From Cytophagales bacterium (GTDB taxonomy: Bacteria > Bacteroidota > Bacteroidia > Cytophagales > Cyclobacteriaceae): a DNA stretch of 64,000 bases. Shown in pieces: positions 1-64,000 of this stretch; position 1 is the first letter of the stretch, and the number at the start of each line of letters is the position of its first letter. The notes under the pieces were generated by a model. The model worked only from the letters and a program-made list of their open reading frames with translations, did no database searches and was not told where the DNA came from. The stretch spans positions 27-64,026 of the forward strand of contig JANYHW010000006.1 of NCBI GenBank assembly GCA_025358885.1, read 5' to 3'. The translations under genes were made by a program, and so were the position numbers.

Positions 1-200
1 GATTCAATTTCATTCAACAATTTTGGTTGTACCGTTTTGGAGCGACTACTTTCCTGTCGCCAGTCATTCTTTGCGCCTTCAGAGCTCACCACTTCTTCCA
101 CGAACGAATTCCATGTTCCGCAGGATGGACATTTGCCAAGCCATTTCGGAGCCTCATAGCCGCAGCTTTGACAGAAGAATTGAGATTTTGTTTTGGACAT
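1..200 (-). CDS. radA: DNA repair protein RadA/Sms, N-terminal part (runs off the window)
   Basis: Manual translation from ATG at 200: MSKTKSQFFCQSCGYEAPKWLGKCPSCGTWNSFVEE, the characteristic C4 zinc finger. Not in the ORF track because it is truncated. Confidence 0.93.
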   Translation of the reverse strand, partial: MSKTKSQFFCQSCGYEAPKWLGKCPSCGTWNSFVEEVVSSEGAKNDWRQESSRSKTVQPKLLNEIE

Positions 201-217
201 TGAGAAAAGTGAAGAAT

Positions 218-225
218 CAAAAGTA
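218..225 (-). promoter_or_regulatory. Bacteroidota -7 promoter element TACTTTTG for radA
   Basis: Exact TAnnTTTG match 17 nt upstream of the radA ATG. Confidence 0.55.
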
Positions 226-291
226 ATCTTACACAACGATAGAAAATGATTTTGTGAATCTCTATACGACTTCAGACGGGTAATCAAGACA

Positions 292-1098
292 TTATTTTAG
301 CGGACTATCCGTCTCTTTTGCAAGCGTGTTGTAAACAATTCTATCCATCATACCGGGGATCCATTTATTAAGGAACACGGCAAGTTTGCCCTGGGCAGTC
401 AGCACAATGATTTTTTTTCTTTTTACGGTGGCGCGGTAGATATGATCGGCGCACTCTTCTGCAGACATCATTTCATTTTCATTTCTGGGTGAATCACCCT
501 GAAGCGATCCATCCTTTGTCAGGGAGCGTTTCCGGATATTCGATGTAGTAAAACCCGGGCATGCTGTCAGGACATGGACTCCTTTCTTTAGCATTTCAGT
601 TCTGAGTACCTCCAGGAAGCCATTCAATGCAAATTTTGAAGCAGAATATCCAGTACGACCGGGCAGCCCGCGATAGCCAGCTACGGAGGAGATGCCAATG
701 ATGGATCCTTTGTTCTTTAGGATTTCAGGAAGACAAGACTTGGTAGCGTAAAGGACTCCAAAAAAATTGATGTCCATTACCCTTTTAACCACCTCCATAT
801 CTACGTCTTCGAAGAGCGCCCTCATGGTAATGCCGGCATTGTTAATTAAAATATCAATCCTGCCAAAAACACGCATCGCCTCCGCAGCCATTTTGCGGTT
901 ATCTTCCTCGAGGCTTACATCGGCTTGAAAACTCAAAGCATCAATGCCTTTTTGCCGGAGTTCAACAACGGCTTGGGTTAAGTCGGGTTGATTTCGCCCG
1001 GTGATCAGTACTTTTGATCCGCGACTTCCGAACGCCTCAGCCAATGCCTTACCAATGCCTGAGGACCCTCCGGTAATAATGACAACCTTGTCCTTCAT
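292..1098 (-). CDS. Short-chain dehydrogenase/reductase (SDR family)
   Basis: TGGSSGIG, NNAG and YSASK motifs. Start reassigned to MKDKVV (1098); TACATTTG lies at 1115-1122. Confidence 0.9.
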   Translation of the reverse strand: MKDKVVIITGGSSGIGKALAEAFGSRGSKVLITGRNQPDLTQAVVELRQKGIDALSFQADVSLEEDNRKMAAEAMRVFGRIDILINNAGITMRALFEDVDMEVVKRVMDINFFGVLYATKSCLPEILKNKGSIIGISSVAGYRGLPGRTGYSASKFALNGFLEVLRTEMLKKGVHVLTACPGFTTSNIRKRSLTKDGSLQGDSPRNENEMMSAEECADHIYRATVKRKKIIVLTAQGKLAVFLNKWIPGMMDRIVYNTLAKETDSPLK

Positions 1099-1114
1099 GA
1101 TAATCTCGTTGCGC

Positions 1115-1145
1115 CAAATGTAATTAAAACATTCGCGTAATTTTG
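1115..1145. promoter_or_regulatory. Divergent pair of -7 elements (TACATTTG on -, 1115-1122; TAATTTTG on +, 1138-1145)
   Basis: Two exact TAnnTTTG matches in the 52-bp gap between divergent genes. Confidence 0.6.
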
Positions 1146-1150
1146 CCGAC

Positions 1151-2026
1151 ATGTTTCTGCTCCGCCTTCTCTCCCGCCTTCCGCTAGGAGCATTGTACAT
1201 TATTTCGGACACTCTTTTTCTTTTTGGCTATTACATTATTCGATACAGGAGGAAAGTGGTAAGCAAGAATCTAAGAAATTCATTCCCGGAGAAGTCAGAT
1301 GCCGATTTGCACCGGATCGAAAAGGACTTCTATCACAATTTATGTGACTATCCGATTGAAACCTTAAAACTTATGACCATGTCAAAGGAAGAGGTTAAGA
1401 AAAGAATGACCTATACGAACCCGCAGGTGATTGAGTCTCTTGCCGCCCAAGGCAAGTCGATGATGTACCTCACCTCTCACCAATTTAACTGGGAATGGCT
1501 GTTGGCTGGAGTTTGCTTGAACACCAGCCCTCAGCTGTATTATGTGTATCAGGCGCAGAGCTCCGAATTTTTTGATCGGTTTTCAAATATTATTCGAATG
1601 AGATTTGGAGCGCAACCCATCAAACGGGAAAAAGTTGGGCGCGAAGCAATTAGGAAGAAGGGAACACTCCATGCTCTTGCTCTCCTGGCCGATCAGTTCC
1701 CGGGGCTCGACCACGACAAACGGTACTGGACTGGATTTTTGAATCAGGATACTGCATTTTTCCAGGGAATCAACCAATTGGCGATCATGACCCAGTATCC
1801 GGTAATTTTCTTTGTAAGCAGGAAAATAAAAAGGGGTTATTACGAAAACGAGCTCATCAAAATTGCTGATCCACCCTATGACAAGAATTCACTAAGCATC
1901 ATTGAGAACTATGTGAAAGCCACAGAAAAGATTATCCATGAACAACCGGAAGGTTGGCTTTGGTCGCACGATAGGTGGAAGAGTTCGCGGTCTGAAATGG
2001 GAGACGATAAAAGAGCAAAAACCTAG
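1151..2026 (+). CDS. Lipid A biosynthesis lauroyl/myristoyl acyltransferase (LpxL/HtrB family)
   Basis: N-terminal membrane anchor, HQFNWE (H-x4-D/E) motif, LADQ and FLNQDT blocks. Confidence 0.88.
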   Translation: MFLLRLLSRLPLGALYIISDTLFLFGYYIIRYRRKVVSKNLRNSFPEKSDADLHRIEKDFYHNLCDYPIETLKLMTMSKEEVKKRMTYTNPQVIESLAAQGKSMMYLTSHQFNWEWLLAGVCLNTSPQLYYVYQAQSSEFFDRFSNIIRMRFGAQPIKREKVGREAIRKKGTLHALALLADQFPGLDHDKRYWTGFLNQDTAFFQGINQLAIMTQYPVIFFVSRKIKRGYYENELIKIADPPYDKNSLSIIENYVKATEKIIHEQPEGWLWSHDRWKSSRSEMGDDKRAKT

Positions 2027-4974
2027 TTCAGGATCATTTCAATGTCTTCGCGTGTCAATGATTTGACAATACTTTCTTCGGTGCTGATCAGGTTTTCTGA
2101 AAGTCTGAGTTTGTGCTTCTGGAGTTGTAGTATTTTTTCCTCAACGGTATTTCGCGTAATGAATTTATAGGTAAAGACTTTTTTCTTTTGACCAATCCTG
2201 TGCGCCCGATCGATGGCCTGTTGTTCGACGGCCGGATTCCACCAGGGGTCGAGAATAAACACATAGTCAGCCTCTGTGAGGTTGAGGCCGAGTCCACCGG
2301 CCTTAATAGAGATAAGGAAAATCTTAAGATTGGGATCTTTATTGAATTTTTCCACCTGGTCCTTGCGGTCCATACTCGAGCCGTCCAGATAAGCGAAGTC
2401 AATCTTTTTCGACTTCAGAAATTCTTTAACTATCTCGAGATGTTTTACAAACTGGCTGAAGATTAAAAGTTTATGGCCTTCTAGGAGGGCATTTTCAATC
2501 ATGTGGGAGAGGTCCTCCAATTTTCCGGAATCTCCTTTATAGTGTGTGTCCACCATGCGCGGATGGTTGGATAGCTGGCGCAATCTGGTGAGGCCTTCCA
2601 GGATGGTGATGCGAGAATTGCTCAGCCCCTCTTTTTCTATCAGGTCAAGGATCTTGTGACGATAGAATGATTTTGCCTCCTCGTATTTCTCTTCCTGCGC
2701 CGGAGACAGGTTTGTATAATAGATGTTTTCAACTTTTTCAGGCAGGTCTGTAGCTACCTGTGATTTTAGTCTTCTGAGTATAAAAGGTTTAATGACGGAA
2801 TTCAATTTTTTGGTCTTTGCTTCATCATGGCGTTTTTCAATGGGCACCTGATACTCATTCTTGAAAAAAGTCTGACCGCCAAGCAGTCCCGGATTGATGA
2901 AGGTCATCTGGGACCATAAATCCAGCGTTGTGTTTTCCAACGGAGTTCCCGTAAGAGTCAGTTTGAACCGCGATTTTAACTGTAGGACAGCTTTGGCAAT
3001 GTTGGATGTCGGATTCTTGATCACCTGCGACTCATCAAGAATTATGTAGTTGAAATAGAACTTTTGTAGTGATTCAATATCAAGCCTTGTAATGCCATAT
3101 GAGGTGAGCACCACATCATATTTACTGAAACGATCAATATCCTTATTCCTATTGGTTCCCGTGTAGGTGAGAATCTTGAGGCCGGGTGTGAATTTCGCGG
3201 CCTCCATCTCCCAATTGTACAGCAGGGAAGTGGGCATAATGAGCAAGGAGGTTCCTGCGTTTCCTTTTTCCTTTTCAGATTGCAGGAGGGTAAGAGCCTG
3301 AACAGTTTTCCCCAATCCCATGTCGTCCGCGAGACATCCGCCCAATCGAAATTCATTCAGGAACCTCAGCCAATTGTATCCGGCCTTTTGATAAGGACGA
3401 AGTTGACCATGGAAACCGGCCGGCAGAGGGTAGTCCTTGATGCCTGTAAAGTTTTCAAGATTTCGGAGGCGGTCACTCATATGAACCTTGGCCAGATTTC
3501 CTTCCTGAAGTTCTTTTACAAGGTTCAGGTGGTATTTATGCAGGACAGGTTTTTCATTTGAGCCATGGGTTTCGCTCATTGCGAATAGATCGCCATACTT
3601 GATTAGCCATGCTTCTGGGATAATGGCGATCTCGCCGTTGGGGAGCTTGAATTCCACCTTCTTTCTCAGGATGAGTTTACGCAACTCCTTGAAGGAGATC
3701 TCATATTCACCAAACCTTATCTTGGCATGGATATCAAACCAGTCAATGCTCTCTTTGACCTCGAGTTCGATGACGGCTTTCCCCACAAAATATTTCTTGT
3801 CCCGGTTGTCGGGCTGGCTCACTTCGAATCCGAAGTTCAGGAGGTTTACCCGATTCTCATTGATCCATGAGAATGCATGAGCCTTGTCTACTGCCGTCCG
3901 ATAGTTTCCTCCAAGGGGGAGTCCAAGCTTCATCAACGTGAGGGCATATTGTTTTTCGGCGCCTATGTCACGTTTGATGCGGTGAAAGATGTAGTCATTT
4001 TCTTTCTTCTCGAGGGTAACATTCACGTCTCCAAACGCATCCCCACGAAACCGGTATTTTCCGTATTTGAATGACAAGTCAAATACGATTTTTCCCGCTT
4101 CATCATTGCTCGGTTTTTCTTCGGGATGTTCCGCAAAGAGTATGGATATTTCCTTCGTATTGGCCGGAGGAAGCTCTGAAATGGTGAGCAGGGGATGAGG
4201 CTCGTACGTGTTTTTTACGATTTCAAATCCTTTGACTTCGATGTCCTCAAAGGATGCAATGAGTGAGGTTATGAAGTTGTTATAATAATTTTCTTCCAGA
4301 TTTTTAGGAATGACAATGCTCTGCCGAGTAAGGAAGGGGTTGAGCTTCTTGCCATCAACGGGCTTATCGAATCCGTAGAGCTTTCCATTGACCACGACCC
4401 ATGCAGGGTTTTTGCAAACCATGTAAGCCGCCGAGGTCGGTATTTCAACTTTTTCACCATCGAATGTAATCGTAGGATAATAGGTGGTGCTTTCGTTGGT
4501 TCGGATGAAATGAAATTGAACGTTCGCCCGCCGCTCCATTACCTCTAACTTCCGCCACGTAGGCTCACCATCATTGCCCATTTCGAAAAGTCTTTTCCCT
4601 TTCATTTTCTCCAGCACCGCCGCCCGCCGCTTTTCCATGTACACCTCAATCTGCTCTTGCAATAGTCTTTCTTCACCCTTGTCCTTCTTAAATACCTTCA
4701 CAAAGAACTCATCAGGTTTCATGATCTTCTTCGAGAAATGACGAAGCACTGCATCCTGATTCATGCTGTCCATGAGGTCGATAAGTTCAAAGTCACGGTC
4801 GTCAAGGCCCTTGGCAAACTCCCTGGCATTTTTAGAAGAAATATTCTGGTGCTGGTACGTAAGTTTCCCCTTTTCATCCAGTCTAACGATGAAAGCTTCA
4901 AAAACATAGCCCAGGTACTCGTGTTGAAACAGCGAGTAGATCAACTGAAACGGCTGTGCTGCCGAGACTTTCAT
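2023..4974 (-). CDS. SNF2-family DEAD/DEAH-box helicase/ATPase
   Basis: LADDMGLGKT, ILDESQ, LTGTP, DPWWNP and QAIDRAHRIGQ motifs. Confidence 0.93.
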   Translation of the reverse strand: MKVSAAQPFQLIYSLFQHEYLGYVFEAFIVRLDEKGKLTYQHQNISSKNAREFAKGLDDRDFELIDLMDSMNQDAVLRHFSKKIMKPDEFFVKVFKKDKGEERLLQEQIEVYMEKRRAAVLEKMKGKRLFEMGNDGEPTWRKLEVMERRANVQFHFIRTNESTTYYPTITFDGEKVEIPTSAAYMVCKNPAWVVVNGKLYGFDKPVDGKKLNPFLTRQSIVIPKNLEENYYNNFITSLIASFEDIEVKGFEIVKNTYEPHPLLTISELPPANTKEISILFAEHPEEKPSNDEAGKIVFDLSFKYGKYRFRGDAFGDVNVTLEKKENDYIFHRIKRDIGAEKQYALTLMKLGLPLGGNYRTAVDKAHAFSWINENRVNLLNFGFEVSQPDNRDKKYFVGKAVIELEVKESIDWFDIHAKIRFGEYEISFKELRKLILRKKVEFKLPNGEIAIIPEAWLIKYGDLFAMSETHGSNEKPVLHKYHLNLVKELQEGNLAKVHMSDRLRNLENFTGIKDYPLPAGFHGQLRPYQKAGYNWLRFLNEFRLGGCLADDMGLGKTVQALTLLQSEKEKGNAGTSLLIMPTSLLYNWEMEAAKFTPGLKILTYTGTNRNKDIDRFSKYDVVLTSYGITRLDIESLQKFYFNYIILDESQVIKNPTSNIAKAVLQLKSRFKLTLTGTPLENTTLDLWSQMTFINPGLLGGQTFFKNEYQVPIEKRHDEAKTKKLNSVIKPFILRRLKSQVATDLPEKVENIYYTNLSPAQEEKYEEAKSFYRHKILDLIEKEGLSNSRITILEGLTRLRQLSNHPRMVDTHYKGDSGKLEDLSHMIENALLEGHKLLIFSQFVKHLEIVKEFLKSKKIDFAYLDGSSMDRKDQVEKFNKDPNLKIFLISIKAGGLGLNLTEADYVFILDPWWNPAVEQQAIDRAHRIGQKKKVFTYKFITRNTVEEKILQLQKHKLRLSENLISTEESIVKSLTREDIEMILN

Positions 4975-5114
4975 AGCTAATTTGGGCTAAAAACAACGCT
5001 TTTCGACATAAGAGAGGCAACCGAAAGGGGTTTTCTCACTTTTCGGAAAAAGCAGAATTGCAAAATAGGTAAACTTTCGAGAAGATTTCTTGCGTTTTAC
5101 CCTGAAACCTTACA

Positions 5115-6335
5115 TTACAAGTGGTCTATGGAGTAGGATCTTGCTGCGAGAATCGCAGGCCTGAAGGAAACGATAAGGGCTACACCGATAATAACTGTAG
5201 AGGTGAGTAGAAAATCAGTGACTTCCATTTTCACAGGATAGTTATTGACAATGGCCTGATCCATGCCCATGCCCACAAGTCCAACGGTGTCCTGCAAGAA
5301 GCACAGGATTGCCCCCAATACAAGTCCGGCGCTTGCGCCGATAAATGAAATGAGGGCACCTTCTGCAAGAAATACTTTCCTTACAAAAAGTGGTGTAGCA
5401 CCGAGCGCGGTAAGGATGCTGACGTCTTTTTTCTTATCGATCGCCAGCATCATAAGAGAAAAGAAAATGTTGATGGAGCCGATGAGCAACAGGAGAGACA
5501 AGGAAAGAAAGGCAAACAGTTTTTCAAATTTCAACAACCTGAAGAGATCTTTATGTTGTTCTTCATTTGTTAACACAACAAAATCAGCGCCAAGTTTCTC
5601 CAGAAGCCCTTGCTTCACCTTGTCGACATCTTTACCATCGGTCTGAACTTCAAGGGAGGTACGCCGGTTGCCATAACCCATAAGTTCGTTCGCAAAAATC
5701 AGCGGGACGAAAATGTAGTTTTCATTTAGATTCTTCTCGATCGAGAAAACTGATCCGGGACGAATACTTTTTCGCGCATACACCTTCGATGGGTCCAGGG
5801 ATCGCGTCTTAGCATTCTTGATGTAGAAGACCTGCAACGCATGCATGTCATCGGTCACATCTGCCGAGAGCGTATAACGCAGCCCGTCCCCGAGGATGGC
5901 AAAGGGGACACTATCCTTCATCAATTTCAATTCGCCCTCCACGACATGTTCGTCAAGGCGATGCTGGTCAAGAAAATTGTCACTCATTCCTTTGATCGTG
6001 ACAACTGTATTTGCACTTCCATAACTCACATAAGCATAATCTTCTATAACCTCCGTCACGATTTTTACTCCCTCCACAGACTTTACAGAAGACAGAAAAT
6101 CTTCACTTACTTCGAAGGACTTACCCCTTAACAATTCAATTTTAAGTTCAGGATCGAAAGAAGTATAAAGGGAGCGGAGTAATACACCCAATCCGTTGAA
6201 GACAGATAGAACAATGATGAGGGCTGCCGTGGTGAAGGCCACGCCAGCCATAGACAAAAGAGAAATGATGTTGATAAAATTCTTCTTGCGCTTGGAGAGA
6301 AAATAACGCCTGGCGATGAAGAAGGGGAGATTCAT
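5115..6335 (-). CDS. LolC/E (FtsX-like) ABC transporter permease
   Basis: ARRYF N-terminus, large periplasmic loop, three C-terminal TM helices, ILTALGAT motif. Confidence 0.85.
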   Translation of the reverse strand: MNLPFFIARRYFLSKRKKNFINIISLLSMAGVAFTTAALIIVLSVFNGLGVLLRSLYTSFDPELKIELLRGKSFEVSEDFLSSVKSVEGVKIVTEVIEDYAYVSYGSANTVVTIKGMSDNFLDQHRLDEHVVEGELKLMKDSVPFAILGDGLRYTLSADVTDDMHALQVFYIKNAKTRSLDPSKVYARKSIRPGSVFSIEKNLNENYIFVPLIFANELMGYGNRRTSLEVQTDGKDVDKVKQGLLEKLGADFVVLTNEEQHKDLFRLLKFEKLFAFLSLSLLLLIGSINIFFSLMMLAIDKKKDVSILTALGATPLFVRKVFLAEGALISFIGASAGLVLGAILCFLQDTVGLVGMGMDQAIVNNYPVKMEVTDFLLTSTVIIGVALIVSFRPAILAARSYSIDHL

Positions 6336-6337
6336 GC

Positions 6338-6706
6338 CTATTGCTGTTCTGTGGGGGGGATATTCAGGCTTTTTATCAGATCATCCATTCGTTGAGCGTT
6401 CTCCTCTATCTCATCATGGAAGAATGCCAGTTCAGGAACGATCCGCGCCTGGTTCCGTATCCGTGCTCCCAATGCCTTTCGGATTTCCTTTTTGTGCAAG
6501 TCCAGCTTGACCAGAAATCCCTTTTTGTCTTTTACCAGTTGCATGCCGATGTACACCCTGGCGACACTTAAGTCCGGACTTACCCGCACATCCATGATCG
6601 TGATGAATTCATTTCCAAGAAGACCCCGCTGATCGCGTTGAAAGATATCACTGAGTTCTTTTAATATCAGCCTTCCAAACTTTTGCTGTCGCACCGTTCC
6701 ACTCAT
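6338..6706 (-). CDS. rbfA: Ribosome-binding factor A
   Basis: RVSPDLSVARVY and RIVPELAFFHD motifs. Confidence 0.93.
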   Translation of the reverse strand: MSGTVRQQKFGRLILKELSDIFQRDQRGLLGNEFITIMDVRVSPDLSVARVYIGMQLVKDKKGFLVKLDLHKKEIRKALGARIRNQARIVPELAFFHDEIEENAQRMDDLIKSLNIPPTEQQ

Positions 6707-6825
6707 GGAGTAAAGGTAAGAAAGTCGTGGGTTAATCGCGGATATCGCCTGGGGTTGTCTATACTTTTTAGCGCCCGTCAGACCCTTAACAATTTTTTGT
6801 TATTTGCATCAAATATGAATCTTTC

Positions 6826-8217
6826 GTGCTCCGCTATTTTCGAATAAACGATCCCTACCGACTTATTATCCTGTTTGTCCTGCTGATCCTTGCAGGTCTT
6901 CCTTTTCTAATTGATTTGCCAGCCGTGACCCTACAGGAGCTAAAAGGCATGGTATTGGGCGAGATGATGGGAGACAAGATTCTTTATGTCGAAATCGTAG
7001 ATAACACCTCGCCGATGATGGCCATGGCTGAGGGTGCATTGAATTTTATATTCGGAAGGTCTTTGCTTGGTCGCCACATCCTTGCGTTGGTGATTATCTT
7101 TTTCCAGGCTTCATACTTTGGCATCTTGCTCATCAACAATAAGGCCTACAACGATAACAGCTATGTGCCTGCTCTGGTATTTGGTTTTTTGTGCTTTTTC
7201 TCGTTTGATATGCTGGCCGTTACACCGGAGCTGCTGGCATCCACACTTTTGCTATTGGCGCTGAACAATCTATTTAAAGAGATTGAGTTCAGGGTCGATC
7301 GTGACTCCATCGTTCTTAATCTTGGTGTTTTTCTAGGCCTGGCCTCCCTCTTCATTTTTTCATACATCATCTTTTTGTTTGGCTCAATTCTCATCCTGAT
7401 TGTTTTCGCCAGGGCCACCTTTCGGAAGATTTCACTTCTGATTTTTGGATTTGGTCTGGTGCATGGTGTTTTGATTACGGTCTACTATTGTTATGAGCAT
7501 GTGGAGGATCTTTGGCTCAACTTCTATGTTGCCAATTTCTCCACAGCCGGGGCGATCCTTCTGGACGACTACTCATTGTACATCCTGTTGGCGTTGCCGG
7601 CACTTTATTTTATTTTTTCCCTTTTCATGCTAACCAGGGAGGCGAGGTTTACCAAGTATCAATCGCAGCTCTTTCAAACCATCTTTGTATGGTTGATAGT
7701 TGCCATTGTCCAGGTGTATCTTACTCCAAGCAGAACTCCACATAGTCTTTTTCCCTGCTTGCCGCCATTGGCATACTTCATCAGTCATTATCTCCTCTTG
7801 ATCCGAAGGAAGGTGATTGCGGAAGGGATGTTGTGGATTCTTGTGCTTGGCTTGCTATCAATCAGTATCCTATCACGCTATAATATGCTTCATCAAGTGA
7901 ACTACATGAGGTTGTTTCCGACGCAATCAACATATGCGAGTCGGGTAGTTGACAAGAGAATCATGATCATTGGAAAAGATCCCTCTTTATTTCAGCACAA
8001 CCGGCAGTCGGGATTCTTTTTAGATTGGGACCTCTCCAAAAAATATTTTGATCAGCCGGACTACTATGAAAATATCATCAAAATAAATCAATCCTTTCTG
8101 AAGGATCCCCCTGACGTAATTATTGATGATAGTGGAGCAATGGAAGATGTCATCAAACGCATACCCGCTTTGGCTCTTCAGTATAGGAAGGATGGCGCTC
8201 TGTACTGGCGTCGCTAG
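6826..8217 (+). CDS. Polytopic membrane protein (DUF6427-like; possibly GT-C fold)
   Basis: About 11 hydrophobic segments plus a C-terminal soluble domain; starts at GTG. Confidence 0.6.
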   Translation: MLRYFRINDPYRLIILFVLLILAGLPFLIDLPAVTLQELKGMVLGEMMGDKILYVEIVDNTSPMMAMAEGALNFIFGRSLLGRHILALVIIFFQASYFGILLINNKAYNDNSYVPALVFGFLCFFSFDMLAVTPELLASTLLLLALNNLFKEIEFRVDRDSIVLNLGVFLGLASLFIFSYIIFLFGSILILIVFARATFRKISLLIFGFGLVHGVLITVYYCYEHVEDLWLNFYVANFSTAGAILLDDYSLYILLALPALYFIFSLFMLTREARFTKYQSQLFQTIFVWLIVAIVQVYLTPSRTPHSLFPCLPPLAYFISHYLLLIRRKVIAEGMLWILVLGLLSISILSRYNMLHQVNYMRLFPTQSTYASRVVDKRIMIIGKDPSLFQHNRQSGFFLDWDLSKKYFDQPDYYENIIKINQSFLKDPPDVIIDDSGAMEDVIKRIPALALQYRKDGALYWRR

Positions 8218-8648
8218 CAGCTAACCTTATTGACCCGTTTTGCATGCCGCCCGCCCTCAAAACTTGAGTGGAGGAATCGATCAGTAATTTTTACTGCAAG
8301 TTCGGTGCTGATGTGACGAGCGGGAAGGCAAAGAATATTGGCGTCATTATGTTCCCTGGCAAGGGCTGCGAGATCCTCCTTCCAGCAAATGGCTGCCCGG
8401 ATTCCCTGGTGCTTATTGGCGGTGATGGCCACTCCATTGCCACTGCCACACACCAACAATCCAAGGTCAAACTCTTTTCTTTCTACTGCCAGCGCTACGG
8501 GGTGGGCAAAATCGGGGTAATCAACGGATTCAGTGGAAAAAGTGCCATAATCTTTGGTGATATAGCCGTTTTGCTCGAGCCATTTTTTCAAATGCTCTTT
8601 CAATTCATACCCGGCGTGGTCAGCTCCTATAGCTATTTTTTGCATCAT
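8214..8648 (-). CDS. rpiB: Ribose-5-phosphate isomerase B
   Basis: IGADHAG, CGSGNG, AREHNDAN and FEGGRH motifs. Confidence 0.95.
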   Translation of the reverse strand: MMQKIAIGADHAGYELKEHLKKWLEQNGYITKDYGTFSTESVDYPDFAHPVALAVERKEFDLGLLVCGSGNGVAITANKHQGIRAAICWKEDLAALAREHNDANILCLPARHISTELAVKITDRFLHSSFEGGRHAKRVNKVSC

Positions 8649-9493
8649 GCGGTCATCTCGTCTGCCTTCGCTTCCTGCTCCTCTTGCTTTCTCTTTTGCC
8701 GAACAACATACGCAGAGATGAAAATACTGATTTCATAAAGCAGAAACAATGGTAAAGATATCAGCACTTGACTGAGTGGATCCGGAGGAGTCACAATTGC
8801 ACCTATGATCAATATAACAATAATTGCATGACGACGGTAGGTGCGCATGAATTTGGGTGTGAGCAACCCCACCTTCGTCATAAAGTAAACAACCACGGGC
8901 AGTTGAAACAGGAGCCCACTGCCAAATACAAGGGCAACAAAGGTTGAGACGTAAGATGTAATGTCAAACTCGTTCACAATAACGTCACTGATGGAATAGG
9001 AAGCGAAAAACCAAGTCATCATGGGGCACAAGATGAAATACCCAAAAGAAATACCCAGGAGAAACAGGAAGGAAACGGCAAATACTGCACCGCTGGAATT
9101 CTGACGTTCATTTAAGCGAAGACCGGGCTTCACAAATCTCCAAATCTCCCAAAAGACATAAGGGAATGAAACAATGAACCCGATCACAAAGGCCGACAAC
9201 ACTTGCATGGTAAACTGCCCTGTCATGTACCGGCTTTGGATCTTGAATGGAAAGGCTTTGGCGCACAAGGTGTCGACGGCACCCGTAAGATGACCAAGGT
9301 CACACAGCCACTTGAAGGTGATGAAATTGATGTTGGTTGGGGCAAAAATGATATTTTGGAAAATCCATGTGGTAAAAAAGAAAGCAACCACCATACACAC
9401 CATGATCGCAGTTATGGAACGGACTATGTGCCAGCGCAATTCTTCCAGGTGGTCAAGGAAGGACATTTCTTTTTCATCACTCATATCGCTCAT
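8645..9493 (-). CDS. tatC: Twin-arginine translocase subunit TatC
   Basis: MSFLDHLEELR, FVKPGL, FQLP and TPPDP motifs. Confidence 0.95.
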   Translation of the reverse strand: MSDMSDEKEMSFLDHLEELRWHIVRSITAIMVCMVVAFFFTTWIFQNIIFAPTNINFITFKWLCDLGHLTGAVDTLCAKAFPFKIQSRYMTGQFTMQVLSAFVIGFIVSFPYVFWEIWRFVKPGLRLNERQNSSGAVFAVSFLFLLGISFGYFILCPMMTWFFASYSISDVIVNEFDITSYVSTFVALVFGSGLLFQLPVVVYFMTKVGLLTPKFMRTYRRHAIIVILIIGAIVTPPDPLSQVLISLPLFLLYEISIFISAYVVRQKRKQEEQEAKADEMTA

Positions 9494-9567
9494 ATCTATC
9501 TGCAGGCACCGAAATCCGCAGAAATGTCTGCGAAAGTCAGCGTTATCGGCGGGAAAAAAAAATTTAT

Positions 9568-10842
9568 CTACTTACCGTACAGGGGGAAACGCTTGACAAA
9601 TGTGTTCACTTTGCGTTTTACCGCCTTCAGGTGTTTTTCATCCGTGGGCTTTTTAAGGACTTCGTCGATGAGGTCTACCACCTTGACGATGTCCTTTTCC
9701 TTCATCCCGCGGGTGGTGATTGCCGGGGTCCCGATACGCATGCCCGAGGTAACCATTGGCGACTGGGTATCAAATGGCACCATGTTTTTATTGATTGTAA
9801 TGTCTGCCTTGATCAGTGATTCTTCCGCGAGTTTGCCGGTTAGGTTTTTTGAACGCAGATCAATTAGCATTAAGTGATTGTCGGTACCGCCAGAGATAAT
9901 CTTATATCCACGTTTGGTAAATTCATCGGCCATGACTTTTGCATTTTTGGCAACTTGTACAATGTAGTCCATGTACCCATCAGTAAGAGCTTCCAGAAAA
10001 GCAACTGCCTTTGCTGCGATAACGTGTTCAAGTGGTCCACCCTGAGTACCAGGGAATACACCCGAATCCAAAATGGCGGAGATTTTTCTGATCTCTCCCT
10101 TTGGCGTTTTTAATCCCCACGGATTATCGAAGTTCTTGCCAATCATGATGAGTCCTCCACGTGGTCCGCGCAATGTTTTGTGGGTGGTGGTGGTGACAAT
10201 ATGACAATGCTCCATCGGATCTGTTAACAATCCTCGTGCGATAAGGCCAGCAGGATGTGAGATGTCGGCAAGCAACAATGCGCCTACTGAATCTGCGGCC
10301 TGACGCAGTTTCTTATAATCCCAGTCGCGGCTGTAGGCGGAGGCTCCACAGATAACCATCTTTGGTTTTTCCCGCAGCGCAGTTTCAATGACTTTGTCAA
10401 AATCGATGAGTCCGGTCTCTTGTTCAACGCCATAAAAAGATGGCTGGTATAATTTGCCTGAAAAATTCACAGAGGAACCATGGGTAAGGTGCCCTCCATG
10501 TGATAAGTCAAAGCCAAGAATCTTGTCGCCTGGTTTTAGACAAGCTAGCATTACAGCAGCATTCGCCTGGGCACCGGAATGGGGTTGCACGTTTGCCCAG
10601 CTTGCACCAAAAAGTTCTTTCACCCGGTCAATGGCCAATTGCTCGATTTCATCCACCACTTCGCATCCGCCATAATATCGTTTGCCAGGAAGACCCTCTG
10701 CATATTTGTTTGTGAGCACGGTACCTTGGGCCTTCATGACCTGCTCTGAAACAAAATTTTCAGAAGCAATGAGTTCAATTCCATCCTGCTGACGGTGTTT
10801 CTCTTTTTCGATGAGGGCGAATATGACTTTGTCTTTCTTCAT
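9568..10842 (-). CDS. glyA: Serine hydroxymethyltransferase
   Basis: LIASENF, NKYAEG, GGHLTHG and TTHKTLRGP motifs. Confidence 0.98.
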
Positions 10843-10878
10843 AGAAGGATAATGATGATTTGACTATGGATTGCGGCC

Positions 10879-10886
10879 CAAAAGTA
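10879..10886 (-). promoter_or_regulatory. -7 element TACTTTTG for glyA-tatC-rpiB
   Basis: Exact TAnnTTTG match 36 nt upstream of the glyA ATG. Confidence 0.55.
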
Positions 10887-10983
10887 AGTCTTGAATACCT
10901 GGTTTTGAATTTGGGCCGAAGAAGAATTTTAGCGAGCGAAAATAGGAGTGGGCAGCGATCCTGTCAACGCTTCAGAAAGTTGA

Positions 10984-11712
10984 CTACCAACTCCCACTGC
11001 TTCCCCCACCCCCAAAACTTCCACCCCCTCCGGAAAAGCCACCACCACCTCCTCCCCAGTTGCCTCCTCCTCCTCCAATGAACCAGCCGCCTCCGGAAGT
11101 CCAGCCACCACTTCTTCCACCCCTGCGGGCAAGGAATCTGAACAGTGAGAAAATGATGAAAATGACCAACAGGGTTACAAATCTATTGCCGCCACCGGTG
11201 CCGCGAACCGGCCCATCCTCCGCTTTGTATTCGCCTTTGATGGATTGCATGATTGCATTAGTTGCCGCGGTGACTCCTGCATCATAGTCACCCCGACGGA
11301 AGTTTGGGGCCATTTCGTTCCGGATGATGCGGTTGCAAATGGCATCGGGTAGAGGGCCTTCAAGACCTTGGCCTACTTCAATACGCATCTTGCGGTCGTT
11401 GATGGAAACCAGCAGAACAACCCCGTTATCCTTGTCCTTCTGTCCCAATTTCCATTTTTCAGCAACTCGCAAACCATATTGTTCAATTACCTCACCATCG
11501 AGTGTAGGCACGATGAGAATGACAATCTGGTTGGAGGTGGAGTCTTCGAATATTTTAAGCCTTTGCTCAAGGTTATCAATGGTCTGCTGGGCAAGGGCCT
11601 TCGCTTCGTCATGCACATGTTGCCCCCAGAGTTCTGGGATTTCCTTTTGTGCAAATGCACGGATGGATGCACATAGTGAAAGGAGTATAAAGAAGAAAGT
11701 GAGTCGTTTCAT
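10984..11712 (-). CDS. TPM-domain (YgcG-like) protein with signal peptide, TM helix and Gly-rich tail
   Basis: QIVILIVPTL, WKLGQKDKDNGV, RIEVGQGLEG motifs and GGGSFGGGGSSGSW tail; start reassigned to MKRLTFF. Confidence 0.9.
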   Translation of the reverse strand: MKRLTFFFILLSLCASIRAFAQKEIPELWGQHVHDEAKALAQQTIDNLEQRLKIFEDSTSNQIVILIVPTLDGEVIEQYGLRVAEKWKLGQKDKDNGVVLLVSINDRKMRIEVGQGLEGPLPDAICNRIIRNEMAPNFRRGDYDAGVTAATNAIMQSIKGEYKAEDGPVRGTGGGNRFVTLLVIFIIFSLFRFLARRGGRSGGWTSGGGWFIGGGGGNWGGGGGGFSGGGGSFGGGGSSGSW

Positions 11713-11740
11713 GAGATTTACCTGTAGGAAATGTGAGGAA

Positions 11741-12394
11741 TTAATCTTCCATGCGAAGGTCATCTCGCAATTCATTGATGTCGTCGTGGGTTTTTACAAA
11801 ACCTTTTTCAAGAAGGATTTCTCCGCATCGGAGGATTGCCGCCTCCATTCCATCAGTGACCTTACCCATGCGTATTTTGTCGATAATATTTCGGACCAGA
11901 ATATCCCATTCTTTTTGCTCCACCACCTTGCTAATGCCACGATCGGCCATGACGATTACCTCGTGTTCGAAAAATGACACAAAGATCATGATGCCGGTGC
12001 GGTGGCGCGTATTAAATACCTCTTCTTCAAGAAACGCACTCTCTGCTCGTTTTCGTGTAGCCTGGTCCATGTGCGCCTGGCTGAGGAGCAATCTTTTGAA
12101 AGGGGGTAAAATGCTTGAGACAACGGCACCTATAAGTCCTCCAAAGCTCACTACTGCGAAAATGAAGATTGGATCATAAATGGCCAGGGTCGGCACATAG
12201 CGGTCCAGTACAATAATGAGAAGAAATACGGCCGTGGCAAGAATCATTGCCCCTACATAATGTGTTATGGTGTAGTGACCGCTTCGCTCCACAAAGACGG
12301 GCACGATTTCACCGGAGATTTTGTCTTCGGCCTTTTTTACAGAAGCTTTAATCCGTTCGAGATCCTCTGGTGTAAATCTGTTTTGAAGAGACAT
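11741..12394 (-). CDS. TPM-domain membrane protein (second, hairpin-TM type)
   Basis: AEDKISGEIVPV, two TM helices, TRHRTGIMIFVS..EH motif and C-terminal NEL; start reassigned to MSLQNRF. Confidence 0.85.
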   Translation of the reverse strand: MSLQNRFTPEDLERIKASVKKAEDKISGEIVPVFVERSGHYTITHYVGAMILATAVFLLIIVLDRYVPTLAIYDPIFIFAVVSFGGLIGAVVSSILPPFKRLLLSQAHMDQATRKRAESAFLEEEVFNTRHRTGIMIFVSFFEHEVIVMADRGISKVVEQKEWDILVRNIIDKIRMGKVTDGMEAAILRCGEILLEKGFVKTHDDINELRDDLRMED

Positions 12395-12487
12395 AATTGT
12401 TAGGGCGGAGATGATTTGACAAACTTTCCTGCAGACGCATCTGCAACTTGATTGGGCTTGTGTACATGGTAGGCACCAAGCCTTCAA

Positions 12488-12495
12488 CAAATTTA
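12488..12495 (-). promoter_or_regulatory. -7 element TAAATTTG for the TPM pair
   Basis: Exact TAnnTTTG match about 95 nt upstream of the ATG at 12394. Confidence 0.5.
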
Positions 12496-12563
12496 GCAAT
12501 ACGGCATCACTTCAATGGCATTTTTTCTCCTCTCAATTAACAGTACCTTTTCAATCAAAAATT

Positions 12564-13028
12564 ATGCCCATGGACCTTTCTGATCTTCACCAGGTACTGC
12601 ATTGGGCCTCAGAGGGTAAAACCAGGGAACTCGAAAACCTGTTCAACCAGTCCCTGCAACTAAGGGCTATTGGGGCTACGGTTGACCTTTCTGACCAGGA
12701 GCATCCTTTGGTCTTGCTTAAAGAGGTTCAACCCATGCACCTTGGCGGGATTGGTGGCGCCGCAGTAAATGGTGGTATCATTTCAATGCTCGTTGATCTA
12801 GCCATCGGCTTATTGGGGATACCCTATTACAAGGAGGGCCTCACGGCCACCCATCACCTTTCAATCCATTTTGTAAAGCCGTTGATGGCGAAAGCTATCC
12901 GGCTGGAGGCCGAAAAAACACACGTACTGCACAATCGGGTTTTCGGTCATGTGAAAGTGATGAATGAAAAAAACGAAGTATGTGCTTATGCAACAGGGAC
13001 AGTAGTAAAAGGAATAAAGAAAACATGA
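12564..13028 (+). CDS. PaaI-family (hot-dog fold) thioesterase
   Basis: NGGIISMLVDLAIG motif, SIHFVKP, typical length. Confidence 0.85.
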   Translation: MPMDLSDLHQVLHWASEGKTRELENLFNQSLQLRAIGATVDLSDQEHPLVLLKEVQPMHLGGIGGAAVNGGIISMLVDLAIGLLGIPYYKEGLTATHHLSIHFVKPLMAKAIRLEAEKTHVLHNRVFGHVKVMNEKNEVCAYATGTVVKGIKKT

Positions 13029-13051
13029 CGGACGTGATTCGCCCGAAACCA

Positions 13052-14389
13052 TCAAATGATTTTCCCTTTCCAGCGACCCGATCGAATATATAAGAAGGCC
13101 ATGGAGAACATGCTCATCCAATAGACCCATTCACTTCCCCAACCCCATGTAATCGGTAGGTGATAATACTCGAGCACAAAATATACGTACAGACTGTACA
13201 ATGTTATGGTTACAAGTTCGATGGACAGGTTCACCACCGTATTTCCCGAACCGGTAACAGCATTCAGCCAGACCACAGAGAATGACATCATGAGTAGCGC
13301 GACAGACACCACGCGTACTACGGGCACCGCCTCAGCAATAAATGATTCCCCCTGACCATAGAAAGAGAGGAAGGCCATTGGAAATAGGTTTAGCGCAACT
13401 ACCATCGCAAATGAACAGGAGAAGCTTATTTTAACAATCTTCCGAATAAGGGGTAGTACCTCTTCTTCTCGTCCTTGTCCGATGATGTTGCTTACCATCG
13501 AGTTGGTGGTAGCCGCAAATGCCCAAGAGAAGATGCCCGCAACGCCAAAAATATTTCGCATCGTGTTCGATATGGCCAGCGCTCTTTCGCCGTGATGTTC
13601 AATGAGGATGTAGAAATATTCCCAGGTGATAATGCTGATGGCAAACTGGGCAATCAGCGGCGCGGACTGAATGAGAATGAGTTTGAACGTAGTAAAGGAG
13701 AGTTGGGTCTGCTCAAAGAAGGCAAACTTTCGATGCAACCCATTGAGATGGATGACCAGGTAAATTACGAGGAGGCCGGTTGCTTCAGCGATGATGGAAG
13801 CATAGGCCGCACCGTCAAAACCCAATGAAGGCATTCCGAAATGGCCGTAGATAAAACTGTAATCGAGAAAAATATTCGTGAGCGCCTCCGACATGGTGCC
13901 CCATACCAGGAACCGTGTTTGGTTGGTGCCCACCAGAAAGGCATTGCGCATAACATAGAGATAGAGGAAAGGCAATCCCCAGATGCGTATCAGGAGAAAC
14001 CGAATGACAGTTTCGGCTACCTCCTGGTTATGGATGGTTGCACGCAATATCATGGGTGCGAAAGTGTAAGTGGCCAGGATTCCCAGGAAGGCAATGGCAA
14101 GAGCAACCCATACCCCGTGAAAGAAGAGCTGGCCTATTTCTTTTGGTAGATTTTGCCCCGCCCGTCGTGCAATGAGTGCCTGCAATCCATTGTTCAAGCC
14201 GTTGCCGATGACGGCAAAAATCAGGTAATAAACCCCTGTGATTCCTGCACTGGCAAGTGCTTGTTCTCCGAGGCCGCTGAGAAAAACATTGTTGGTAATG
14301 AAGTTGATCTGAGGCACCAGCATCGCCAGCGAAATAGGAAGCGCCATCAGCAGAATCTGCCGATAGGAGGTGTTCAGACGGAGTTCCAT
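13052..14389 (-). CDS. MATE-family efflux transporter
   Basis: 12 TM segments; internal duplication (LIARRAGQ / VSNIIGQG); FIYGHFGMPSLG. Confidence 0.92.
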   Translation of the reverse strand: MELRLNTSYRQILLMALPISLAMLVPQINFITNNVFLSGLGEQALASAGITGVYYLIFAVIGNGLNNGLQALIARRAGQNLPKEIGQLFFHGVWVALAIAFLGILATYTFAPMILRATIHNQEVAETVIRFLLIRIWGLPFLYLYVMRNAFLVGTNQTRFLVWGTMSEALTNIFLDYSFIYGHFGMPSLGFDGAAYASIIAEATGLLVIYLVIHLNGLHRKFAFFEQTQLSFTTFKLILIQSAPLIAQFAISIITWEYFYILIEHHGERALAISNTMRNIFGVAGIFSWAFAATTNSMVSNIIGQGREEEVLPLIRKIVKISFSCSFAMVVALNLFPMAFLSFYGQGESFIAEAVPVVRVVSVALLMMSFSVVWLNAVTGSGNTVVNLSIELVTITLYSLYVYFVLEYYHLPITWGWGSEWVYWMSMFSMAFLYIRSGRWKGKII

Positions 14390-14465
14390 AGAATTATTAC
14401 CGAGGTGAGTGATACACCACTGCGAAGAAAATGAAAAAGAGCCGCTTTAGGTCAGGTTGAGCAAA

Positions 14466-15818
14466 TCAAATTACTCCCTGCGCCTGCATGGCCCTCGCCA
14501 CTTTCAGAAACCCGGCAATATTTGCTCCGATCATGTAATTACCAGGCTTTCCATATTCCTTGGCTGCTGCCAGGCTGACATCGTGAATGTTCTTCATGAT
14601 GGAGATGAGCCTGGAGTCAACTTCTTCCCGCGTCCAACTTGTGCCCATATAGTTTTGGGTCATTTCCAATCCTGACGTCGCCACTCCTCCGGCATTGGAG
14701 GCCTTTCCGGGTGCATAATTCACTCCATTGTCGAGCAAAATGTTTATACCCTCAATGGTGGTGGGCATATTGGCTCCTTCACCCAGGAGTTTTACGCCAT
14801 TCTTTACAAGGTTTCCGGCATCTTTTCCATTGACTTCATTTTGTGTCGCACAAGGGAAAGCACAATCGGCTTTAATGTTCCAAAGTGGATTCTGATCCGC
14901 TTTGGGATCAAGGTCCTTGTACGAGCATTTGTATTTATCCGCATACTCTTTAATCCTACCTCGTCTATTGTTTTTTAAATCTTCCAGGAAGGCAAGTTTT
15001 TCCGTGTTGAAGCCTGCCTCGTCGTAAATGAAGCCACTGGAATCAGAGGCCGTTACAGCCTTACCGCCAAGCTGAATAATTTTCTCAATAGCATATTGCG
15101 CCACATTTCCCGAACCAGAAACAAGACAAACTTTTCCTTTTATGGAATCCTTTTTTTCCTGCAGCATGTTTTCTGCAAAGTAGATTAATCCATAGCCCGT
15201 GGCCTCTGTACGAATCAAACTCCCGCCCCAGCCGAGGCCTTTGCCGGTGAGTACACCCGTGAATTCATTCTTTATCTTTTTGTAGGCACCAAACAGGAAT
15301 CCAATCTCCCGCCCTCCTACACCAATGTCTCCCGCAGGAACATCCAGGCGGTGATTGATGTGCCTGGCTAGTTCACCCATAAAGGCGTGGCAAAATCGCA
15401 TCACTTCATTATCTGACTTTCCTTTCGGATCAAAATCGGCGCCACCCTTCCCTCCACCCATTGGGATTCCAGTAAGTGCATTCTTGAAGATCTGCTCGAA
15501 CGCAAGAAATTTCAATATGCTGGGAGTAACGGAGGGATGAAAACGCAAGCCACCTTTGTAAGGTCCGATCGCACTGTTCATTTGTACACGATAGCCGCGG
15601 TTTACTTGAACATTTCCGGCATCATCCATCCAGGTGACGCGGAACGAAATCAAACGCTCGGGCTCCAACATTCGCTCCAGTAACTTAAGCTTCGCGAATT
15701 CCGGATTCTTCGCAAGTACTGGCAAAACAGAAGCAATTACTTCTTCCGCTGCCTGAATGAACTCCGGCTCATTGGGATTGCGCCTTCTGACCTGAGCGAG
15801 TATTTCAGAATGATCCAT
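14466..15818 (-). CDS. gdhA: NADP-specific glutamate dehydrogenase
   Basis: GPYKGGLRFH, GGGKGG, VPAGDIGVG, GSGNVA and EGANMP motifs. Confidence 0.97.
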   Translation of the reverse strand: MDHSEILAQVRRRNPNEPEFIQAAEEVIASVLPVLAKNPEFAKLKLLERMLEPERLISFRVTWMDDAGNVQVNRGYRVQMNSAIGPYKGGLRFHPSVTPSILKFLAFEQIFKNALTGIPMGGGKGGADFDPKGKSDNEVMRFCHAFMGELARHINHRLDVPAGDIGVGGREIGFLFGAYKKIKNEFTGVLTGKGLGWGGSLIRTEATGYGLIYFAENMLQEKKDSIKGKVCLVSGSGNVAQYAIEKIIQLGGKAVTASDSSGFIYDEAGFNTEKLAFLEDLKNNRRGRIKEYADKYKCSYKDLDPKADQNPLWNIKADCAFPCATQNEVNGKDAGNLVKNGVKLLGEGANMPTTIEGINILLDNGVNYAPGKASNAGGVATSGLEMTQNYMGTSWTREEVDSRLISIMKNIHDVSLAAAKEYGKPGNYMIGANIAGFLKVARAMQAQGVI

Positions 15819-15955
15819 AATTCAAAAATTTACTACCAATATAGCAGAAGTACTGCTAATGCAAACGATTGAAAAGTGGATGAAAGCCAAAATTTTACAT
15901 AATTGGCACCTTAAGCTAACTTCAAACCTGATTCGTAAATCCTTAAACCCAATCC

Positions 15956-16867
15956 ATACATACCATCCTCGGAGCCAACGGCGTCATCGCGAAAGAACTT
16001 TCCAAACACCTTCCCGCGTTTGGGCAACAAATCCGTCAGGTAAGCCGCCACCCGCAAAAGGTGAATGCCACGGATCAATTAGTGTCTGCTGATTTGTTGA
16101 ACTACGAACAAACGGAACAAGCGGTATCCGGGAGTGACGTTGTCTATCTTCTGGCCGGATTGAAATATGATATAAAAGTTTGGCAGAGGGAATGGCCAAT
16201 CCTTATGAAGAATGTGATCGATGCTTGCAAGAAGCACAATTGTAAACTGGTATTTTTTGATAACGTATACTCCTACGGACTTGTAAACGGGGTAATGACA
16301 GAATCAACTCCATTTAATCCTTCAAGCAAGAAGGGGGAGGTTCGTGCCAAAATCGCAACCCTGCTGCTGGATGAAATGAAAGCAGGCAACCTCACAAGCA
16401 TGATCGTACGCGGTGCGGATTTCTATGGACCTGACGCAATGATGAGCATGACATATTCAACAGTAACCCAAAGATTAAAGGCCGGTCAGGGTGCTCAATG
16501 GATCGGGAAGGCGAATAAAATTCATACGTTTACCTACACACCAGATGCTGGCAAATGTGTCGCCATGTTGGGAAACAACCCTAATGCATTCAATCAAACC
16601 TGGCATACCCTTACTAGCAAAGAAAGAATCACAGGAGAAGGGCACGTTCGAATTGCATGCGAAATCCTGAATAGAAATTACAAACTTCAATCTCTTCCGA
16701 AATTTGGAGTTCAACTCATTGGTTTGTTTGTTCCAATATTGAGGGAGTTTGTGGAAATGATGTACCAGTTTGAACAGGATTATATTTTTGACAGCACAAA
16801 ATTTGAAAAGGAATTTGGTGTTCAGGCCACCTCATACAAGGAAGGGATTGCGGCAACACTTACCTGA
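15956..16867 (+). CDS. NAD-dependent epimerase/dehydratase family protein (N-terminus extended to an ATA codon)
   Basis: The track ORF starts at GTG 16061, but the frame stays open upstream through HTILGANGVIA (Rossmann motif) to an in-frame TAA at 15944-15946. Confidence 0.8.
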   Translation: MHTILGANGVIAKELSKHLPAFGQQIRQVSRHPQKVNATDQLVSADLLNYEQTEQAVSGSDVVYLLAGLKYDIKVWQREWPILMKNVIDACKKHNCKLVFFDNVYSYGLVNGVMTESTPFNPSSKKGEVRAKIATLLLDEMKAGNLTSMIVRGADFYGPDAMMSMTYSTVTQRLKAGQGAQWIGKANKIHTFTYTPDAGKCVAMLGNNPNAFNQTWHTLTSKERITGEGHVRIACEILNRNYKLQSLPKFGVQLIGLFVPILREFVEMMYQFEQDYIFDSTKFEKEFGVQATSYKEGIAATLT

Positions 16868-17009
16868 GTATTTTATTCTCAATCTGGAAGATATCTCTGA
16901 AACTTCCCATAAAGTAGAATGCCCATATCGCAAATGTACTAAAGCCTATTGAATCAATAGACTTTAAAGGTGCAAAAATTGGCCTGGGAGGGTCGCTTTG
17001 GCATTCGGT

Positions 17010-17040
17010 TTTGCGGGGACGCATTCACGGTTTATTTTTG
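17010..17040 (+). promoter_or_regulatory. Bacteroidota promoter for the GH3 gene (TTTG 17010-17013, 19 nt spacer, TATTTTTG 17033-17040)
   Basis: Canonical -33/-7 elements and spacing; argues against the upstream TTG start at 16998. Confidence 0.7.
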
Positions 17041-17051
17041 ATCCACCTACT

Positions 17052-18566
17052 ATGCAAATCATCAATTCGATCCTTACCTGGGTCATGAAGAAGCGAATCC
17101 ATCAGATGGAGCTCTTTATGAAGTACCCCAACGACGTCCAGGAAGAGCTTCTTCATCGGTTACTGCTGACCGCCCGTCCGACAGAATTTGGAAAGAAATA
17201 TGGATTTGATGAGATGGTGAACTACAATGACTTTGTGCGTCAGGTTCCTGTACATTCTTATGAAAGGCTCTTTCCCTATATCGATCGGATGATGAAAGGG
17301 GAGCAGAATGTACTATGGCCGACAGAAATCAAATGGTTTTCGAAATCTTCCGGTACAACCAATGCCCGCAGCAAGTTTATTCCTATTTCGGCAGAATCGC
17401 TCGAAGAATGTCACTTCAAAGGAGGCAAGGATTTGTATTGTATTTATGTCAATAATTATCCCGAAACGAAAATTTTTTCAGGAAGGGGATTGGCCATTGG
17501 GGGGAGCCACCAGATCAATGAGCTTGATCCGAGTTCAACATCATACTATGGCGATGTATCGGCCGTGATAATGCAGAACCTGCCGATCTGGGCACAATTG
17601 ATCAGGACCCCAAGCCTCGAAGTTGCCTTGATGAGCAATTGGGAAGAAAAAATAGAAAAGCTTGCCCGGGAGACAGCCACCGTCGACGTGACACATATTG
17701 CCGGAGTGCCTACATGGACTGTCCTGTTGCTTCAACGGATTATGGAAATATCGAAGAGGCCGATACACGAAGTATGGCCCAACCTGGAAGTATTTTTTCA
17801 TGGAGCAGTCGCCTTTTCGCCCTACAGGAACCTTTTCAAAACCCTTATTCCCAGTGCCACGATGAATTACTGGGAGACCTACACGGCCAGCGAAGGATTT
17901 TTTGGAATTCAGGACATCAGCCATTCAGAGGAATTATTGCTTATGCTTGACTATGGCATATTTTACGAGTTCATACCTACGGAAGAATCGGAGGAGGAAA
18001 GTCCAACAGCCATCCCCTTGAGTGATGTGGAACTTGGAAGAAATTATGCCATGGTGATCACCACCAACTCAGGCTTGTGGCGATACAATATTGGAGACAC
18101 GGTGAAATTCACCAGCAGAACTCCGTATCGCATCAAGATTTCAGGAAGGACCAAACATTTCATCAATGCCTTCGGAGAGGAAGTTATTATTGAGAATGCG
18201 GAGGCTGCCATCACTCGTGCATGCGAACTCACAGGCGGAGTGATTAATAATTTTACTGCGGCACCCATCTTTCTGGAGAAGAATAAGCGCGGAGGGCACG
18301 AATGGCTTATTGAATTTCACACGTTGCCCAATAACCTGGAAGAATTCGGAAGGATCCTCGATGACACCCTCCGAAGAATCAACTCAGATTACGACGCCAA
18401 GCGGTTCCATGACATGGCTCTGATCGCCCCCAAGTTGCACAGTGTGCCGGAGGGAACTTTCTACAATTGGATGAAGCGTCGTGGCAAGCTCGGGGGACAA
18501 AATAAGGTCCCCAGGCTCAGCAATTCCCGTGAATTCTTAGAAGATATCCTGTCAAGTATTTCCTAA
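17052..18566 (+). CDS. GH3 auxin-responsive-promoter family (adenylate-forming acyl-amido ligase-like) protein
   Basis: SKSSGTTN, YTASEG, LWRYNIGD and NKVPRL motifs. Confidence 0.92.
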   Translation: MQIINSILTWVMKKRIHQMELFMKYPNDVQEELLHRLLLTARPTEFGKKYGFDEMVNYNDFVRQVPVHSYERLFPYIDRMMKGEQNVLWPTEIKWFSKSSGTTNARSKFIPISAESLEECHFKGGKDLYCIYVNNYPETKIFSGRGLAIGGSHQINELDPSSTSYYGDVSAVIMQNLPIWAQLIRTPSLEVALMSNWEEKIEKLARETATVDVTHIAGVPTWTVLLLQRIMEISKRPIHEVWPNLEVFFHGAVAFSPYRNLFKTLIPSATMNYWETYTASEGFFGIQDISHSEELLLMLDYGIFYEFIPTEESEEESPTAIPLSDVELGRNYAMVITTNSGLWRYNIGDTVKFTSRTPYRIKISGRTKHFINAFGEEVIIENAEAAITRACELTGGVINNFTAAPIFLEKNKRGGHEWLIEFHTLPNNLEEFGRILDDTLRRINSDYDAKRFHDMALIAPKLHSVPEGTFYNWMKRRGKLGGQNKVPRLSNSREFLEDILSSIS

Positions 18567-18581
18567 AGAGATAAAACGATC

Positions 18582-19190
18582 TCAGGAATTCTTCCACTTT
18601 ATTCCACAACCAATTGCCTTGGTTTTTGTCGTCGGTACTGATTTTCCGGCGAGCAATGCGTCAATGGCTTCTTCGACATATTTTTTGGTTACTGACGACT
18701 CATCACGGGCATTGTCATCAATCGTACCAACATACTCCACCTTTAAATCATTGGCCTTTCTGCTAAGCACATATACATGAGGCGTATTGGTTGCACCATA
18801 CATTTTGGCGACCGATTGGGACTCATCTACAAGGTATGGAAACGCATATCCTTTCTTTTTAGAATAGCTCACCATCTTATCAAATGAATCTCCTGGAGAA
18901 CTTTCCGGGTCGTTGGCGTTGATGGCCACCACGGGGAACCCCTTTCCGACATAATGTTCATTTAACGCCACAATCCGGTCGTTGTAGGCCTTTGAATAGG
19001 GGCATGTGTTACAATCAAATATTACAATGAATCCTTTGGCATCTTTCCAGTCGGAAAGAGAAATCATTTTTCCGTCTACATTCTTCAGCTTAAAGTCCTT
19101 AGCAGTATCGCCAACTTCATATCCATTCTTTATCGGGGCACCTGATGTGAGACACAGGATGACAGCACATCCAAATACTAACTGCTTCAT
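18582..19190 (-). CDS. Secreted thioredoxin-family (AhpC/TSA-like) protein
   Basis: Signal peptide, CNTCPY, YGATNTP and AIGCGIKW. Confidence 0.88.
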   Translation of the reverse strand: MKQLVFGCAVILCLTSGAPIKNGYEVGDTAKDFKLKNVDGKMISLSDWKDAKGFIVIFDCNTCPYSKAYNDRIVALNEHYVGKGFPVVAINANDPESSPGDSFDKMVSYSKKKGYAFPYLVDESQSVAKMYGATNTPHVYVLSRKANDLKVEYVGTIDDNARDESSVTKKYVEEAIDALLAGKSVPTTKTKAIGCGIKWKNS

Positions 19191-19218
19191 ATGATTTGTT
19201 TTTGGTTAATTATGATCT

Positions 19219-19692
19219 CTATAGCACGCCAGCAATCAATTTCTCAAGGTCGCCATCATGAAGTTCCTTTTCTACAAATTTTCTCTTACCGGTCTTGTTG
19301 TTCACGACCAAGGTTGCCGGTAGTGAGCCGGACCAGCCTTTTTCAAGCTTATCAATCCATGCATTCGGATTTCGCTCATTCAGGATCAATACCTCGGATT
19401 GGATCTTTTTACGCAGAACAAATTTTCTAACCTTTTCAGGGTCCGGATCGAGGTCCATGTCCATACTTACCAAACGCACCCGCACATCTTGCCGATCATT
19501 GTGCAGCTTTTCAAACAGGGGCAATTCTTTAAGGCATGGGGCACACCAGGTAGCCCAGAAATTGATAACCTGTATTTGATTCTTTTCCTCCTGTATGATC
19601 TGCTGAAGTTTCTCAAGTTTCACCAGTTCACCAGACTGGGCTGACGCTGAATATCCAAGAGGCAGGAGGATCGCAAAAAAGGCATATTTCAT
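19219..19692 (-). CDS. TlpA-family disulfide reductase
   Basis: NFWATWCAPC and cis-Pro LPAT; start reassigned to MKYAFF (signal peptide). Confidence 0.9.
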   Translation of the reverse strand: MKYAFFAILLPLGYSASAQSGELVKLEKLQQIIQEEKNQIQVINFWATWCAPCLKELPLFEKLHNDRQDVRVRLVSMDMDLDPDPEKVRKFVLRKKIQSEVLILNERNPNAWIDKLEKGWSGSLPATLVVNNKTGKRKFVEKELHDGDLEKLIAGVL

Positions 19693-20071
19693 CCTGTATG
19701 CTAACGCGATTTTCCGGTTGAGGTTAGGTTTGAACAGGTCCGTGAGCATTTGTGTCATCTTGGATTAATGCCAACAAAAGTGCTAAAATTCAGGCACTTA
19801 TAAATGCGCCTAAAACCAGCTATAAAGAATTCCACAAATCGGCCATTTTATCCACATTACCGGACTGTTATGCTTTAATCATGTGATTAACTGATAGTTA
19901 CAATCACTTTCGTCAATCACTTGTTTGTGGATATCTCCAAGGCCCTGAAGATTAGGGCAGAATTTTCTAATGTACTAATACTCAATTATCTACAGCCAAA
20001 AGGGTGAGGTGACTAGGTGTAGAGTACTAAGGTCACAGCCTGAATTAGAGAAATCAATACACCAGGAATGA

Positions 20072-20323
20072 CTATTTGAATGCAAGTTTGAAGAATGCGG
20101 GGCGAGGCGAAGAGGAAATTGTTGTATTAGACTTTGGGAGGTGTTTTTGCTGATCGAGCCAGGAGAGATAATCCTGATACAAAATGCAGTCATTCATCAA
20201 AGCCTGATCTTTGACAATCTTAATAATCTTGTCCTGCTGAAAGGACTGCCAGATTTGATCTTTCTGTTCTTGCGGCAAGGAGGAAATGCGGATGAACTCG
20301 ATTCCTTTGAAGTTTTCTGCCAT
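20072..20323 (-). CDS. Small hypothetical protein (83 aa)
   Basis: Free-standing ORF in the gap with protein-like composition; no family recognised. Confidence 0.55.
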   Translation of the reverse strand: MAENFKGIEFIRISSLPQEQKDQIWQSFQQDKIIKIVKDQALMNDCILYQDYLSWLDQQKHLPKSNTTISSSPRPAFFKLAFK

Positions 20324-20479
20324 GGTCCTCGAATTAATTCTGAAGGTTTATTTCTTTCCGATTGTATAGGTAACCTGCCGTCGGCCTGTTGGGAAAATGA
20401 ATTCCCCTCAACAATGTATTTTTAGGTGCAAATACTGCTTCAGCGCCTGCCAGCGCAGGTAAAACACAACTACAAAGTG

Positions 20480-21622
20480 ATGCAAAGTCAACGTTCTAAA
20501 TTTTCCATTCCCAGAGGAGTAACCTATCTCAATTGCGCTTACATGTCGCCTCTTTTGCGATCAGTTGAAAAGGCCGGAATAAAAGGAATGATTTGCAAAC
20601 GAAATCCACTCGATATTTCAGCCAGTGATTTCTTTGAAACGACGGAATTACTTCGAAATGAATTCAGCTCCCTTGTTCACGCAAATAACCCTCAACGCAT
20701 TGTGCTGATATCTTCCGTTTCATACGGACTGGCAAATGTTACCAGAAATGTCAAAGTGAGATACGGAGACAAGATTATTGTTGCCTCTGAACAATTCCCA
20801 AGCAATTACTATCCATGGCACAAACTGTGCCTTGAAACTAAAGCCGAGCTGCATGTTGTAAGAGCTCCGGAAAGTCTCGTCAGTAGGGGAAAGGTGTGGA
20901 ATGAACGGCTCCTCAATGCGATTGACCAAAGAACTAAAGTAGTTGCGCTTGGGAACGTACACTGGGCAGATGGAACACTCTACGAGCTTGAAAAGATCAG
21001 GTTACGAACCCGTGAGGTAGGCGCGTTGTTAGTTATCGACGGTACCCAATCTGTGGGGGCATTGCCTTTTGACATACAAAAAATTCAACCGGACGCACTT
21101 GTGTGCGGAGGTTACAAATGGCTTATGGGTCCCTATTCGCTCGGCCTGGCGTATTATGGCGAATACTTTGACAAGGGGACACCCGTAGAAGAAAACTGGA
21201 TCAATCGCCTGCACAGTGAGGATTTTGCAGCATTGGTAAATTATCAGGCTGAATATCAACCCGGCGCGTTGAGGTATGAAGTTGGTGAGCATAGTAATTT
21301 CATTCTTGTGCCTATGTTGCTGGAAGCACTGAAGCAGATAAACCGATGGGATCCCGCACGCATCCAGACCTATTGTGCCGGGATCTCTCATCGGTCCATT
21401 GAACTATTGAGGGAGCGTGGCTATTGGGTGGAGGAGGAAAAGTACCGGGGACATCATCTCTTTGGTATCCGGTTTCCAAAAGGCACAAACCTTGAGTTGG
21501 TGAGAGAACGAATTAAGAAGCAAAAGATTTCCGTTTCCTTTCGCGGTGACTCCATGCGCATTTCCCCCAATGTGTACAATGAAGAAAAAGACTTTGAACG
21601 ATTGCTCAGCGCACTATTTTAG
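20480..21622 (+). CDS. Class V PLP-dependent aminotransferase (cysteine desulfurase/isopenicillin-N-epimerase-like)
   Basis: YLNCAYMSP, VIDGTQ, GGYKWL (PLP lysine) and RISPNVYN; start at ATG 20480. Confidence 0.9.
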   Translation: MQSQRSKFSIPRGVTYLNCAYMSPLLRSVEKAGIKGMICKRNPLDISASDFFETTELLRNEFSSLVHANNPQRIVLISSVSYGLANVTRNVKVRYGDKIIVASEQFPSNYYPWHKLCLETKAELHVVRAPESLVSRGKVWNERLLNAIDQRTKVVALGNVHWADGTLYELEKIRLRTREVGALLVIDGTQSVGALPFDIQKIQPDALVCGGYKWLMGPYSLGLAYYGEYFDKGTPVEENWINRLHSEDFAALVNYQAEYQPGALRYEVGEHSNFILVPMLLEALKQINRWDPARIQTYCAGISHRSIELLRERGYWVEEEKYRGHHLFGIRFPKGTNLELVRERIKKQKISVSFRGDSMRISPNVYNEEKDFERLLSALF

Positions 21623-21623
21623 T

Positions 21624-22445
21624 TCAAGCCATCACCGTTACCATACTTAGTACTGGTTGAATTAACTTTGCCTTACCGGATATCGATATCTCATTTAGAT
21701 CAGCGGCACTGAGGACAGCTTTTGTAAATAGCCGCCATGAGATGTCAACGGGGATGACAATCGAAGCCTTGCAGGGTTGGTTGAAGTGTGTCCTTAATAT
21801 CCATCCTTCATCCTGTTTTTCAAGAAGCCATGAACCACCGGCCTCTGAATCAATGGTGATTTGCAGACAGGTGCCTACAGGTGCTTTAACATTTCTGTAG
21901 TGATGGGGCAAGGCCTGCATGAAAGTGTCAAGCACAGGCCAGTAGAATTCCCGGGTCAATATCCCCGGTTTTTCTACCGCATGACTAATCTGCTGTTGAT
22001 GATGCCATTTTTCAGTGAATTCCCGGGCAACATGGAACCAATTGAGTGACACTTTATCGCCTGCCCAGGCAACGCTGAATGGAGCCTGCGCCAAAGGATT
22101 AAGATGTTCCAACTCCTTGATATATTCTTCATGTGTTTGGGATAGCCATTCGGTCAATTGCCGTTCACTGAGCTGTCTCATGGCAGTAACCCATTCCCCA
22201 TTTATCCGGTTGAGGTACTTTACGATGTCGTCATAGGTATGGAGTTCATCAGCCTGGCCTGGAGAATACTTGTCCCTGAAAAGAGCGATGCATCGAATGT
22301 TTCCATCCAAAAGATGCGCGACTACATCCTTCACCGTCCAATGGCCGGCAACGGTCCTTTTGTTCCACTCTGCTTCGCTGAGTTGTTTCAGGAGTTCCAT
22401 CAGCTTTTCATTGAGGGGGCGGAAGAGATGAAGGGTTTCAATCAT
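21624..22445 (-). CDS. DinB-superfamily maleylpyruvate-isomerase N-terminal-domain protein
   Basis: WTVKDVVAHL and EKWHHQQQI motifs; SCP2-like C-terminus. Confidence 0.8.
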   Translation of the reverse strand: MIETLHLFRPLNEKLMELLKQLSEAEWNKRTVAGHWTVKDVVAHLLDGNIRCIALFRDKYSPGQADELHTYDDIVKYLNRINGEWVTAMRQLSERQLTEWLSQTHEEYIKELEHLNPLAQAPFSVAWAGDKVSLNWFHVAREFTEKWHHQQQISHAVEKPGILTREFYWPVLDTFMQALPHHYRNVKAPVGTCLQITIDSEAGGSWLLEKQDEGWILRTHFNQPCKASIVIPVDISWRLFTKAVLSAADLNEISISGKAKLIQPVLSMVTVMA

Positions 22446-22512
22446 GGCATTTGGATTAGAACCTTTCTATTGAAATGTGTTGCGTTTGAATCGAATTTAG
22501 TAAGTTAGTTGG

Positions 22513-23160
22513 ATGAAGAAAATACTTTTGTTCGTGCTTCTTTTTACGACGGTGATTTGTTCTTACGGCCAGTCATTTGTTTTTGTATTTCTCAACAAGA
22601 AGGCAAATTCAGAGGGACTTCCAAAGGATCAGTTGGACAAACTGATGGACGGCCACATGGATAACATTAAGCGACTGGCCAGTGAAAATAAATTATTGGC
22701 TGCTGGTCCATTTGATGGGGGAGGAGGTATTTTCATCTTTAATTCAACATCGAAGGAGCAAGTGAAGGAATGGCTGGAGACTGATCCGGCTGTTCAGGCA
22801 AAGAGATGGGATGTTGAGATGTTTGGATACAAGCCCGTTATTGGTTCAGTGTGCGCCGTACCGGAGCCTATTACGATGACGATGTACAATTTCGTAAGAT
22901 ATGAAGCCAACATTACCAAGTATACTATTTCAAAAACGGCGGATGGTATGAAGGAGCACGATGATTACATCAAGAAACTTGCTTTGCAAGGAGACGTCGT
23001 GACGCAGGGCACCTTTGGTCCTGATGAGGGGGGCATCCTTGTCATGAAGGGCGAGTTGAAGAAGGAACTGGTCGAGGATGATCCGGCAGTTCAAAAAGGA
23101 TTCATAAGCTCTGCATTTAAGAGCCTTTACATAGCAAAGGGCGCTTTTTGTGAAAAGTGA
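22513..23160 (+). CDS. Secreted protein with tandem YciI-like domains
   Basis: Signal peptide; two repeats of H...G(P/T)F..GG(I)..DPAV. Confidence 0.75.
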   Translation: MKKILLFVLLFTTVICSYGQSFVFVFLNKKANSEGLPKDQLDKLMDGHMDNIKRLASENKLLAAGPFDGGGGIFIFNSTSKEQVKEWLETDPAVQAKRWDVEMFGYKPVIGSVCAVPEPITMTMYNFVRYEANITKYTISKTADGMKEHDDYIKKLALQGDVVTQGTFGPDEGGILVMKGELKKELVEDDPAVQKGFISSAFKSLYIAKGAFCEK

Positions 23161-23169
23161 TATTGGGTA

Positions 23170-24039
23170 TTATTCGACTACAACTACGGCGAGTTTCTTA
23201 CCATCTGCACTCACCGCCATTCGCGTGACTCCCTTTAGCAACCCGGCGCCGGAAGTTACCGTAACCTCATTCCAACCAGGACCGCTACCCGGAGTGAAGG
23301 AATAAATCTTTGGTCCATCACTCATTAGAATTTTTCCATTGGGAAGCCAACACAGGTCTTCTGATCCACTGACTGTCGTGCCAATGAGAACAATCTTTTT
23401 GGTATACGTATTGAATTTCTTGATCCACCATTCTTTTTCGGAAACCTTGTGAACAAAGCTGATGGCATTCTCTCCGGGTACTTTATGCAAGGACCTTCCA
23501 ATGTCTTGTGCAAGTATGGTGTCCCTTTTTATAGGAAGCAATAAATAATGGAGTGTGTTGGGTGTTCCCAGGATAAACAGACCGAGGTGACTGTTATCCG
23601 CCCATACATGATAGCCAACCGTCATCTTGTCAATGATCACGAAGGGCTCGCCTCCATCAATGGGATATTTCCCAAGGTCCTGCGCTCCGTTGTCACGTTG
23701 TATGATGCAGGACAAATATTGTTTGTCAAGCGTTACAGTCGGAGAGTATTCCTTTTCAGGTGTTTGTGTGATGGGTTTCGTTTGCTTGACTTTATAGTTG
23801 TAACTCATAATGTCTGTTCGACCGTCCTCATTGGCAGAGGTATAGTACACCACGGGCAAATCAGGATGAAAGAATGGCTGGTTGTCGTACCCTTTGTGAT
23901 TGGTAATATTGATCGGGGTTGACAGAGAGATTTTTCCCTTTTTTTCGGTGAGGTCAAAAAGATAGATTTCTGAACCAACTTGTGCGGAAGCCAGCCTCGC
24001 AAAAATGGTCAGAAAAAAGAAGAGGCCAATTTTATTCAT
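23170..24039 (-). CDS. Secreted TolB-like/PD40 beta-propeller protein
   Basis: Signal peptide; YDNQPFFHPD, EYSPTVTLD and MAVSADGKKLAVV blades. Confidence 0.75.
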   Translation of the reverse strand: MNKIGLFFFLTIFARLASAQVGSEIYLFDLTEKKGKISLSTPINITNHKGYDNQPFFHPDLPVVYYTSANEDGRTDIMSYNYKVKQTKPITQTPEKEYSPTVTLDKQYLSCIIQRDNGAQDLGKYPIDGGEPFVIIDKMTVGYHVWADNSHLGLFILGTPNTLHYLLLPIKRDTILAQDIGRSLHKVPGENAISFVHKVSEKEWWIKKFNTYTKKIVLIGTTVSGSEDLCWLPNGKILMSDGPKIYSFTPGSGPGWNEVTVTSGAGLLKGVTRMAVSADGKKLAVVVVE

Positions 24040-24164
24040 GTGGGGGTCTGTTAAGATCAAAGCGGAACTAAATTTAATACTTTTTAGTCGGAAGCTTGAA
24101 GCTCAGGGGGTACTACGGTGGTCATACCCTGTAAGGGGTATCCTCGATTGCCTGCGCTTAAGTT

Positions 24165-26696
24165 CTATTGCCCCACCATGAAGACCGCATTGGAAAATAA
24201 GAGCTTACCACTTTCCCAGAAACTCCGGAATAAGGGATTATCTACGATATAGACAATATTTCCCTGGCCCTTTTCCTCCACGCCCAGAACGAGGCTGTTA
24301 GCCATTTTCTTGTTCACCTTTTGACCCGCGAAGCCTTGAATAGGTTTGGCGTCACCCTTGATCACACCGACGTTCCATCCACCATCGAGGTAGCCGTACC
24401 GAAGCTCATTCGTTTTCAGTGTGTAGTAGCTATCCCCTAATCCAAAGGCCAAGGGATGAGATTTGTCGAGTGTTATCTTGTAAATGGCGCCTGATATTGA
24501 TTCTGAGAGTCTCTTGCGTTCGGCATCTTCAAAATGAGTGAGGGCATCTTTTTCTTTGGCTTCCTTCTGCTTTTTTTCTGCTTCAGTCTTCTCCGCATCG
24601 GTGGCGTACGCCTTCAGCCCGAACCCTTTTTTCTCTGCAAAGGAAGTAAGACCATTGGCGAGAACAATCAAGCGTCCTCCCGTTGAAACCCATGTTGTAA
24701 GTTGCTCCAGCATGGCATCATCAAAAAGCCGGTAGTTGCCTTCGGGGACAACGAGTACATCGTACTTTTTCAGGTCTGTGTTTTTGATATACTCTGTACT
24801 CAATTGTGTGATGGGATAGTGAATTTGCTGTTCAAAGAAGTGCCAGATTTCACCCGCATTCAAAGACGAGGTCTGATCTCCAAACACAACGGCAATCCTT
24901 GGAGCCTTGAGGTAGTTGACATAACCCGAACCAAAGTCTTTTCCCTTTTCCACAAACCCGGTCGTTGTCGTATAGATTTTTCGTCCCATCTTTTGGGCCA
25001 GCGCTACCACGACTTTGTCAAAGTCGGCGATGCTTTCGTTGTTTCTTCTGGTAACGATGAGGGTGCCAGGCTCAAACTGTTGACCATTCGCGAAAAAGGT
25101 CAATGAAGCTGAACGCACTTTCACATTTTTCTGAAGCAGGGCAGCCAGAAACTCAACATCCTGGACACCTTCATACTTGAACATATAGGCGTAGGGAGTT
25201 GGAGGCGTTTGTGTGCTTTCGGGTGATTTGGGTTGAAAAGCCTTTGCTGCATTTATCCTTTCGTTTAATGCATACCCTTTCAGGTTGTAGCTATACATCA
25301 GGTTCCAGGCGGTGATATCATAGGTTGCAGAATCAGACAGCCTGGATTGCGGTTCGAATACAGCCGTGATAAACCGGGATTTTGGCTGATAGATATTTAC
25401 AACCACGTCATCGGTCGACAAATTGAACCCTGCCATTGTCTGGGTGTGATATTCATACCCCCGCGCAGGTTTGCCAGCTGCAGGATAGCCATACTTGATC
25501 CCATGGGTGTCCATCCATTGGGTAATTTGATTGAGCTTGTCTGCGTTGTTATCCCCTTTGATGACATAGGTCTTGTAAGGGGCAGCCGGAGCAGTCATGT
25601 TTTCTTTGGCATACTTTTCAAATTCGTCCACCACGCGGCTTGCGTTAAGCGAAGTAATTTCCACGGTAGAGATACCCGTTGTAAAATGGTGGGTGAGGCG
25701 GTCTTTCAGTGTCAGGGGATCACCTTCCCGTGTCGTCACACTAAGTCCCCCGGATCCTCCTCCTCCTTGTTCATAGGTCATGCCAATGGCCCCACTGTAG
25801 GTGGGATAGGTGTCGCCATAACTGGGGTAGTACAGGTCAAAGACTTCTTTGGTGAAATAGAGCCAGCCCTGTTCATCAAAATATTTTGCATTGTTCTTGC
25901 CGATCATGGTTTGAAATTCGCGTTGCCACTTGCTAATGACATCGTGAAAGGGTTCTGCTGCAGGGGCGAAGTAGTATGGATTGTTATATCCTTGTTCATG
26001 GAAATCGACATGAACGTGAGGAAGCCAATCATTATAGATTTTTATGCGCGCCTTTGATTCTGTCTGTGATTGCCACGCCCAGTCGCGGTTAAGGTCAAAA
26101 AGATAGTGATTCGCTCTCCCGCCTGGCCATGGTTCGCGGTGTTCCTTGGCGTCGGCACTTGGATTGGGCGGAAAGTTTCCGTACTGGTTATAAAAATTGG
26201 CGTAACGATCGCGGCCGTCAGGATTGATGCACGGATCGATAATGACAACCGTGTTTTTAAGGAACTCTTTTGTCTTGGCATTGGCCGGATTCACCAGTTC
26301 ATAAATAGTTTTCATGGAAGCCTCCATGGAATTGGCCTCATTGCCATGCACGTTATAACTCAACCACACGATGGCAACCTTGTTTGCTGACGGACTTCCT
26401 TCAATTACACCAGCCCGTTTCAGGTTGTCCTGACGAATTTGTTCCAGGTTATTAAAGTTCTCTCCGGAAGCGATAATCGCGTAGACCAGCGGACGGTGCT
26501 CATAGGTCTCTCCGTATTGTGTCAGCTTTACATTGGATGAGACTTCGTCTACGTGTTTGAAGTAGGCAACCACTTTATCATGACGGGTAAATCGGTCACC
26601 CAGTTCATAACCGAGAAACTCTTTTGGTGATTGAAGCGTAGCTTGACCGCTGGAAGCGAATGAAACAAGGATGAAGAGGACTAAGAATTTATGCAT
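24165..26696 (-). CDS. Secreted M14 zinc carboxypeptidase with C-terminal class-I GATase-like domain
   Basis: VHGNE (HxxE), DLNRDW, DFHEQG, MTYEQ; YDVLVVPEG in the C-terminal domain. Confidence 0.9.
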   Translation of the reverse strand: MHKFLVLFILVSFASSGQATLQSPKEFLGYELGDRFTRHDKVVAYFKHVDEVSSNVKLTQYGETYEHRPLVYAIIASGENFNNLEQIRQDNLKRAGVIEGSPSANKVAIVWLSYNVHGNEANSMEASMKTIYELVNPANAKTKEFLKNTVVIIDPCINPDGRDRYANFYNQYGNFPPNPSADAKEHREPWPGGRANHYLFDLNRDWAWQSQTESKARIKIYNDWLPHVHVDFHEQGYNNPYYFAPAAEPFHDVISKWQREFQTMIGKNNAKYFDEQGWLYFTKEVFDLYYPSYGDTYPTYSGAIGMTYEQGGGGSGGLSVTTREGDPLTLKDRLTHHFTTGISTVEITSLNASRVVDEFEKYAKENMTAPAAPYKTYVIKGDNNADKLNQITQWMDTHGIKYGYPAAGKPARGYEYHTQTMAGFNLSTDDVVVNIYQPKSRFITAVFEPQSRLSDSATYDITAWNLMYSYNLKGYALNERINAAKAFQPKSPESTQTPPTPYAYMFKYEGVQDVEFLAALLQKNVKVRSASLTFFANGQQFEPGTLIVTRRNNESIADFDKVVVALAQKMGRKIYTTTTGFVEKGKDFGSGYVNYLKAPRIAVVFGDQTSSLNAGEIWHFFEQQIHYPITQLSTEYIKNTDLKKYDVLVVPEGNYRLFDDAMLEQLTTWVSTGGRLIVLANGLTSFAEKKGFGLKAYATDAEKTEAEKKQKEAKEKDALTHFEDAERKRLSESISGAIYKITLDKSHPLAFGLGDSYYTLKTNELRYGYLDGGWNVGVIKGDAKPIQGFAGQKVNKKMANSLVLGVEEKGQGNIVYIVDNPLFRSFWESGKLLFSNAVFMVGQ

Positions 26697-26852
26697 CGGA
26701 GTAGTGATAAGGGTTAATAATTTAAACCTTGAGGTACAATGAATTTCGCTAAGCTAACGGTTAAATGTTATCTGGCTTGGAAGTATTATTTTAATGGCCG
26801 CCCCGGTTAAACATTGAATACATTGGGATTATGAATGGTGCTGGGCATGCAA

Positions 26853-27377
26853 TTAAAGCAATTTTTTTATTTGAGGGGTATGATGGATGACGTGCTCCCT
26901 GAAGAATATGAGTGCATGCCTGATGTTGAGATATCCGGCGCGTGGATGTTTGAAAAGTTTACGCCTAGTGTATTGATGAGGCACTTTTTCCAGGAATGAC
27001 TTCAGGTCGGTCCTCACGGTCTCCCATTCCTTCTCGATGGAAGTCAGGTCCACCATGGAGATTGTATTCTCGACGATTTTTTTCGGGACCTTGAATTTCA
27101 AACCGGGAAGGCGCTGCGATATTATTAATAACATCATCTTTACCTCCTCCCAAAGGCCGGTATCCACCAGCGTCTCCACCCCTTGAATCTTTTTCTGGAA
27201 ATACAATAGGGAAAGTTTTTCGCCACCGATCAAATGGCTGAGGATTTGAGCGACAGACCATTTGCCGGGCGAAGGAGGTTGGCTGAATTGCTGTGCGCTG
27301 AGTGTACGGACCATGTCCAAAGTTTTTTTGCGCTGCAACTCGATTTCTGAGAATATTTTCTGAAAAGACGGATGCAT
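26853..27377 (-). CDS. DinB-family protein
   Basis: WSVAQILSHL and FFREHVIHH motifs. Confidence 0.85.
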   Translation of the reverse strand: MHPSFQKIFSEIELQRKKTLDMVRTLSAQQFSQPPSPGKWSVAQILSHLIGGEKLSLLYFQKKIQGVETLVDTGLWEEVKMMLLIISQRLPGLKFKVPKKIVENTISMVDLTSIEKEWETVRTDLKSFLEKVPHQYTRRKLFKHPRAGYLNIRHALIFFREHVIHHTPQIKKLL

Positions 27378-27436
27378 AGTTGCTGTTTGTCAAAAATAAT
27401 CAATGTAGGTCGTCCTTGGGCTATTCAAATCCTTTC

Positions 27437-28075
27437 TCTAAAGATTCCGCCTAAAGTGACCACAGTTTTCGTTTCATAGTGACCACCTTAAACTAGGTAA
27501 AAAAGCATTGAGATCGGTTGACCTGAAAGTTGATTGAAAAGGGTACCTCTGCGCCCTTTAAAATCAAACTTTTAATGGCCAACAAACCGATCCATATGAG
27601 TAAACTAAGACAAGTATTAAAACTGCGCTGCCAGGGGCAGAACAAGCTGCAGGTAAGCTCCATCACCGGTGTTCCCCGCAACACGGTAAAGAAGTACATC
27701 TACACCTTCATTCGTCTAAGCACGACCTGGGAAGATGTGAACCAACTTTCCGAAAAAGAGCTGGATATACCTTTCTGCGAGGAGCCTCAACCCTCCATTT
27801 ACAATCGTCTTTCACCGCTGCATGATTACTTTAAGACTCAGGAGAAGCGATTGAAGCAGCGTGGAGTAACGTTGCTGGGCTTGTGGGAAGACTACCATGT
27901 TCAGTTTCCGGATTGATTTAAGCTAACTGCCTTCTATCGGCATTACAATCTATGGAAGCGACGCTGGTATCCCAGCATGCACGTGGAGCACAAAGCCGGT
28001 GACAAGATGTTCATTGATTACACCGGAGAGAAGCTTTATGTGATTGACCCTTCCACCGGGGAGATGAAAGCCATG
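27437..28075 (+). mobile_element. Truncated IS21-family insertion sequence remnant (left end plus 5' istA)
   Basis: AAGATTCCG end-like motif followed by AGTGACCAC repeats at 27455-27463 and 27478-27486, then an istA-like frame. No istB or clear right end. Confidence 0.8.
27575..28075 (+). pseudogene. istA: IS21 transposase IstA pseudogene (internal TGA, 3' truncated)
   Basis: MANKPIHMSKLRQVL..SRNTVKKY-type HTH, TLLGLWEDY, TGA at 27914-27916, then in frame SMHVEHKAGDKMFIDYTGEKL..DPSTGE; similarity stops near 28072. Confidence 0.85.
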
Positions 28076-28325
28076 GATACTTGTCATTTGCCGATGAAGG
28101 GTTGCTATAAGTATCAAATATTAAGCTAGGAGCATCGCTGGGGAGAACTTGTAAATGACAGCTCGTACATCGTACATTAGTAAATTGAGCAAAAACTAAC
28201 TCTTTCGACTTAATAGTTCGGCCAAGGCCAAAGGCGCCCAACACTCAGGGTAATATCAATATATCGGAGTCTTTGTTGCCCTATCATAAAAACATTAGAT
28301 GTAACACCACTGAAACAAAAAGCTG

Positions 28326-28898
28326 ATGGAGCAAGCAAAAGACGACAAAAAATCAAATCTGGGACTCATTGGTTGGGTTCTGTTCATTATTGGAATTGTT
28401 CTAATGTTTAACGGACTAGGAACCTTTATCCTCTATGGACCAATCTTCCTGACTACGTTCATTATTGCAATAATCTTAATGACACGGAGACAAGTTGGTT
28501 CAGGAATCTCTCTCCTATTACTGACCCTAATCTTGCCACCAATCTTTTGGTTTGGCATTCTTGCATATAGGGTCGGTGACACAATGAACACAATTGAACA
28601 AGAACGAAAAACAGAAACCCAAGATAAGATACAAAGTATCAAATTTGAGGACGTCAAAATCTCTAACCGAGGGAATTACATGTATTGCGAGGGGAAGGTT
28701 AGGAATACTGGGTCAATGACCTATGAATATATTAAAGTAAAAGTGGAGTGGCTCGACAAAAGCGGAACAATTTTAGACACTGATTATACATATGCAGTGA
28801 GTGGAGAAGGATTGTCACCTAATGAAGCTAAATCATTTAGCATTATGACCCGATCCGACTCTAAAATGACAAACGGACGTTACTACATAATAGAGTGA
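28326..28898 (+). CDS. Membrane-anchored FxLYD-domain protein
   Basis: Three N-terminal TM segments; GKVRNTG..IKVKVEWLDKSGTILDT..LSPNEAKSF matches the FxLYD Ig-like pattern; DNA is AT-rich. Confidence 0.75.
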   Translation: MEQAKDDKKSNLGLIGWVLFIIGIVLMFNGLGTFILYGPIFLTTFIIAIILMTRRQVGSGISLLLLTLILPPIFWFGILAYRVGDTMNTIEQERKTETQDKIQSIKFEDVKISNRGNYMYCEGKVRNTGSMTYEYIKVKVEWLDKSGTILDTDYTYAVSGEGLSPNEAKSFSIMTRSDSKMTNGRYYIIE

Positions 28899-29086
28899 CG
28901 AAGGGAAGAAAATAGTCTTGAGGAAGGAAAAATAAAGAAGAAGGAATTGAAAGAATCCATTTATTAGGAGGCGTGGTAAGTTTCAGTAACTGTATGAAAT
29001 TGACTCCAAGGGTATAATGGATATTCCATAGCCTTTCCAGCTTTGCATATGTTGTCATTTACTTCTATTTTAGATTTATGTAAGCG

Positions 29087-29542
29087 ATGCATAATATTGT
29101 TCTTGTTTGTACTGCACATACGGAAACCGGGAAATGTAATTCTGATGAATTGCATAAAATCATTGAATCCCTAGGCCCCGATGTAATTTTTGAAGAACTA
29201 TCTAGTGATTTATTTGATAAGTTTTATAAGACCAATCAGTTTCCGGAAGGAACGTATTGGATTCTTGCCATGTGTATCCAGGTACTTTATTTTACGCTCA
29301 TGGAATCTTCCAAGACTCAGGCAACCGTTGGTAAAATGGCCATGGGTATCATTGTGACAGATACCAACGGAGCCAAACTCGATTTCGCAAAAGCATTTGT
29401 CCGCAACCTCTGCAGGCTTCTCTCAAACCTCACCTTGTTAATTGGTTATATCATTGCAGCTTTTACGGAGAAACACCAGGCACTGCATGATATTATTGCA
29501 GGAACCCTGGTCGTGAAAAAACCAGCCGCAGTTCAAGCTTAG
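29087..29542 (+). pseudogene. In-frame chimera: N-terminal fragment of an unrelated protein fused to the C-terminal part of an RDD-family protein
   Basis: After about 29250 the frame reads QATVGKMAMGIIV..RNLCR..KHQALHDIIAGTLVV (RDD C-terminus). The N-terminal RDD 'R..A..ID' helix is absent. Confidence 0.7.
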
Positions 29543-29575
29543 TATCGAAGCTTTAGTATCGGGATTACGGATTGT

Positions 29576-30475
29576 TCAGCGCAAGAACTTAATTCCATTT
29601 GTCAGAATCGAGATGGTTGCGGGCAGAAGTCCAGCCATCTCGCCTTCAGCCTCCAACAAACAGGGTTGGGGTGAGTGAAGACTGATGTGTTGGATGGTGT
29701 TATACCGGATTTTTTCGTCATTTATCTTCTTCCTGCCCTTTATTCGCTGCACGCAAAGCAAGAATTTCAATAAGGAAAGGTCTCCGGCTATAAACGTGTT
29801 GAGCGCGCCGTCGTCTGGTTTAGCATCCGGGGCAATGTACATCGCGTTGCCGAAAGATATTCCGTTTGCAATGGCGATCACCCGCGCCTTTCCTTGCCAT
29901 ATCCATGAATCTGCTTTGCACATAACTTCCTGGGGTTTATGAGTAAAGAATACAGATATGATGCTGGAGAGGTATGTAATCTGTGGTCCCCACGCCCTGC
30001 TGGTATTCACTAACCGATCTACAACTTTTGGCCCCATTCCAATGCTGCACGCATTGATGAAGTATCGAATAACAGAATTACCCTCGGGGTCGCAACAAAC
30101 AATTTTGCCTACATCGGTTGGCTGGGGCCTGGCAGCATTCACCAACTGAATGATTTGATCGGTATCCATTCTGATGCCGCACATCTTCGCAAAATCATTA
30201 CCGGTTCCCATAGGAATGATCCCCACGATCGGTGCATTTCCCACGGGATCATTCATCACTCCGTTGATGACTTGGTTTAGCGTGCCATCTCCACCCGCGG
30301 CTAAAATAATTTCAAAGCGGTCAAGCATTGCCTGGCGCGCCAGTATCTCCGCTTCGCCTGATCGTTGGGTCTCATAAACCTTCAGGTCAAGATGACGAGC
30401 AAGGACCGGTTGGACTTCTTTGTAGAATTTCTTTTTCTTTCTGGAGACCCCATTAAGAATGATGGCAACTTTCAT
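29576..30475 (-). CDS. Diacylglycerol/lipid kinase family (YegS/BmrU-like)
   Basis: AAGGDGTLNQVING, IPMGTGNDF and YFINACSIG motifs. Confidence 0.92.
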   Translation of the reverse strand: MKVAIILNGVSRKKKKFYKEVQPVLARHLDLKVYETQRSGEAEILARQAMLDRFEIILAAGGDGTLNQVINGVMNDPVGNAPIVGIIPMGTGNDFAKMCGIRMDTDQIIQLVNAARPQPTDVGKIVCCDPEGNSVIRYFINACSIGMGPKVVDRLVNTSRAWGPQITYLSSIISVFFTHKPQEVMCKADSWIWQGKARVIAIANGISFGNAMYIAPDAKPDDGALNTFIAGDLSLLKFLLCVQRIKGRKKINDEKIRYNTIQHISLHSPQPCLLEAEGEMAGLLPATISILTNGIKFLR

Positions 30476-30520
30476 CTGATTGTTACAGGCGTCCCGATAG
30501 GCGGTGTGATCGACCTGTGT

Positions 30521-31639
30521 TTACTTGCAATTCTTTTTTATGGAAGCTTTTGCTTCTGTTGCACCCAACTCGTCTGCGCGTTTCAGGTCAAGACAACCAT
30601 CGTAATTGTTGTTCATGAGGATTTTTACCAAACCCCTTTGGAGGTAGGTTTCCGGGTCATTGGAATAAAGATCAATGGAGGTGGAATAATCCTCCACTGC
30701 TCCGGCATAATCTTCCTTTTCAGTTTTACTCAGGGCCCGGTTGTCAAAGTACACTGGATTGGTGTTATCCAACTCAATGGATTTCGTATAGTCGGCGATG
30801 GCTCCATCGTAATCCTGCAGGGTGTTCTTCAACACACCACGGAGATTGTATGTTTCGGCATCATCGCTGCTTATTTCAATAGATTTCGTGTAGTCTTCCA
30901 GTGCCCCTTTGAAATCCTCTTTAGCACTTTTTGCCAAGGCGCGATTTTCAAATTTCAATGGATCTTTCGGGTCGAGCTTGATGGACTGATCATAATCGGC
31001 GATTGCCTTTTCAAAATTTCCGGTTTGGTAGTAGGCTACGCCGCGGTAGTTGTAAAGGCTGGGATCATTTTTGTCAAGGTCAATAGCTTTGGAATAATCA
31101 TCAATAGCGCTGACATATTCTCCAAGTTCCGCTTTTACCACTCCACGGTTGAAATATTTGTCTGCATCCACCGGGCCAAGTTCCAATGCTTTTGAAAAGT
31201 CAAAGTAAGCGCTCTGCAGATCTTCCAAATTGTAATTTGCAAAGCCGCGATTCGTATACGCGTCTGTGAGTTTCGGATTTATCCGTATCGCCTTGTCAAG
31301 GTCCGTGAGGGCACTCTCATCATCACCCAGGTTTGTCTTTGCTGCGCCGCGGTGGTTTAGTGCATCGGCAAAAGTGGAATCAATTTCCAATGCCACGGTA
31401 AAATCCGTGATGGCACCATATAGTTCGTCAAGGGCCAGCCGGGTCTGTCCACGCAAATCGTAGGCCACCTTGTTTTTGGGATTTGTTTCCAGATATTTTG
31501 TGAAATCGGCCTTGGCTCCGTTAAAATCCTTTGAAGCCGTTTTCTTCCGACCACTTTCGAGAAGGGCATCCTGGGTTTGAGCAAAAGCGCCAAAGGCAGA
31601 TAGTATCAGTAAAATCAAGGCGAAAGCTCTCATGGGCAT
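30521..31639 (-). CDS. Secreted TPR-repeat protein
   Basis: Signal peptide and about 10 34-aa repeats (Y.NRG..K...G.Y..AI.DY.K.I.L.P); start uncertain (31633-31717). Confidence 0.88.
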   Translation of the reverse strand: MPMRAFALILLILSAFGAFAQTQDALLESGRKKTASKDFNGAKADFTKYLETNPKNKVAYDLRGQTRLALDELYGAITDFTVALEIDSTFADALNHRGAAKTNLGDDESALTDLDKAIRINPKLTDAYTNRGFANYNLEDLQSAYFDFSKALELGPVDADKYFNRGVVKAELGEYVSAIDDYSKAIDLDKNDPSLYNYRGVAYYQTGNFEKAIADYDQSIKLDPKDPLKFENRALAKSAKEDFKGALEDYTKSIEISSDDAETYNLRGVLKNTLQDYDGAIADYTKSIELDNTNPVYFDNRALSKTEKEDYAGAVEDYSTSIDLYSNDPETYLQRGLVKILMNNNYDGCLDLKRADELGATEAKASIKKNCK

Positions 31640-31715
31640 GTGATAGGCAAGCAATTTAGAAAAGAATTTGTTTGCATGTAGGTTCATGACAATTCCGTAT
31701 TGGCCTGGAGGCCAC

Positions 31716-31738
31716 AAAAAAAGAGCGGAGACCGCCCT
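31716..31738 (-). terminator. Intrinsic terminator downstream of the small ORF 31772..31987
   Basis: On -: GGGCGG-TCT-CCGCTC followed by a T7 run. Confidence 0.6.
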
Positions 31739-31771
31739 TGAACATAACTCGAAATGTTGCTGCGTTTTATG

Positions 31772-31987
31772 TCACCACCGATGTCTGCGAACCCGAATAG
31801 GCCTGACATAAGCAATGTGCCGATGATATCTATGCAAGCGATAACCAGGCAGGGTACAAACGGTAGCAGGAGCGACCACTGCGGACGTAGGGCGTGACCT
31901 GAGCAATGCCTGGGCATCGGCAACTCGTGCCAACATGGCAAGCAACACAATCGTGGCAAAGAGCGAAAAGGAAATGAGCTTTCTCAT
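31772..31987 (-). CDS. Small secreted Arg/His-rich hypothetical protein
   Basis: Signal-peptide-like N-terminus ending ADA/AQA; followed by its own terminator. Confidence 0.5.
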   Translation of the reverse strand: MRKLISFSLFATIVLLAMLARVADAQALLRSRPTSAVVAPATVCTLPGYRLHRYHRHIAYVRPIRVRRHRW

Positions 31988-32139
31988 ACAATTCCCAATT
32001 TTAAATGAATCTTGTCCTTTGGACTCGCATGTGTACTATTGGTTTAAGGGCATTCCAGAATTCTTTAAGGCCGTTCGAATAATAACCAGGAACATCCTTT
32101 GCAAGATTTGCGTTTCTTTCGCCAATAACTTGTATTTCT

Positions 32140-33243
32140 ATGAGAAAGGCTTCTTCCCTTGTGTTTGTTCTTTGCTCCCTAACACTTCTTGCCCAGGAGA
32201 AACCCTTGGACATGAAGATGGACTTTGAAGCCTATGACCCACCTTCTTCCCTTGTCGTGGGGGAGCATCATTTGCGCCGATCAAAATTTCCGTTCATCGA
32301 CATTCATAACCACCAGGGGAATATGAATTCATCCGATTTCAAGGATTTGATTTCCAAAATGGATTCGCTCAATATGGCGGTGATGATCAACCTCAGTGGA
32401 CGTGGATTCCGGAGCAGTGGCGACCATCTTGAGAAATCAATCGAAAATATCAAGAATCGCTATCCGAACAGGTTCGTCCTTTTTACCAATGTTGATTTTA
32501 CGGATATCGACAACCCGGAGTGGGGCGCGCGAACCGTGAAGCAACTGGAAGAGGATGTAAAGCGTGGTGCCAAAGGCCTGAAAATTTACAAAAGTCTTGG
32601 CATGTTTAACAAAGACAAAAAAGGGAAACGTATTTCCATTGATGATCCGCGAATCGATCCGGTTTGGGCCAAGTGTGGGCAGTTGGGTATTCCCGTGTTG
32701 ATCCATGCGGCCGACCCGAAACAATTCTGGGAGCCCATCGACAAGGACAACGAGCGTTGGTTGGAGCTCAAACTCCATCCCGGTCGCCGGCATGACACGG
32801 ACACAGTCAAGTGGGAGACCATCATTGCGGAGCAGCACAGCATTTTCAAGAAGCACCCTGAAACAAAATTCATCAATGCGCACCTGGGTTGGTATGGAAG
32901 TGACCTGAAGAAGCTTGGAGGTTTGATGGACCAATTTCCCAACATGTATACGGAGATTGGTGCTGTCATTGCTGAGTTGGGGCGACAGCCTCGCGCCGCA
33001 AAGGCATTTATGACAAAGTACCAGGACAGGGTTTTGTTTGGGAAAGACAGCTGGGTACCCGAAGAATACGAAACCTATTTCCGGGTCCTGGAAACGGAGG
33101 ATGAATACTTCCCCTATCACAAGCGATATCACGCCTTCTGGAGAATGTATGGTATTGGGCTGCCGGATGAAATCCTGAAGAAAATATATTATAAGAATGC
33201 GATGAAGCTTATCCCTGGTCTCGACCAGAAGTTGTTCAAATAG
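32140..33243 (+). CDS. Secreted amidohydrolase-family (Amidohydro_2) protein
   Basis: IDIHNH, LKIYK, VLIH, NAHLGW and LFGKD metal-binding motifs. Confidence 0.9.
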   Translation: MRKASSLVFVLCSLTLLAQEKPLDMKMDFEAYDPPSSLVVGEHHLRRSKFPFIDIHNHQGNMNSSDFKDLISKMDSLNMAVMINLSGRGFRSSGDHLEKSIENIKNRYPNRFVLFTNVDFTDIDNPEWGARTVKQLEEDVKRGAKGLKIYKSLGMFNKDKKGKRISIDDPRIDPVWAKCGQLGIPVLIHAADPKQFWEPIDKDNERWLELKLHPGRRHDTDTVKWETIIAEQHSIFKKHPETKFINAHLGWYGSDLKKLGGLMDQFPNMYTEIGAVIAELGRQPRAAKAFMTKYQDRVLFGKDSWVPEEYETYFRVLETEDEYFPYHKRYHAFWRMYGIGLPDEILKKIYYKNAMKLIPGLDQKLFK

Positions 33244-33853
33244 GCGCACTGCGATCGACAATCCATCCCGTAAGACTCAGACGCTCCCGGGTCCCGGGCA
33301 GGACTTCATGCTCAACCTGGTCACTCCGGAAGCAAACGAGCCTGCCCGCCATGGGAAGTACATCCAGGAAATTTCCAGGAAGGTGCAAACGCAATTGTCC
33401 ACCCTCATCTTTCTGCCAGTCAAAATTCAGGTAGCATATAATGGATAACTTCCTGTGATCGCTTAATTTAAATTGATCAAGATGACGTTTGTAAAATGCG
33501 CCTATCGGATAGATCGTCAAATGCACCTCTGCTTCTTTGAGGCTGAGAAACAGTTCTTGATTGAGGAATCGAATCAATTGATTTATCCGATGGAGGTAGA
33601 GTTGTATGCCGTTTGGCGCAATAGCCGGATCAATCCATTGAATATAATCTCCCCGGATACTTTCGTTTATCTGTTTATCAAGCTGTTTACCAATTCCCGC
33701 TTTTTTAAAATGTAACTTGCCACCCTTGAATTCGTCTGTAAGCAGGATGTTCTCCACCTCCTTGACACTGAGAAAATGGTCTATAATGGCAAATCCCTTG
33801 TCGGCCAATCCATCGGCGATTTGAGCAAGTTGGGTTTCTAAAGTGGTTGTCAT
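33236..33853 (-). CDS. 2OG-Fe(II) oxygenase (prolyl-hydroxylase/SM-20-like)
   Basis: YKRHLD, GGQLRL, EHEV and RLSLTGW motifs. Confidence 0.9.
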   Translation of the reverse strand: MTTTLETQLAQIADGLADKGFAIIDHFLSVKEVENILLTDEFKGGKLHFKKAGIGKQLDKQINESIRGDYIQWIDPAIAPNGIQLYLHRINQLIRFLNQELFLSLKEAEVHLTIYPIGAFYKRHLDQFKLSDHRKLSIICYLNFDWQKDEGGQLRLHLPGNFLDVLPMAGRLVCFRSDQVEHEVLPGTRERLSLTGWIVDRSAPI

Positions 33854-33889
33854 CTCAACACAAAAATAGAATATTGTCGTGCGAATGAA

Positions 33890-34345
33890 ATGAATGATAT
33901 GAAAGCTAAACTTCTTCCGGTACTTTTTTTAATCCTGGTTGCTGGTGCGTGCGTACCCAAGGAGCAAGTCGTACTGCGGTCGATTGACATCAAGGAGGTG
34001 CTACCGGGAGGAGATGGCAACCCGTTGCTCAAGGCGGAAGCGATTTTCTACAACCCGAATTCTTCCCGAATGAGATTGAAAAGAATTGATATTGATGTGC
34101 TGGTTGATGGTAAAAAAGCTGCAAGAATAGATCAGCACCTGAGCGCACTGATCAAAGCGAAGGATGAATTTTCCGTACCACTTGAAATCCAGCTCAACCT
34201 CAAGGAGGTTGGTCTACTCGACACGATCCTGAGTTTGTTCGGGGGGAAGAAATACGACATTGAATTTGTTGGAAGCATAAAGGTCATCGTTAACGGTTTC
34301 CCGGTAAGGTTCCCCCTGAATTACAAAGAGCAGGTCAAACTATAG
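33890..34345 (+). CDS. LEA type 2 (WHy-domain) lipoprotein
   Basis: Lipobox VAGAC; YNPN motif. Confidence 0.8.
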
Positions 34346-35101
34346 CTTATTCTCCGGTTCAGGAGAAGCAGCCTTTCGCTTTCGCAACTGGAAATTCTGC
34401 CCGAGGTATACTTTTCTCACCATCGGGTCGTTGGCGAGGTCTTCAGCAGAACCTGACTTGAAAAGCTTTCCCTCCACCATCAAATAGGCACGGTCGGTAA
34501 TGGTGAGCGTTTCATCCACGTTGTGATCGGTGATGAGGATGCCGATATTTTTCTTTTTCAACCTTGATACGATGGATTGAATTTCTTCAACGGCAATCGG
34601 ATCTACGCCCGCGAAGGGCTCATCGAGCAATACAAAGTGAGGATCAACCGCCAATGCCCGCGCAATTTCTGTTCGTCTTCTCTCGCCCCCGGACAGAACC
34701 ATTCCAAGATTCTTGCGCACGTGGGTAAGACTAAATTCCTCCAGAAGGCTTTCCACTTTTTCCTTTCTAGCCTGTCTGCTCATTTCACGCATTTCCAATG
34801 GGGCCAGGATATTTTCTTCCACCGTAAGTCCCCGGAAGATGGAGGCCTCCTGGGCCAGGTAGCCAATCCCCAGCTTCGCGCGTTTGTACATGGGCAATGC
34901 GGTTATGTTCTGGTCATCGAGGAAGATTTCACCTCCATTGGGTTTGATCAATCCAACTATCATGTAAAAACTTGTTGTCTTTCCAGCGCCGTTGGGACCA
35001 AGCAGTCCAACAATCTCGCCTTGCTCCACACGTACCGACACATCGTTCACGACAGTTCGTTTCTTATATTTTTTCAACAGATTGTTGGCTTGCAATATCA
35101 T
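34340..35101 (-). CDS. lptB: LPS export ABC transporter ATP-binding protein
   Basis: [32 protein letters not shown] and TDHNV; start at ATG 35101. Confidence 0.96.
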
Positions 35102-35102
35102 G

Positions 35103-36806
35103 TCAGATGAATTTAATGTCTTTGATGCGAAGTTGAACAGAGGTATTCCCATTAAATGTACTTTCTTCGATAGTGAAAGCCATATTAAACACATCGCCAT
35201 TCATCAATCGATCGTAGTGTTCAATTTGATCAAACCCCACAGCGTTAAAGATGAGTTCCCTTCCTTTTTGACCAGCGAGGAAGCGCAAATGCCGGTCTTT
35301 GAAAGTGGCAAGGGAATTCATCACAAAGACATTCCTTGCCTCAAACACGGGCCGTTGGTTGTCGGGACCGAAAGGGGCCATTTGCTTGAGAACCGAAATG
35401 AATTTTGGCGTAATGGAATCAAAGTGAATGGGCAAGTCGATTTCAACAACTGGTGTGAGCATTTCATCGGTGATGGTGGCAGCCACCACTTCTTCAAACC
35501 GTTGTTGAAAAGCAGACAAGTTCATCCTGTCGAGGGTCAATCCTGCGGCATATTTGTGTCCACCAAATTTTTCCAATAAGTCGCCACATTGTTCAATGGC
35601 ACGGTATAGGTCAAATCCGTTCACGCTTCGTGCAGACCCGGTAATTTTGTCGTTGCTTTCAGTTAGAATCACAGTTGGCCGGTAATAGTGTTCAATACAC
35701 CGAGCAGCAACTATGCCAATTACTCCTTTGTGCCAGGAATTCTTGAATAATACCGTGCTTTTGGCATTTTGAAGGGATTCATCTGCCTCAATCATCGCGA
35801 GGGCCTCCTCGGTAATGTTGGAATCAAACTCCCTCCTCAGGTCATTCTTAATATTGACCTTTTCGGCATAAGCATTTGCCTCCTCTTCCGTAGTCGAAAT
35901 AAGGAGTTCCACTGCACCCCGTGCGTGGGCCACCCTTCCTGCGGCATTGATTCTGGGCCCAAGAGTAAAGACAATGCCAGAAATGTCAAGCTCGCTCTTG
36001 ATAGCTGCGATATCTTTCAATGCTTTCAAACCTGGACAGGGATTTTCATTTAGTCTTCTTAGGCCATGGTAGGCGAGGATGCGATTCTCTCCGTTGATGG
36101 GAACTATGTCGGAAGCAATGCTGACCGCAACAAGATCCAGGAATTCGAATACGGCACTTTCATCCTTATATTTTCGTGCGAATGCCTGTATAAGTTTAAA
36201 TCCAATGCCACAACCACTGAGTTCGGCAAACGGATAATTGCAATCATCTTGTTTGGGATCAAGGACGGCTACCGCCTTGGGGATTTTTTTATCCGGCAAA
36301 TGATGGTCGCATATAATGAAATCGATCCCTTTGAGATTGGCCAACACCACCATGTCAGATGCCTTGATTCCCAGATCAAGGGCGATAATAAGGCCAAAGT
36401 GGTTTTCCTCCGCCCAAATGATACCCGCCTCAGATACGCCATAGCCTTCGGCATAGCGGTCCGGGATATAAAAATCGCAATGAGGATAAAAACTTTTCAG
36501 ATAGCGATACACCAGGGCTACCGATGTGGTACCGTCTACATCATAATCACCGTAGACAAGAATTTTTTCTTTTTTTTCGATCGCCAGTTTCATCCGGTCG
36601 ACAGCCCGATCCATGTCTTTCATGAGAAAGGGATCATGGAGGTCTGACAACAATGGTCGGAAAAATTTTTTTGCGCCTTCGAATGTGTTGATTCCCCTTT
36701 GAAGCAAAATGGCAGACAGGTATTTGTTAATGTTGATGGCTGTACTCAGCGCTTCAACCTGTTGTACGTCTGGTATTTCCTTATAAAGCCAGCGCCTGTT
36801 CATCAT
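35103..36806 (-). CDS. recJ: Single-stranded-DNA-specific exonuclease
   Basis: [26 protein letters not shown] and FGGHKYAAG motifs. Confidence 0.97.
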
Positions 36807-37597
36807 TATTTGTCTTGAAAATTTATGGCACCTGCTTTTCCCGGTAAGCCGTCTTTTCCTTTGATACCTTTCTTTCCCGTTTTTCCATCCATCTTGCTGT
36901 TGCCTACGGGGCTTAGCCCGGAAAATCCACCGGCTCCACCATCGGCACCTAAACCTTGATTGCCGCCATAGGTACGGACAACAATTCTTCCGCCCAGCAT
37001 GGACCTTAGTTCAGGGATACTTGGCGAGTGAAACGTCACGGTACCTGAATTTCCCCCATTTCCTCCATTTGAACCCAGGGCTCCTGCGCCACCGTTTCCA
37101 CCTGTGCATAATCTTGTGCCCGGCCCTCCACCACCTCCCTGCCCGCCTTTAGCACCATCACCAGCATCGCCACCTGATACATCAACGAGTAATGTTCCTT
37201 TAAAGACAACATCGGCAATGTACAGGAACAAGTTAATGCCCTTCCCGCCATCAGTTCCAGCGGTACCCATGCGTCCAGGCCCACCATCAGAGCAGGGACT
37301 TGAGGGTGAAATGCCTTGCTTACCAGGACGACCAGGTAAACCGCGTAGACCTTTACCATCGATTACGGTACCTGAATAGAATATGGCCACTTTCGCGTGG
37401 ATGAAGTTATCAGGCTTCAACGGATTGAGAATAATTTTAGAGGAATCTTTCATGATCAATGAATCCACCACCAGGATATCAAAGCGACTCAGTTCATAAA
37501 TCTCTTTGGGTTTCAAGACAAGCTTTGATAATCTAACCTGTCCCCGGGCACACAGAGAACACAGCATCACCACAACCATTGCACAGGTGCGCATCAT
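36806..37597 (-). CDS. Secreted Gly-rich/collagen-like (Gly-X-Y) protein
   Basis: Signal peptide; GLRGLPGRPGKQG and GKTGKKGIKGKDGLPGKAG triplets; TACTTTTG at 37602-37609 supports the start at 37597. Confidence 0.75.
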   Translation of the reverse strand: MMRTCAMVVVMLCSLCARGQVRLSKLVLKPKEIYELSRFDILVVDSLIMKDSSKIILNPLKPDNFIHAKVAIFYSGTVIDGKGLRGLPGRPGKQGISPSSPCSDGGPGRMGTAGTDGGKGINLFLYIADVVFKGTLLVDVSGGDAGDGAKGGQGGGGGPGTRLCTGGNGGAGALGSNGGNGGNSGTVTFHSPSIPELRSMLGGRIVVRTYGGNQGLGADGGAGGFSGLSPVGNSKMDGKTGKKGIKGKDGLPGKAGAINFQDK

Positions 37598-37616
37598 GGG
37601 GCAAAAGTATGAAAAC

Positions 37617-37643
37617 AAAAAAGCAGTGTCGTTATGACACTGC
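37617..37643 (-). terminator. Intrinsic terminator after the coiled-coil/SPOR-like gene
   Basis: On -: GCAGTGTC-ATAAC-GACACTGC followed by T6. Confidence 0.8.
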
Positions 37644-37667
37644 TCTCCGAGGGTCCTTTTTATGTGA

Positions 37668-38315
37668 TTATTTCTTCTGTGCTTTTTCGGCCTTATCGGC
37701 CATTACACCTTCCATAACATCTTTTATCTCCACGCGAACACCATCTTTGTAAGGCACGATCCAGGCGTCCTTAACACCCATGTCGCGCATATACTTTTTG
37801 AATGTATCTGCTTCCCAATAGTCCCGGAAGATACCAATGGTGATTTTTTGTGGATCAGCAGCGTCTTTGCCAGCCGCTTCACCGCCAAAGTTGGGGTTAT
37901 TGTCAAAGTACTTTGAAAGATCTTTGTTCTTGAAGGCGCCGACCTGCACTTTAAAGACTATGCCCTTCGAAAAATCCATGGGATTAACGGGAGGGTTTTC
38001 TTTAAGTTGAGCGAGTTCGGTCTTTGCCGACGTAAGATCACTACGCATGCGCGAAACCTGATCTTCCAGTTCAGCGATCTTGGCATTCTTGTCACTGACC
38101 GTTGACTGAAGCTGTTTAATTTGGCCATTCAACAGCGTCGCATTGTTTTCAGCTGACTGTTTGGCTTCAGTAAATTGCTTCAGGCTTTCGGGGTTCTTGG
38201 AGAAATCTTTAGCTTTCTTTTTCCACTCCTTTTTCTCCTGTTTGGAGAGTTGGGCGAAAACCTGTGAGCCGGAAAAAATCAAAGCCAGGCAGACAAAAAG
38301 TAGTCTAGTTTTCAT
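37668..38315 (-). CDS. Secreted coiled-coil protein with SPOR-like C-terminal domain
   Basis: Signal peptide, heptad region, FKVQVGAFK and DAWIVPY. Confidence 0.7.
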   Translation of the reverse strand: MKTRLLFVCLALIFSGSQVFAQLSKQEKKEWKKKAKDFSKNPESLKQFTEAKQSAENNATLLNGQIKQLQSTVSDKNAKIAELEDQVSRMRSDLTSAKTELAQLKENPPVNPMDFSKGIVFKVQVGAFKNKDLSKYFDNNPNFGGEAAGKDAADPQKITIGIFRDYWEADTFKKYMRDMGVKDAWIVPYKDGVRVEIKDVMEGVMADKAEKAQKK

Positions 38316-38459
38316 TGTAAAGGGGTTAATTAATTGTTAAAAATAATAAAAAAGTTGGATAAAGCCGGGCATTGGGCATTTGGCACCGGGTATAGGCCAT
38401 CCCGGCATATCGATTCAACACCTTCACGGTAGGCACAAATGCCCGATCCCTAGCGCTAA

Positions 38460-39845
38460 TTACACCATCTTTTCAGGTCTCACCCACTCGTCGAATTGTT
38501 CGGACGTCACCAGGCCAAGTTCTACGGCGGCCTCGCGCAGCGTCTTGTTTTCTTTGTGTGCCTTCTTTGCAATCTTGGCTGCGTTTTCATAGCCAATATG
38601 GGTATTGAGCGAAGTCACCAACATCAATGAATTCTCCATGTGTTTCTTGATCACCGGTAAGTTGGGTTCAATACCAATCGCGCACTTGTCATTGAAGGAA
38701 GCACAGGCGTCTCCTATCAGGCGGGCAGACTGAAGCACGTTGGCGGCGATGACGGGCTTGAATACATTCAGTTCGAAATGACCGTTTGAGCCACCAACCG
38801 AAACCGCAACATCGTTTCCGATCACTTGCGCACAGACCATCGTCAATGCTTCTGGCTGTGTGGGATTTACTTTTCCAGGCATGATGGAAGAGCCTGGCTC
38901 ATTGTCGGGAATGATGATCTCTCCGATTCCTGAACGCGGTCCGGAGCTCAGCATCCGAATGTCATTGCCGATTTTCATGAATGAAACTGCGGCGCGCTTC
39001 AGTGCACCCGAAAGTTCGACCATAGCGTCATGGGCGGCAAGCGCTTCAAATTTGTTTGGGGCTGTAATGAAAGGATAACCCGTAAGGTCAGCAATCTTCT
39101 TCGCCACCAAGACATCATATCCTTTGGGTGTGTTTAAGCCTGTACCTACGGCGGTTCCGCCGAGCGCAAGTTCGCGAACAGCCTCCAGGGCATTCTTAAT
39201 GGCACGCATGCTGTTGTCTATCTGCTGCACGTAACCGGAAAATTCCTGGCCGACGGTAAGCGGTGTTGCATCCATAAAATGTGTTCGACCTGTTTTCACA
39301 ATGGCGCTGAAGTCTTTTGATTTCTTGGCCAGCGTGTTTCTAAGCTTCTGCATGCCGGGCAGGGTGATCTCCACCACCTGCTTGTAGGAAGCAATGTGCA
39401 TGGCAGTGGGAAACGTATCGTTGGAAGATTGCGACTTATTGACATCATCGTTGGGATGAAGGACTTTTTTTTCATCCGTCAGTTTACCTCCCTGCATGAC
39501 GTGAGCCCGGTAAGCGATTACCTCGTTGGCATTCATGTTGCTTTGCGTTCCGGATCCCGTCTGCCAGATCACCAGGGGAAATTGATCGTCCAGTTTCTTA
39601 TCCAGGATTTCATCACAGACTTTGGCGATCAAATCCTTTTTATCTGCGGTGAGCACTCCGAGTTCATGGTTGGCCATGGCCGCCGCTTTTTTCAGATAGC
39701 CGAAGGCATAGATGATTTCTTTGGGCATGCTGGCTTCAGGTCCGATCTTGAAGTTGTTGCGCGAGCGTTCTGTTTGCGCTCCCCAATATTTGTCGGCAGG
39801 AACCTGTACCTCGCCCATGGTGTCTTTTTCGATGCGGTAGCTCAT
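38460..39845 (-). CDS. fumC: Class II fumarate hydratase
   Basis: [14 protein letters not shown] and [11 protein letters not shown]; start at MSYRIEK. Confidence 0.97.
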
Positions 39846-39876
39846 GGCAATTAAAAGTTTAGGTAACAAAAATAAC

Positions 39877-39900
39877 AAAGCCCCTTGAATAAGGGGCTTT
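39877..39900. terminator. Hairpin terminator after gltD
   Basis: Perfect stem AAAGCCCCTT-GAAT-AAGGGGCTTT. Confidence 0.75.
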
Positions 39901-39914
39901 AGTCTATGGTGGCG

Positions 39915-41390
39915 TCAAGGTACGTAGACTAAATTAAGAATTCCTTTCTCTTTGGCCTCCAGGGCGGTTTCCCCTGCCAGAAATTCATCCACGGCACGGG
40001 CAGCCTCTCTTCCATCGCTTATAGCCCATACCACCAGGGACTGACCCCTGCGCATGTCACCTGCTGAGAAGACGCCCTCTATAGAAGTTTGATACTGAAG
40101 ACATTTAACGTTGCCGCGTTCATCACATTCAACTCCGAGCTGACTCAACATGCCATCTTTTTGCGGGTAAAGGAAACCCATGGCCAGCAACACCATGTCG
40201 CAGGGTATTATTTTTTCTGTGCCGGTAATCTCATTTAGACTTAGGGGCTTGCCCGGTTCTGTCGCTTTCCACTCAACCTCAATAACCTTAAGTGCTTTCA
40301 GATTTCCATTTTTATCTCCCAGGAATTCTTTGGTCACAATGCTCCATTGACGTTCACAGCCCTCCTCATGGGAAGTAGAGGTGCGAAGTATCATGGGCCA
40401 GTTCGGCCAGGGCATTGCATCATTTCTTTCGGCAGGTGGCCGGTTCAGGATCTCGATTTGTGTTACAGAAGTTGCTCCTTGACGATTGGAGGTGCCGACG
40501 CAATCAGAACCCGTGTCACCGCCACCCAATACAATCACATTCTTTCCTGCAGCGAGCAGGACATCATCCTGAATATTCTTATTGCCCACTCTTCTGTTTT
40601 GTTGTGTCAGAAAATCCATGGCAAAATGGATACCCTTCAGGTTACGTCCGGGAATGGGGAGATCGCGCGGAATGGTCGAACCTCCACATAACAGTATAGC
40701 ATCAAACTCTTCCTTGAGCAGTGGAGCGGTCAAATTGACTCCCACGTTCACGCTGGTCCTAAATGAAATTCCCTCTTCTTCCATCAGTTTGATTCGGCGA
40801 TCCAGCACTCCCTTGTCTAATTTGAAATCAGGGATACCGTATCTCAACAATCCACCAATCGCATCGTCCCTTTCGAATACAGTGACCAGGTGTCCCGCAT
40901 AATTAAGTTGAGCGGCGGCGGCGAGCCCGGCGGGTCCTGATCCCACGATGGCAACTTTCTTTCCGGTACGCGAGGCGGGAATCCTTGGAACGACCAGTCC
41001 TTTGTCGAAAGCCATTTCTATGATTGACTTTTCGATATATTCAATCGTAACGGCCGGTTTGTTGATGGCCAATACACAAGATGCCTCGCAGGGTGCAGGA
41101 CATATCCGTCCCGTGAACTCGGGAAAGTTGTTTGTAGAAATAAGAATTTCATACGCCAGTTTCCAGTTGCCCTGATAGACGGCATCGTTGAATTCAGGAA
41201 TGTTGTTTCCAAGCGGACAGCCGTGGTGACAAAAGGGAACGCCACAGTCCATGCAACGGGCCGCTTGTTTTATGGTGAGTGCCGCATCTACGCTGCCCTC
41301 CACCTCCTTGTAATCCTGGAGACGTTCGGCAACATCCCGCTTTCGCGGAAGTCCCCTGCCTGTTTCCAAAAATCCTGTAGGCTTGCCCAT
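39915..41390 (-). CDS. gltD: Glutamate synthase small subunit
   Basis: CMDCGVPFC..GCP, GRICPAPCE, GSGPAGL, GGGDTG and GQSLVVWAI motifs. Confidence 0.97.
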   Translation of the reverse strand: MGKPTGFLETGRGLPRKRDVAERLQDYKEVEGSVDAALTIKQAARCMDCGVPFCHHGCPLGNNIPEFNDAVYQGNWKLAYEILISTNNFPEFTGRICPAPCEASCVLAINKPAVTIEYIEKSIIEMAFDKGLVVPRIPASRTGKKVAIVGSGPAGLAAAAQLNYAGHLVTVFERDDAIGGLLRYGIPDFKLDKGVLDRRIKLMEEEGISFRTSVNVGVNLTAPLLKEEFDAILLCGGSTIPRDLPIPGRNLKGIHFAMDFLTQQNRRVGNKNIQDDVLLAAGKNVIVLGGGDTGSDCVGTSNRQGATSVTQIEILNRPPAERNDAMPWPNWPMILRTSTSHEEGCERQWSIVTKEFLGDKNGNLKALKVIEVEWKATEPGKPLSLNEITGTEKIIPCDMVLLAMGFLYPQKDGMLSQLGVECDERGNVKCLQYQTSIEGVFSAGDMRRGQSLVVWAISDGREAARAVDEFLAGETALEAKEKGILNLVYVP

Positions 41391-41393
41391 ACG

Positions 41394-44300
41394 CTATGCC
41401 TTGACGGCAAGTTGTTGATGTTGAAGTTTTCTTTTTCTTAAGACTTCCTTGTATTCCACGGGCATCACCTTCAGGAATTGTGTAAGAACTTTATCCCAGT
41501 TGCGGAGGAGTTGAGAGGCCAGGTCGCTGTGAGTACAGGAGAGATGGTTTTCAATCATGAGGCGCAGCAGTAGAGCATCTTCATCATCCACGATGTCCAG
41601 CAATACCATTTCCAAATTGATATTCTGACCCAAATTCCTGTTTGGATCAAAGACATAGGCGACGCCACCACTCATTCCAGCAGCAAAATTTCTGCCTGTA
41701 TCACCCAGCACGACAACGGTACCTCCGGTCATATATTCGCATCCATGATCTCCCACTCCTTCTACCACTGCCTCAACGCCGGAGTTTCTGACAGCGAATC
41801 GTTCGCCCGCCCGTCCACGGATAAATACTTGACCGGATGTCGCGCCATACAAGGCCACATTTCCTACAATGATATTTTGCGCAGGATCGTAGGTAATTCG
41901 TTTGTCGGGATGCACCACGAGCCGTGCTCCGGAAAGTCCTTTTCCGAAATAGTCGTTGGCATCTCCTTCTAACTCAAAGGTGATTCCTTTCGCGGCAAAT
42001 GCACCAAAGCTTTGGCCGGCAGTTCCGTGAAACTTGAAGTGAACTCCGTTGCCGTGCTGATCTGTTGAAGGACCATACCGTTTAGAAATTTCATTGGAGA
42101 GCATAGCGCCGACAGCGCGGTCTTCATTAGTGATGGAAAAAACACCTTGTACTGACTCTCCATCTTCCAGGAATGGTCTGGCTATTTTGATTAATGTCCG
42201 ATCAAGTACGTGTTCAATACCGTGGTCCTGCTCCTCTTGTCTGAACATTGCGGTATCAAGGCTAATGGGCTCTTTGTATAGTATGGGTGAAAGATCGAGG
42301 TTGTTGAATTTCCATCGGCCATCGTTCTCCATCAATTCGAGATAGTCGCTTTGCCCGACCATCTCATCCACCGTGTGAAAGCCAAGTTCGGCCATGATTT
42401 CACGCAACTCTTCGGCGAGGAAAGTGAAGAGGTTTACTACGTATTCCGGTTTGCCAGTGAAAAGTGCCCTGAGTTCTTTGTTCTGTGTGGCAACTCCTAC
42501 GGGACAAGTGTTTAGGTGGCACTTTCTCATCATGATGCACCCGGAAGTCACGAGCGCCGCGGTAGCTACTCCCCATTCTTCTGCGCCAAGCAGGGCGGCA
42601 ATGGCTAAGTCTCTACCCGTGCGTATTTGCCCGTCGGTTTGAAGCACAACACGGCCACGTAATTTATTTCTTACCAGGGTTTGGTGAGCCTCGGCAAGTC
42701 CAAGTTCCCAGGGCAGTCCGGCATGACGAATGGAACTTAGGGGCGAGGCACCTGTCCCGCCATCATGCCCGGAGATCAAGATCACATCAGCATGCGCTTT
42801 GGCCACGCCAGAAGCGATGGTACCAACGCCTGCTTCTGACACTAGCTTTACACTGATTCGTGCATCGCGATTTGCATTCTTTAAATCAAAAATCAATTGA
42901 GCGAGATCTTCAATGGAATAAATATCGTGATGGGGTGGTGGTGAGATCAGACCAACGCCCGGTGTGGAGTGGCGTACGCGTCCAATCCACTCATCCACTT
43001 TGTGCCCTGGAAGTTGACCGCCCTCGCCAGGCTTGGCGCCCTGGGCCATTTTGATTTGAAGCTCTTTGGCATTGCTGAGATAATAACTTGTTACACCAAA
43101 ACGGCCGGAAGCAACTTGTTTGATGGCAGAGTTCTCCCAATCGCCGTTGGGTTTACGGAGAAACCGCACTTCATCTTCACCCCCCTCACCGCAATTGCTT
43201 TTGCCGCCGATACGATTCATAGCGATGGCCAGTGTGCTGTGCGCCTCATGCGATATCGACCCAAAAGACATAGCACCCGTTGCAAACCTTTTGAAGATTG
43301 ATGTTATTGCCTCAACCTCACTGAGGGGAATAGATTTTCCTTTGCGGAATTTCAAAAGGCTCCGGAGAGTGATGGCCTTTTCACTCTGTTGGTTGATAAG
43401 GGAAGAATATTTCTTAAATAAAGAGTAGTCTTTTGTTTTCGTCGAGTGCTGAAGGAGATGGATGGTTTGAGGATTGAACAAGTGTGCTTCTCCTCTCTGC
43501 CGCCATTGATACACGCCGCCCACTTCCAACTGTGTTGCTCCATTGGTTGTTTTTGGAAAAGCAAGTCTGTGTTTGGCCAATGCTTCCCGGGCAATGTCAT
43601 CGAGTATAAGGCCACCGATTCGCGACACGGTTCCATTGAAATACTGGTCCACCACCGCTTTGCTAATTCCAAGCGCTTCAAAGATTTGCGCGCCATGATA
43701 AGACTGCAGTGTGCTGATCCCCATTTTACTCATGATTTTGAGCAGCTCCCCGGTCATGGCTTTCTTGTAATTGTACATAGCCTGTTCTTCGGTGAGATCT
43801 TCACGAAGAAGGTTTCGCTTCTTCATGTCGAAGATGGTTTGATACACCAAATAGGGATTCACACCGGAGGCACCATACCCGATCAGCGTGGCGAAGTGAT
43901 GCGTTTCCCACACATCGCCGGCCTCCACCAACAGTCCAACTTTGCCCCGAAGTCCTTTGCGGATAAGATCATGGTGAACCGCCGCGACCGCCAGCAATGA
44001 AGGGATCTGCGCATGACCACTGTCAAAACTGCGATCTGAAAGAATGATGATGGTAAACCCGTCCTCAATGGCATCAGTAACGTATTGACATACGCGATTC
44101 AATCCCTTTTCCAGGGAGCCGGGTTCTCCACCAGCCTTGAAATAAGTATAGATTGTTTTGGTCTGTAGGTGCCTGTGATCGATGTAGCGAATCTTTTCCA
44201 TGTCGCTGTTCGAAAGAATAGGGACGGGCAATTCCAGGGTGATGCAATGTTCCGGCGTCTCTTCAAGTAGATTCAATGAGCCACCAACATGGGTTGCCAG

Positions 44301-45926
44301 GGACATCACGAGACGCTCGCGAATTGAATCGATTGGTGGATTCGTGACTTGCGCAAAGAGTTGTTTAAAGTAGCTCGATAAATGCTGGGCCTGGTTGGAC
44401 AATACGGCAAGCGGAATGTCGCTACCCATGGAACCAAGGGCCTCTTTTCCTGTTTCACACATTTGAGCGAGTACAACACGCACGTCCTCGGTGGTATAAC
44501 CAAACGATATCTGGCGTTTAATAAAAGTTCGGGGATCGTACTTATGAAAACTTCCACCCGGTTCTGGCAAATCCTGAAGCCTTACTTTATTTGCCCGCAC
44601 CCATTCGCCATAAGGTTGACGGGTGCAAATGTCCAATTTCAACTCGTCGTCACTGATGATACGGCCTTGGACTAAGTCGACAACAAACATTTTGCCCGGC
44701 TGTAGACGTCCCTTCTTAACGACTTTCGCCGGATCGATATCAAGAACACCAACTTCGGAGGCCATGATTACCCGGTCGTCATCGGTAATAACATAACGGG
44801 AAGGGCGCAAGCCGTTTCGATCCAGGGTGGCGCCAACAATTTTTCCGTCGGTGAAAGTGATAGACGCCGGTCCGTCCCAGGGTTCCATGAGGTTGGCGTG
44901 GTACTCGTAGAAGTCTTTTTTCTCCTGGCCCATGTGCTCGTTGCCATCCCATGCCTCGGGGATGAGCATCATCATGACGTGTGGTAGTGAACGACCCGAG
45001 TGCAGTAACAATTCTATGACGTTGTCAAGGTTTGAGGAGTCGGACTGGGCCGGGTTGCAGATCGGCAGAATCATGTCGAGTTCTTCCCGCGAGAAATATG
45101 TTGACGAAAGGAATGCCTCTTTTGATTTCAACCAGTTAATATTTCCCTGTATGGTATTGATCTCCCCGTTATGTGCGATGAACCGGAAGGGCTGTGAAAG
45201 CCTCCAGGAGGGAAATGTATTTGTAGAAAATCGCGAATGGATGACCGCAATGGCAGAAACCACTTCCTCGTGCTCAAGGTCAGCGAAGTAATGCTTCAGC
45301 TGGCGCGAAGTGAGCATCCCCTTGTAGGCAATTGTCTTATAGGAAAGAGATGAAAAATAGAATTGATTGTTAACCCCCTGCACAGACTCTGTCACGATAC
45401 GGGTGGTGTACTTCCGCAGGATAAACAGTTTGCGCTCAAAGGCATCTGGGTCGGCAATGGATTCGTGGCGTTTAATGAAAATCTGCTCCATTACCGGCTC
45501 GGCACGGAGGGCGGTTTCACCGATTTCATTGTTCCGTGTGGGCAACAAGCGGTATCCCAACAGGGACATTTTCATTTTCTTGATTTGCCGGTTTAGCACG
45601 GTACGGCATTCTTCGCGTGCCTTCGGATCGCGTGGAAAAAAAACAAGACCCACGGCATATTGACCATAGGATGGCAGCTTAATGCCAAGTTTGTTGCATT
45701 CATTCGTGAAGAATTCATGGGGAATCTGAATAAGAATCCCCGCACCGTCGCCTGTATTGGGCTCGCATCCGCATGCGCCGCGGTGACTCATTCGTTCCAG
45801 CATGGTGATGGCATCCATGACCAGTTGGTGCGACTTCCGGGCTTTGATGTTGGCAATGAATCCGACTCCGCAAGAGTCCTTTTCAAAGCTGGGGTGATAC
45901 AGTCCGTGGGTTGGGGTCTCGTTCAC
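41394..45926 (-). CDS. gltB: Glutamate synthase large subunit
   Basis: DSCGVGF (Ntn Cys), HSRFSTNT, QVASGRFGV, CHLNTCPVG and GXGXG repeats; starts at GTG. Confidence 0.98.
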   Translation of the reverse strand: MNETPTHGLYHPSFEKDSCGVGFIANIKARKSHQLVMDAITMLERMSHRGACGCEPNTGDGAGILIQIPHEFFTNECNKLGIKLPSYGQYAVGLVFFPRDPKAREECRTVLNRQIKKMKMSLLGYRLLPTRNNEIGETALRAEPVMEQIFIKRHESIADPDAFERKLFILRKYTTRIVTESVQGVNNQFYFSSLSYKTIAYKGMLTSRQLKHYFADLEHEEVVSAIAVIHSRFSTNTFPSWRLSQPFRFIAHNGEINTIQGNINWLKSKEAFLSSTYFSREELDMILPICNPAQSDSSNLDNVIELLLHSGRSLPHVMMMLIPEAWDGNEHMGQEKKDFYEYHANLMEPWDGPASITFTDGKIVGATLDRNGLRPSRYVITDDDRVIMASEVGVLDIDPAKVVKKGRLQPGKMFVVDLVQGRIISDDELKLDICTRQPYGEWVRANKVRLQDLPEPGGSFHKYDPRTFIKRQISFGYTTEDVRVVLAQMCETGKEALGSMGSDIPLAVLSNQAQHLSSYFKQLFAQVTNPPIDSIRERLVMSLATHVGGSLNLLEETPEHCITLELPVPILSNSDMEKIRYIDHRHLQTKTIYTYFKAGGEPGSLEKGLNRVCQYVTDAIEDGFTIIILSDRSFDSGHAQIPSLLAVAAVHHDLIRKGLRGKVGLLVEAGDVWETHHFATLIGYGASGVNPYLVYQTIFDMKKRNLLREDLTEEQAMYNYKKAMTGELLKIMSKMGISTLQSYHGAQIFEALGISKAVVDQYFNGTVSRIGGLILDDIAREALAKHRLAFPKTTNGATQLEVGGVYQWRQRGEAHLFNPQTIHLLQHSTKTKDYSLFKKYSSLINQQSEKAITLRSLLKFRKGKSIPLSEVEAITSIFKRFATGAMSFGSISHEAHSTLAIAMNRIGGKSNCGEGGEDEVRFLRKPNGDWENSAIKQVASGRFGVTSYYLSNAKELQIKMAQGAKPGEGGQLPGHKVDEWIGRVRHSTPGVGLISPPPHHDIYSIEDLAQLIFDLKNANRDARISVKLVSEAGVGTIASGVAKAHADVILISGHDGGTGASPLSSIRHAGLPWELGLAEAHQTLVRNKLRGRVVLQTDGQIRTGRDLAIAALLGAEEWGVATAALVTSGCIMMRKCHLNTCPVGVATQNKELRALFTGKPEYVVNLFTFLAEELREIMAELGFHTVDEMVGQSDYLELMENDGRWKFNNLDLSPILYKEPISLDTAMFRQEEQDHGIEHVLDRTLIKIARPFLEDGESVQGVFSITNEDRAVGAMLSNEISKRYGPSTDQHGNGVHFKFHGTAGQSFGAFAAKGITFELEGDANDYFGKGLSGARLVVHPDKRITYDPAQNIIVGNVALYGATSGQVFIRGRAGERFAVRNSGVEAVVEGVGDHGCEYMTGGTVVVLGDTGRNFAAGMSGGVAYVFDPNRNLGQNINLEMVLLDIVDDEDALLLRLMIENHLSCTHSDLASQLLRNWDKVLTQFLKVMPVEYKEVLRKRKLQHQQLAVKA

Positions 45927-46271
45927 TACAGGTCATGACATGATGAAATAGAAATTTACATTTCACAAATGGGTAATGACAGGAAGACGCCAGGAATTAT
46001 TAAAAAAAACTCAAATGCTTACTAACAGTTATTAGCGGAAACGATTGTAACGGGGATCATTTGTCCAGGCTGGTGCCGGGCAAGATTCGGAGGAGCTAAT
46101 ATCACGCGCCTCATGAAACTACCGTGGTTCCGCTTGCAACAAGGGGATTAAAGACATCTTCCGGCAAGATTACCATTCCACCCATTATTCTGAACAGCGG
46201 AACCAGGGAGCACGTCCAACATCATCAATGCGTTCGGCATTTTTTCTGCATTTGCCAGCGACAGCGCTTTC

Positions 46272-46302
46272 TTTGAAGTAGTCAAGAACTAGGGTAGTTT
46301 TG
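46272..46302 (+). promoter_or_regulatory. Bacteroidota promoter for the dipeptidase gene (TTTG 46272-46275, 19 nt spacer, TAGTTTTG 46295-46302)
   Basis: Canonical elements and spacing. Confidence 0.65.
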
Positions 46303-46337
46303 GGGAGTCCTGACCATCTAAGGTGAAGGACCAAGAT

Positions 46338-47696
46338 ATGATTCATCAATACATTGAGTCCAACCAGGACCGCTTCCTGAAAGAGTTATTTGAATTGCTT
46401 CGCATACCCTCCGTCAGCGCTGACAGCAGACACAAAGGTGACGTGCGGAAGGCGGCAGAATTCGTCATGCAAAAATTGAAAGAAGCTGGCGCTGATAATG
46501 TAGCGCTGATGGAGACCAAGGGTCACCCTATTGTGTATGGGGAAAAGATGATTGACCCTCGGAAACCCACCGTGTTGGTGTATGGTCACTATGACGTACA
46601 GCCTCCCGACCCACTGGATCTTTGGAATTCACCCCCCTTTGAACCCACAGTTCGCGATGGCAAGATCTATGCGCGTGGAGCATGCGATGACAAAGGCCAA
46701 ATGTATATGCACATCAAGGCCTTCGAGATCATGATGAAGCATAGCCTGATGAGTTGCAATGTGAAATTCATGATTGAAGGTGAGGAGGAGGTAGGTTCTG
46801 ATAATTTAGGAACGTTCGTGAAAGAGAATAAGTCCAAGCTCAAGGCTGATGTAATTTTGATTTCTGACACGTCATTGATTTCATTGGACCAGCCTTCTAT
46901 CACCGCCGGTTTGCGCGGACTTAGCTACATGGAGGTCGAAGTCACAGGCCCAAACCGCGATCTGCATTCTGGTGTATACGGTGGCGCCGTAGCCAATCCT
47001 GCAAACGTATTGAGTAAAATGATTGCATCCATGCACGACGATCAGGGACGTGTCGCCATTCCTGGTTTTTATGACAAGGTTGCAGAGTTGAGTTCGGCAG
47101 AAAGAAAGACCTTGAATGAAGCGCCCTTTGATTTAAACGAGTATAAGAAAGAACTGGGAATCGATGAAATATCCGGAGAGAAAGGTTACACCACACTAGA
47201 GCGAACCGGCACCAGGCCAACGCTCGATGTGAATGGAATCTGGGGTGGCTATATCGGTGAAGGGGCCAAGACGGTGTTGCCCGCCAATGCGCATGCAAAG
47301 ATCTCGATGAGACTTGTGCCGAACCAGAACCCGCAGGAAATTACAGAGTTATTCACCAAACATTTTCTTTCCATTGCACCGAAATCGGTAAAAGTAAAAG
47401 TAATCGCGCATCATGGAGGTGAGCCAGCTGTAACACCCACGGACTCAAAAGCCTTCAAGGCCGCGATCCAGGCATTCCGGGAAGTGTGGGGGAAATCGCC
47501 CATACCTACCCGCGACGGTGGCAGTATTCCAATCGTGGCCCTTTTCAAAAAGGAACTCGGCCTGGACACTGTGTTGATGGGTTTTGGCCTGGATACAGAT
47601 GCACTCCATTCTCCCAATGAGCACTATGGAATCAAAAACTTTCTCATTGGTATCGAAACCATCGTGGCTTTTCACAAGCATTTTGGAAAATCATAG
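46338..47696 (+). CDS. M20-family dipeptidase (cytosolic non-specific dipeptidase-like)
   Basis: YGHYDVQP, RGACDDKG, EGEEE, RDLHSG and HSPNE; no signal peptide. Confidence 0.93.
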   Translation: MIHQYIESNQDRFLKELFELLRIPSVSADSRHKGDVRKAAEFVMQKLKEAGADNVALMETKGHPIVYGEKMIDPRKPTVLVYGHYDVQPPDPLDLWNSPPFEPTVRDGKIYARGACDDKGQMYMHIKAFEIMMKHSLMSCNVKFMIEGEEEVGSDNLGTFVKENKSKLKADVILISDTSLISLDQPSITAGLRGLSYMEVEVTGPNRDLHSGVYGGAVANPANVLSKMIASMHDDQGRVAIPGFYDKVAELSSAERKTLNEAPFDLNEYKKELGIDEISGEKGYTTLERTGTRPTLDVNGIWGGYIGEGAKTVLPANAHAKISMRLVPNQNPQEITELFTKHFLSIAPKSVKVKVIAHHGGEPAVTPTDSKAFKAAIQAFREVWGKSPIPTRDGGSIPIVALFKKELGLDTVLMGFGLDTDALHSPNEHYGIKNFLIGIETIVAFHKHFGKS

Positions 47697-47809
47697 TCGC
47701 GAATACGAGTTCAAATCTCCATTCATCCACACCATACCCGTATCATCACATTTTATTTCTCGAACGGGACCTGTTTTGATAGATTTCAAATCCATCAAAA
47801 CCCAAACCT

Positions 47810-49501
47810 ATGCTTCGTCAACTTTGTTTTGTCACCGCTATCTTCAGTATTTGGTTGACTGCAAATGCCCAACCAGAAGACGCGCTGAATCCAACGTGGC
47901 GCCAGTTTCATACGGCCACAGAGTCCAACGAATTGTTAAAGGCATGGAACAAGGCGTTCCCTAACCTGACGAAGCTTTACCCGATTGGACAGACGTTGAA
48001 AGGAAGCCCGCTCATGATGATGGAGATCACCAATAAACAAACTGGTGCAGCCGAAGACAAGCCCGCTTATTATTACGATGGGAATATTCATTCGAGTGAA
48101 TTAACTGGAGCCGAAGTGGCCCTTCACTTCGCCTGGTATGTGCTTACCAATTACGACAAGAACTCACGGATCAAGAACCTTCTCGATTCCCGGACGCTAT
48201 ATGTGCGTCCAAAATTTAATCCTGATGGAGCCGATATCGCCCTGACAACTCCGAATGCATTGCGCAGTACGCCTCGTCCATACGATGAAGACATGGATGG
48301 CCTGTTGGATGAAGATCCGGGCAATGACCTGAATAAAGATGGCATCATTGCCGATATGCGGGTAAAGAACCCAACGGGCATGTGGAAGATCAGTGCGAAA
48401 GATGCCAGACTGATGGTGAAACGCGACGCGAATGAAACAGAGGGAACATTTTATGATGTCTACAATGAAGGAGTGGACGATGACGGAGATGGAAAATTCA
48501 ATGAAGATGGTATTGGTGGCATCGATATGAATAGAAATTTCCCCAGGGAATGGGGCATGGAGTTTGAGCAAAATGGGGCCGGACCTTTTCCATTGTCAGA
48601 GCCTGAGACAAGGGCGACAGTGGAATTTATCAATTCCCACCGCAACATCACAGGATTATTTCATGGACATACCGCTGCCGGGTATTTGTTTCGGTTGCCG
48701 TCGACATCTTCCTGGGACAATTTTGGGATGGAAGATCAGGCGTTGATATTGGAATTGTCGGACATGTATGCCACGACGACAGGACAAAAAGTAGTGCCGA
48801 GCTACAGCAATCCCCGTCTTCACCGGCATGGTACTCTCATCAGTTGGGCGTATTGGGACTATGGCGTCGTAGGATTTGTTCCCGAATTCTGGGGCGCTTT
48901 TCAGGCGGATGCGAATAAAGATGGAAGGGTCTCCGATGAAGAGTTGATCAAATGGAACGATGAAAAACTTGAAGGTAAATATTATCTGAACTGGCAGCCC
49001 TTCACCCATCCTCAATTGGGTGCCGTTGAATTAGGTGGATGGAACAGTCGGTTTATTCGCCAGAACCCTCCTCCGGCATTTCTCAAGGGTGAGATTGAAA
49101 TGTATGTCCCCTGGATGCTTTGGCTTGCAGAAACAAGTCCGCAGGTGGTGATCAGGGATGCATCGGTGAAGTTTGTTGAAAAAGGGAAGGTCGCGAAGGT
49201 AACAGTGATGGTGGAGAATAAAGGCTATCTCCCTACCAACATTACCAAGAGGTCTATCGAAGCCCAATTCGCTTCGCCTGTCAGGGCTGCCATAGAATTG
49301 TCGGATGCGGAGTTGTCTTCAGGCAATACCCGCACTGATCTTGGTCATCTTACTGGCAGGAGGGACAACGAACTTGCCACCTCAAGAAAGGAAGTCGAGT
49401 ACATGATCAGGATCACCGGACCCAATCCCAAAGCCGTCATCACCATCATATCAGAAAAGGGAGGTACGGTGAAGAGAGAGTTGGACTTAAAGGGCAAGTG
49501 A
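47810..49501 (+). CDS. Secreted M14 metallocarboxypeptidase, paralog 1 (catalytic residues present)
   Basis: Signal peptide; NIHSSE, DMNRNF, FHGH, VPEF; Dx[DN]xDG loops; C-terminal Ig-like domain. Confidence 0.9.
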   Translation: MLRQLCFVTAIFSIWLTANAQPEDALNPTWRQFHTATESNELLKAWNKAFPNLTKLYPIGQTLKGSPLMMMEITNKQTGAAEDKPAYYYDGNIHSSELTGAEVALHFAWYVLTNYDKNSRIKNLLDSRTLYVRPKFNPDGADIALTTPNALRSTPRPYDEDMDGLLDEDPGNDLNKDGIIADMRVKNPTGMWKISAKDARLMVKRDANETEGTFYDVYNEGVDDDGDGKFNEDGIGGIDMNRNFPREWGMEFEQNGAGPFPLSEPETRATVEFINSHRNITGLFHGHTAAGYLFRLPSTSSWDNFGMEDQALILELSDMYATTTGQKVVPSYSNPRLHRHGTLISWAYWDYGVVGFVPEFWGAFQADANKDGRVSDEELIKWNDEKLEGKYYLNWQPFTHPQLGAVELGGWNSRFIRQNPPPAFLKGEIEMYVPWMLWLAETSPQVVIRDASVKFVEKGKVAKVTVMVENKGYLPTNITKRSIEAQFASPVRAAIELSDAELSSGNTRTDLGHLTGRRDNELATSRKEVEYMIRITGPNPKAVITIISEKGGTVKRELDLKGK

Positions 49502-49594
49502 CTCGAGAGCTCTTATATCTTCTTTCAACCGTTCATCTCAATCGTTGGTGAACCAGAACTTTCATTTTAGAATCTTTCGCCATATCCCAGCATT

Positions 49595-51238
49595 ATGATA
49601 AAACCATTTTCATTACTAACAACCTTCACCCTTGTAGTAAGCATCGGGTTCGGACAGGGTTTCAGCGACCAAAGCCGCATGGCAACTCGACTGAAAGCGC
49701 TGGAATCTGCAAACCCTTCCCTGACCAGGTTGCAATCCCTTGCCAAAACAGTGGGAGGCAAGGATGTCTGGGTTTTGGAGATCGGGGCTGGAGACAGGGT
49801 TAATCATTCCGGGATTGCCGTCATCGGTGGTGTGGAAGGCTCCCACCTGATGGGACAGGAACTGGCTATTGGCTTCGCTGAGAAACTCCTGGCCAATGCC
49901 CAAAATGACAGCATCAAAAATATCCTCAACACCACGGCATTTTACGTGTTTCCGAACATGAGTCCCGATGCGTCAGAGCAATACTTTGCTCAACCTAAAT
50001 ATGAGCGGAGTGCGAACGCAAATCCCACCGATGATGACCGTGATGGCAAGACCAATGAGGACCCTTTTGAAGACTTGAACAACGACGGATTAATTTCCTG
50101 GGTTATGGTAGAAGACCCGACAGGAAAATGGAAAACCCATCCTGCCGATAGCCGTATCATGGTGATGGCCAGCCTTGAAAAAGGAGAACGGGGAAAGTAT
50201 ATTCTTATTAGTGAAGGAACGGACAACGACAAAGACGGAAAATTCAACGAGGATGGGGATGGTGGGATTCACTTCAACAAGAGTCTGACCTTTGATCCTC
50301 CTTATTTTGTGCCTGGTGCAGGAGAACATCCTGTTTCAGAATTGGAAAACCGTGCCCTGTTGGATTATCTGTATGAACGTTTCAATGTGTTTGCGGTGAT
50401 CTCATTTGGACCATCCAATAACCTGTCGGACCCCTGGAAATTTGATAAGCTTAAGAATGCCGGTCGTGTGCCCATGGGGATTCTGGAGAATGATGCCAGG
50501 CAAAACAAAATAGCAAGCGATCTATATAAGAAATATGTTACTCTTAAGGATGCGCCTGTTGGCCCAACGTCAAAAGGCGACTTATCGCAATGGGCCTACT
50601 TCCATTATGGACGTCAAAGTTTTAGCACCCCCGGTTGGTGGCCACCGAAATTTGAAATTCCAAAAGACACCGCCCAGGCGAAGAAGTACAAAACAAATGA
50701 GGACAAGAATACAGATGTCGATTTCTTACGCTGGGCTGAGAAAGAAAACCTGGATGTATTTACAGCATGGCAGAAATTCAATCACCCGGATTATCCCGGC
50801 AAGAACGCTGAAGTGGGTGGCTTCAAACCATTTGTAAAAACCAACCCACCCTTTAAGATGGTCGACAAACTGGTTGAGGAGCACACGAAATTTATAGTTT
50901 CATTGGCGGCCAAAAGGCCTGACATAGATTTGATCAATGTCAAAACGGAGCCACTTGAAAACGGTGTAAGCCGCATTACCCTGACGATTCAAAACAAGGG
51001 CCTTTTTCCCGCGCTCACGGAAATAGGGAAGAACAATATCTTCAACAAACTGGTGAAAATTAGCTTGACCTCGGCAAAGGACCAGTCCATTGTAAGTGGT
51101 AACAAGATTACCCTGTTACCCAACCTGGAAGCAGGCGAAACAAAAGAAATGAGTTGGTTGGTGAAAGGAAAAGGAAAACTCACCATCGAAGCGGGGGCTC
51201 CGCAAGCAGGAGTGAAGAAAATAGATATCAACCTTTAA
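49595..51238 (+). CDS. Secreted M14-fold protein, paralog 2 (catalytic motifs degenerate)
   Basis: Same architecture, but VEGSH, HFNKSL, SFGPS and STPGW occupy the HxxE, NR, H and E positions. Confidence 0.8.
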   Translation: MIKPFSLLTTFTLVVSIGFGQGFSDQSRMATRLKALESANPSLTRLQSLAKTVGGKDVWVLEIGAGDRVNHSGIAVIGGVEGSHLMGQELAIGFAEKLLANAQNDSIKNILNTTAFYVFPNMSPDASEQYFAQPKYERSANANPTDDDRDGKTNEDPFEDLNNDGLISWVMVEDPTGKWKTHPADSRIMVMASLEKGERGKYILISEGTDNDKDGKFNEDGDGGIHFNKSLTFDPPYFVPGAGEHPVSELENRALLDYLYERFNVFAVISFGPSNNLSDPWKFDKLKNAGRVPMGILENDARQNKIASDLYKKYVTLKDAPVGPTSKGDLSQWAYFHYGRQSFSTPGWWPPKFEIPKDTAQAKKYKTNEDKNTDVDFLRWAEKENLDVFTAWQKFNHPDYPGKNAEVGGFKPFVKTNPPFKMVDKLVEEHTKFIVSLAAKRPDIDLINVKTEPLENGVSRITLTIQNKGLFPALTEIGKNNIFNKLVKISLTSAKDQSIVSGNKITLLPNLEAGETKEMSWLVKGKGKLTIEAGAPQAGVKKIDINL

Positions 51239-51249
51239 CCGGAGAGAAC

Positions 51250-52980
51250 ATGAGAACATTGACTAACATACTCTTCTTTCTTTTGTGCTCCACGACCATC
51301 CTCGCACAGGATGCGGGTGGTGTTTTCCGGGCTGCAGGTAGCCCGGAGAATCCGAAAGTTCCTATTTCCTGGAACCGTTACTACAACCATGCCGGGATCA
51401 CGGACATCTGCAAGAAATTGTCGGCATCCTACCCTGATCTTGTTAAACTCAGCTCTATTGGAAAGAGCTTTCAGGGTCGTGAGATGTGGGTACTTACCGT
51501 TACCGATTTCACTAAGGGCAAGCCTGAAGAAAAACCAGGGTTTTATATTGATGGCAACATTCATTCCAATGAAATTCAGGGTACGGAGATGGCGTTGTAT
51601 ACCGCATGGTATTTAGTAGAAACTTTTAAAGATGTCTCCTTTGTCAAGGAGCTGCTGAATGACAAAGTCTTCTACATTGTCCCTACCATCAATCCCGATG
51701 CACGGGACCATTATATGAAGGAACCCAATTCGCCTAACAGCCCAAGGTCTGGAGTAATACCTGTGGACAACGATCGGGATGGGCTTGTTAACGAAGACGG
51801 CTTCAAAGACCTTGATGGTGATGGCAATATCACGCAGATGATCCGCAAAAATTCCAATGGGAGGTTTAAGAAGGACCCGAACGATCTGCGAAAACTTATG
51901 CAGGTGAAAGTGGATGAAGTGGGTGAGTACGAGATATTGGGATCTGAAGGAATTGACAATGATGGGGATGGCCGGGTGAGCGAAGATGGTACCGGCTATT
52001 ATGACCCCAACCGCGACTGGGCCTGGAAATGGCAACCCAATTATATTCAGAACGGTGCGTATAAGTATCCATTCTCCCTGCCTGAAAACAGAAATGTGCG
52101 CGATTTCGTGATGGCCCATCCCAACATTGCAGGTGCTCAAAGTTTTCACAACTCAGGAGGCATGCTGCTTCGCGGCCCGGGGGCGGAAGAAGATATAGGG
52201 ACCTATAATGCTGATGATGTCCGCATTTATGATGCCATTGGAAAAAAGGGAGAACAATTACTTCCCGGCTATCGCTACCTCGTGGTATACAAGGATCTTT
52301 ATACTGCCTGGGGTGGAGAGTTAGATTGGTTTTATGGAGGAAGAGGAGCCTACACTTTTTCAAATGAATTATTCAACTCCTATCAATACTTTCATGTCAA
52401 AGGTGATGGCCAGGGTTTTGGCCAGAATGAAGCATATGATTTTGATAAATCGCTTTTGTTTGGTGATGCGGTGGTGAATTGGAAAGAATTTAACCATCCT
52501 CAATTCGGAAAAATAGAGATCGGCGGGCCAAAGAAAAATTTTACCCGGGCCGATCCAGGTTTCTTATTGGAAAGCGATGCGCATCGCAATATGGCGTTCT
52601 GCATCTACCATGCTTACAGTATGCCCAAATTGGAAATAGATGAAATTGCAGAGAGAGATCTTGGAGGCGGATTGACTGAAGTAACTGTCGTTGTGGCCAA
52701 CAAGCGAATGATTCCCACGCATTCAAGCCAAGACTTAAAATATCGGATTGAGCGGGCTGACTACATCACGCTTGAAGGGGCAAAGGTTGTCGCTGGACTC
52801 ATTGTGGAGAATCGCGACTTGAATCTTATCCGCGAACAGAAGAACAATCCAGCTCAAATGGAGGTTGAAAATATTCCAGGAATGGGGGCTGTCACCATTC
52901 GATGGATCATCAATGGAGGAAAGGGTTATTCAATCAAGGTGAATAGCAAAAAAGGAGGGGTGACGAGTAAATCTAAATAA
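51250..52980 (+). CDS. Secreted M14 metallocarboxypeptidase, paralog 3 (catalytic residues present)
   Basis: Start at MRTLTN (signal peptide); NIHSNE, DPNRDW, SFHN, SNEL; Dx[DN]xDG loops. Confidence 0.9.
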   Translation: MRTLTNILFFLLCSTTILAQDAGGVFRAAGSPENPKVPISWNRYYNHAGITDICKKLSASYPDLVKLSSIGKSFQGREMWVLTVTDFTKGKPEEKPGFYIDGNIHSNEIQGTEMALYTAWYLVETFKDVSFVKELLNDKVFYIVPTINPDARDHYMKEPNSPNSPRSGVIPVDNDRDGLVNEDGFKDLDGDGNITQMIRKNSNGRFKKDPNDLRKLMQVKVDEVGEYEILGSEGIDNDGDGRVSEDGTGYYDPNRDWAWKWQPNYIQNGAYKYPFSLPENRNVRDFVMAHPNIAGAQSFHNSGGMLLRGPGAEEDIGTYNADDVRIYDAIGKKGEQLLPGYRYLVVYKDLYTAWGGELDWFYGGRGAYTFSNELFNSYQYFHVKGDGQGFGQNEAYDFDKSLLFGDAVVNWKEFNHPQFGKIEIGGPKKNFTRADPGFLLESDAHRNMAFCIYHAYSMPKLEIDEIAERDLGGGLTEVTVVVANKRMIPTHSSQDLKYRIERADYITLEGAKVVAGLIVENRDLNLIREQKNNPAQMEVENIPGMGAVTIRWIINGGKGYSIKVNSKKGGVTSKSK

Positions 52981-53002
52981 CGCGTTCTTATTCTTCCTGT
53001 TA

Positions 53003-53033
53003 AAAAAGCCCCGGTTGTCAATCGGGGCTTTTT
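53003..53033. terminator. Bidirectional intrinsic terminator
   Basis: AAAAAGCCCCG-GTTGTCAAT-CGGGGCTTTTT between convergent genes. Confidence 0.85.
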
Positions 53034-53042
53034 GTTTGCTTT

Positions 53043-56000
53043 TCACATGAGATTGAGCAGATAAGAATTCCAGTCAAAAAATTGTTTTTGCTTGATTCCG
53101 CCGCCGCCGGCTTCTCCTTTCTTAAACTCCTCTTCGGACATCACCTTGATGGGCTCAAACAATTTGTCTGAAGTAAGTGTCGAATTGATCTTCTTCAATT
53201 TGTCATTCTTGAGTTGTTCAAATTTCACATCTGCTTTTTTCAACTCATCATCAAGGCTGCCCACGCGGTCGACCTGAGCTGCGCCGGGCTTCCCCGGGTA
53301 GCTGGTGACCTGACCATAAAGTTGTGAGATTTGTTCGGCAAGCTTCTCTTCGGTGTTGATATAAAAGTCTCCACCACGGAACACCAATGCATTGTTTTGA
53401 TCCTCCACTTCTTTAATAAATGGATTAACCAGTTTACCCATTTTTGGATTTTTCTCCACGACTACTTTGGCCTGCTTTGCCATACCATCTTGTGCCGAAT
53501 AGAGGTAAGCCAGATGTTCTGTTTGCTTGTACAAACGCATGGTTGTCTCTTGTTGAACCTTCCTGTCATCGGCGGTATACGGTGATTGATCGGGATACTT
53601 GAGTGTAAAGCTGGTCAGGTATTCCTCCTTGCCCTTGATGACTTTCACTTTGTATGTTCCTGCAGGAAGGTTGGGGCCGAAAAGTGTTCCAAACATAGCC
53701 TGTGGATTTTCTGATGGAGCAGCTTTAGGTTTTTCAAGGGTGGCCGTCATTTCCACCACATTAATCCCGGCGCTTTTTCCGGCAGGGAGTTCACGAATTA
53801 GCTGATCATTCTGATCATAGACTTCAATGGTCATCTTGCCGAAAGTATGACGCTTGTTCATGAAGTACACAATCTTTGCGACCGAGCTGGGATTCTCACC
53901 GGTGTAATTCCCGTCTCCACCAAACCAATTTCCGCCGGCACCCGGATCATTCAATACCGTTGGCCTTGTTTCAAAGAAGTGAATGGACTTTGCCATCACT
54001 TCCGGCGTGAGCTGTCGCAAGGGTGAAATGTCATCGATGATGATGAGTGCCCTTCCATGGGTAGCCAGCACTATGGCATCTTCCTTGGGATGAATAGCAA
54101 TGTCATGCACAGCTACTTTGGGGACATTGTTTTCAAATCGCGACCATTTCTTGCCACCATCCACCGTGATGTACAATCCAAATTCAGTACCTGCATATAG
54201 CAGTGTTGGATTAACACGATCTTCACGGATCACCCACACATGGCCTTCAACTTCAGGGGTTACAATTGAAGTCCAGGTCTTGCCAAGATCGCTAGTCCTG
54301 TAGATGTATGGTTTCATGTCACCATTGCGGTGGTTGTCAAATGAAACATAGGCGACATTGCGATCAAAGTGACTTAAATCGATGGATGAGCACCAGTTTC
54401 CTGCAGGCAAACCCACAATGTTTTTTGTTGCGTTGACCCAGGTTCCACCCTGATTCTCCGTCACCTGAAGAAAGCCATCATCCGTTCCAGCCCAAACGAC
54501 TTTGTCATCTTTAGGCGATTCAGCCGCATAATAGACAGTTGTATTATTTTCTGCAGAGGAATTGTCGATTGACAGACCGCCAGTGAGGCTTTGGCGCTGC
54601 CGTTTTGGATCGTTGCTGGTCAGGTCAGGAGAGATTCTCTTCCAGGTGTCGCCACGATCTTCAGACATAAACAGAAATTGCGAACCCGCATAGATTCTAT
54701 CGGGTTTGTTCGGACTTTGAATGATGGGTGTATTCCAGTTGAACCGGAGTTTGGGACCGCCCTTCTCCGGGTAAGGTTGGATATCTTTAGAGATCCCGGT
54801 TTTCTTGTTGTAACGCCCCATATGTCCTCCCTGGGATTCAGCATAGACTATATCCTTGTCTGTAGGGTGGGGAGAAGACCAGAAACCGTCACCGCCATAG
54901 GTTACATTCCAGTCTTTGTTGGAGACGCCACCGGGTCTTTGGGAAGGGCCAAACCAGGAGCCGTTATCCTGTAATCCTCCATACACATTATAAGGAGTTT
55001 CATTGTCCAGAGCCACATGATAGAATTGACCCACGGGAAGGTTTCCCCACATCTTGAAAGTATATCCCTGATCAAGGGACTCATATACACCTCCATCGGT
55101 ACCCAACAAAATATGGTTTGAGTTATGGGGATCAATCCAGGCGGCGTGCACATCTGAGTGAACGCTTTGAATGGGTCGGAATTTTTTTCCGCCATCGGTG
55201 CTGATGATGGGAGTGAATGCGCATTTGACAATGATGCTGTCATAATTTGGATCCACGGTTAACCGAGAGAAATAAAAAGGACGCACACCATTATTAAAGT
55301 CACTGTTCACAAGCTTCCAGTTCGCGCCGGCATCAACTGATTTATACATTCCTTTGACGTCTTTCGCCTCCACACTCGCATACAACACATTTGCTTTTGA
55401 TGGAGCAGCGGCGATGCCGATTCGGCCCAAAGTAGTTTTAGGGAGACCATTGTGAATTTTATTCCAGGTCGCACCACCATCCGTACTTTTATACAATCCA
55501 CTTGTTCCGGTGAAACCGGAATCAAAGAAATCCGGATATCTTCTATGACTCCACATGGCGGCGTACAGCACATCAGGATTCTTAGGATCAATTTCCAAAT
55601 CTGCGCAACCCGTGTTTTCGTCGATGTACAGAATTTTATTCCAGGTCTTGCCACCATCTGTTGTCTTGAAAACACCACGTTCAGCATTCGCATTCCACAA
55701 GTGTCCCTGGGCAGCAACGAACACCACATCACCATTCTTCGGGTGGATGATGATATCGCTGATGTGTTCAGAGTCTTTTAGTCCCATGAATTGCCATGAT
55801 GAACCGCCGTTAACGGATTTATACAATCCCGTACCTACGCCCACGCTGTTCCGCACCCAGGGCTCACCGGTACCCACCCATACCGTATCAGGATGGTTTT
55901 GATCCAGGGTTACTTTTCCGATGGACATAGTGTAATCATCAAAAATCGGTCGGAAGTTTGCACCGGCACTAACCGATTTCCATACACCACCACCCGCGGA

Positions 56001-56189
56001 GCCCACGTATATAATAGTCGGTTTCTTGTTTACAACTTCGATGTCGGCAATGCGACCACTCATAGTAGCCGGGCCGATATGGCGCGCACGAAGGCCACCC
56101 AAAAGTGCTTTTCCTGACATCTCTGTCTGTGCATAAGTGATTTGCACAAGGCACAGGCATGCCAATGTGCAGAGTAATTTGTTTTTCAT
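53043..56189 (-). CDS. Large secreted VPS10/BNR (Asp-box) beta-propeller protein
   Basis: SGRIAD, many KSxDGGxTW Asp-boxes, GGLQDNG, ATHGR; helical C-terminus. Confidence 0.88.
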   Translation of the reverse strand: MKNKLLCTLACLCLVQITYAQTEMSGKALLGGLRARHIGPATMSGRIADIEVVNKKPTIIYVGSAGGGVWKSVSAGANFRPIFDDYTMSIGKVTLDQNHPDTVWVGTGEPWVRNSVGVGTGLYKSVNGGSSWQFMGLKDSEHISDIIIHPKNGDVVFVAAQGHLWNANAERGVFKTTDGGKTWNKILYIDENTGCADLEIDPKNPDVLYAAMWSHRRYPDFFDSGFTGTSGLYKSTDGGATWNKIHNGLPKTTLGRIGIAAAPSKANVLYASVEAKDVKGMYKSVDAGANWKLVNSDFNNGVRPFYFSRLTVDPNYDSIIVKCAFTPIISTDGGKKFRPIQSVHSDVHAAWIDPHNSNHILLGTDGGVYESLDQGYTFKMWGNLPVGQFYHVALDNETPYNVYGGLQDNGSWFGPSQRPGGVSNKDWNVTYGGDGFWSSPHPTDKDIVYAESQGGHMGRYNKKTGISKDIQPYPEKGGPKLRFNWNTPIIQSPNKPDRIYAGSQFLFMSEDRGDTWKRISPDLTSNDPKRQRQSLTGGLSIDNSSAENNTTVYYAAESPKDDKVVWAGTDDGFLQVTENQGGTWVNATKNIVGLPAGNWCSSIDLSHFDRNVAYVSFDNHRNGDMKPYIYRTSDLGKTWTSIVTPEVEGHVWVIREDRVNPTLLYAGTEFGLYITVDGGKKWSRFENNVPKVAVHDIAIHPKEDAIVLATHGRALIIIDDISPLRQLTPEVMAKSIHFFETRPTVLNDPGAGGNWFGGDGNYTGENPSSVAKIVYFMNKRHTFGKMTIEVYDQNDQLIRELPAGKSAGINVVEMTATLEKPKAAPSENPQAMFGTLFGPNLPAGTYKVKVIKGKEEYLTSFTLKYPDQSPYTADDRKVQQETTMRLYKQTEHLAYLYSAQDGMAKQAKVVVEKNPKMGKLVNPFIKEVEDQNNALVFRGGDFYINTEEKLAEQISQLYGQVTSYPGKPGAAQVDRVGSLDDELKKADVKFEQLKNDKLKKINSTLTSDKLFEPIKVMSEEEFKKGEAGGGGIKQKQFFDWNSYLLNLM

Positions 56190-56209
56190 AGCGATGTTAT
56201 AAAAATGAA

Positions 56210-56237
56210 AAAAGAGACCGTTCCAGCAGTCTCTTTT
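56210..56237. terminator. Terminator-like hairpin between the LolA-like and VPS10 genes
   Basis: AAAAGAGAC-(10 nt)-GTCTCTTTT with a T run on -. Confidence 0.65.
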
Positions 56238-56252
56238 ATTATAATGAGTGTT

Positions 56253-56984
56253 CTATTTCTTTGGGAAGGCAAAGATGCTGTCATCCATAATATCATTGAT
56301 TGTAATCTTTTGAATGGTAATCTTTGACGTTTGCCCGTTTACTTTTTGCTCAATTGAGAAAGGAAACATGAGTCCGCTAACATCCTGGTAGTCGCTCAGG
56401 TATGCCTTTACTTCCGTTCCTTTTTGAGGGCCAGACCGCACAAAGGATGCCTGCATAATGGGCACGAAATTTTCGGAATCAAAATAATGAATCTCGGTGA
56501 TATCTTCTTTGGGATTGTTCTTATTGCGCACAAGTTTAATTTTATAACACTTCACGCCATCAACTTCTTCCGTGCCCTCAAGGGTAACTTCATGGCCTTT
56601 CTTTTTGTAGTCAATAAAGTCATCTTCAAATTCTTCGTCCTTAACATCTTTGGCCTGTTCGTCATCCAGTTTTACCGGGTCTTTTCCTCCCTGAAGCGGG
56701 TTGAGCATCCAGGCATCCTTTCCATCGTACACATTCAAAATGAGTTCCGTACCCTGAACGTTTACGACTGTTTTTTGCTTGTTGGGTGCCTTTTCATATA
56801 TAGTCATCGGAAATTCCTGTCCCATGAAGGCCTTGCCTTCCATCGTTTTGGATTTCAAAGCTTTCCATTTGTCTAGCCCGCCTGTTGCAGTAAAATACTT
56901 AGCCAGAATTTCGTCTGCTGTTTGTGCCTGGGCGGCCACAAAACATATCAGCGCAAGGGCTGTCAACACGGATTTCAATTTCAT
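56253..56984 (-). CDS. Secreted LolA-like/outer-membrane lipoprotein-sorting family protein
   Basis: Signal peptide, TADEILAKY..GG, YDGKDAW, SDYQDVSGLMFPF and DDSIFAFP. Confidence 0.7.
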   Translation of the reverse strand: MKLKSVLTALALICFVAAQAQTADEILAKYFTATGGLDKWKALKSKTMEGKAFMGQEFPMTIYEKAPNKQKTVVNVQGTELILNVYDGKDAWMLNPLQGGKDPVKLDDEQAKDVKDEEFEDDFIDYKKKGHEVTLEGTEEVDGVKCYKIKLVRNKNNPKEDITEIHYFDSENFVPIMQASFVRSGPQKGTEVKAYLSDYQDVSGLMFPFSIEQKVNGQTSKITIQKITINDIMDDSIFAFPKK

Positions 56985-57183
56985 ATGATTGGATTTATTG
57001 GTTTTTTAGGATTTAGGGCATGAAGTTAAATAAAACGTTCCTTATTTCATCTCCACAGCCTTGTGACGAGTTTATACCATTGTTTGTTGCAATTCAGCAC
57101 TTCAAAATTGCAAGGATTCCAAACTGTTGGTCAACGTTTTTGTGGTCGCTTGCGTTAACTTAGCGCCTTGTTAACCGTGAATA

Positions 57184-59238
57184 ATGCGCATCAGCACTGT
57201 TTTGTTCTTGTTATTCGCAGGGTTTGCCACTTTCGGTCAAATCCTGGAGCCAGCGAAGTGGACTTATTCGGTTTCCAACCCGACTCCAAAAGTTGGTGAT
57301 GAGATCGAATTAATATTCAAAGTGTCCATCGATAAGAACTGGTATCTCTACGCCAGTGAATTTCCTTGTGAAGATGGACCCACCCGGACATCCATCACTT
57401 TCAAGTCCGACCCCGGTTTTCAACTCCTTGGCAAACTGCGCGATATCAAACCGATTGACAAGCACGATCACGTCTTTGATTGTGATGTCAAAATCTTCAA
57501 GGTATTAGCCGAGTTTCGGCAGAAGATCAGGATTCTGAAAGCCAGTCCGGTTATCCATGGTGCGTATGAAGCACAGGTATGCACGGACGTTGACGGCCGT
57601 TGTGTTCCCTTCGGTGATGAATTTACTTTTGATGAAATTCATGTGCAGGGTGGAGGTACAGCCACGACAACGGAGCTCTTCAAACAGGACTCCAATCTTT
57701 CGGTCGTGCCGGGTTCCCAAAACCCAGTGACCGGCAACTCCCAACCCTTTCAGGGTCCTATCATGGATAAGACGATCCTCGAAGGTGCTCCCACCCTACA
57801 GGAGGAATCGTTTCTCGGTTATCTTGTATTTGCCTTCATCCTTGGCCTGGCGTCTCTAATAACACCATGTGTTTTTCCGATGGTGCCAATGACCGTAACG
57901 TTTTTCTTAAAAGACAATCAAACCAGGCGAGAGGGAATTCGAAAGGCAATTATCTTCGGGATCTCCATCATTGTTATTTACACCCTTGCAGGAACGCTCT
58001 TCGCCGTTCTTCTTGGCGCAGAAGGTCTTAATGCTTTGGCCACACATTGGGCGCCAAACCTTTTCATATTCATTATCTTCATTGTATTTGCCCTTTCTTT
58101 TTTCGGTCTTTTCGAAATCAATGCACCCAATAAGTTGGTCAACTCGGCGGATCGCCAGGCGGAGAAGGGAGGATTGATGGGGATTTTTTTTATGGCTGCT
58201 ACGTTGGTGCTCGTTTCTTTTTCGTGCACAATTCCTATTGTAGGGAATGTGGTAGTTATGTCGGCTGGCGGGAAAATCATCAAACCGGTCCTGGCCATGT
58301 TTTCTTATTCGTTGGCCTTTTCAATTCCATTTACCCTCTTTGCGATATTTCCCGAATGGATAAAAAGCCTGCCCAAATCAGGTGGATGGCTAAACTCGGT
58401 TAAGGTGACTTTGGGTTTCCTGGAACTCGCCTTGTGCTGGAAATTTCTCAGTATCGCCGACCAGGCTTACCATTGGGGCCTGCTTGACCGTGATGTCAAC
58501 ATTGCTTTATGGATTGTCATCTTTGGACTCCTCGGCGTCTACTTCCTCGGGAAACTGAGGATGGCGGGAGATTCTCCAATTGAATCGGTAACAGTACCAC
58601 GGCTACTTCTTGCTATCCCTACATTCGCATTTGTTGTGTACCTCATTCCAGGATTATGGGGCGCACCATTGAAGATGCTCGCTGGATACCTTCCTCCGAC
58701 ATCGACACTTGACTTTGATCTCGTGGCCATGACCCGCGGACTGAAGAGCACGGAAGTATGTGATGAGCCCATCTATGCGGACTACTTTCATTTGCCGCAT
58801 GGGCTTAATGGTTACTTTGAGTATAAGCAGGCCCTTCAATGCGCCCGGCAACAAAACAAACCGCTGTTCATAGACTTCACCGGTCACGGTTGTACCAATT
58901 GTCGTGAGATGGAAGCGGTAGTGTGGAGTGAACCACAGGTGCTCGAGCGATTGCAAAATGATTTCGTGATCGTAGCGCTTTACGTGGATGACAAGACGGA
59001 GCTGCCCGAATCACTTTGGTACACCTCAGCCTATGACCATAAAGTGAAGAAGACCATTGGTAAACAGAACGCGGATCTTCAGATTAGGAACCTTGAAAAC
59101 AATGCGCAACCATTCTATGTGTTGGTAGGAAGTGATGAACGCGTTCTAGCCTGGCCATATGGTTATGATCGCAGTCCCGAAAAATTTGTACAATTTCTGG
59201 AGCGCGGAAAAAAGAAATTCAATGCCCTTTATAAATAA
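57184..59238 (+). CDS. dsbD: Thiol:disulfide interchange protein DsbD (DsbC-N, TM and thioredoxin domains)
   Basis: TPCVFP, FSCTIP, KSGGWLN and FTGHGCTNCREME motifs. Confidence 0.92.
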   Translation: MRISTVLFLLFAGFATFGQILEPAKWTYSVSNPTPKVGDEIELIFKVSIDKNWYLYASEFPCEDGPTRTSITFKSDPGFQLLGKLRDIKPIDKHDHVFDCDVKIFKVLAEFRQKIRILKASPVIHGAYEAQVCTDVDGRCVPFGDEFTFDEIHVQGGGTATTTELFKQDSNLSVVPGSQNPVTGNSQPFQGPIMDKTILEGAPTLQEESFLGYLVFAFILGLASLITPCVFPMVPMTVTFFLKDNQTRREGIRKAIIFGISIIVIYTLAGTLFAVLLGAEGLNALATHWAPNLFIFIIFIVFALSFFGLFEINAPNKLVNSADRQAEKGGLMGIFFMAATLVLVSFSCTIPIVGNVVVMSAGGKIIKPVLAMFSYSLAFSIPFTLFAIFPEWIKSLPKSGGWLNSVKVTLGFLELALCWKFLSIADQAYHWGLLDRDVNIALWIVIFGLLGVYFLGKLRMAGDSPIESVTVPRLLLAIPTFAFVVYLIPGLWGAPLKMLAGYLPPTSTLDFDLVAMTRGLKSTEVCDEPIYADYFHLPHGLNGYFEYKQALQCARQQNKPLFIDFTGHGCTNCREMEAVVWSEPQVLERLQNDFVIVALYVDDKTELPESLWYTSAYDHKVKKTIGKQNADLQIRNLENNAQPFYVLVGSDERVLAWPYGYDRSPEKFVQFLERGKKKFNALYK

Positions 59239-59287
59239 GTGAAGGATTCATCCGTTGTCTCTAAGCCACCCGTTCCCTAACTTTCTG

Positions 59288-59295
59288 TAGCTTTG
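59288..59295 (+). promoter_or_regulatory. -7 element TAGCTTTG for the M23 gene
   Basis: Exact TAnnTTTG match 39 nt upstream of the ATG. Confidence 0.5.
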
Positions 59296-59334
59296 AATGG
59301 AATTGTGACCCTGAAAAAAGCATAATCGACTTTC

Positions 59335-60633
59335 ATGAAGACCCGTGTTAAACTTATTGTTGGCGTAATCATTGCTTTCTCAGGGTTGATTGTCGGGTAC
59401 ATTCTATTGGATCCGCTTTCGGCCGGTTATTCCAGAAAAGGGGATTTTGCCAATGATACCGTCAAACGTATGGAAGATGAAGTCACCCAGCCAATTGTTC
59501 TCTATGGCATGGTGGTGAATGACCTTCATGTGGTGCGGGATGTGGTTAGACGAAACCAGCGGTTTACAGACCTCCTTCAGGGCTACTATGTACCACAGGG
59601 GGTCCTGCAACAAATGAGCCTATTGCCCCACGAGATATTTGATTTCAGAAAAATTTCTGCGAATAAAAATTATACTTTGATCGCTGACCACGATTCACTT
59701 AAATCCCTGCAGGCCCTTATTTATGAACCCAATTCAATTGACTACTATATCTTTCATCTAAAGGACTCCATGCTTGTGGAATTGGGTCACAGGAAAGTAA
59801 TTGTCAGGGAAAAGGAGGTAGCTGGCGTAATTGGCTCAAGTCTTTTTGAAACGATTGAAAGAATGGGGATATCCCCGGAGCTGACCAACCGTTTTGTTGA
59901 CATCTTCGCTTGGCAGATTGACTTTCAAAGACTGCAAAAAGGAGACCGCTTCAAGTTATTTTATGAGGAACAACAGGTGGAGGGACAGCCCATTGGAATT
60001 GGAAAAATCCTTGGAATTTATTTTGAACACTTTAATCATCCTTATTATGCCGTTCCCTTTGACCAGGGTGATGGAGTTGACTATTTTGATGAATCGGGCA
60101 ACAGTCTGCGCAAGGCACTGCTTAAATATCCTATTGAATTCACCCGAATCAGTTCGCGCTACACCATGAAGCGGTTTCATCCTGTTGAAAAAATCTTCCG
60201 CCCACATTTAGGAACCGACTTCGCTGCACCCATGAATACACCCATCCGCACCGTGGGCGATGGCATCGTGGAGGAAGCACAATACAAAGGCAATAATGGT
60301 AACTATGTAAAGGTCCGTCACAACGGTATCTACACAACGCAATACCTGCACATGTCCAAAATTGCATCCGGAATGAGACCTGGTGTAAAGGTAAAACAGG
60401 GCGAAACAATAGGGTATGTGGGCAGCACAGGTCTCTCGACCGGGCCACATTTGTGTTATCGTTTTTGGCGCAATGGTGTTCAGGTAGATGCCCTCCAGGT
60501 GGAATTGCCCCCGTCTCAACCGGTGAAGCAGGAATTCATTCCCATGTTTGAGGAAGCCAAATTGCGTGTCACCAGAAGGCTGGACCTGATTGCCTTGCCT
60601 GAACCTCCCATGGTGGTTGCCTCAGGCAATTAA
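59335..60633 (+). CDS. M23 peptidoglycan DD-endopeptidase (MepM/Csd-like)
   Basis: N-terminal anchor; HLGTDFAA, YLHMS and TGPHLCY motifs. Confidence 0.93.
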   Translation: MKTRVKLIVGVIIAFSGLIVGYILLDPLSAGYSRKGDFANDTVKRMEDEVTQPIVLYGMVVNDLHVVRDVVRRNQRFTDLLQGYYVPQGVLQQMSLLPHEIFDFRKISANKNYTLIADHDSLKSLQALIYEPNSIDYYIFHLKDSMLVELGHRKVIVREKEVAGVIGSSLFETIERMGISPELTNRFVDIFAWQIDFQRLQKGDRFKLFYEEQQVEGQPIGIGKILGIYFEHFNHPYYAVPFDQGDGVDYFDESGNSLRKALLKYPIEFTRISSRYTMKRFHPVEKIFRPHLGTDFAAPMNTPIRTVGDGIVEEAQYKGNNGNYVKVRHNGIYTTQYLHMSKIASGMRPGVKVKQGETIGYVGSTGLSTGPHLCYRFWRNGVQVDALQVELPPSQPVKQEFIPMFEEAKLRVTRRLDLIALPEPPMVVASGN

Positions 60634-60697
60634 GGTGTATTTATTGCTATACTTCATTTAATTTACCAGTGTTTTCTACAATAGAGTGGCAGCGGAG

Positions 60698-62992
60698 ATG
60701 AGGACATTGCTATTTGCTTCATTGATTCTATTCAGCATCCCTAGTCATGCCCAAAAGGTTGCCGTGGTAATGAGCGGAGGCGCAGCAAAAGGCATTGCAC
60801 ACATCGGTGTGCTGAAAGCTCTGGAGGAGAATGAAATTCCCATTGACTATGTGGTGGGAACTTCAATGGGAGGCATCATCGCGGGATGCTATGCGGCAGG
60901 AATGAGCCCGGAAGAAATAGAAGACACCATGCTCAGGGACAACCTTCTTCGCTGGATCAATGGGCAGTTGGAGGACGGATACAATTACTACTACAATAAG
61001 AATGACATCCATCCTTCATTCGTAAGGCTTAATCTTTCTCTTGACTCCACCCACAATTTTAATTTCAATACCAGTATTGCCAATGATCTCTCTCTGAACT
61101 TTGCCATGGCGGAAAGAATGGCACAACCTTCGGCCATTGCCAATGGTAACTTTGACAGTCTCTTTGTACCCTTGCGGGTTGTGGCGGCAGAAATTTTTAC
61201 GCAACATGAAGTTATTCTGAAGGGTGGTCAGCTGGCTGATGCCCTTCGGGCTACACAAACTGTCCCGTTTTTTTACGATCCAATTCGTGTCGATGGTAAA
61301 TACCTGTTTGATGGTGGCGTGTACAACAATTTTCCAGTAGATGTCGCCCAAAAGGAATTCAGTCCTGACGTCATAATCGGCAGCAATGTGTCGAGCAAGA
61401 TTTATGATGAGTATCCAAAGGATGAAGACGACAAGCTTATATCGCGTTCCCTTCTCTACTTGTTGTTGGATAAATCCGACCCTCAGGATGTGCCTGCTTC
61501 GGGCGTGTATATTCAACCTAACCTGAAAAACTTCACGGGCTTTGACTTTGCCAGAGCCAAGGCCCTCATCGACAGCGGCTATGCCCAAACAATGAGGATG
61601 ATGCCGGAGATAAAGGCCAAGATCGCTGCACGCCGCACCTGCGAAGAGGTGGCTACAACCCGGAACCACTTTAATAACCGTACCAGCGCTTTGCTGGTGG
61701 ACCGCATCACCATGACCGGTTTTTCCAACAACCAGCAGCGGTATATCAACCGGTTCTTTAATAGTGGGAAAAGACCTTTGTACCTCAATGACGTAAAATC
61801 CGGATATTATCGCCTGGTGTCGGAGAACTATTTTAAAAATGTATACCCTAGTTTTTCTTTCAACCATTCCAACAGTCGGTTTAGCTTTCAACTCGCCCGA
61901 CGACCCAGTAATAATTTTCAGGTAGACTTTGGAGGTGTTATTGCGACAAGAAACATTAGCAACATTTTTCTTGGGTTGAATTATTACTACTTTAATCGCA
62001 TTCTCACCCACGCCAGCGCGAACTTCTCTACCGGCAGTTTTTACAAATCCGGGCAACTGAAGGCCCGATTGGACTTTCCGGGATTTGGTCAATTCTATAT
62101 AGAACCTGAAGCGACATTTAACAGTTGGGATTACGTAGAAGGCGGAGACATTATTGTTAAGAAGTCCAACTCGACCATCCTGAATCGAATTGACCGAAAA
62201 CTCGGTGTGAGCGTGGGGATTCCAGTCGGGAGACAATTCAAGGCCTCATTCGAGTCGGCGTACATCAGCAACAACGATAATTACATTGATCAGGATGTGC
62301 TTGTTTCAACCGACACCCTTGACGAACTAATTCTGACGGGGGGAAGATATGGGTTCCACCTTTCCACCAATACCCTCAATCGAAAGCAATATGCTTCTGA
62401 AGGTAAGGCATACTACTTTGCAGTGGATTATTTCAACCTGGATGAAAACCTGAACCCTGGAACCACCTCTACGCTGAGAAGTACCAAAGTGGAGGAGAAT
62501 CAGCGGTCCTGGTTTCGTGGCACAATGATCCTTGAACAATATTTCAGGAAAGGCATCTACAGTTCCGGGTATTACTTTCATACAGTCCTTTCCAATCAAC
62601 CTCTCTTTGCCAACTACTATGGCACCATCATTAATGCTCCCGGTTTTTTCCCGCTTCAGGACAGCAGAACCATGATGCTCCCGAATTTCCGGGCATTTAA
62701 CTTTGTGGCGGGAGGATGGCGTAACGTTTTTTCGGTACGGAAAAACCTTGATTTCCGGCTTGAAGGATACCTTTTCAAACCCCTTCAGGCCATTGTGCAG
62801 GGTGTTAATCAGGAACCTGCGTTTACCGACGAGATTACCAAGTTCTACTTCGCGGGTACTGCCGGGCTTGTCCTGCACTCCACCGTAGGCCCTATCAGTC
62901 TTAGCGTCAATTATTATGACGACAAGAAAAATCAGCTGGGCGTACTTCTCCATATTGGCTTCTTGTTGTTCAATAAGACTTCAATGGAGTAA
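60698..62992 (+). CDS. Patatin-like phospholipase with C-terminal beta-barrel (PlpD-like)
   Basis: Signal peptide; GGAAKG, GTSMG and DGG motifs; C-terminal amphipathic strands. Confidence 0.9.
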   Translation: MRTLLFASLILFSIPSHAQKVAVVMSGGAAKGIAHIGVLKALEENEIPIDYVVGTSMGGIIAGCYAAGMSPEEIEDTMLRDNLLRWINGQLEDGYNYYYNKNDIHPSFVRLNLSLDSTHNFNFNTSIANDLSLNFAMAERMAQPSAIANGNFDSLFVPLRVVAAEIFTQHEVILKGGQLADALRATQTVPFFYDPIRVDGKYLFDGGVYNNFPVDVAQKEFSPDVIIGSNVSSKIYDEYPKDEDDKLISRSLLYLLLDKSDPQDVPASGVYIQPNLKNFTGFDFARAKALIDSGYAQTMRMMPEIKAKIAARRTCEEVATTRNHFNNRTSALLVDRITMTGFSNNQQRYINRFFNSGKRPLYLNDVKSGYYRLVSENYFKNVYPSFSFNHSNSRFSFQLARRPSNNFQVDFGGVIATRNISNIFLGLNYYYFNRILTHASANFSTGSFYKSGQLKARLDFPGFGQFYIEPEATFNSWDYVEGGDIIVKKSNSTILNRIDRKLGVSVGIPVGRQFKASFESAYISNNDNYIDQDVLVSTDTLDELILTGGRYGFHLSTNTLNRKQYASEGKAYYFAVDYFNLDENLNPGTTSTLRSTKVEENQRSWFRGTMILEQYFRKGIYSSGYYFHTVLSNQPLFANYYGTIINAPGFFPLQDSRTMMLPNFRAFNFVAGGWRNVFSVRKNLDFRLEGYLFKPLQAIVQGVNQEPAFTDEITKFYFAGTAGLVLHSTVGPISLSVNYYDDKKNQLGVLLHIGFLLFNKTSME

Positions 62993-62999
62993 AATAGGC

Positions 63000-63007
63000 T
63001 ATATTTG
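63000..63007 (+). promoter_or_regulatory. -7 element TATATTTG for the last gene
   Basis: Exact TAnnTTTG match about 100 nt upstream of the ATG at 63108. Confidence 0.45.
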
Positions 63008-63107
63008 GCCCCAATTTTAAAATAGTTGGGTTCTTCGATGGAAGTTATCCTATTTAAAATTTTAATTAAGTTTAGCCTTTGATTCTTACCTCAACGATCA
63101 CGCACTC

Positions 63108-64000
63108 ATGAAGAGATATATACCCCTTCTCATGGCATTCATCTTTGCCGGTTATCAGGCAAACAGCCAGGTTGTACAATGGGCATCTAAAGTCATCGGC
63201 TTTTCAACCGAACTAACCCCCGTACAATATTCTGCCGAACAGGCATTGGGAAAGCCAAATGTGCTGAGTAAAGGTCAGTTGACCGGAGGGCAGAATCCGA
63301 ATGCCTGGACACCAGATAAGCCCAAGCGTCAGGAGTTTTTGAAACTTGGGTATGCAAACCCCATGCAAATCCAGCAAATTGCCATTGCGGAATCCCATAA
63401 TCCAAGCGCACTTTTCAAAGTGTATGTGTATGATGAAAAAGGTACAGAGCATTTAATACGGAGTTTTAACCCGAGCCCAGTTCCATTGAAGGGCAGAATG
63501 CTTAATGTGGTGTTTGAAAAGACACCATATAAGGTGGCCGCCGTTAAGCTGGAATTTGATGGTGAAGCCCTTGCTGATTATTTCTCCATAGATGCAGTTG
63601 CTATCTCTGATACAGGCATTCCCATTATTGCCGATATATCCATCCCCGAGATGCTTAGCAAAGGGCTGGATGTTGAACAACTGGACAAAAACGTGAACAG
63701 CGAATATAGCGAAATGAACCCTTTGCTTTCTCCTGATGGAAAGATGCTTTACTTTTCAAGAAAGAATCATCCTGACAATATGGGTGGTGTTACCGACAAG
63801 GAAGATATATGGTATTCCGAGTTGGGCCCGGATGGCAAATGGGGCTTGGCAAAGAACATGGGACCACAATTCAATAACTCAGGACCAAATTTTGTCAATG
63901 CCGTTGCCTCTACTCCGGATGGTCAATCCGTATTGATATTGGGAAACAAGTATTTACCTAATGGCAAGATGCTGGCGGGCGTGTCAATGAGTACCAACAT
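63108..64000 (+). CDS. Secreted PD40/WD40-repeat protein, probably OmpA-family (runs off the window)
   Basis: Manual translation MKRYIPLL..QVVQWASKV..NSEYSEMNPLLSPDGKMLYFSR..DIWYS. The OmpA C-terminus is inferred and would lie outside the window. Confidence 0.8.
   Translation, partial: MKRYIPLLMAFIFAGYQANSQVVQWASKVIGFSTELTPVQYSAEQALGKPNVLSKGQLTGGQNPNAWTPDKPKRQEFLKLGYANPMQIQQIAIAESHNPSALFKVYVYDEKGTEHLIRSFNPSPVPLKGRMLNVVFEKTPYKVAAVKLEFDGEALADYFSIDAVAISDTGIPIIADISIPEMLSKGLDVEQLDKNVNSEYSEMNPLLSPDGKMLYFSRKNHPDNMGGVTDKEDIWYSELGPDGKWGLAKNMGPQFNNSGPNFVNAVASTPDGQSVLILGNKYLPNGKMLAGVSMSTN

Follow-up and report, generated by a model that had tools for sequence, protein, structure and literature searches.

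Two neighbouring genes in a 64,000-nucleotide stretch of bacterial DNA (the window) encode paralogous M14 proteins, here named P2 and P3, of which P2 appears catalytically dead and P3 carries an active-type site. The two probably form a secreted two-subunit peptidase, because the pair co-travels across many bacteria and is fused in one; a third paralog directly upstream, P1, would be independent of them. Judged from sequence, we place the probability that P2-P3 is such a dead-plus-active M14 carboxypeptidase, with P1 standing apart, at roughly 60%.

A locus of three diverged M14 genes

The three genes share one orientation on the forward strand, P1 occupying 47810-49501 (563 aa), P2 49595-51238 (547 aa) and P3 51250-52980 (576 aa, counted from its ATG), with intergenic distances of 93 and 11 bp. 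An alternative start for P3 at TTG 51154, given by the ORF lister, was rejected: it overlaps P2, and the N-termini of orthologs give it no support. In Pfam, P1, P2 and P3 match Peptidase_M14 (PF00246) with 140.3, 64.4 and 134.1 bits, respectively, against a gathering cut-off of 21.6 bits; the match begins at aa 32-51 in the three paralogs and is confined in P2 to profile positions 4-181. A search of NCBIfam assigned a family to none of the three proteins.

All three begin with a hydrophobic, signal-like segment that, read by eye, ends at an A-Q or G-Q junction, the predicted signal peptides comprising aa 1-20 in P1 and P2 and aa 1-19 in P3. No lipobox Cys was seen by eye at the cleavage site in these N-termini, the Pfam search of the proteins returned no match to the type IX secretion tail (T9SS; PF18962, Por_Secre_tail), and P3 is most likely Sec-exported to the periplasm. 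An insertion of ~95 aa separates the NPD(G/A) motif from the N-R motif in each paralog (P1, aa ~143-238, 48236-48523; P2, aa ~128-226, 49976-50272; P3, aa ~153-251, 51706-52002), and in the alignment its DxDxDG..ED motifs are invariant across the three; the motifs suggest that this acidic element may bind calcium. The signature EGxDNDKDGKFNED is nearly invariant in the P2-family insertion, and the P3 insertion is modelled as a small beta subdomain. For P2 and P3, AF2 gave confident models (pTM 0.85 and 0.87) that resemble carboxypeptidases T, A, N and D in fold and end in an all-beta domain (P2, aa 444-547, 50924-51235, pLDDT ~90-95 there and also compared by Foldseek; P3, aa 461-576, 52630-52977). 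Neither the acidic insertion, that of P1 included, nor the C-terminal domain of these proteins is covered by any Pfam model above threshold.

Pairwise identity among the paralogs is ~31%, and each falls in a separate orthogroup of wide distribution, so that the duplications which produced them are old; indels shared among the three families were uninformative. An earlier, sequence-only reading of this DNA is therefore sustained on several points: the co-oriented M14 genes with their 93 and 11 bp gaps agree with ORF coordinates and PF00246 scores, the common architecture is seen in the aligned signal-like N-termini, M14 domains and acidic insertions and in the all-beta C-termini of the P2 and P3 models, and the divergence excludes a recent duplication.

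The three genes are probably co-transcribed in this genome. Upstream lies an M20 dipeptidase gene (46323-47696, forward strand; PF01546/PF07687; NCBIfam NF006053 dipeptidase, 599 bits) whose product has an N-terminus without a signal-like segment. The spacer that follows holds TAGATTTC (47780-47787, forward strand), a 7/8 match to TAnnTTTG, which we take to be the Bacteroidota -7 promoter box, lying 22 nt ahead of the ATG of P1; it may function as a promoter element, and the spacer containing it is conserved regardless of which M14 gene follows the M20 gene. A scan for sigma-70 promoters gave 10 sites against 11.7 in shuffles, the sigma-70 consensus being inapplicable to Bacteroidota. The P1-P2 spacer (49502-49594, 93 bp) contains neither a terminator-like hairpin nor a TAnnTTTG box; the 5' part of it shares homology with the spacer between a DUF885 gene and P2 in a related locus (L089). 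The 11-bp P2-P3 spacer (51239-51249) is consistent with translational coupling. The strong terminator that had been noted at the end of the three genes is confirmed as a hairpin at 53003-53033, with a 14-bp stem containing 6 G-C pairs and flanking A- and T-runs; situated between P3 and a convergent downstream gene, it can serve both, and a comparable hairpin stands 3' of P1 in a relative without P2-P3 (L086). No RNA runs containing the window were found, matches being limited to sediment-metagenome DNA runs.

An inactive and an active paralog that travel together

P3 would be an exported zinc carboxypeptidase of M14B-like build, comprising a catalytic domain, the ~95 aa acidic insertion and a C-terminal beta-sandwich. 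Its catalytic-type residues are H105 and E108 (HSNE, aa 105-108), R166, N254, R255, H300, Y351 and E373; both it and P1 keep the zinc ligands and general base, the two outer paralogs having been said earlier to keep all catalytic residues. Directly after the signal peptide P3 bears a family motif, FRAAGSPxNPKVxxxWNRYY (51325-51384).

P2 is an ancient paralog of the same build that has lost zinc ligands and general base, and we classify it, on alignment, as an M14 homolog that is not an active member. In bovine CPA numbering, used here for all catalytic equivalences, it has E81 for His69, H84 for Glu72, K229 for Arg145, G272 for His196 and P346 for Glu270, with no equivalent of Tyr248; thus E81-G-S-H84 (49835-49846) replaces the zinc-binding HxxE, with the acidic and His residues swapped. 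Among 81 P2 orthologs these replacements recur: the His69 position is E/D in 78, the Glu72 position H/Y in 79, the His196 position G/S in 80 and the Glu270 position P in all 81, and TPGWW is near-invariant. An intact active site occurs in 0/140 diverse P2-like representatives, which have D, E, Q or S at the first of the swapped positions and H, D, Y, Q or R at the second; P2-like proteins make up a large, old pseudoenzyme family. The losses are, by this measure, conserved and not a product of decay. For selection, a dN of 0.16 is the only value reported because synonymous sites (dS) are saturated at these distances.

The description of P2 as keeping no catalytic residue in place nevertheless requires amendment: it holds at the zinc-ligand positions and at that of the general base, but not for the equivalents of Asn144 (N228, kept in 78/81 orthologs), of position 145, which remains basic (K/R229, 73/81), and probably of Arg127 (R138, 73/81, an equivalence drawn, as for R166 of P3 and R152 of P1, through alignment to the WRKNR motif of CPT). 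In active M14 enzymes Asn144, Arg145 and Arg127 anchor the C-terminal carboxylate of the substrate and, with Tyr248, make up the set of carboxylate and carbonyl anchors. A substrate-binding role of P2 is plausible because these equivalents are kept.

Conserved gene order provides the principal evidence for partnership. A survey seeded with P2 comprised 80 genome loci, four of which end at a contig edge; in all 76 informative loci a P3 ortholog directly follows the P2 ortholog on the same strand, in a design that would miss P3-type genes lacking P2. The loci span Cyclobacteriaceae, Flavobacteriaceae, Chitinophagaceae, Rikenellaceae/Bacteroidales and Balneolaceae. The gap between the two genes has a median of 11 bp over 74 ortholog pairs and is <50 bp in 70 of them. 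No third M14 gene lies near the pair in the 76 informative loci, and no other neighbour is conserved beside it in the loci surveyed. The association extends to distant P2-like representatives (33-39% identity), next after each of the three comes a P3-family gene that has HxNE, together with NRD and TNEL wherever it is complete; one of these three comes from a Planctomycetes (Planctomycetota) MAG.

In one case the two are a single protein. MBX3355142.1 (Phycisphaeraceae, 1235 aa), a singleton cluster known from one MAG, joins a P2-like and a P3-like half behind a single signal peptide, with a Pro/Ala linker between them. For the N-terminal half, which is catalytically dead, the P2-family HMM gives the best score; the C-terminal half, whose site is intact, reaches 536 bits against the P3-family HMM versus 162 and 269 against the other two, and AWNRYY of the P3 N-terminal motif is kept after the linker. 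Operon adjacency together with this single fusion suggests physical association of P2 and P3. Encoded on one mRNA with P3 and translated immediately before it, P2 would most likely pair 1:1 with it as a non-catalytic subunit, the two representing a pseudo-symmetric descendant of a homodimer in which P2 may serve substrate binding, gating or stability; a role in peptide trimming may be envisaged. The bolder form of this proposal, to which we assign less than even odds, would make P2-P3 the first M14 carboxypeptidase of heteromeric type, an obligate dead/live heterodimer found widely in Bacteroidota and as far afield as Planctomycetota, having one zinc site and two clefts, in which the dead subunit captures substrate through its carboxylate anchor or gates access.

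The same observations might accommodate a P2 that is co-expressed with P3 and acts alone, as a non-catalytic binder of peptides or C-termini or as a decoy for carboxypeptidase inhibitors. In favour of this, P2 carries a signal peptide of its own; its conserved cleft remnants (N228, K/R229, R138 and TPGWW) fit ligand binding, and the eukaryotic M14 pseudoenzymes AEBP1 and CPXM1/2 are binding proteins (PMC11266112). Strict gene order, so short a spacer and the fusion of a P2-like to a P3-like half nonetheless speak for close physical or stoichiometric coupling, and we regard solitary action as rather unlikely.

Quite improbable, in our estimation, is that the module acts on peptidoglycan stem peptides, in the manner of MpaA or Csd4, and not on nutrient peptides. 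Some P1 homologs are labelled "murein tripeptide amidase MpaA" by JGI, an M23 Csd3-like gene lies in the window ~6 kb downstream, and a PBP4-type S13 peptidase is encoded near the fusion gene; yet "MpaA" is here a generic COG name, the top matches by sequence and by fold are with carboxypeptidases T, A, D, M and N rather than with M14C or Csd4, and cell-wall genes are not conserved beside the pair, the recurrent neighbours in close relatives being the M20 dipeptidase and DUF885.

P1 and the less favoured readings

P1 has HSSE at aa 94-97, and its catalytic set (H94, E97, R152, N241, R242, H287 and E359) is complete in all 119 of 119 members of its family, with Y332 the probable Tyr248 equivalent in an alignment that crosses a 4-residue insertion. 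It is best read from its distribution as an independent, stand-alone active M14 paralog of a different orthogroup. Orthologs occur without a P2-P3 pair nearby (L081, L088 and L102), and those of Gemmatimonadales and other Cyclobacteriaceae do not have the pair alongside. Some 13 distinct P1 loci were examined. A metagenome scan for P1 contexts gave 9 loci, mostly short.

The site itself varies among close relatives. Beside an M20 dipeptidase that is 87-89% identical in L084, L086, L089 and L091, the slot holds P1, P2-P3 or DUF885-P2-P3: the order is M20-P1-BNR, with P2-P3 absent, in L084-L087, and M20-(DUF885)-P2-P3, with P1 absent, in L089-L092. The closest relatives thus have either M20-P1 or M20-(DUF885)-P2-P3 at the same syntenic site, and the window locus is the union of the two types, P1 lying between the dipeptidase and the pair within this variable slot. 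Because it unites both types, the triad could be ancestral in a small clade.

These comparisons bear on the proposal that P1, P2 and P3 work as a single heteromeric complex or as an ordered relay, with P2 as a scaffold for two active subunits. The genes run in one direction without an intervening terminator, a single promoter-like box precedes P1, one strong terminator ends the series, and a common architecture unites the products. Against this, P1 accompanies the pair at 0/80 genome loci of the P2-seeded survey, and no other case of P1 adjoining P2-P3 was met when ~13 P1 loci and 3 distant pairs were included; the same site in the nearest relatives is occupied either by P1 or by P2-P3, not by both, and P1 orthologs of Gemmatimonadales and other Cyclobacteriaceae lack the pair. 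A three-gene complex or relay is, by synteny, largely refuted, and we accord it very little probability. What endures of the earlier reading is the heteromeric peptidase with a non-catalytic paralog, well supported for P2 and P3 by adjacency across phyla, short spacing, ancient conserved site loss and fusion; the three-gene complex, found at no other locus, does not endure, nor does the three-gene processing relay, since P1 orthologs exist without the pair and the pair without P1 in 80 loci. The observation that the earlier reading named as refuting it, homologs that are mostly single, holds for P1 and does not hold for P2-P3. On gene order, the triad is best read as a juxtaposition peculiar to this lineage rather than as a machine of three parts, and a weak functional link of P1 to P2-P3 could exist.

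Least probable of all is that P2 is still an enzyme in which the swapped E/D..H residues and another bind metal for a different reaction, for although the conserved replacements are potential ligands (E/D 78/81, H/Y 79/81), the third ligand has become Gly/Ser and the general base Pro (81/81), and a maintained metal site is unfitting because both positions vary widely over the 140 representatives.

Implications and comparison with known systems

To our knowledge, M14 pseudoenzymes have so far been described in eukaryotes only, as extracellular binding proteins, and heterodimers of a dead and a live metallopeptidase paralog are known in M16 but not in M14. Should P2-P3 be a true heterodimer, the principle would extend to a second metallopeptidase clan, annotation would be corrected for hundreds of clusters named "M14 family metallopeptidase" that are incapable of peptidase activity, and a simple two-gene system would become available for the transition from homodimer to a catalytic and non-catalytic pair. 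Since its genes are common among protein-degrading Bacteroidota of sediments, soils and the sea, the module may be of consequence for the turnover of peptides there; the triad as such, being a local gene arrangement, is of little importance.

Among solved structures, to which the window proteins have just 10-20% identity, M14B enzymes (CPD domain II, CPM and the CPN catalytic chain; 1h8l, 1uwy and 2nsm) are the best PDB sequence matches of P1 and P2. Apparent shared features are the lack of a long N-terminal pro-domain, a catalytic domain followed by an all-beta C-terminal domain, which in M14B is a transthyretin-like beta-sandwich, and, in P1 and P3, the HxxE, NR, H and E residues; Foldseek aligned P2 and P3 with CPD-II, CPN and CPM over ~560 columns, with TM by query ~0.36-0.4 and rmsd >10 A. 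Unlike M14B, the window proteins are bacterial and carry the ~95 aa DxDxDG-rich insertion between the NPDG and NRN motifs. Carboxypeptidases T and A (M14A) are the best fold matches of the P3 catalytic domain (TM ~0.75 by target), and a hand alignment to bovine CPA shows a hydrophobic residue-255 equivalent (L358 in P3, I344 in P1) as in CPA; M14A enzymes, however, lack both the C-terminal beta-sandwich and the acidic insertion, and those of eukaryotes carry a pro-segment.

Known M14 pseudopeptidases, namely CPD domain III, AEBP1/ACLP, CPXM1, CPXM2 and yeast Ecm14, are all eukaryotic, and most keep His69 and Glu72 (Ala72 in CPD-III) while other residues are lost; the same review reports no bacterial M14 pseudoenzyme (PMC11266112). 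They resemble P2 in having an M14 fold with replaced catalytic residues and non-catalytic roles, and CPD, like the Phycisphaeraceae fusion, places active and inactive M14 units in tandem. P2 differs from them in having lost both His69 and Glu72, with the swapped E..H, and none of the eukaryotic proteins is described as a subunit of an active paralog. In the limited set of literature that we searched, no bacterial M14 dead/live pair is described, in agreement with the earlier statement that no system with such a layout had been characterised.

The closest parallel in logic is with M16. Mitochondrial MPP alpha/beta is a heterodimer of active and inactive paralogous metallopeptidases. The account of M16B in PMC11266112, citing Maruyama et al. 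2011, gives bacterial M16B pairs as heterodimers of an active and an inactive paralog. M16 differs from P2-P3 in clan and fold (HxxEH), and its heterodimer is experimental where ours is deduced; in both, paralogous genes lie adjacent and the zinc motif is present in one only.

Layout of the three genes

The window carries three co-oriented M14 carboxypeptidase genes, P1 (47810-49501; 563 aa), P2 (49595-51238; 547 aa) and P3 (51250-52980; 576 aa counted from its ATG), with spacers of 93 bp (P1-P2) and 11 bp (P2-P3). Each scores above the curated cut-off of the Pfam Peptidase_M14 model (140, 64 and 134 bits, respectively), NCBIfam holds no specific model for any of them, and their mutual identity is only about 31%. 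Between P3 and the convergent gene downstream lies a hairpin (53003-53033) whose 14-bp stem precedes a T-run. The sequence-only reading of three closely spaced, highly diverged paralogs ending at a terminator is thus borne out. Since a promoter-like box occurs at 47780, neither spacer between the M14 genes holds a terminator-like hairpin or a -7-type box, and the terminator follows at 53003, the three genes of the window are probably expressed as one transcript. A mechanical ORF call began P3 at TTG 51154, which lies 96 nt 5' of the ATG and gives an 85-nt overlap with P2; ortholog N-termini lend this call no support. The 32 additional residues (MVGERKRKTHHRSGG..., 51154-51249) are not signal-like, the examined orthologs start with signal-like sequence, and the extension is most likely not translated.

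Catalytic residues, fold and predicted export

P1 and P3 pass active-site tests of the M14 family, and P2 fails them, which marks it as a predicted non-peptidase homolog. The catalytic integrity proposed for the outer two paralogs is upheld by the presence and family-wide conservation of their key residues: H94/E97, R152, N241/R242, H287 and E359 of P1 are each invariant in 119 family members, and H105/E108, R166, N254/R255, H300, Y351 and E373 of P3 are conserved across 75 orthologs. In P2 (bovine CPA numbering for the equivalents), E81 stands at His69, H84 at Glu72, K229 at Arg145, G272 at His196 and P346 at Glu270; phmmer alignments with CPM, CPD and CPN bear out the E/H swap at His69/Glu72. 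The claim that P2 keeps none of the catalytic residues holds for the zinc ligands and general base, but P2 still has the Asn144 equivalent (N228), position 145 remains basic, and Arg127 is probably kept too (R138).

These replacements are themselves conserved among 81 P2 orthologs (E/D in 78/81, H/Y in 79/81, G/S in 80/81 and P in 81/81), which also share the new invariant motifs TPGWW and NNL. Against relatives at 74-77% identity, P2 gives a dN of 0.16, with synonymous sites saturated. When 1.84 billion cluster representatives were searched without a profile, 651 matched at E <= 1e-30, P1- and P3-type families included; among the 140 that aligned at near-full length from the best 150 of these 651 (28-53% identical), no sequence has more than one of the four key residues, N144 persists in 106 and R/K145 in 112. 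P2 thus reads as a pseudoenzyme that is being maintained and not as a gene in decay, and the database names of its family ("M14 family metallopeptidase", "peptidase", "Zinc carboxypeptidase") are contradicted by this residue analysis.

AF2 models built from family alignments were confident for P3 (pLDDT 81, pTM 0.85) and P2 (pLDDT 87, pTM 0.87), and both comprise an N-terminal helix (the signal peptide), an alpha/beta M14 domain, an insertion of about 95 aa folded as a small beta subdomain, and an all-beta C-terminal domain. In Foldseek searches of the PDB the catalytic domain resembles carboxypeptidase T/A (TM about 0.75 relative to target), CPN, CPD-II and CPM align along about 560 columns that take in the C-terminal domain, and no solved structure spans the whole of P2 or P3; the build is tentatively nearest the M14B (N/E) type. 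No Pfam model matches the acidic insertion, whose DxDxDG...ED motifs are invariant among P1, P2 and P3 and conserved inside each family, and from this motif it is predicted to bind calcium. The predicted signal peptides, together with the residue after the cleavage site, are encoded at 47810-47872 (P1), 49595-49657 (P2) and 51250-51309 (P3). Gln follows the cleavage site in each (A|Q, G|Q and A|Q), as in most orthologs, in keeping with the tendency of Bacteroidota proteins to begin with Gln once signal peptidase I has cut. Because none of the three has a lipobox at that site or a T9SS C-terminal domain, we infer export to the periplasm.

Two further features belong to the P3 family. The motif FRAAGSPxNPKVxxxWNRYY (window 51325-51384), directly after the signal peptide and before the M14 domain, is strongly conserved. 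Just past the His196 equivalent, residues 302-317 (GGMLLRGPGAEED; window 52153-52200) are at least 95% conserved over their first ten positions, yet have pLDDT <50 in the AF2 monomer model; this segment may be a flexible loop at the active site, or may become ordered only in the presence of a partner.

The P2-P3 pair and the variable slot

The sequence-only reading took P1, P2 and P3 as one unit. A P2-seeded scan of one genome per species yielded 80 loci spanning Cyclobacteriaceae, Flammeovirgaceae, Roseivirgaceae, Spirosomataceae, Chitinophagaceae, Sphingobacteriaceae, Flavobacteriaceae, Rikenellaceae, other Bacteroidales and Balneolaceae. A P3 ortholog directly follows P2 on the same strand in 76 of them, and the other four meet a contig edge within 340 bp. 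The spacer has a median of 11 bp and is <50 bp in 70/74 pairs. Within 8 kb, a third M14 gene is absent from all 80 loci, and clustering of all flanking ORFs found no other conserved neighbour of the pair. The conserved unit is the P2-P3 pair, not the triad.

P1, by sequence, falls in a different orthogroup, with relatives in Gemmatimonadales at up to 62-66% identity. Orthologs that have no P2 or P3 nearby occur on L081 (Cyclobacteriaceae, a contig of 617 kb), L088 (a contig from Gemmatimonadales) and L102 (a metagenome contig of 163 kb). In the closest relatives synteny with the window is kept apart from one slot, downstream of an M20 dipeptidase gene (46323-47696, same strand, upstream of P1; NCBIfam NF006053, 599 bits; no signal-like N-terminus). 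Upstream of this gene the window has housekeeping genes on the minus strand, for class II fumarase (38460-39845), a glutamate synthase small subunit-like protein (39915-41390) and the large subunit GltB (41394-45926), and lacks the MacB/FtsX gene that relatives carry between GltB and M20. Downstream, convergent to P3, lie minus-strand genes for a secreted BNR/sortilin-Vps10-type repeat protein (1048 aa; 53043-56189) and a LolA-like protein (56253-56984). Loci L084-L087 (P1 78-83% identical) read MacB(-), M20, P1, then directly BNR(-) and LolA-like(-), DsbD and M23, without P2-P3. L089/L090 (P2 77%, P3 84%) read GltB(-), MacB(-), M20, DUF885, P2, P3, DsbD and M23, without P1; in L089 DsbD follows P3, and the BNR and LolA-like genes are absent. 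L091/L092 have M20, P2 and P3, and L094 has DUF885, P2 and P3. The window (GltB(-), M20, P1, P2, P3, BNR(-), LolA-like(-), DsbD, M23, patatin) is the union of these orders.

The spacer 3' of M20 keeps its homology regardless of which gene, P1 or P2, comes next (window 47697-47809; L086:6889-7000; L091:2120-2223). It contains CATCATCACATTT ... GATAGATTT, of which the second agrees with the Bacteroidota -7 box at 7/8 positions, and may hold a promoter or regulatory site shared by the slot's varying contents (P1, DUF885, P2-P3). Between P1 and P2 in the window, the 5' portion of the spacer shares homology with the spacer that lies between DUF885 and P2 in L089. Differing contents and homologous spacers together indicate that the slot gains and loses peptidase genes, the triad being one outcome. 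DUF885, a second recurrent neighbour of the pair, lies directly 5' of P2 in two relatives (L089:5210-6910; L094:2-283), in L094 with a 4-nt overlap with the P2 start.

Pairing extends to distant P2-like representatives: in three of three, one from a Planctomycetes MAG, the next gene is scored best by the P3-family HMM, at spacings of 3 bp, 164 bp and a 16-bp overlap. These genes retain HxNE, and the complete ones also NRD and TNEL(W/F). One (L106:6253-8077) is split into overlapping ORFs (6253-7227 and 7169-8077) by a frameshift or assembly error. In a single case, from a Phycisphaeraceae MAG (GCA_019636735.1; JAHBWY010000003.1, a 495-kb contig; L104:6001-9708), the two are fused. MBX3355142.1 is one chain of 1235 aa with a signal-like N-terminus, a P2-type dead half (P2-family HMM 175+59 bits, versus about 88 in the first stretch for each other model), a Pro/Ala-rich linker and a P3-type active half (P3-family HMM 536 bits, versus 162 and 269), matching the gene order. 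The active half keeps AWNRYY of the P3-family motif after the linker, carries HANE, NRN, FHNMGG and TNELW, and lacks a signal peptide of its own. When proteins encoded separately in other genomes occur fused, this is classically taken as evidence of physical or tight functional association; the distant pairs and this one fusion suggest that P2 and P3 work together physically.

Proposed mechanism and known systems

We propose that P3 would be the catalytic subunit, and that P2, translated just ahead of it from the same mRNA and exported separately, would pair with it in the periplasm as a non-catalytic subunit. As its carboxylate-anchoring residues are kept and its metal site is lost, P2 may bind the C-termini of peptides or influence entry into the cleft of P3. 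A processing relay was the other role suggested for the triad. By the classical CPA/CPB rule, residue 255 reads C-terminal preference; hand alignment to bovine CPA places L358 of P3 and I344 of P1 at this position, weakly suggesting that both prefer hydrophobic C-terminal residues. This indicator, itself weak, gives no hint of a relay with differing specificities. In close relatives the pair adjoins the cytoplasmic-type M20 dipeptidase and DUF885, neighbours that fit a general role in peptide breakdown.

The heteromeric complex with a scaffold stands in part: a scaffold-type dead subunit is favoured for the pair by the 76/80 adjacency, the distant pairs and the fusion, but not for a triad. Redefinition of the unit as P2-P3, supported by MBX3355142.1, is the most valuable outcome. 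Our literature searches turned up no account of such a dead/live M14 pair from bacteria, in agreement with the statement that no characterised system is known to have this layout. The M14 pseudoenzymes listed in a 2024 review of metallopeptidase pseudoenzymes are eukaryotic only, and the dead/live paralog heterodimers it cites are M16 examples (PMC11266112). The proposed P2-P3 pair would have arisen as M16B pairs and MPP did, from a homodimeric ancestor that was duplicated and lost one active site.
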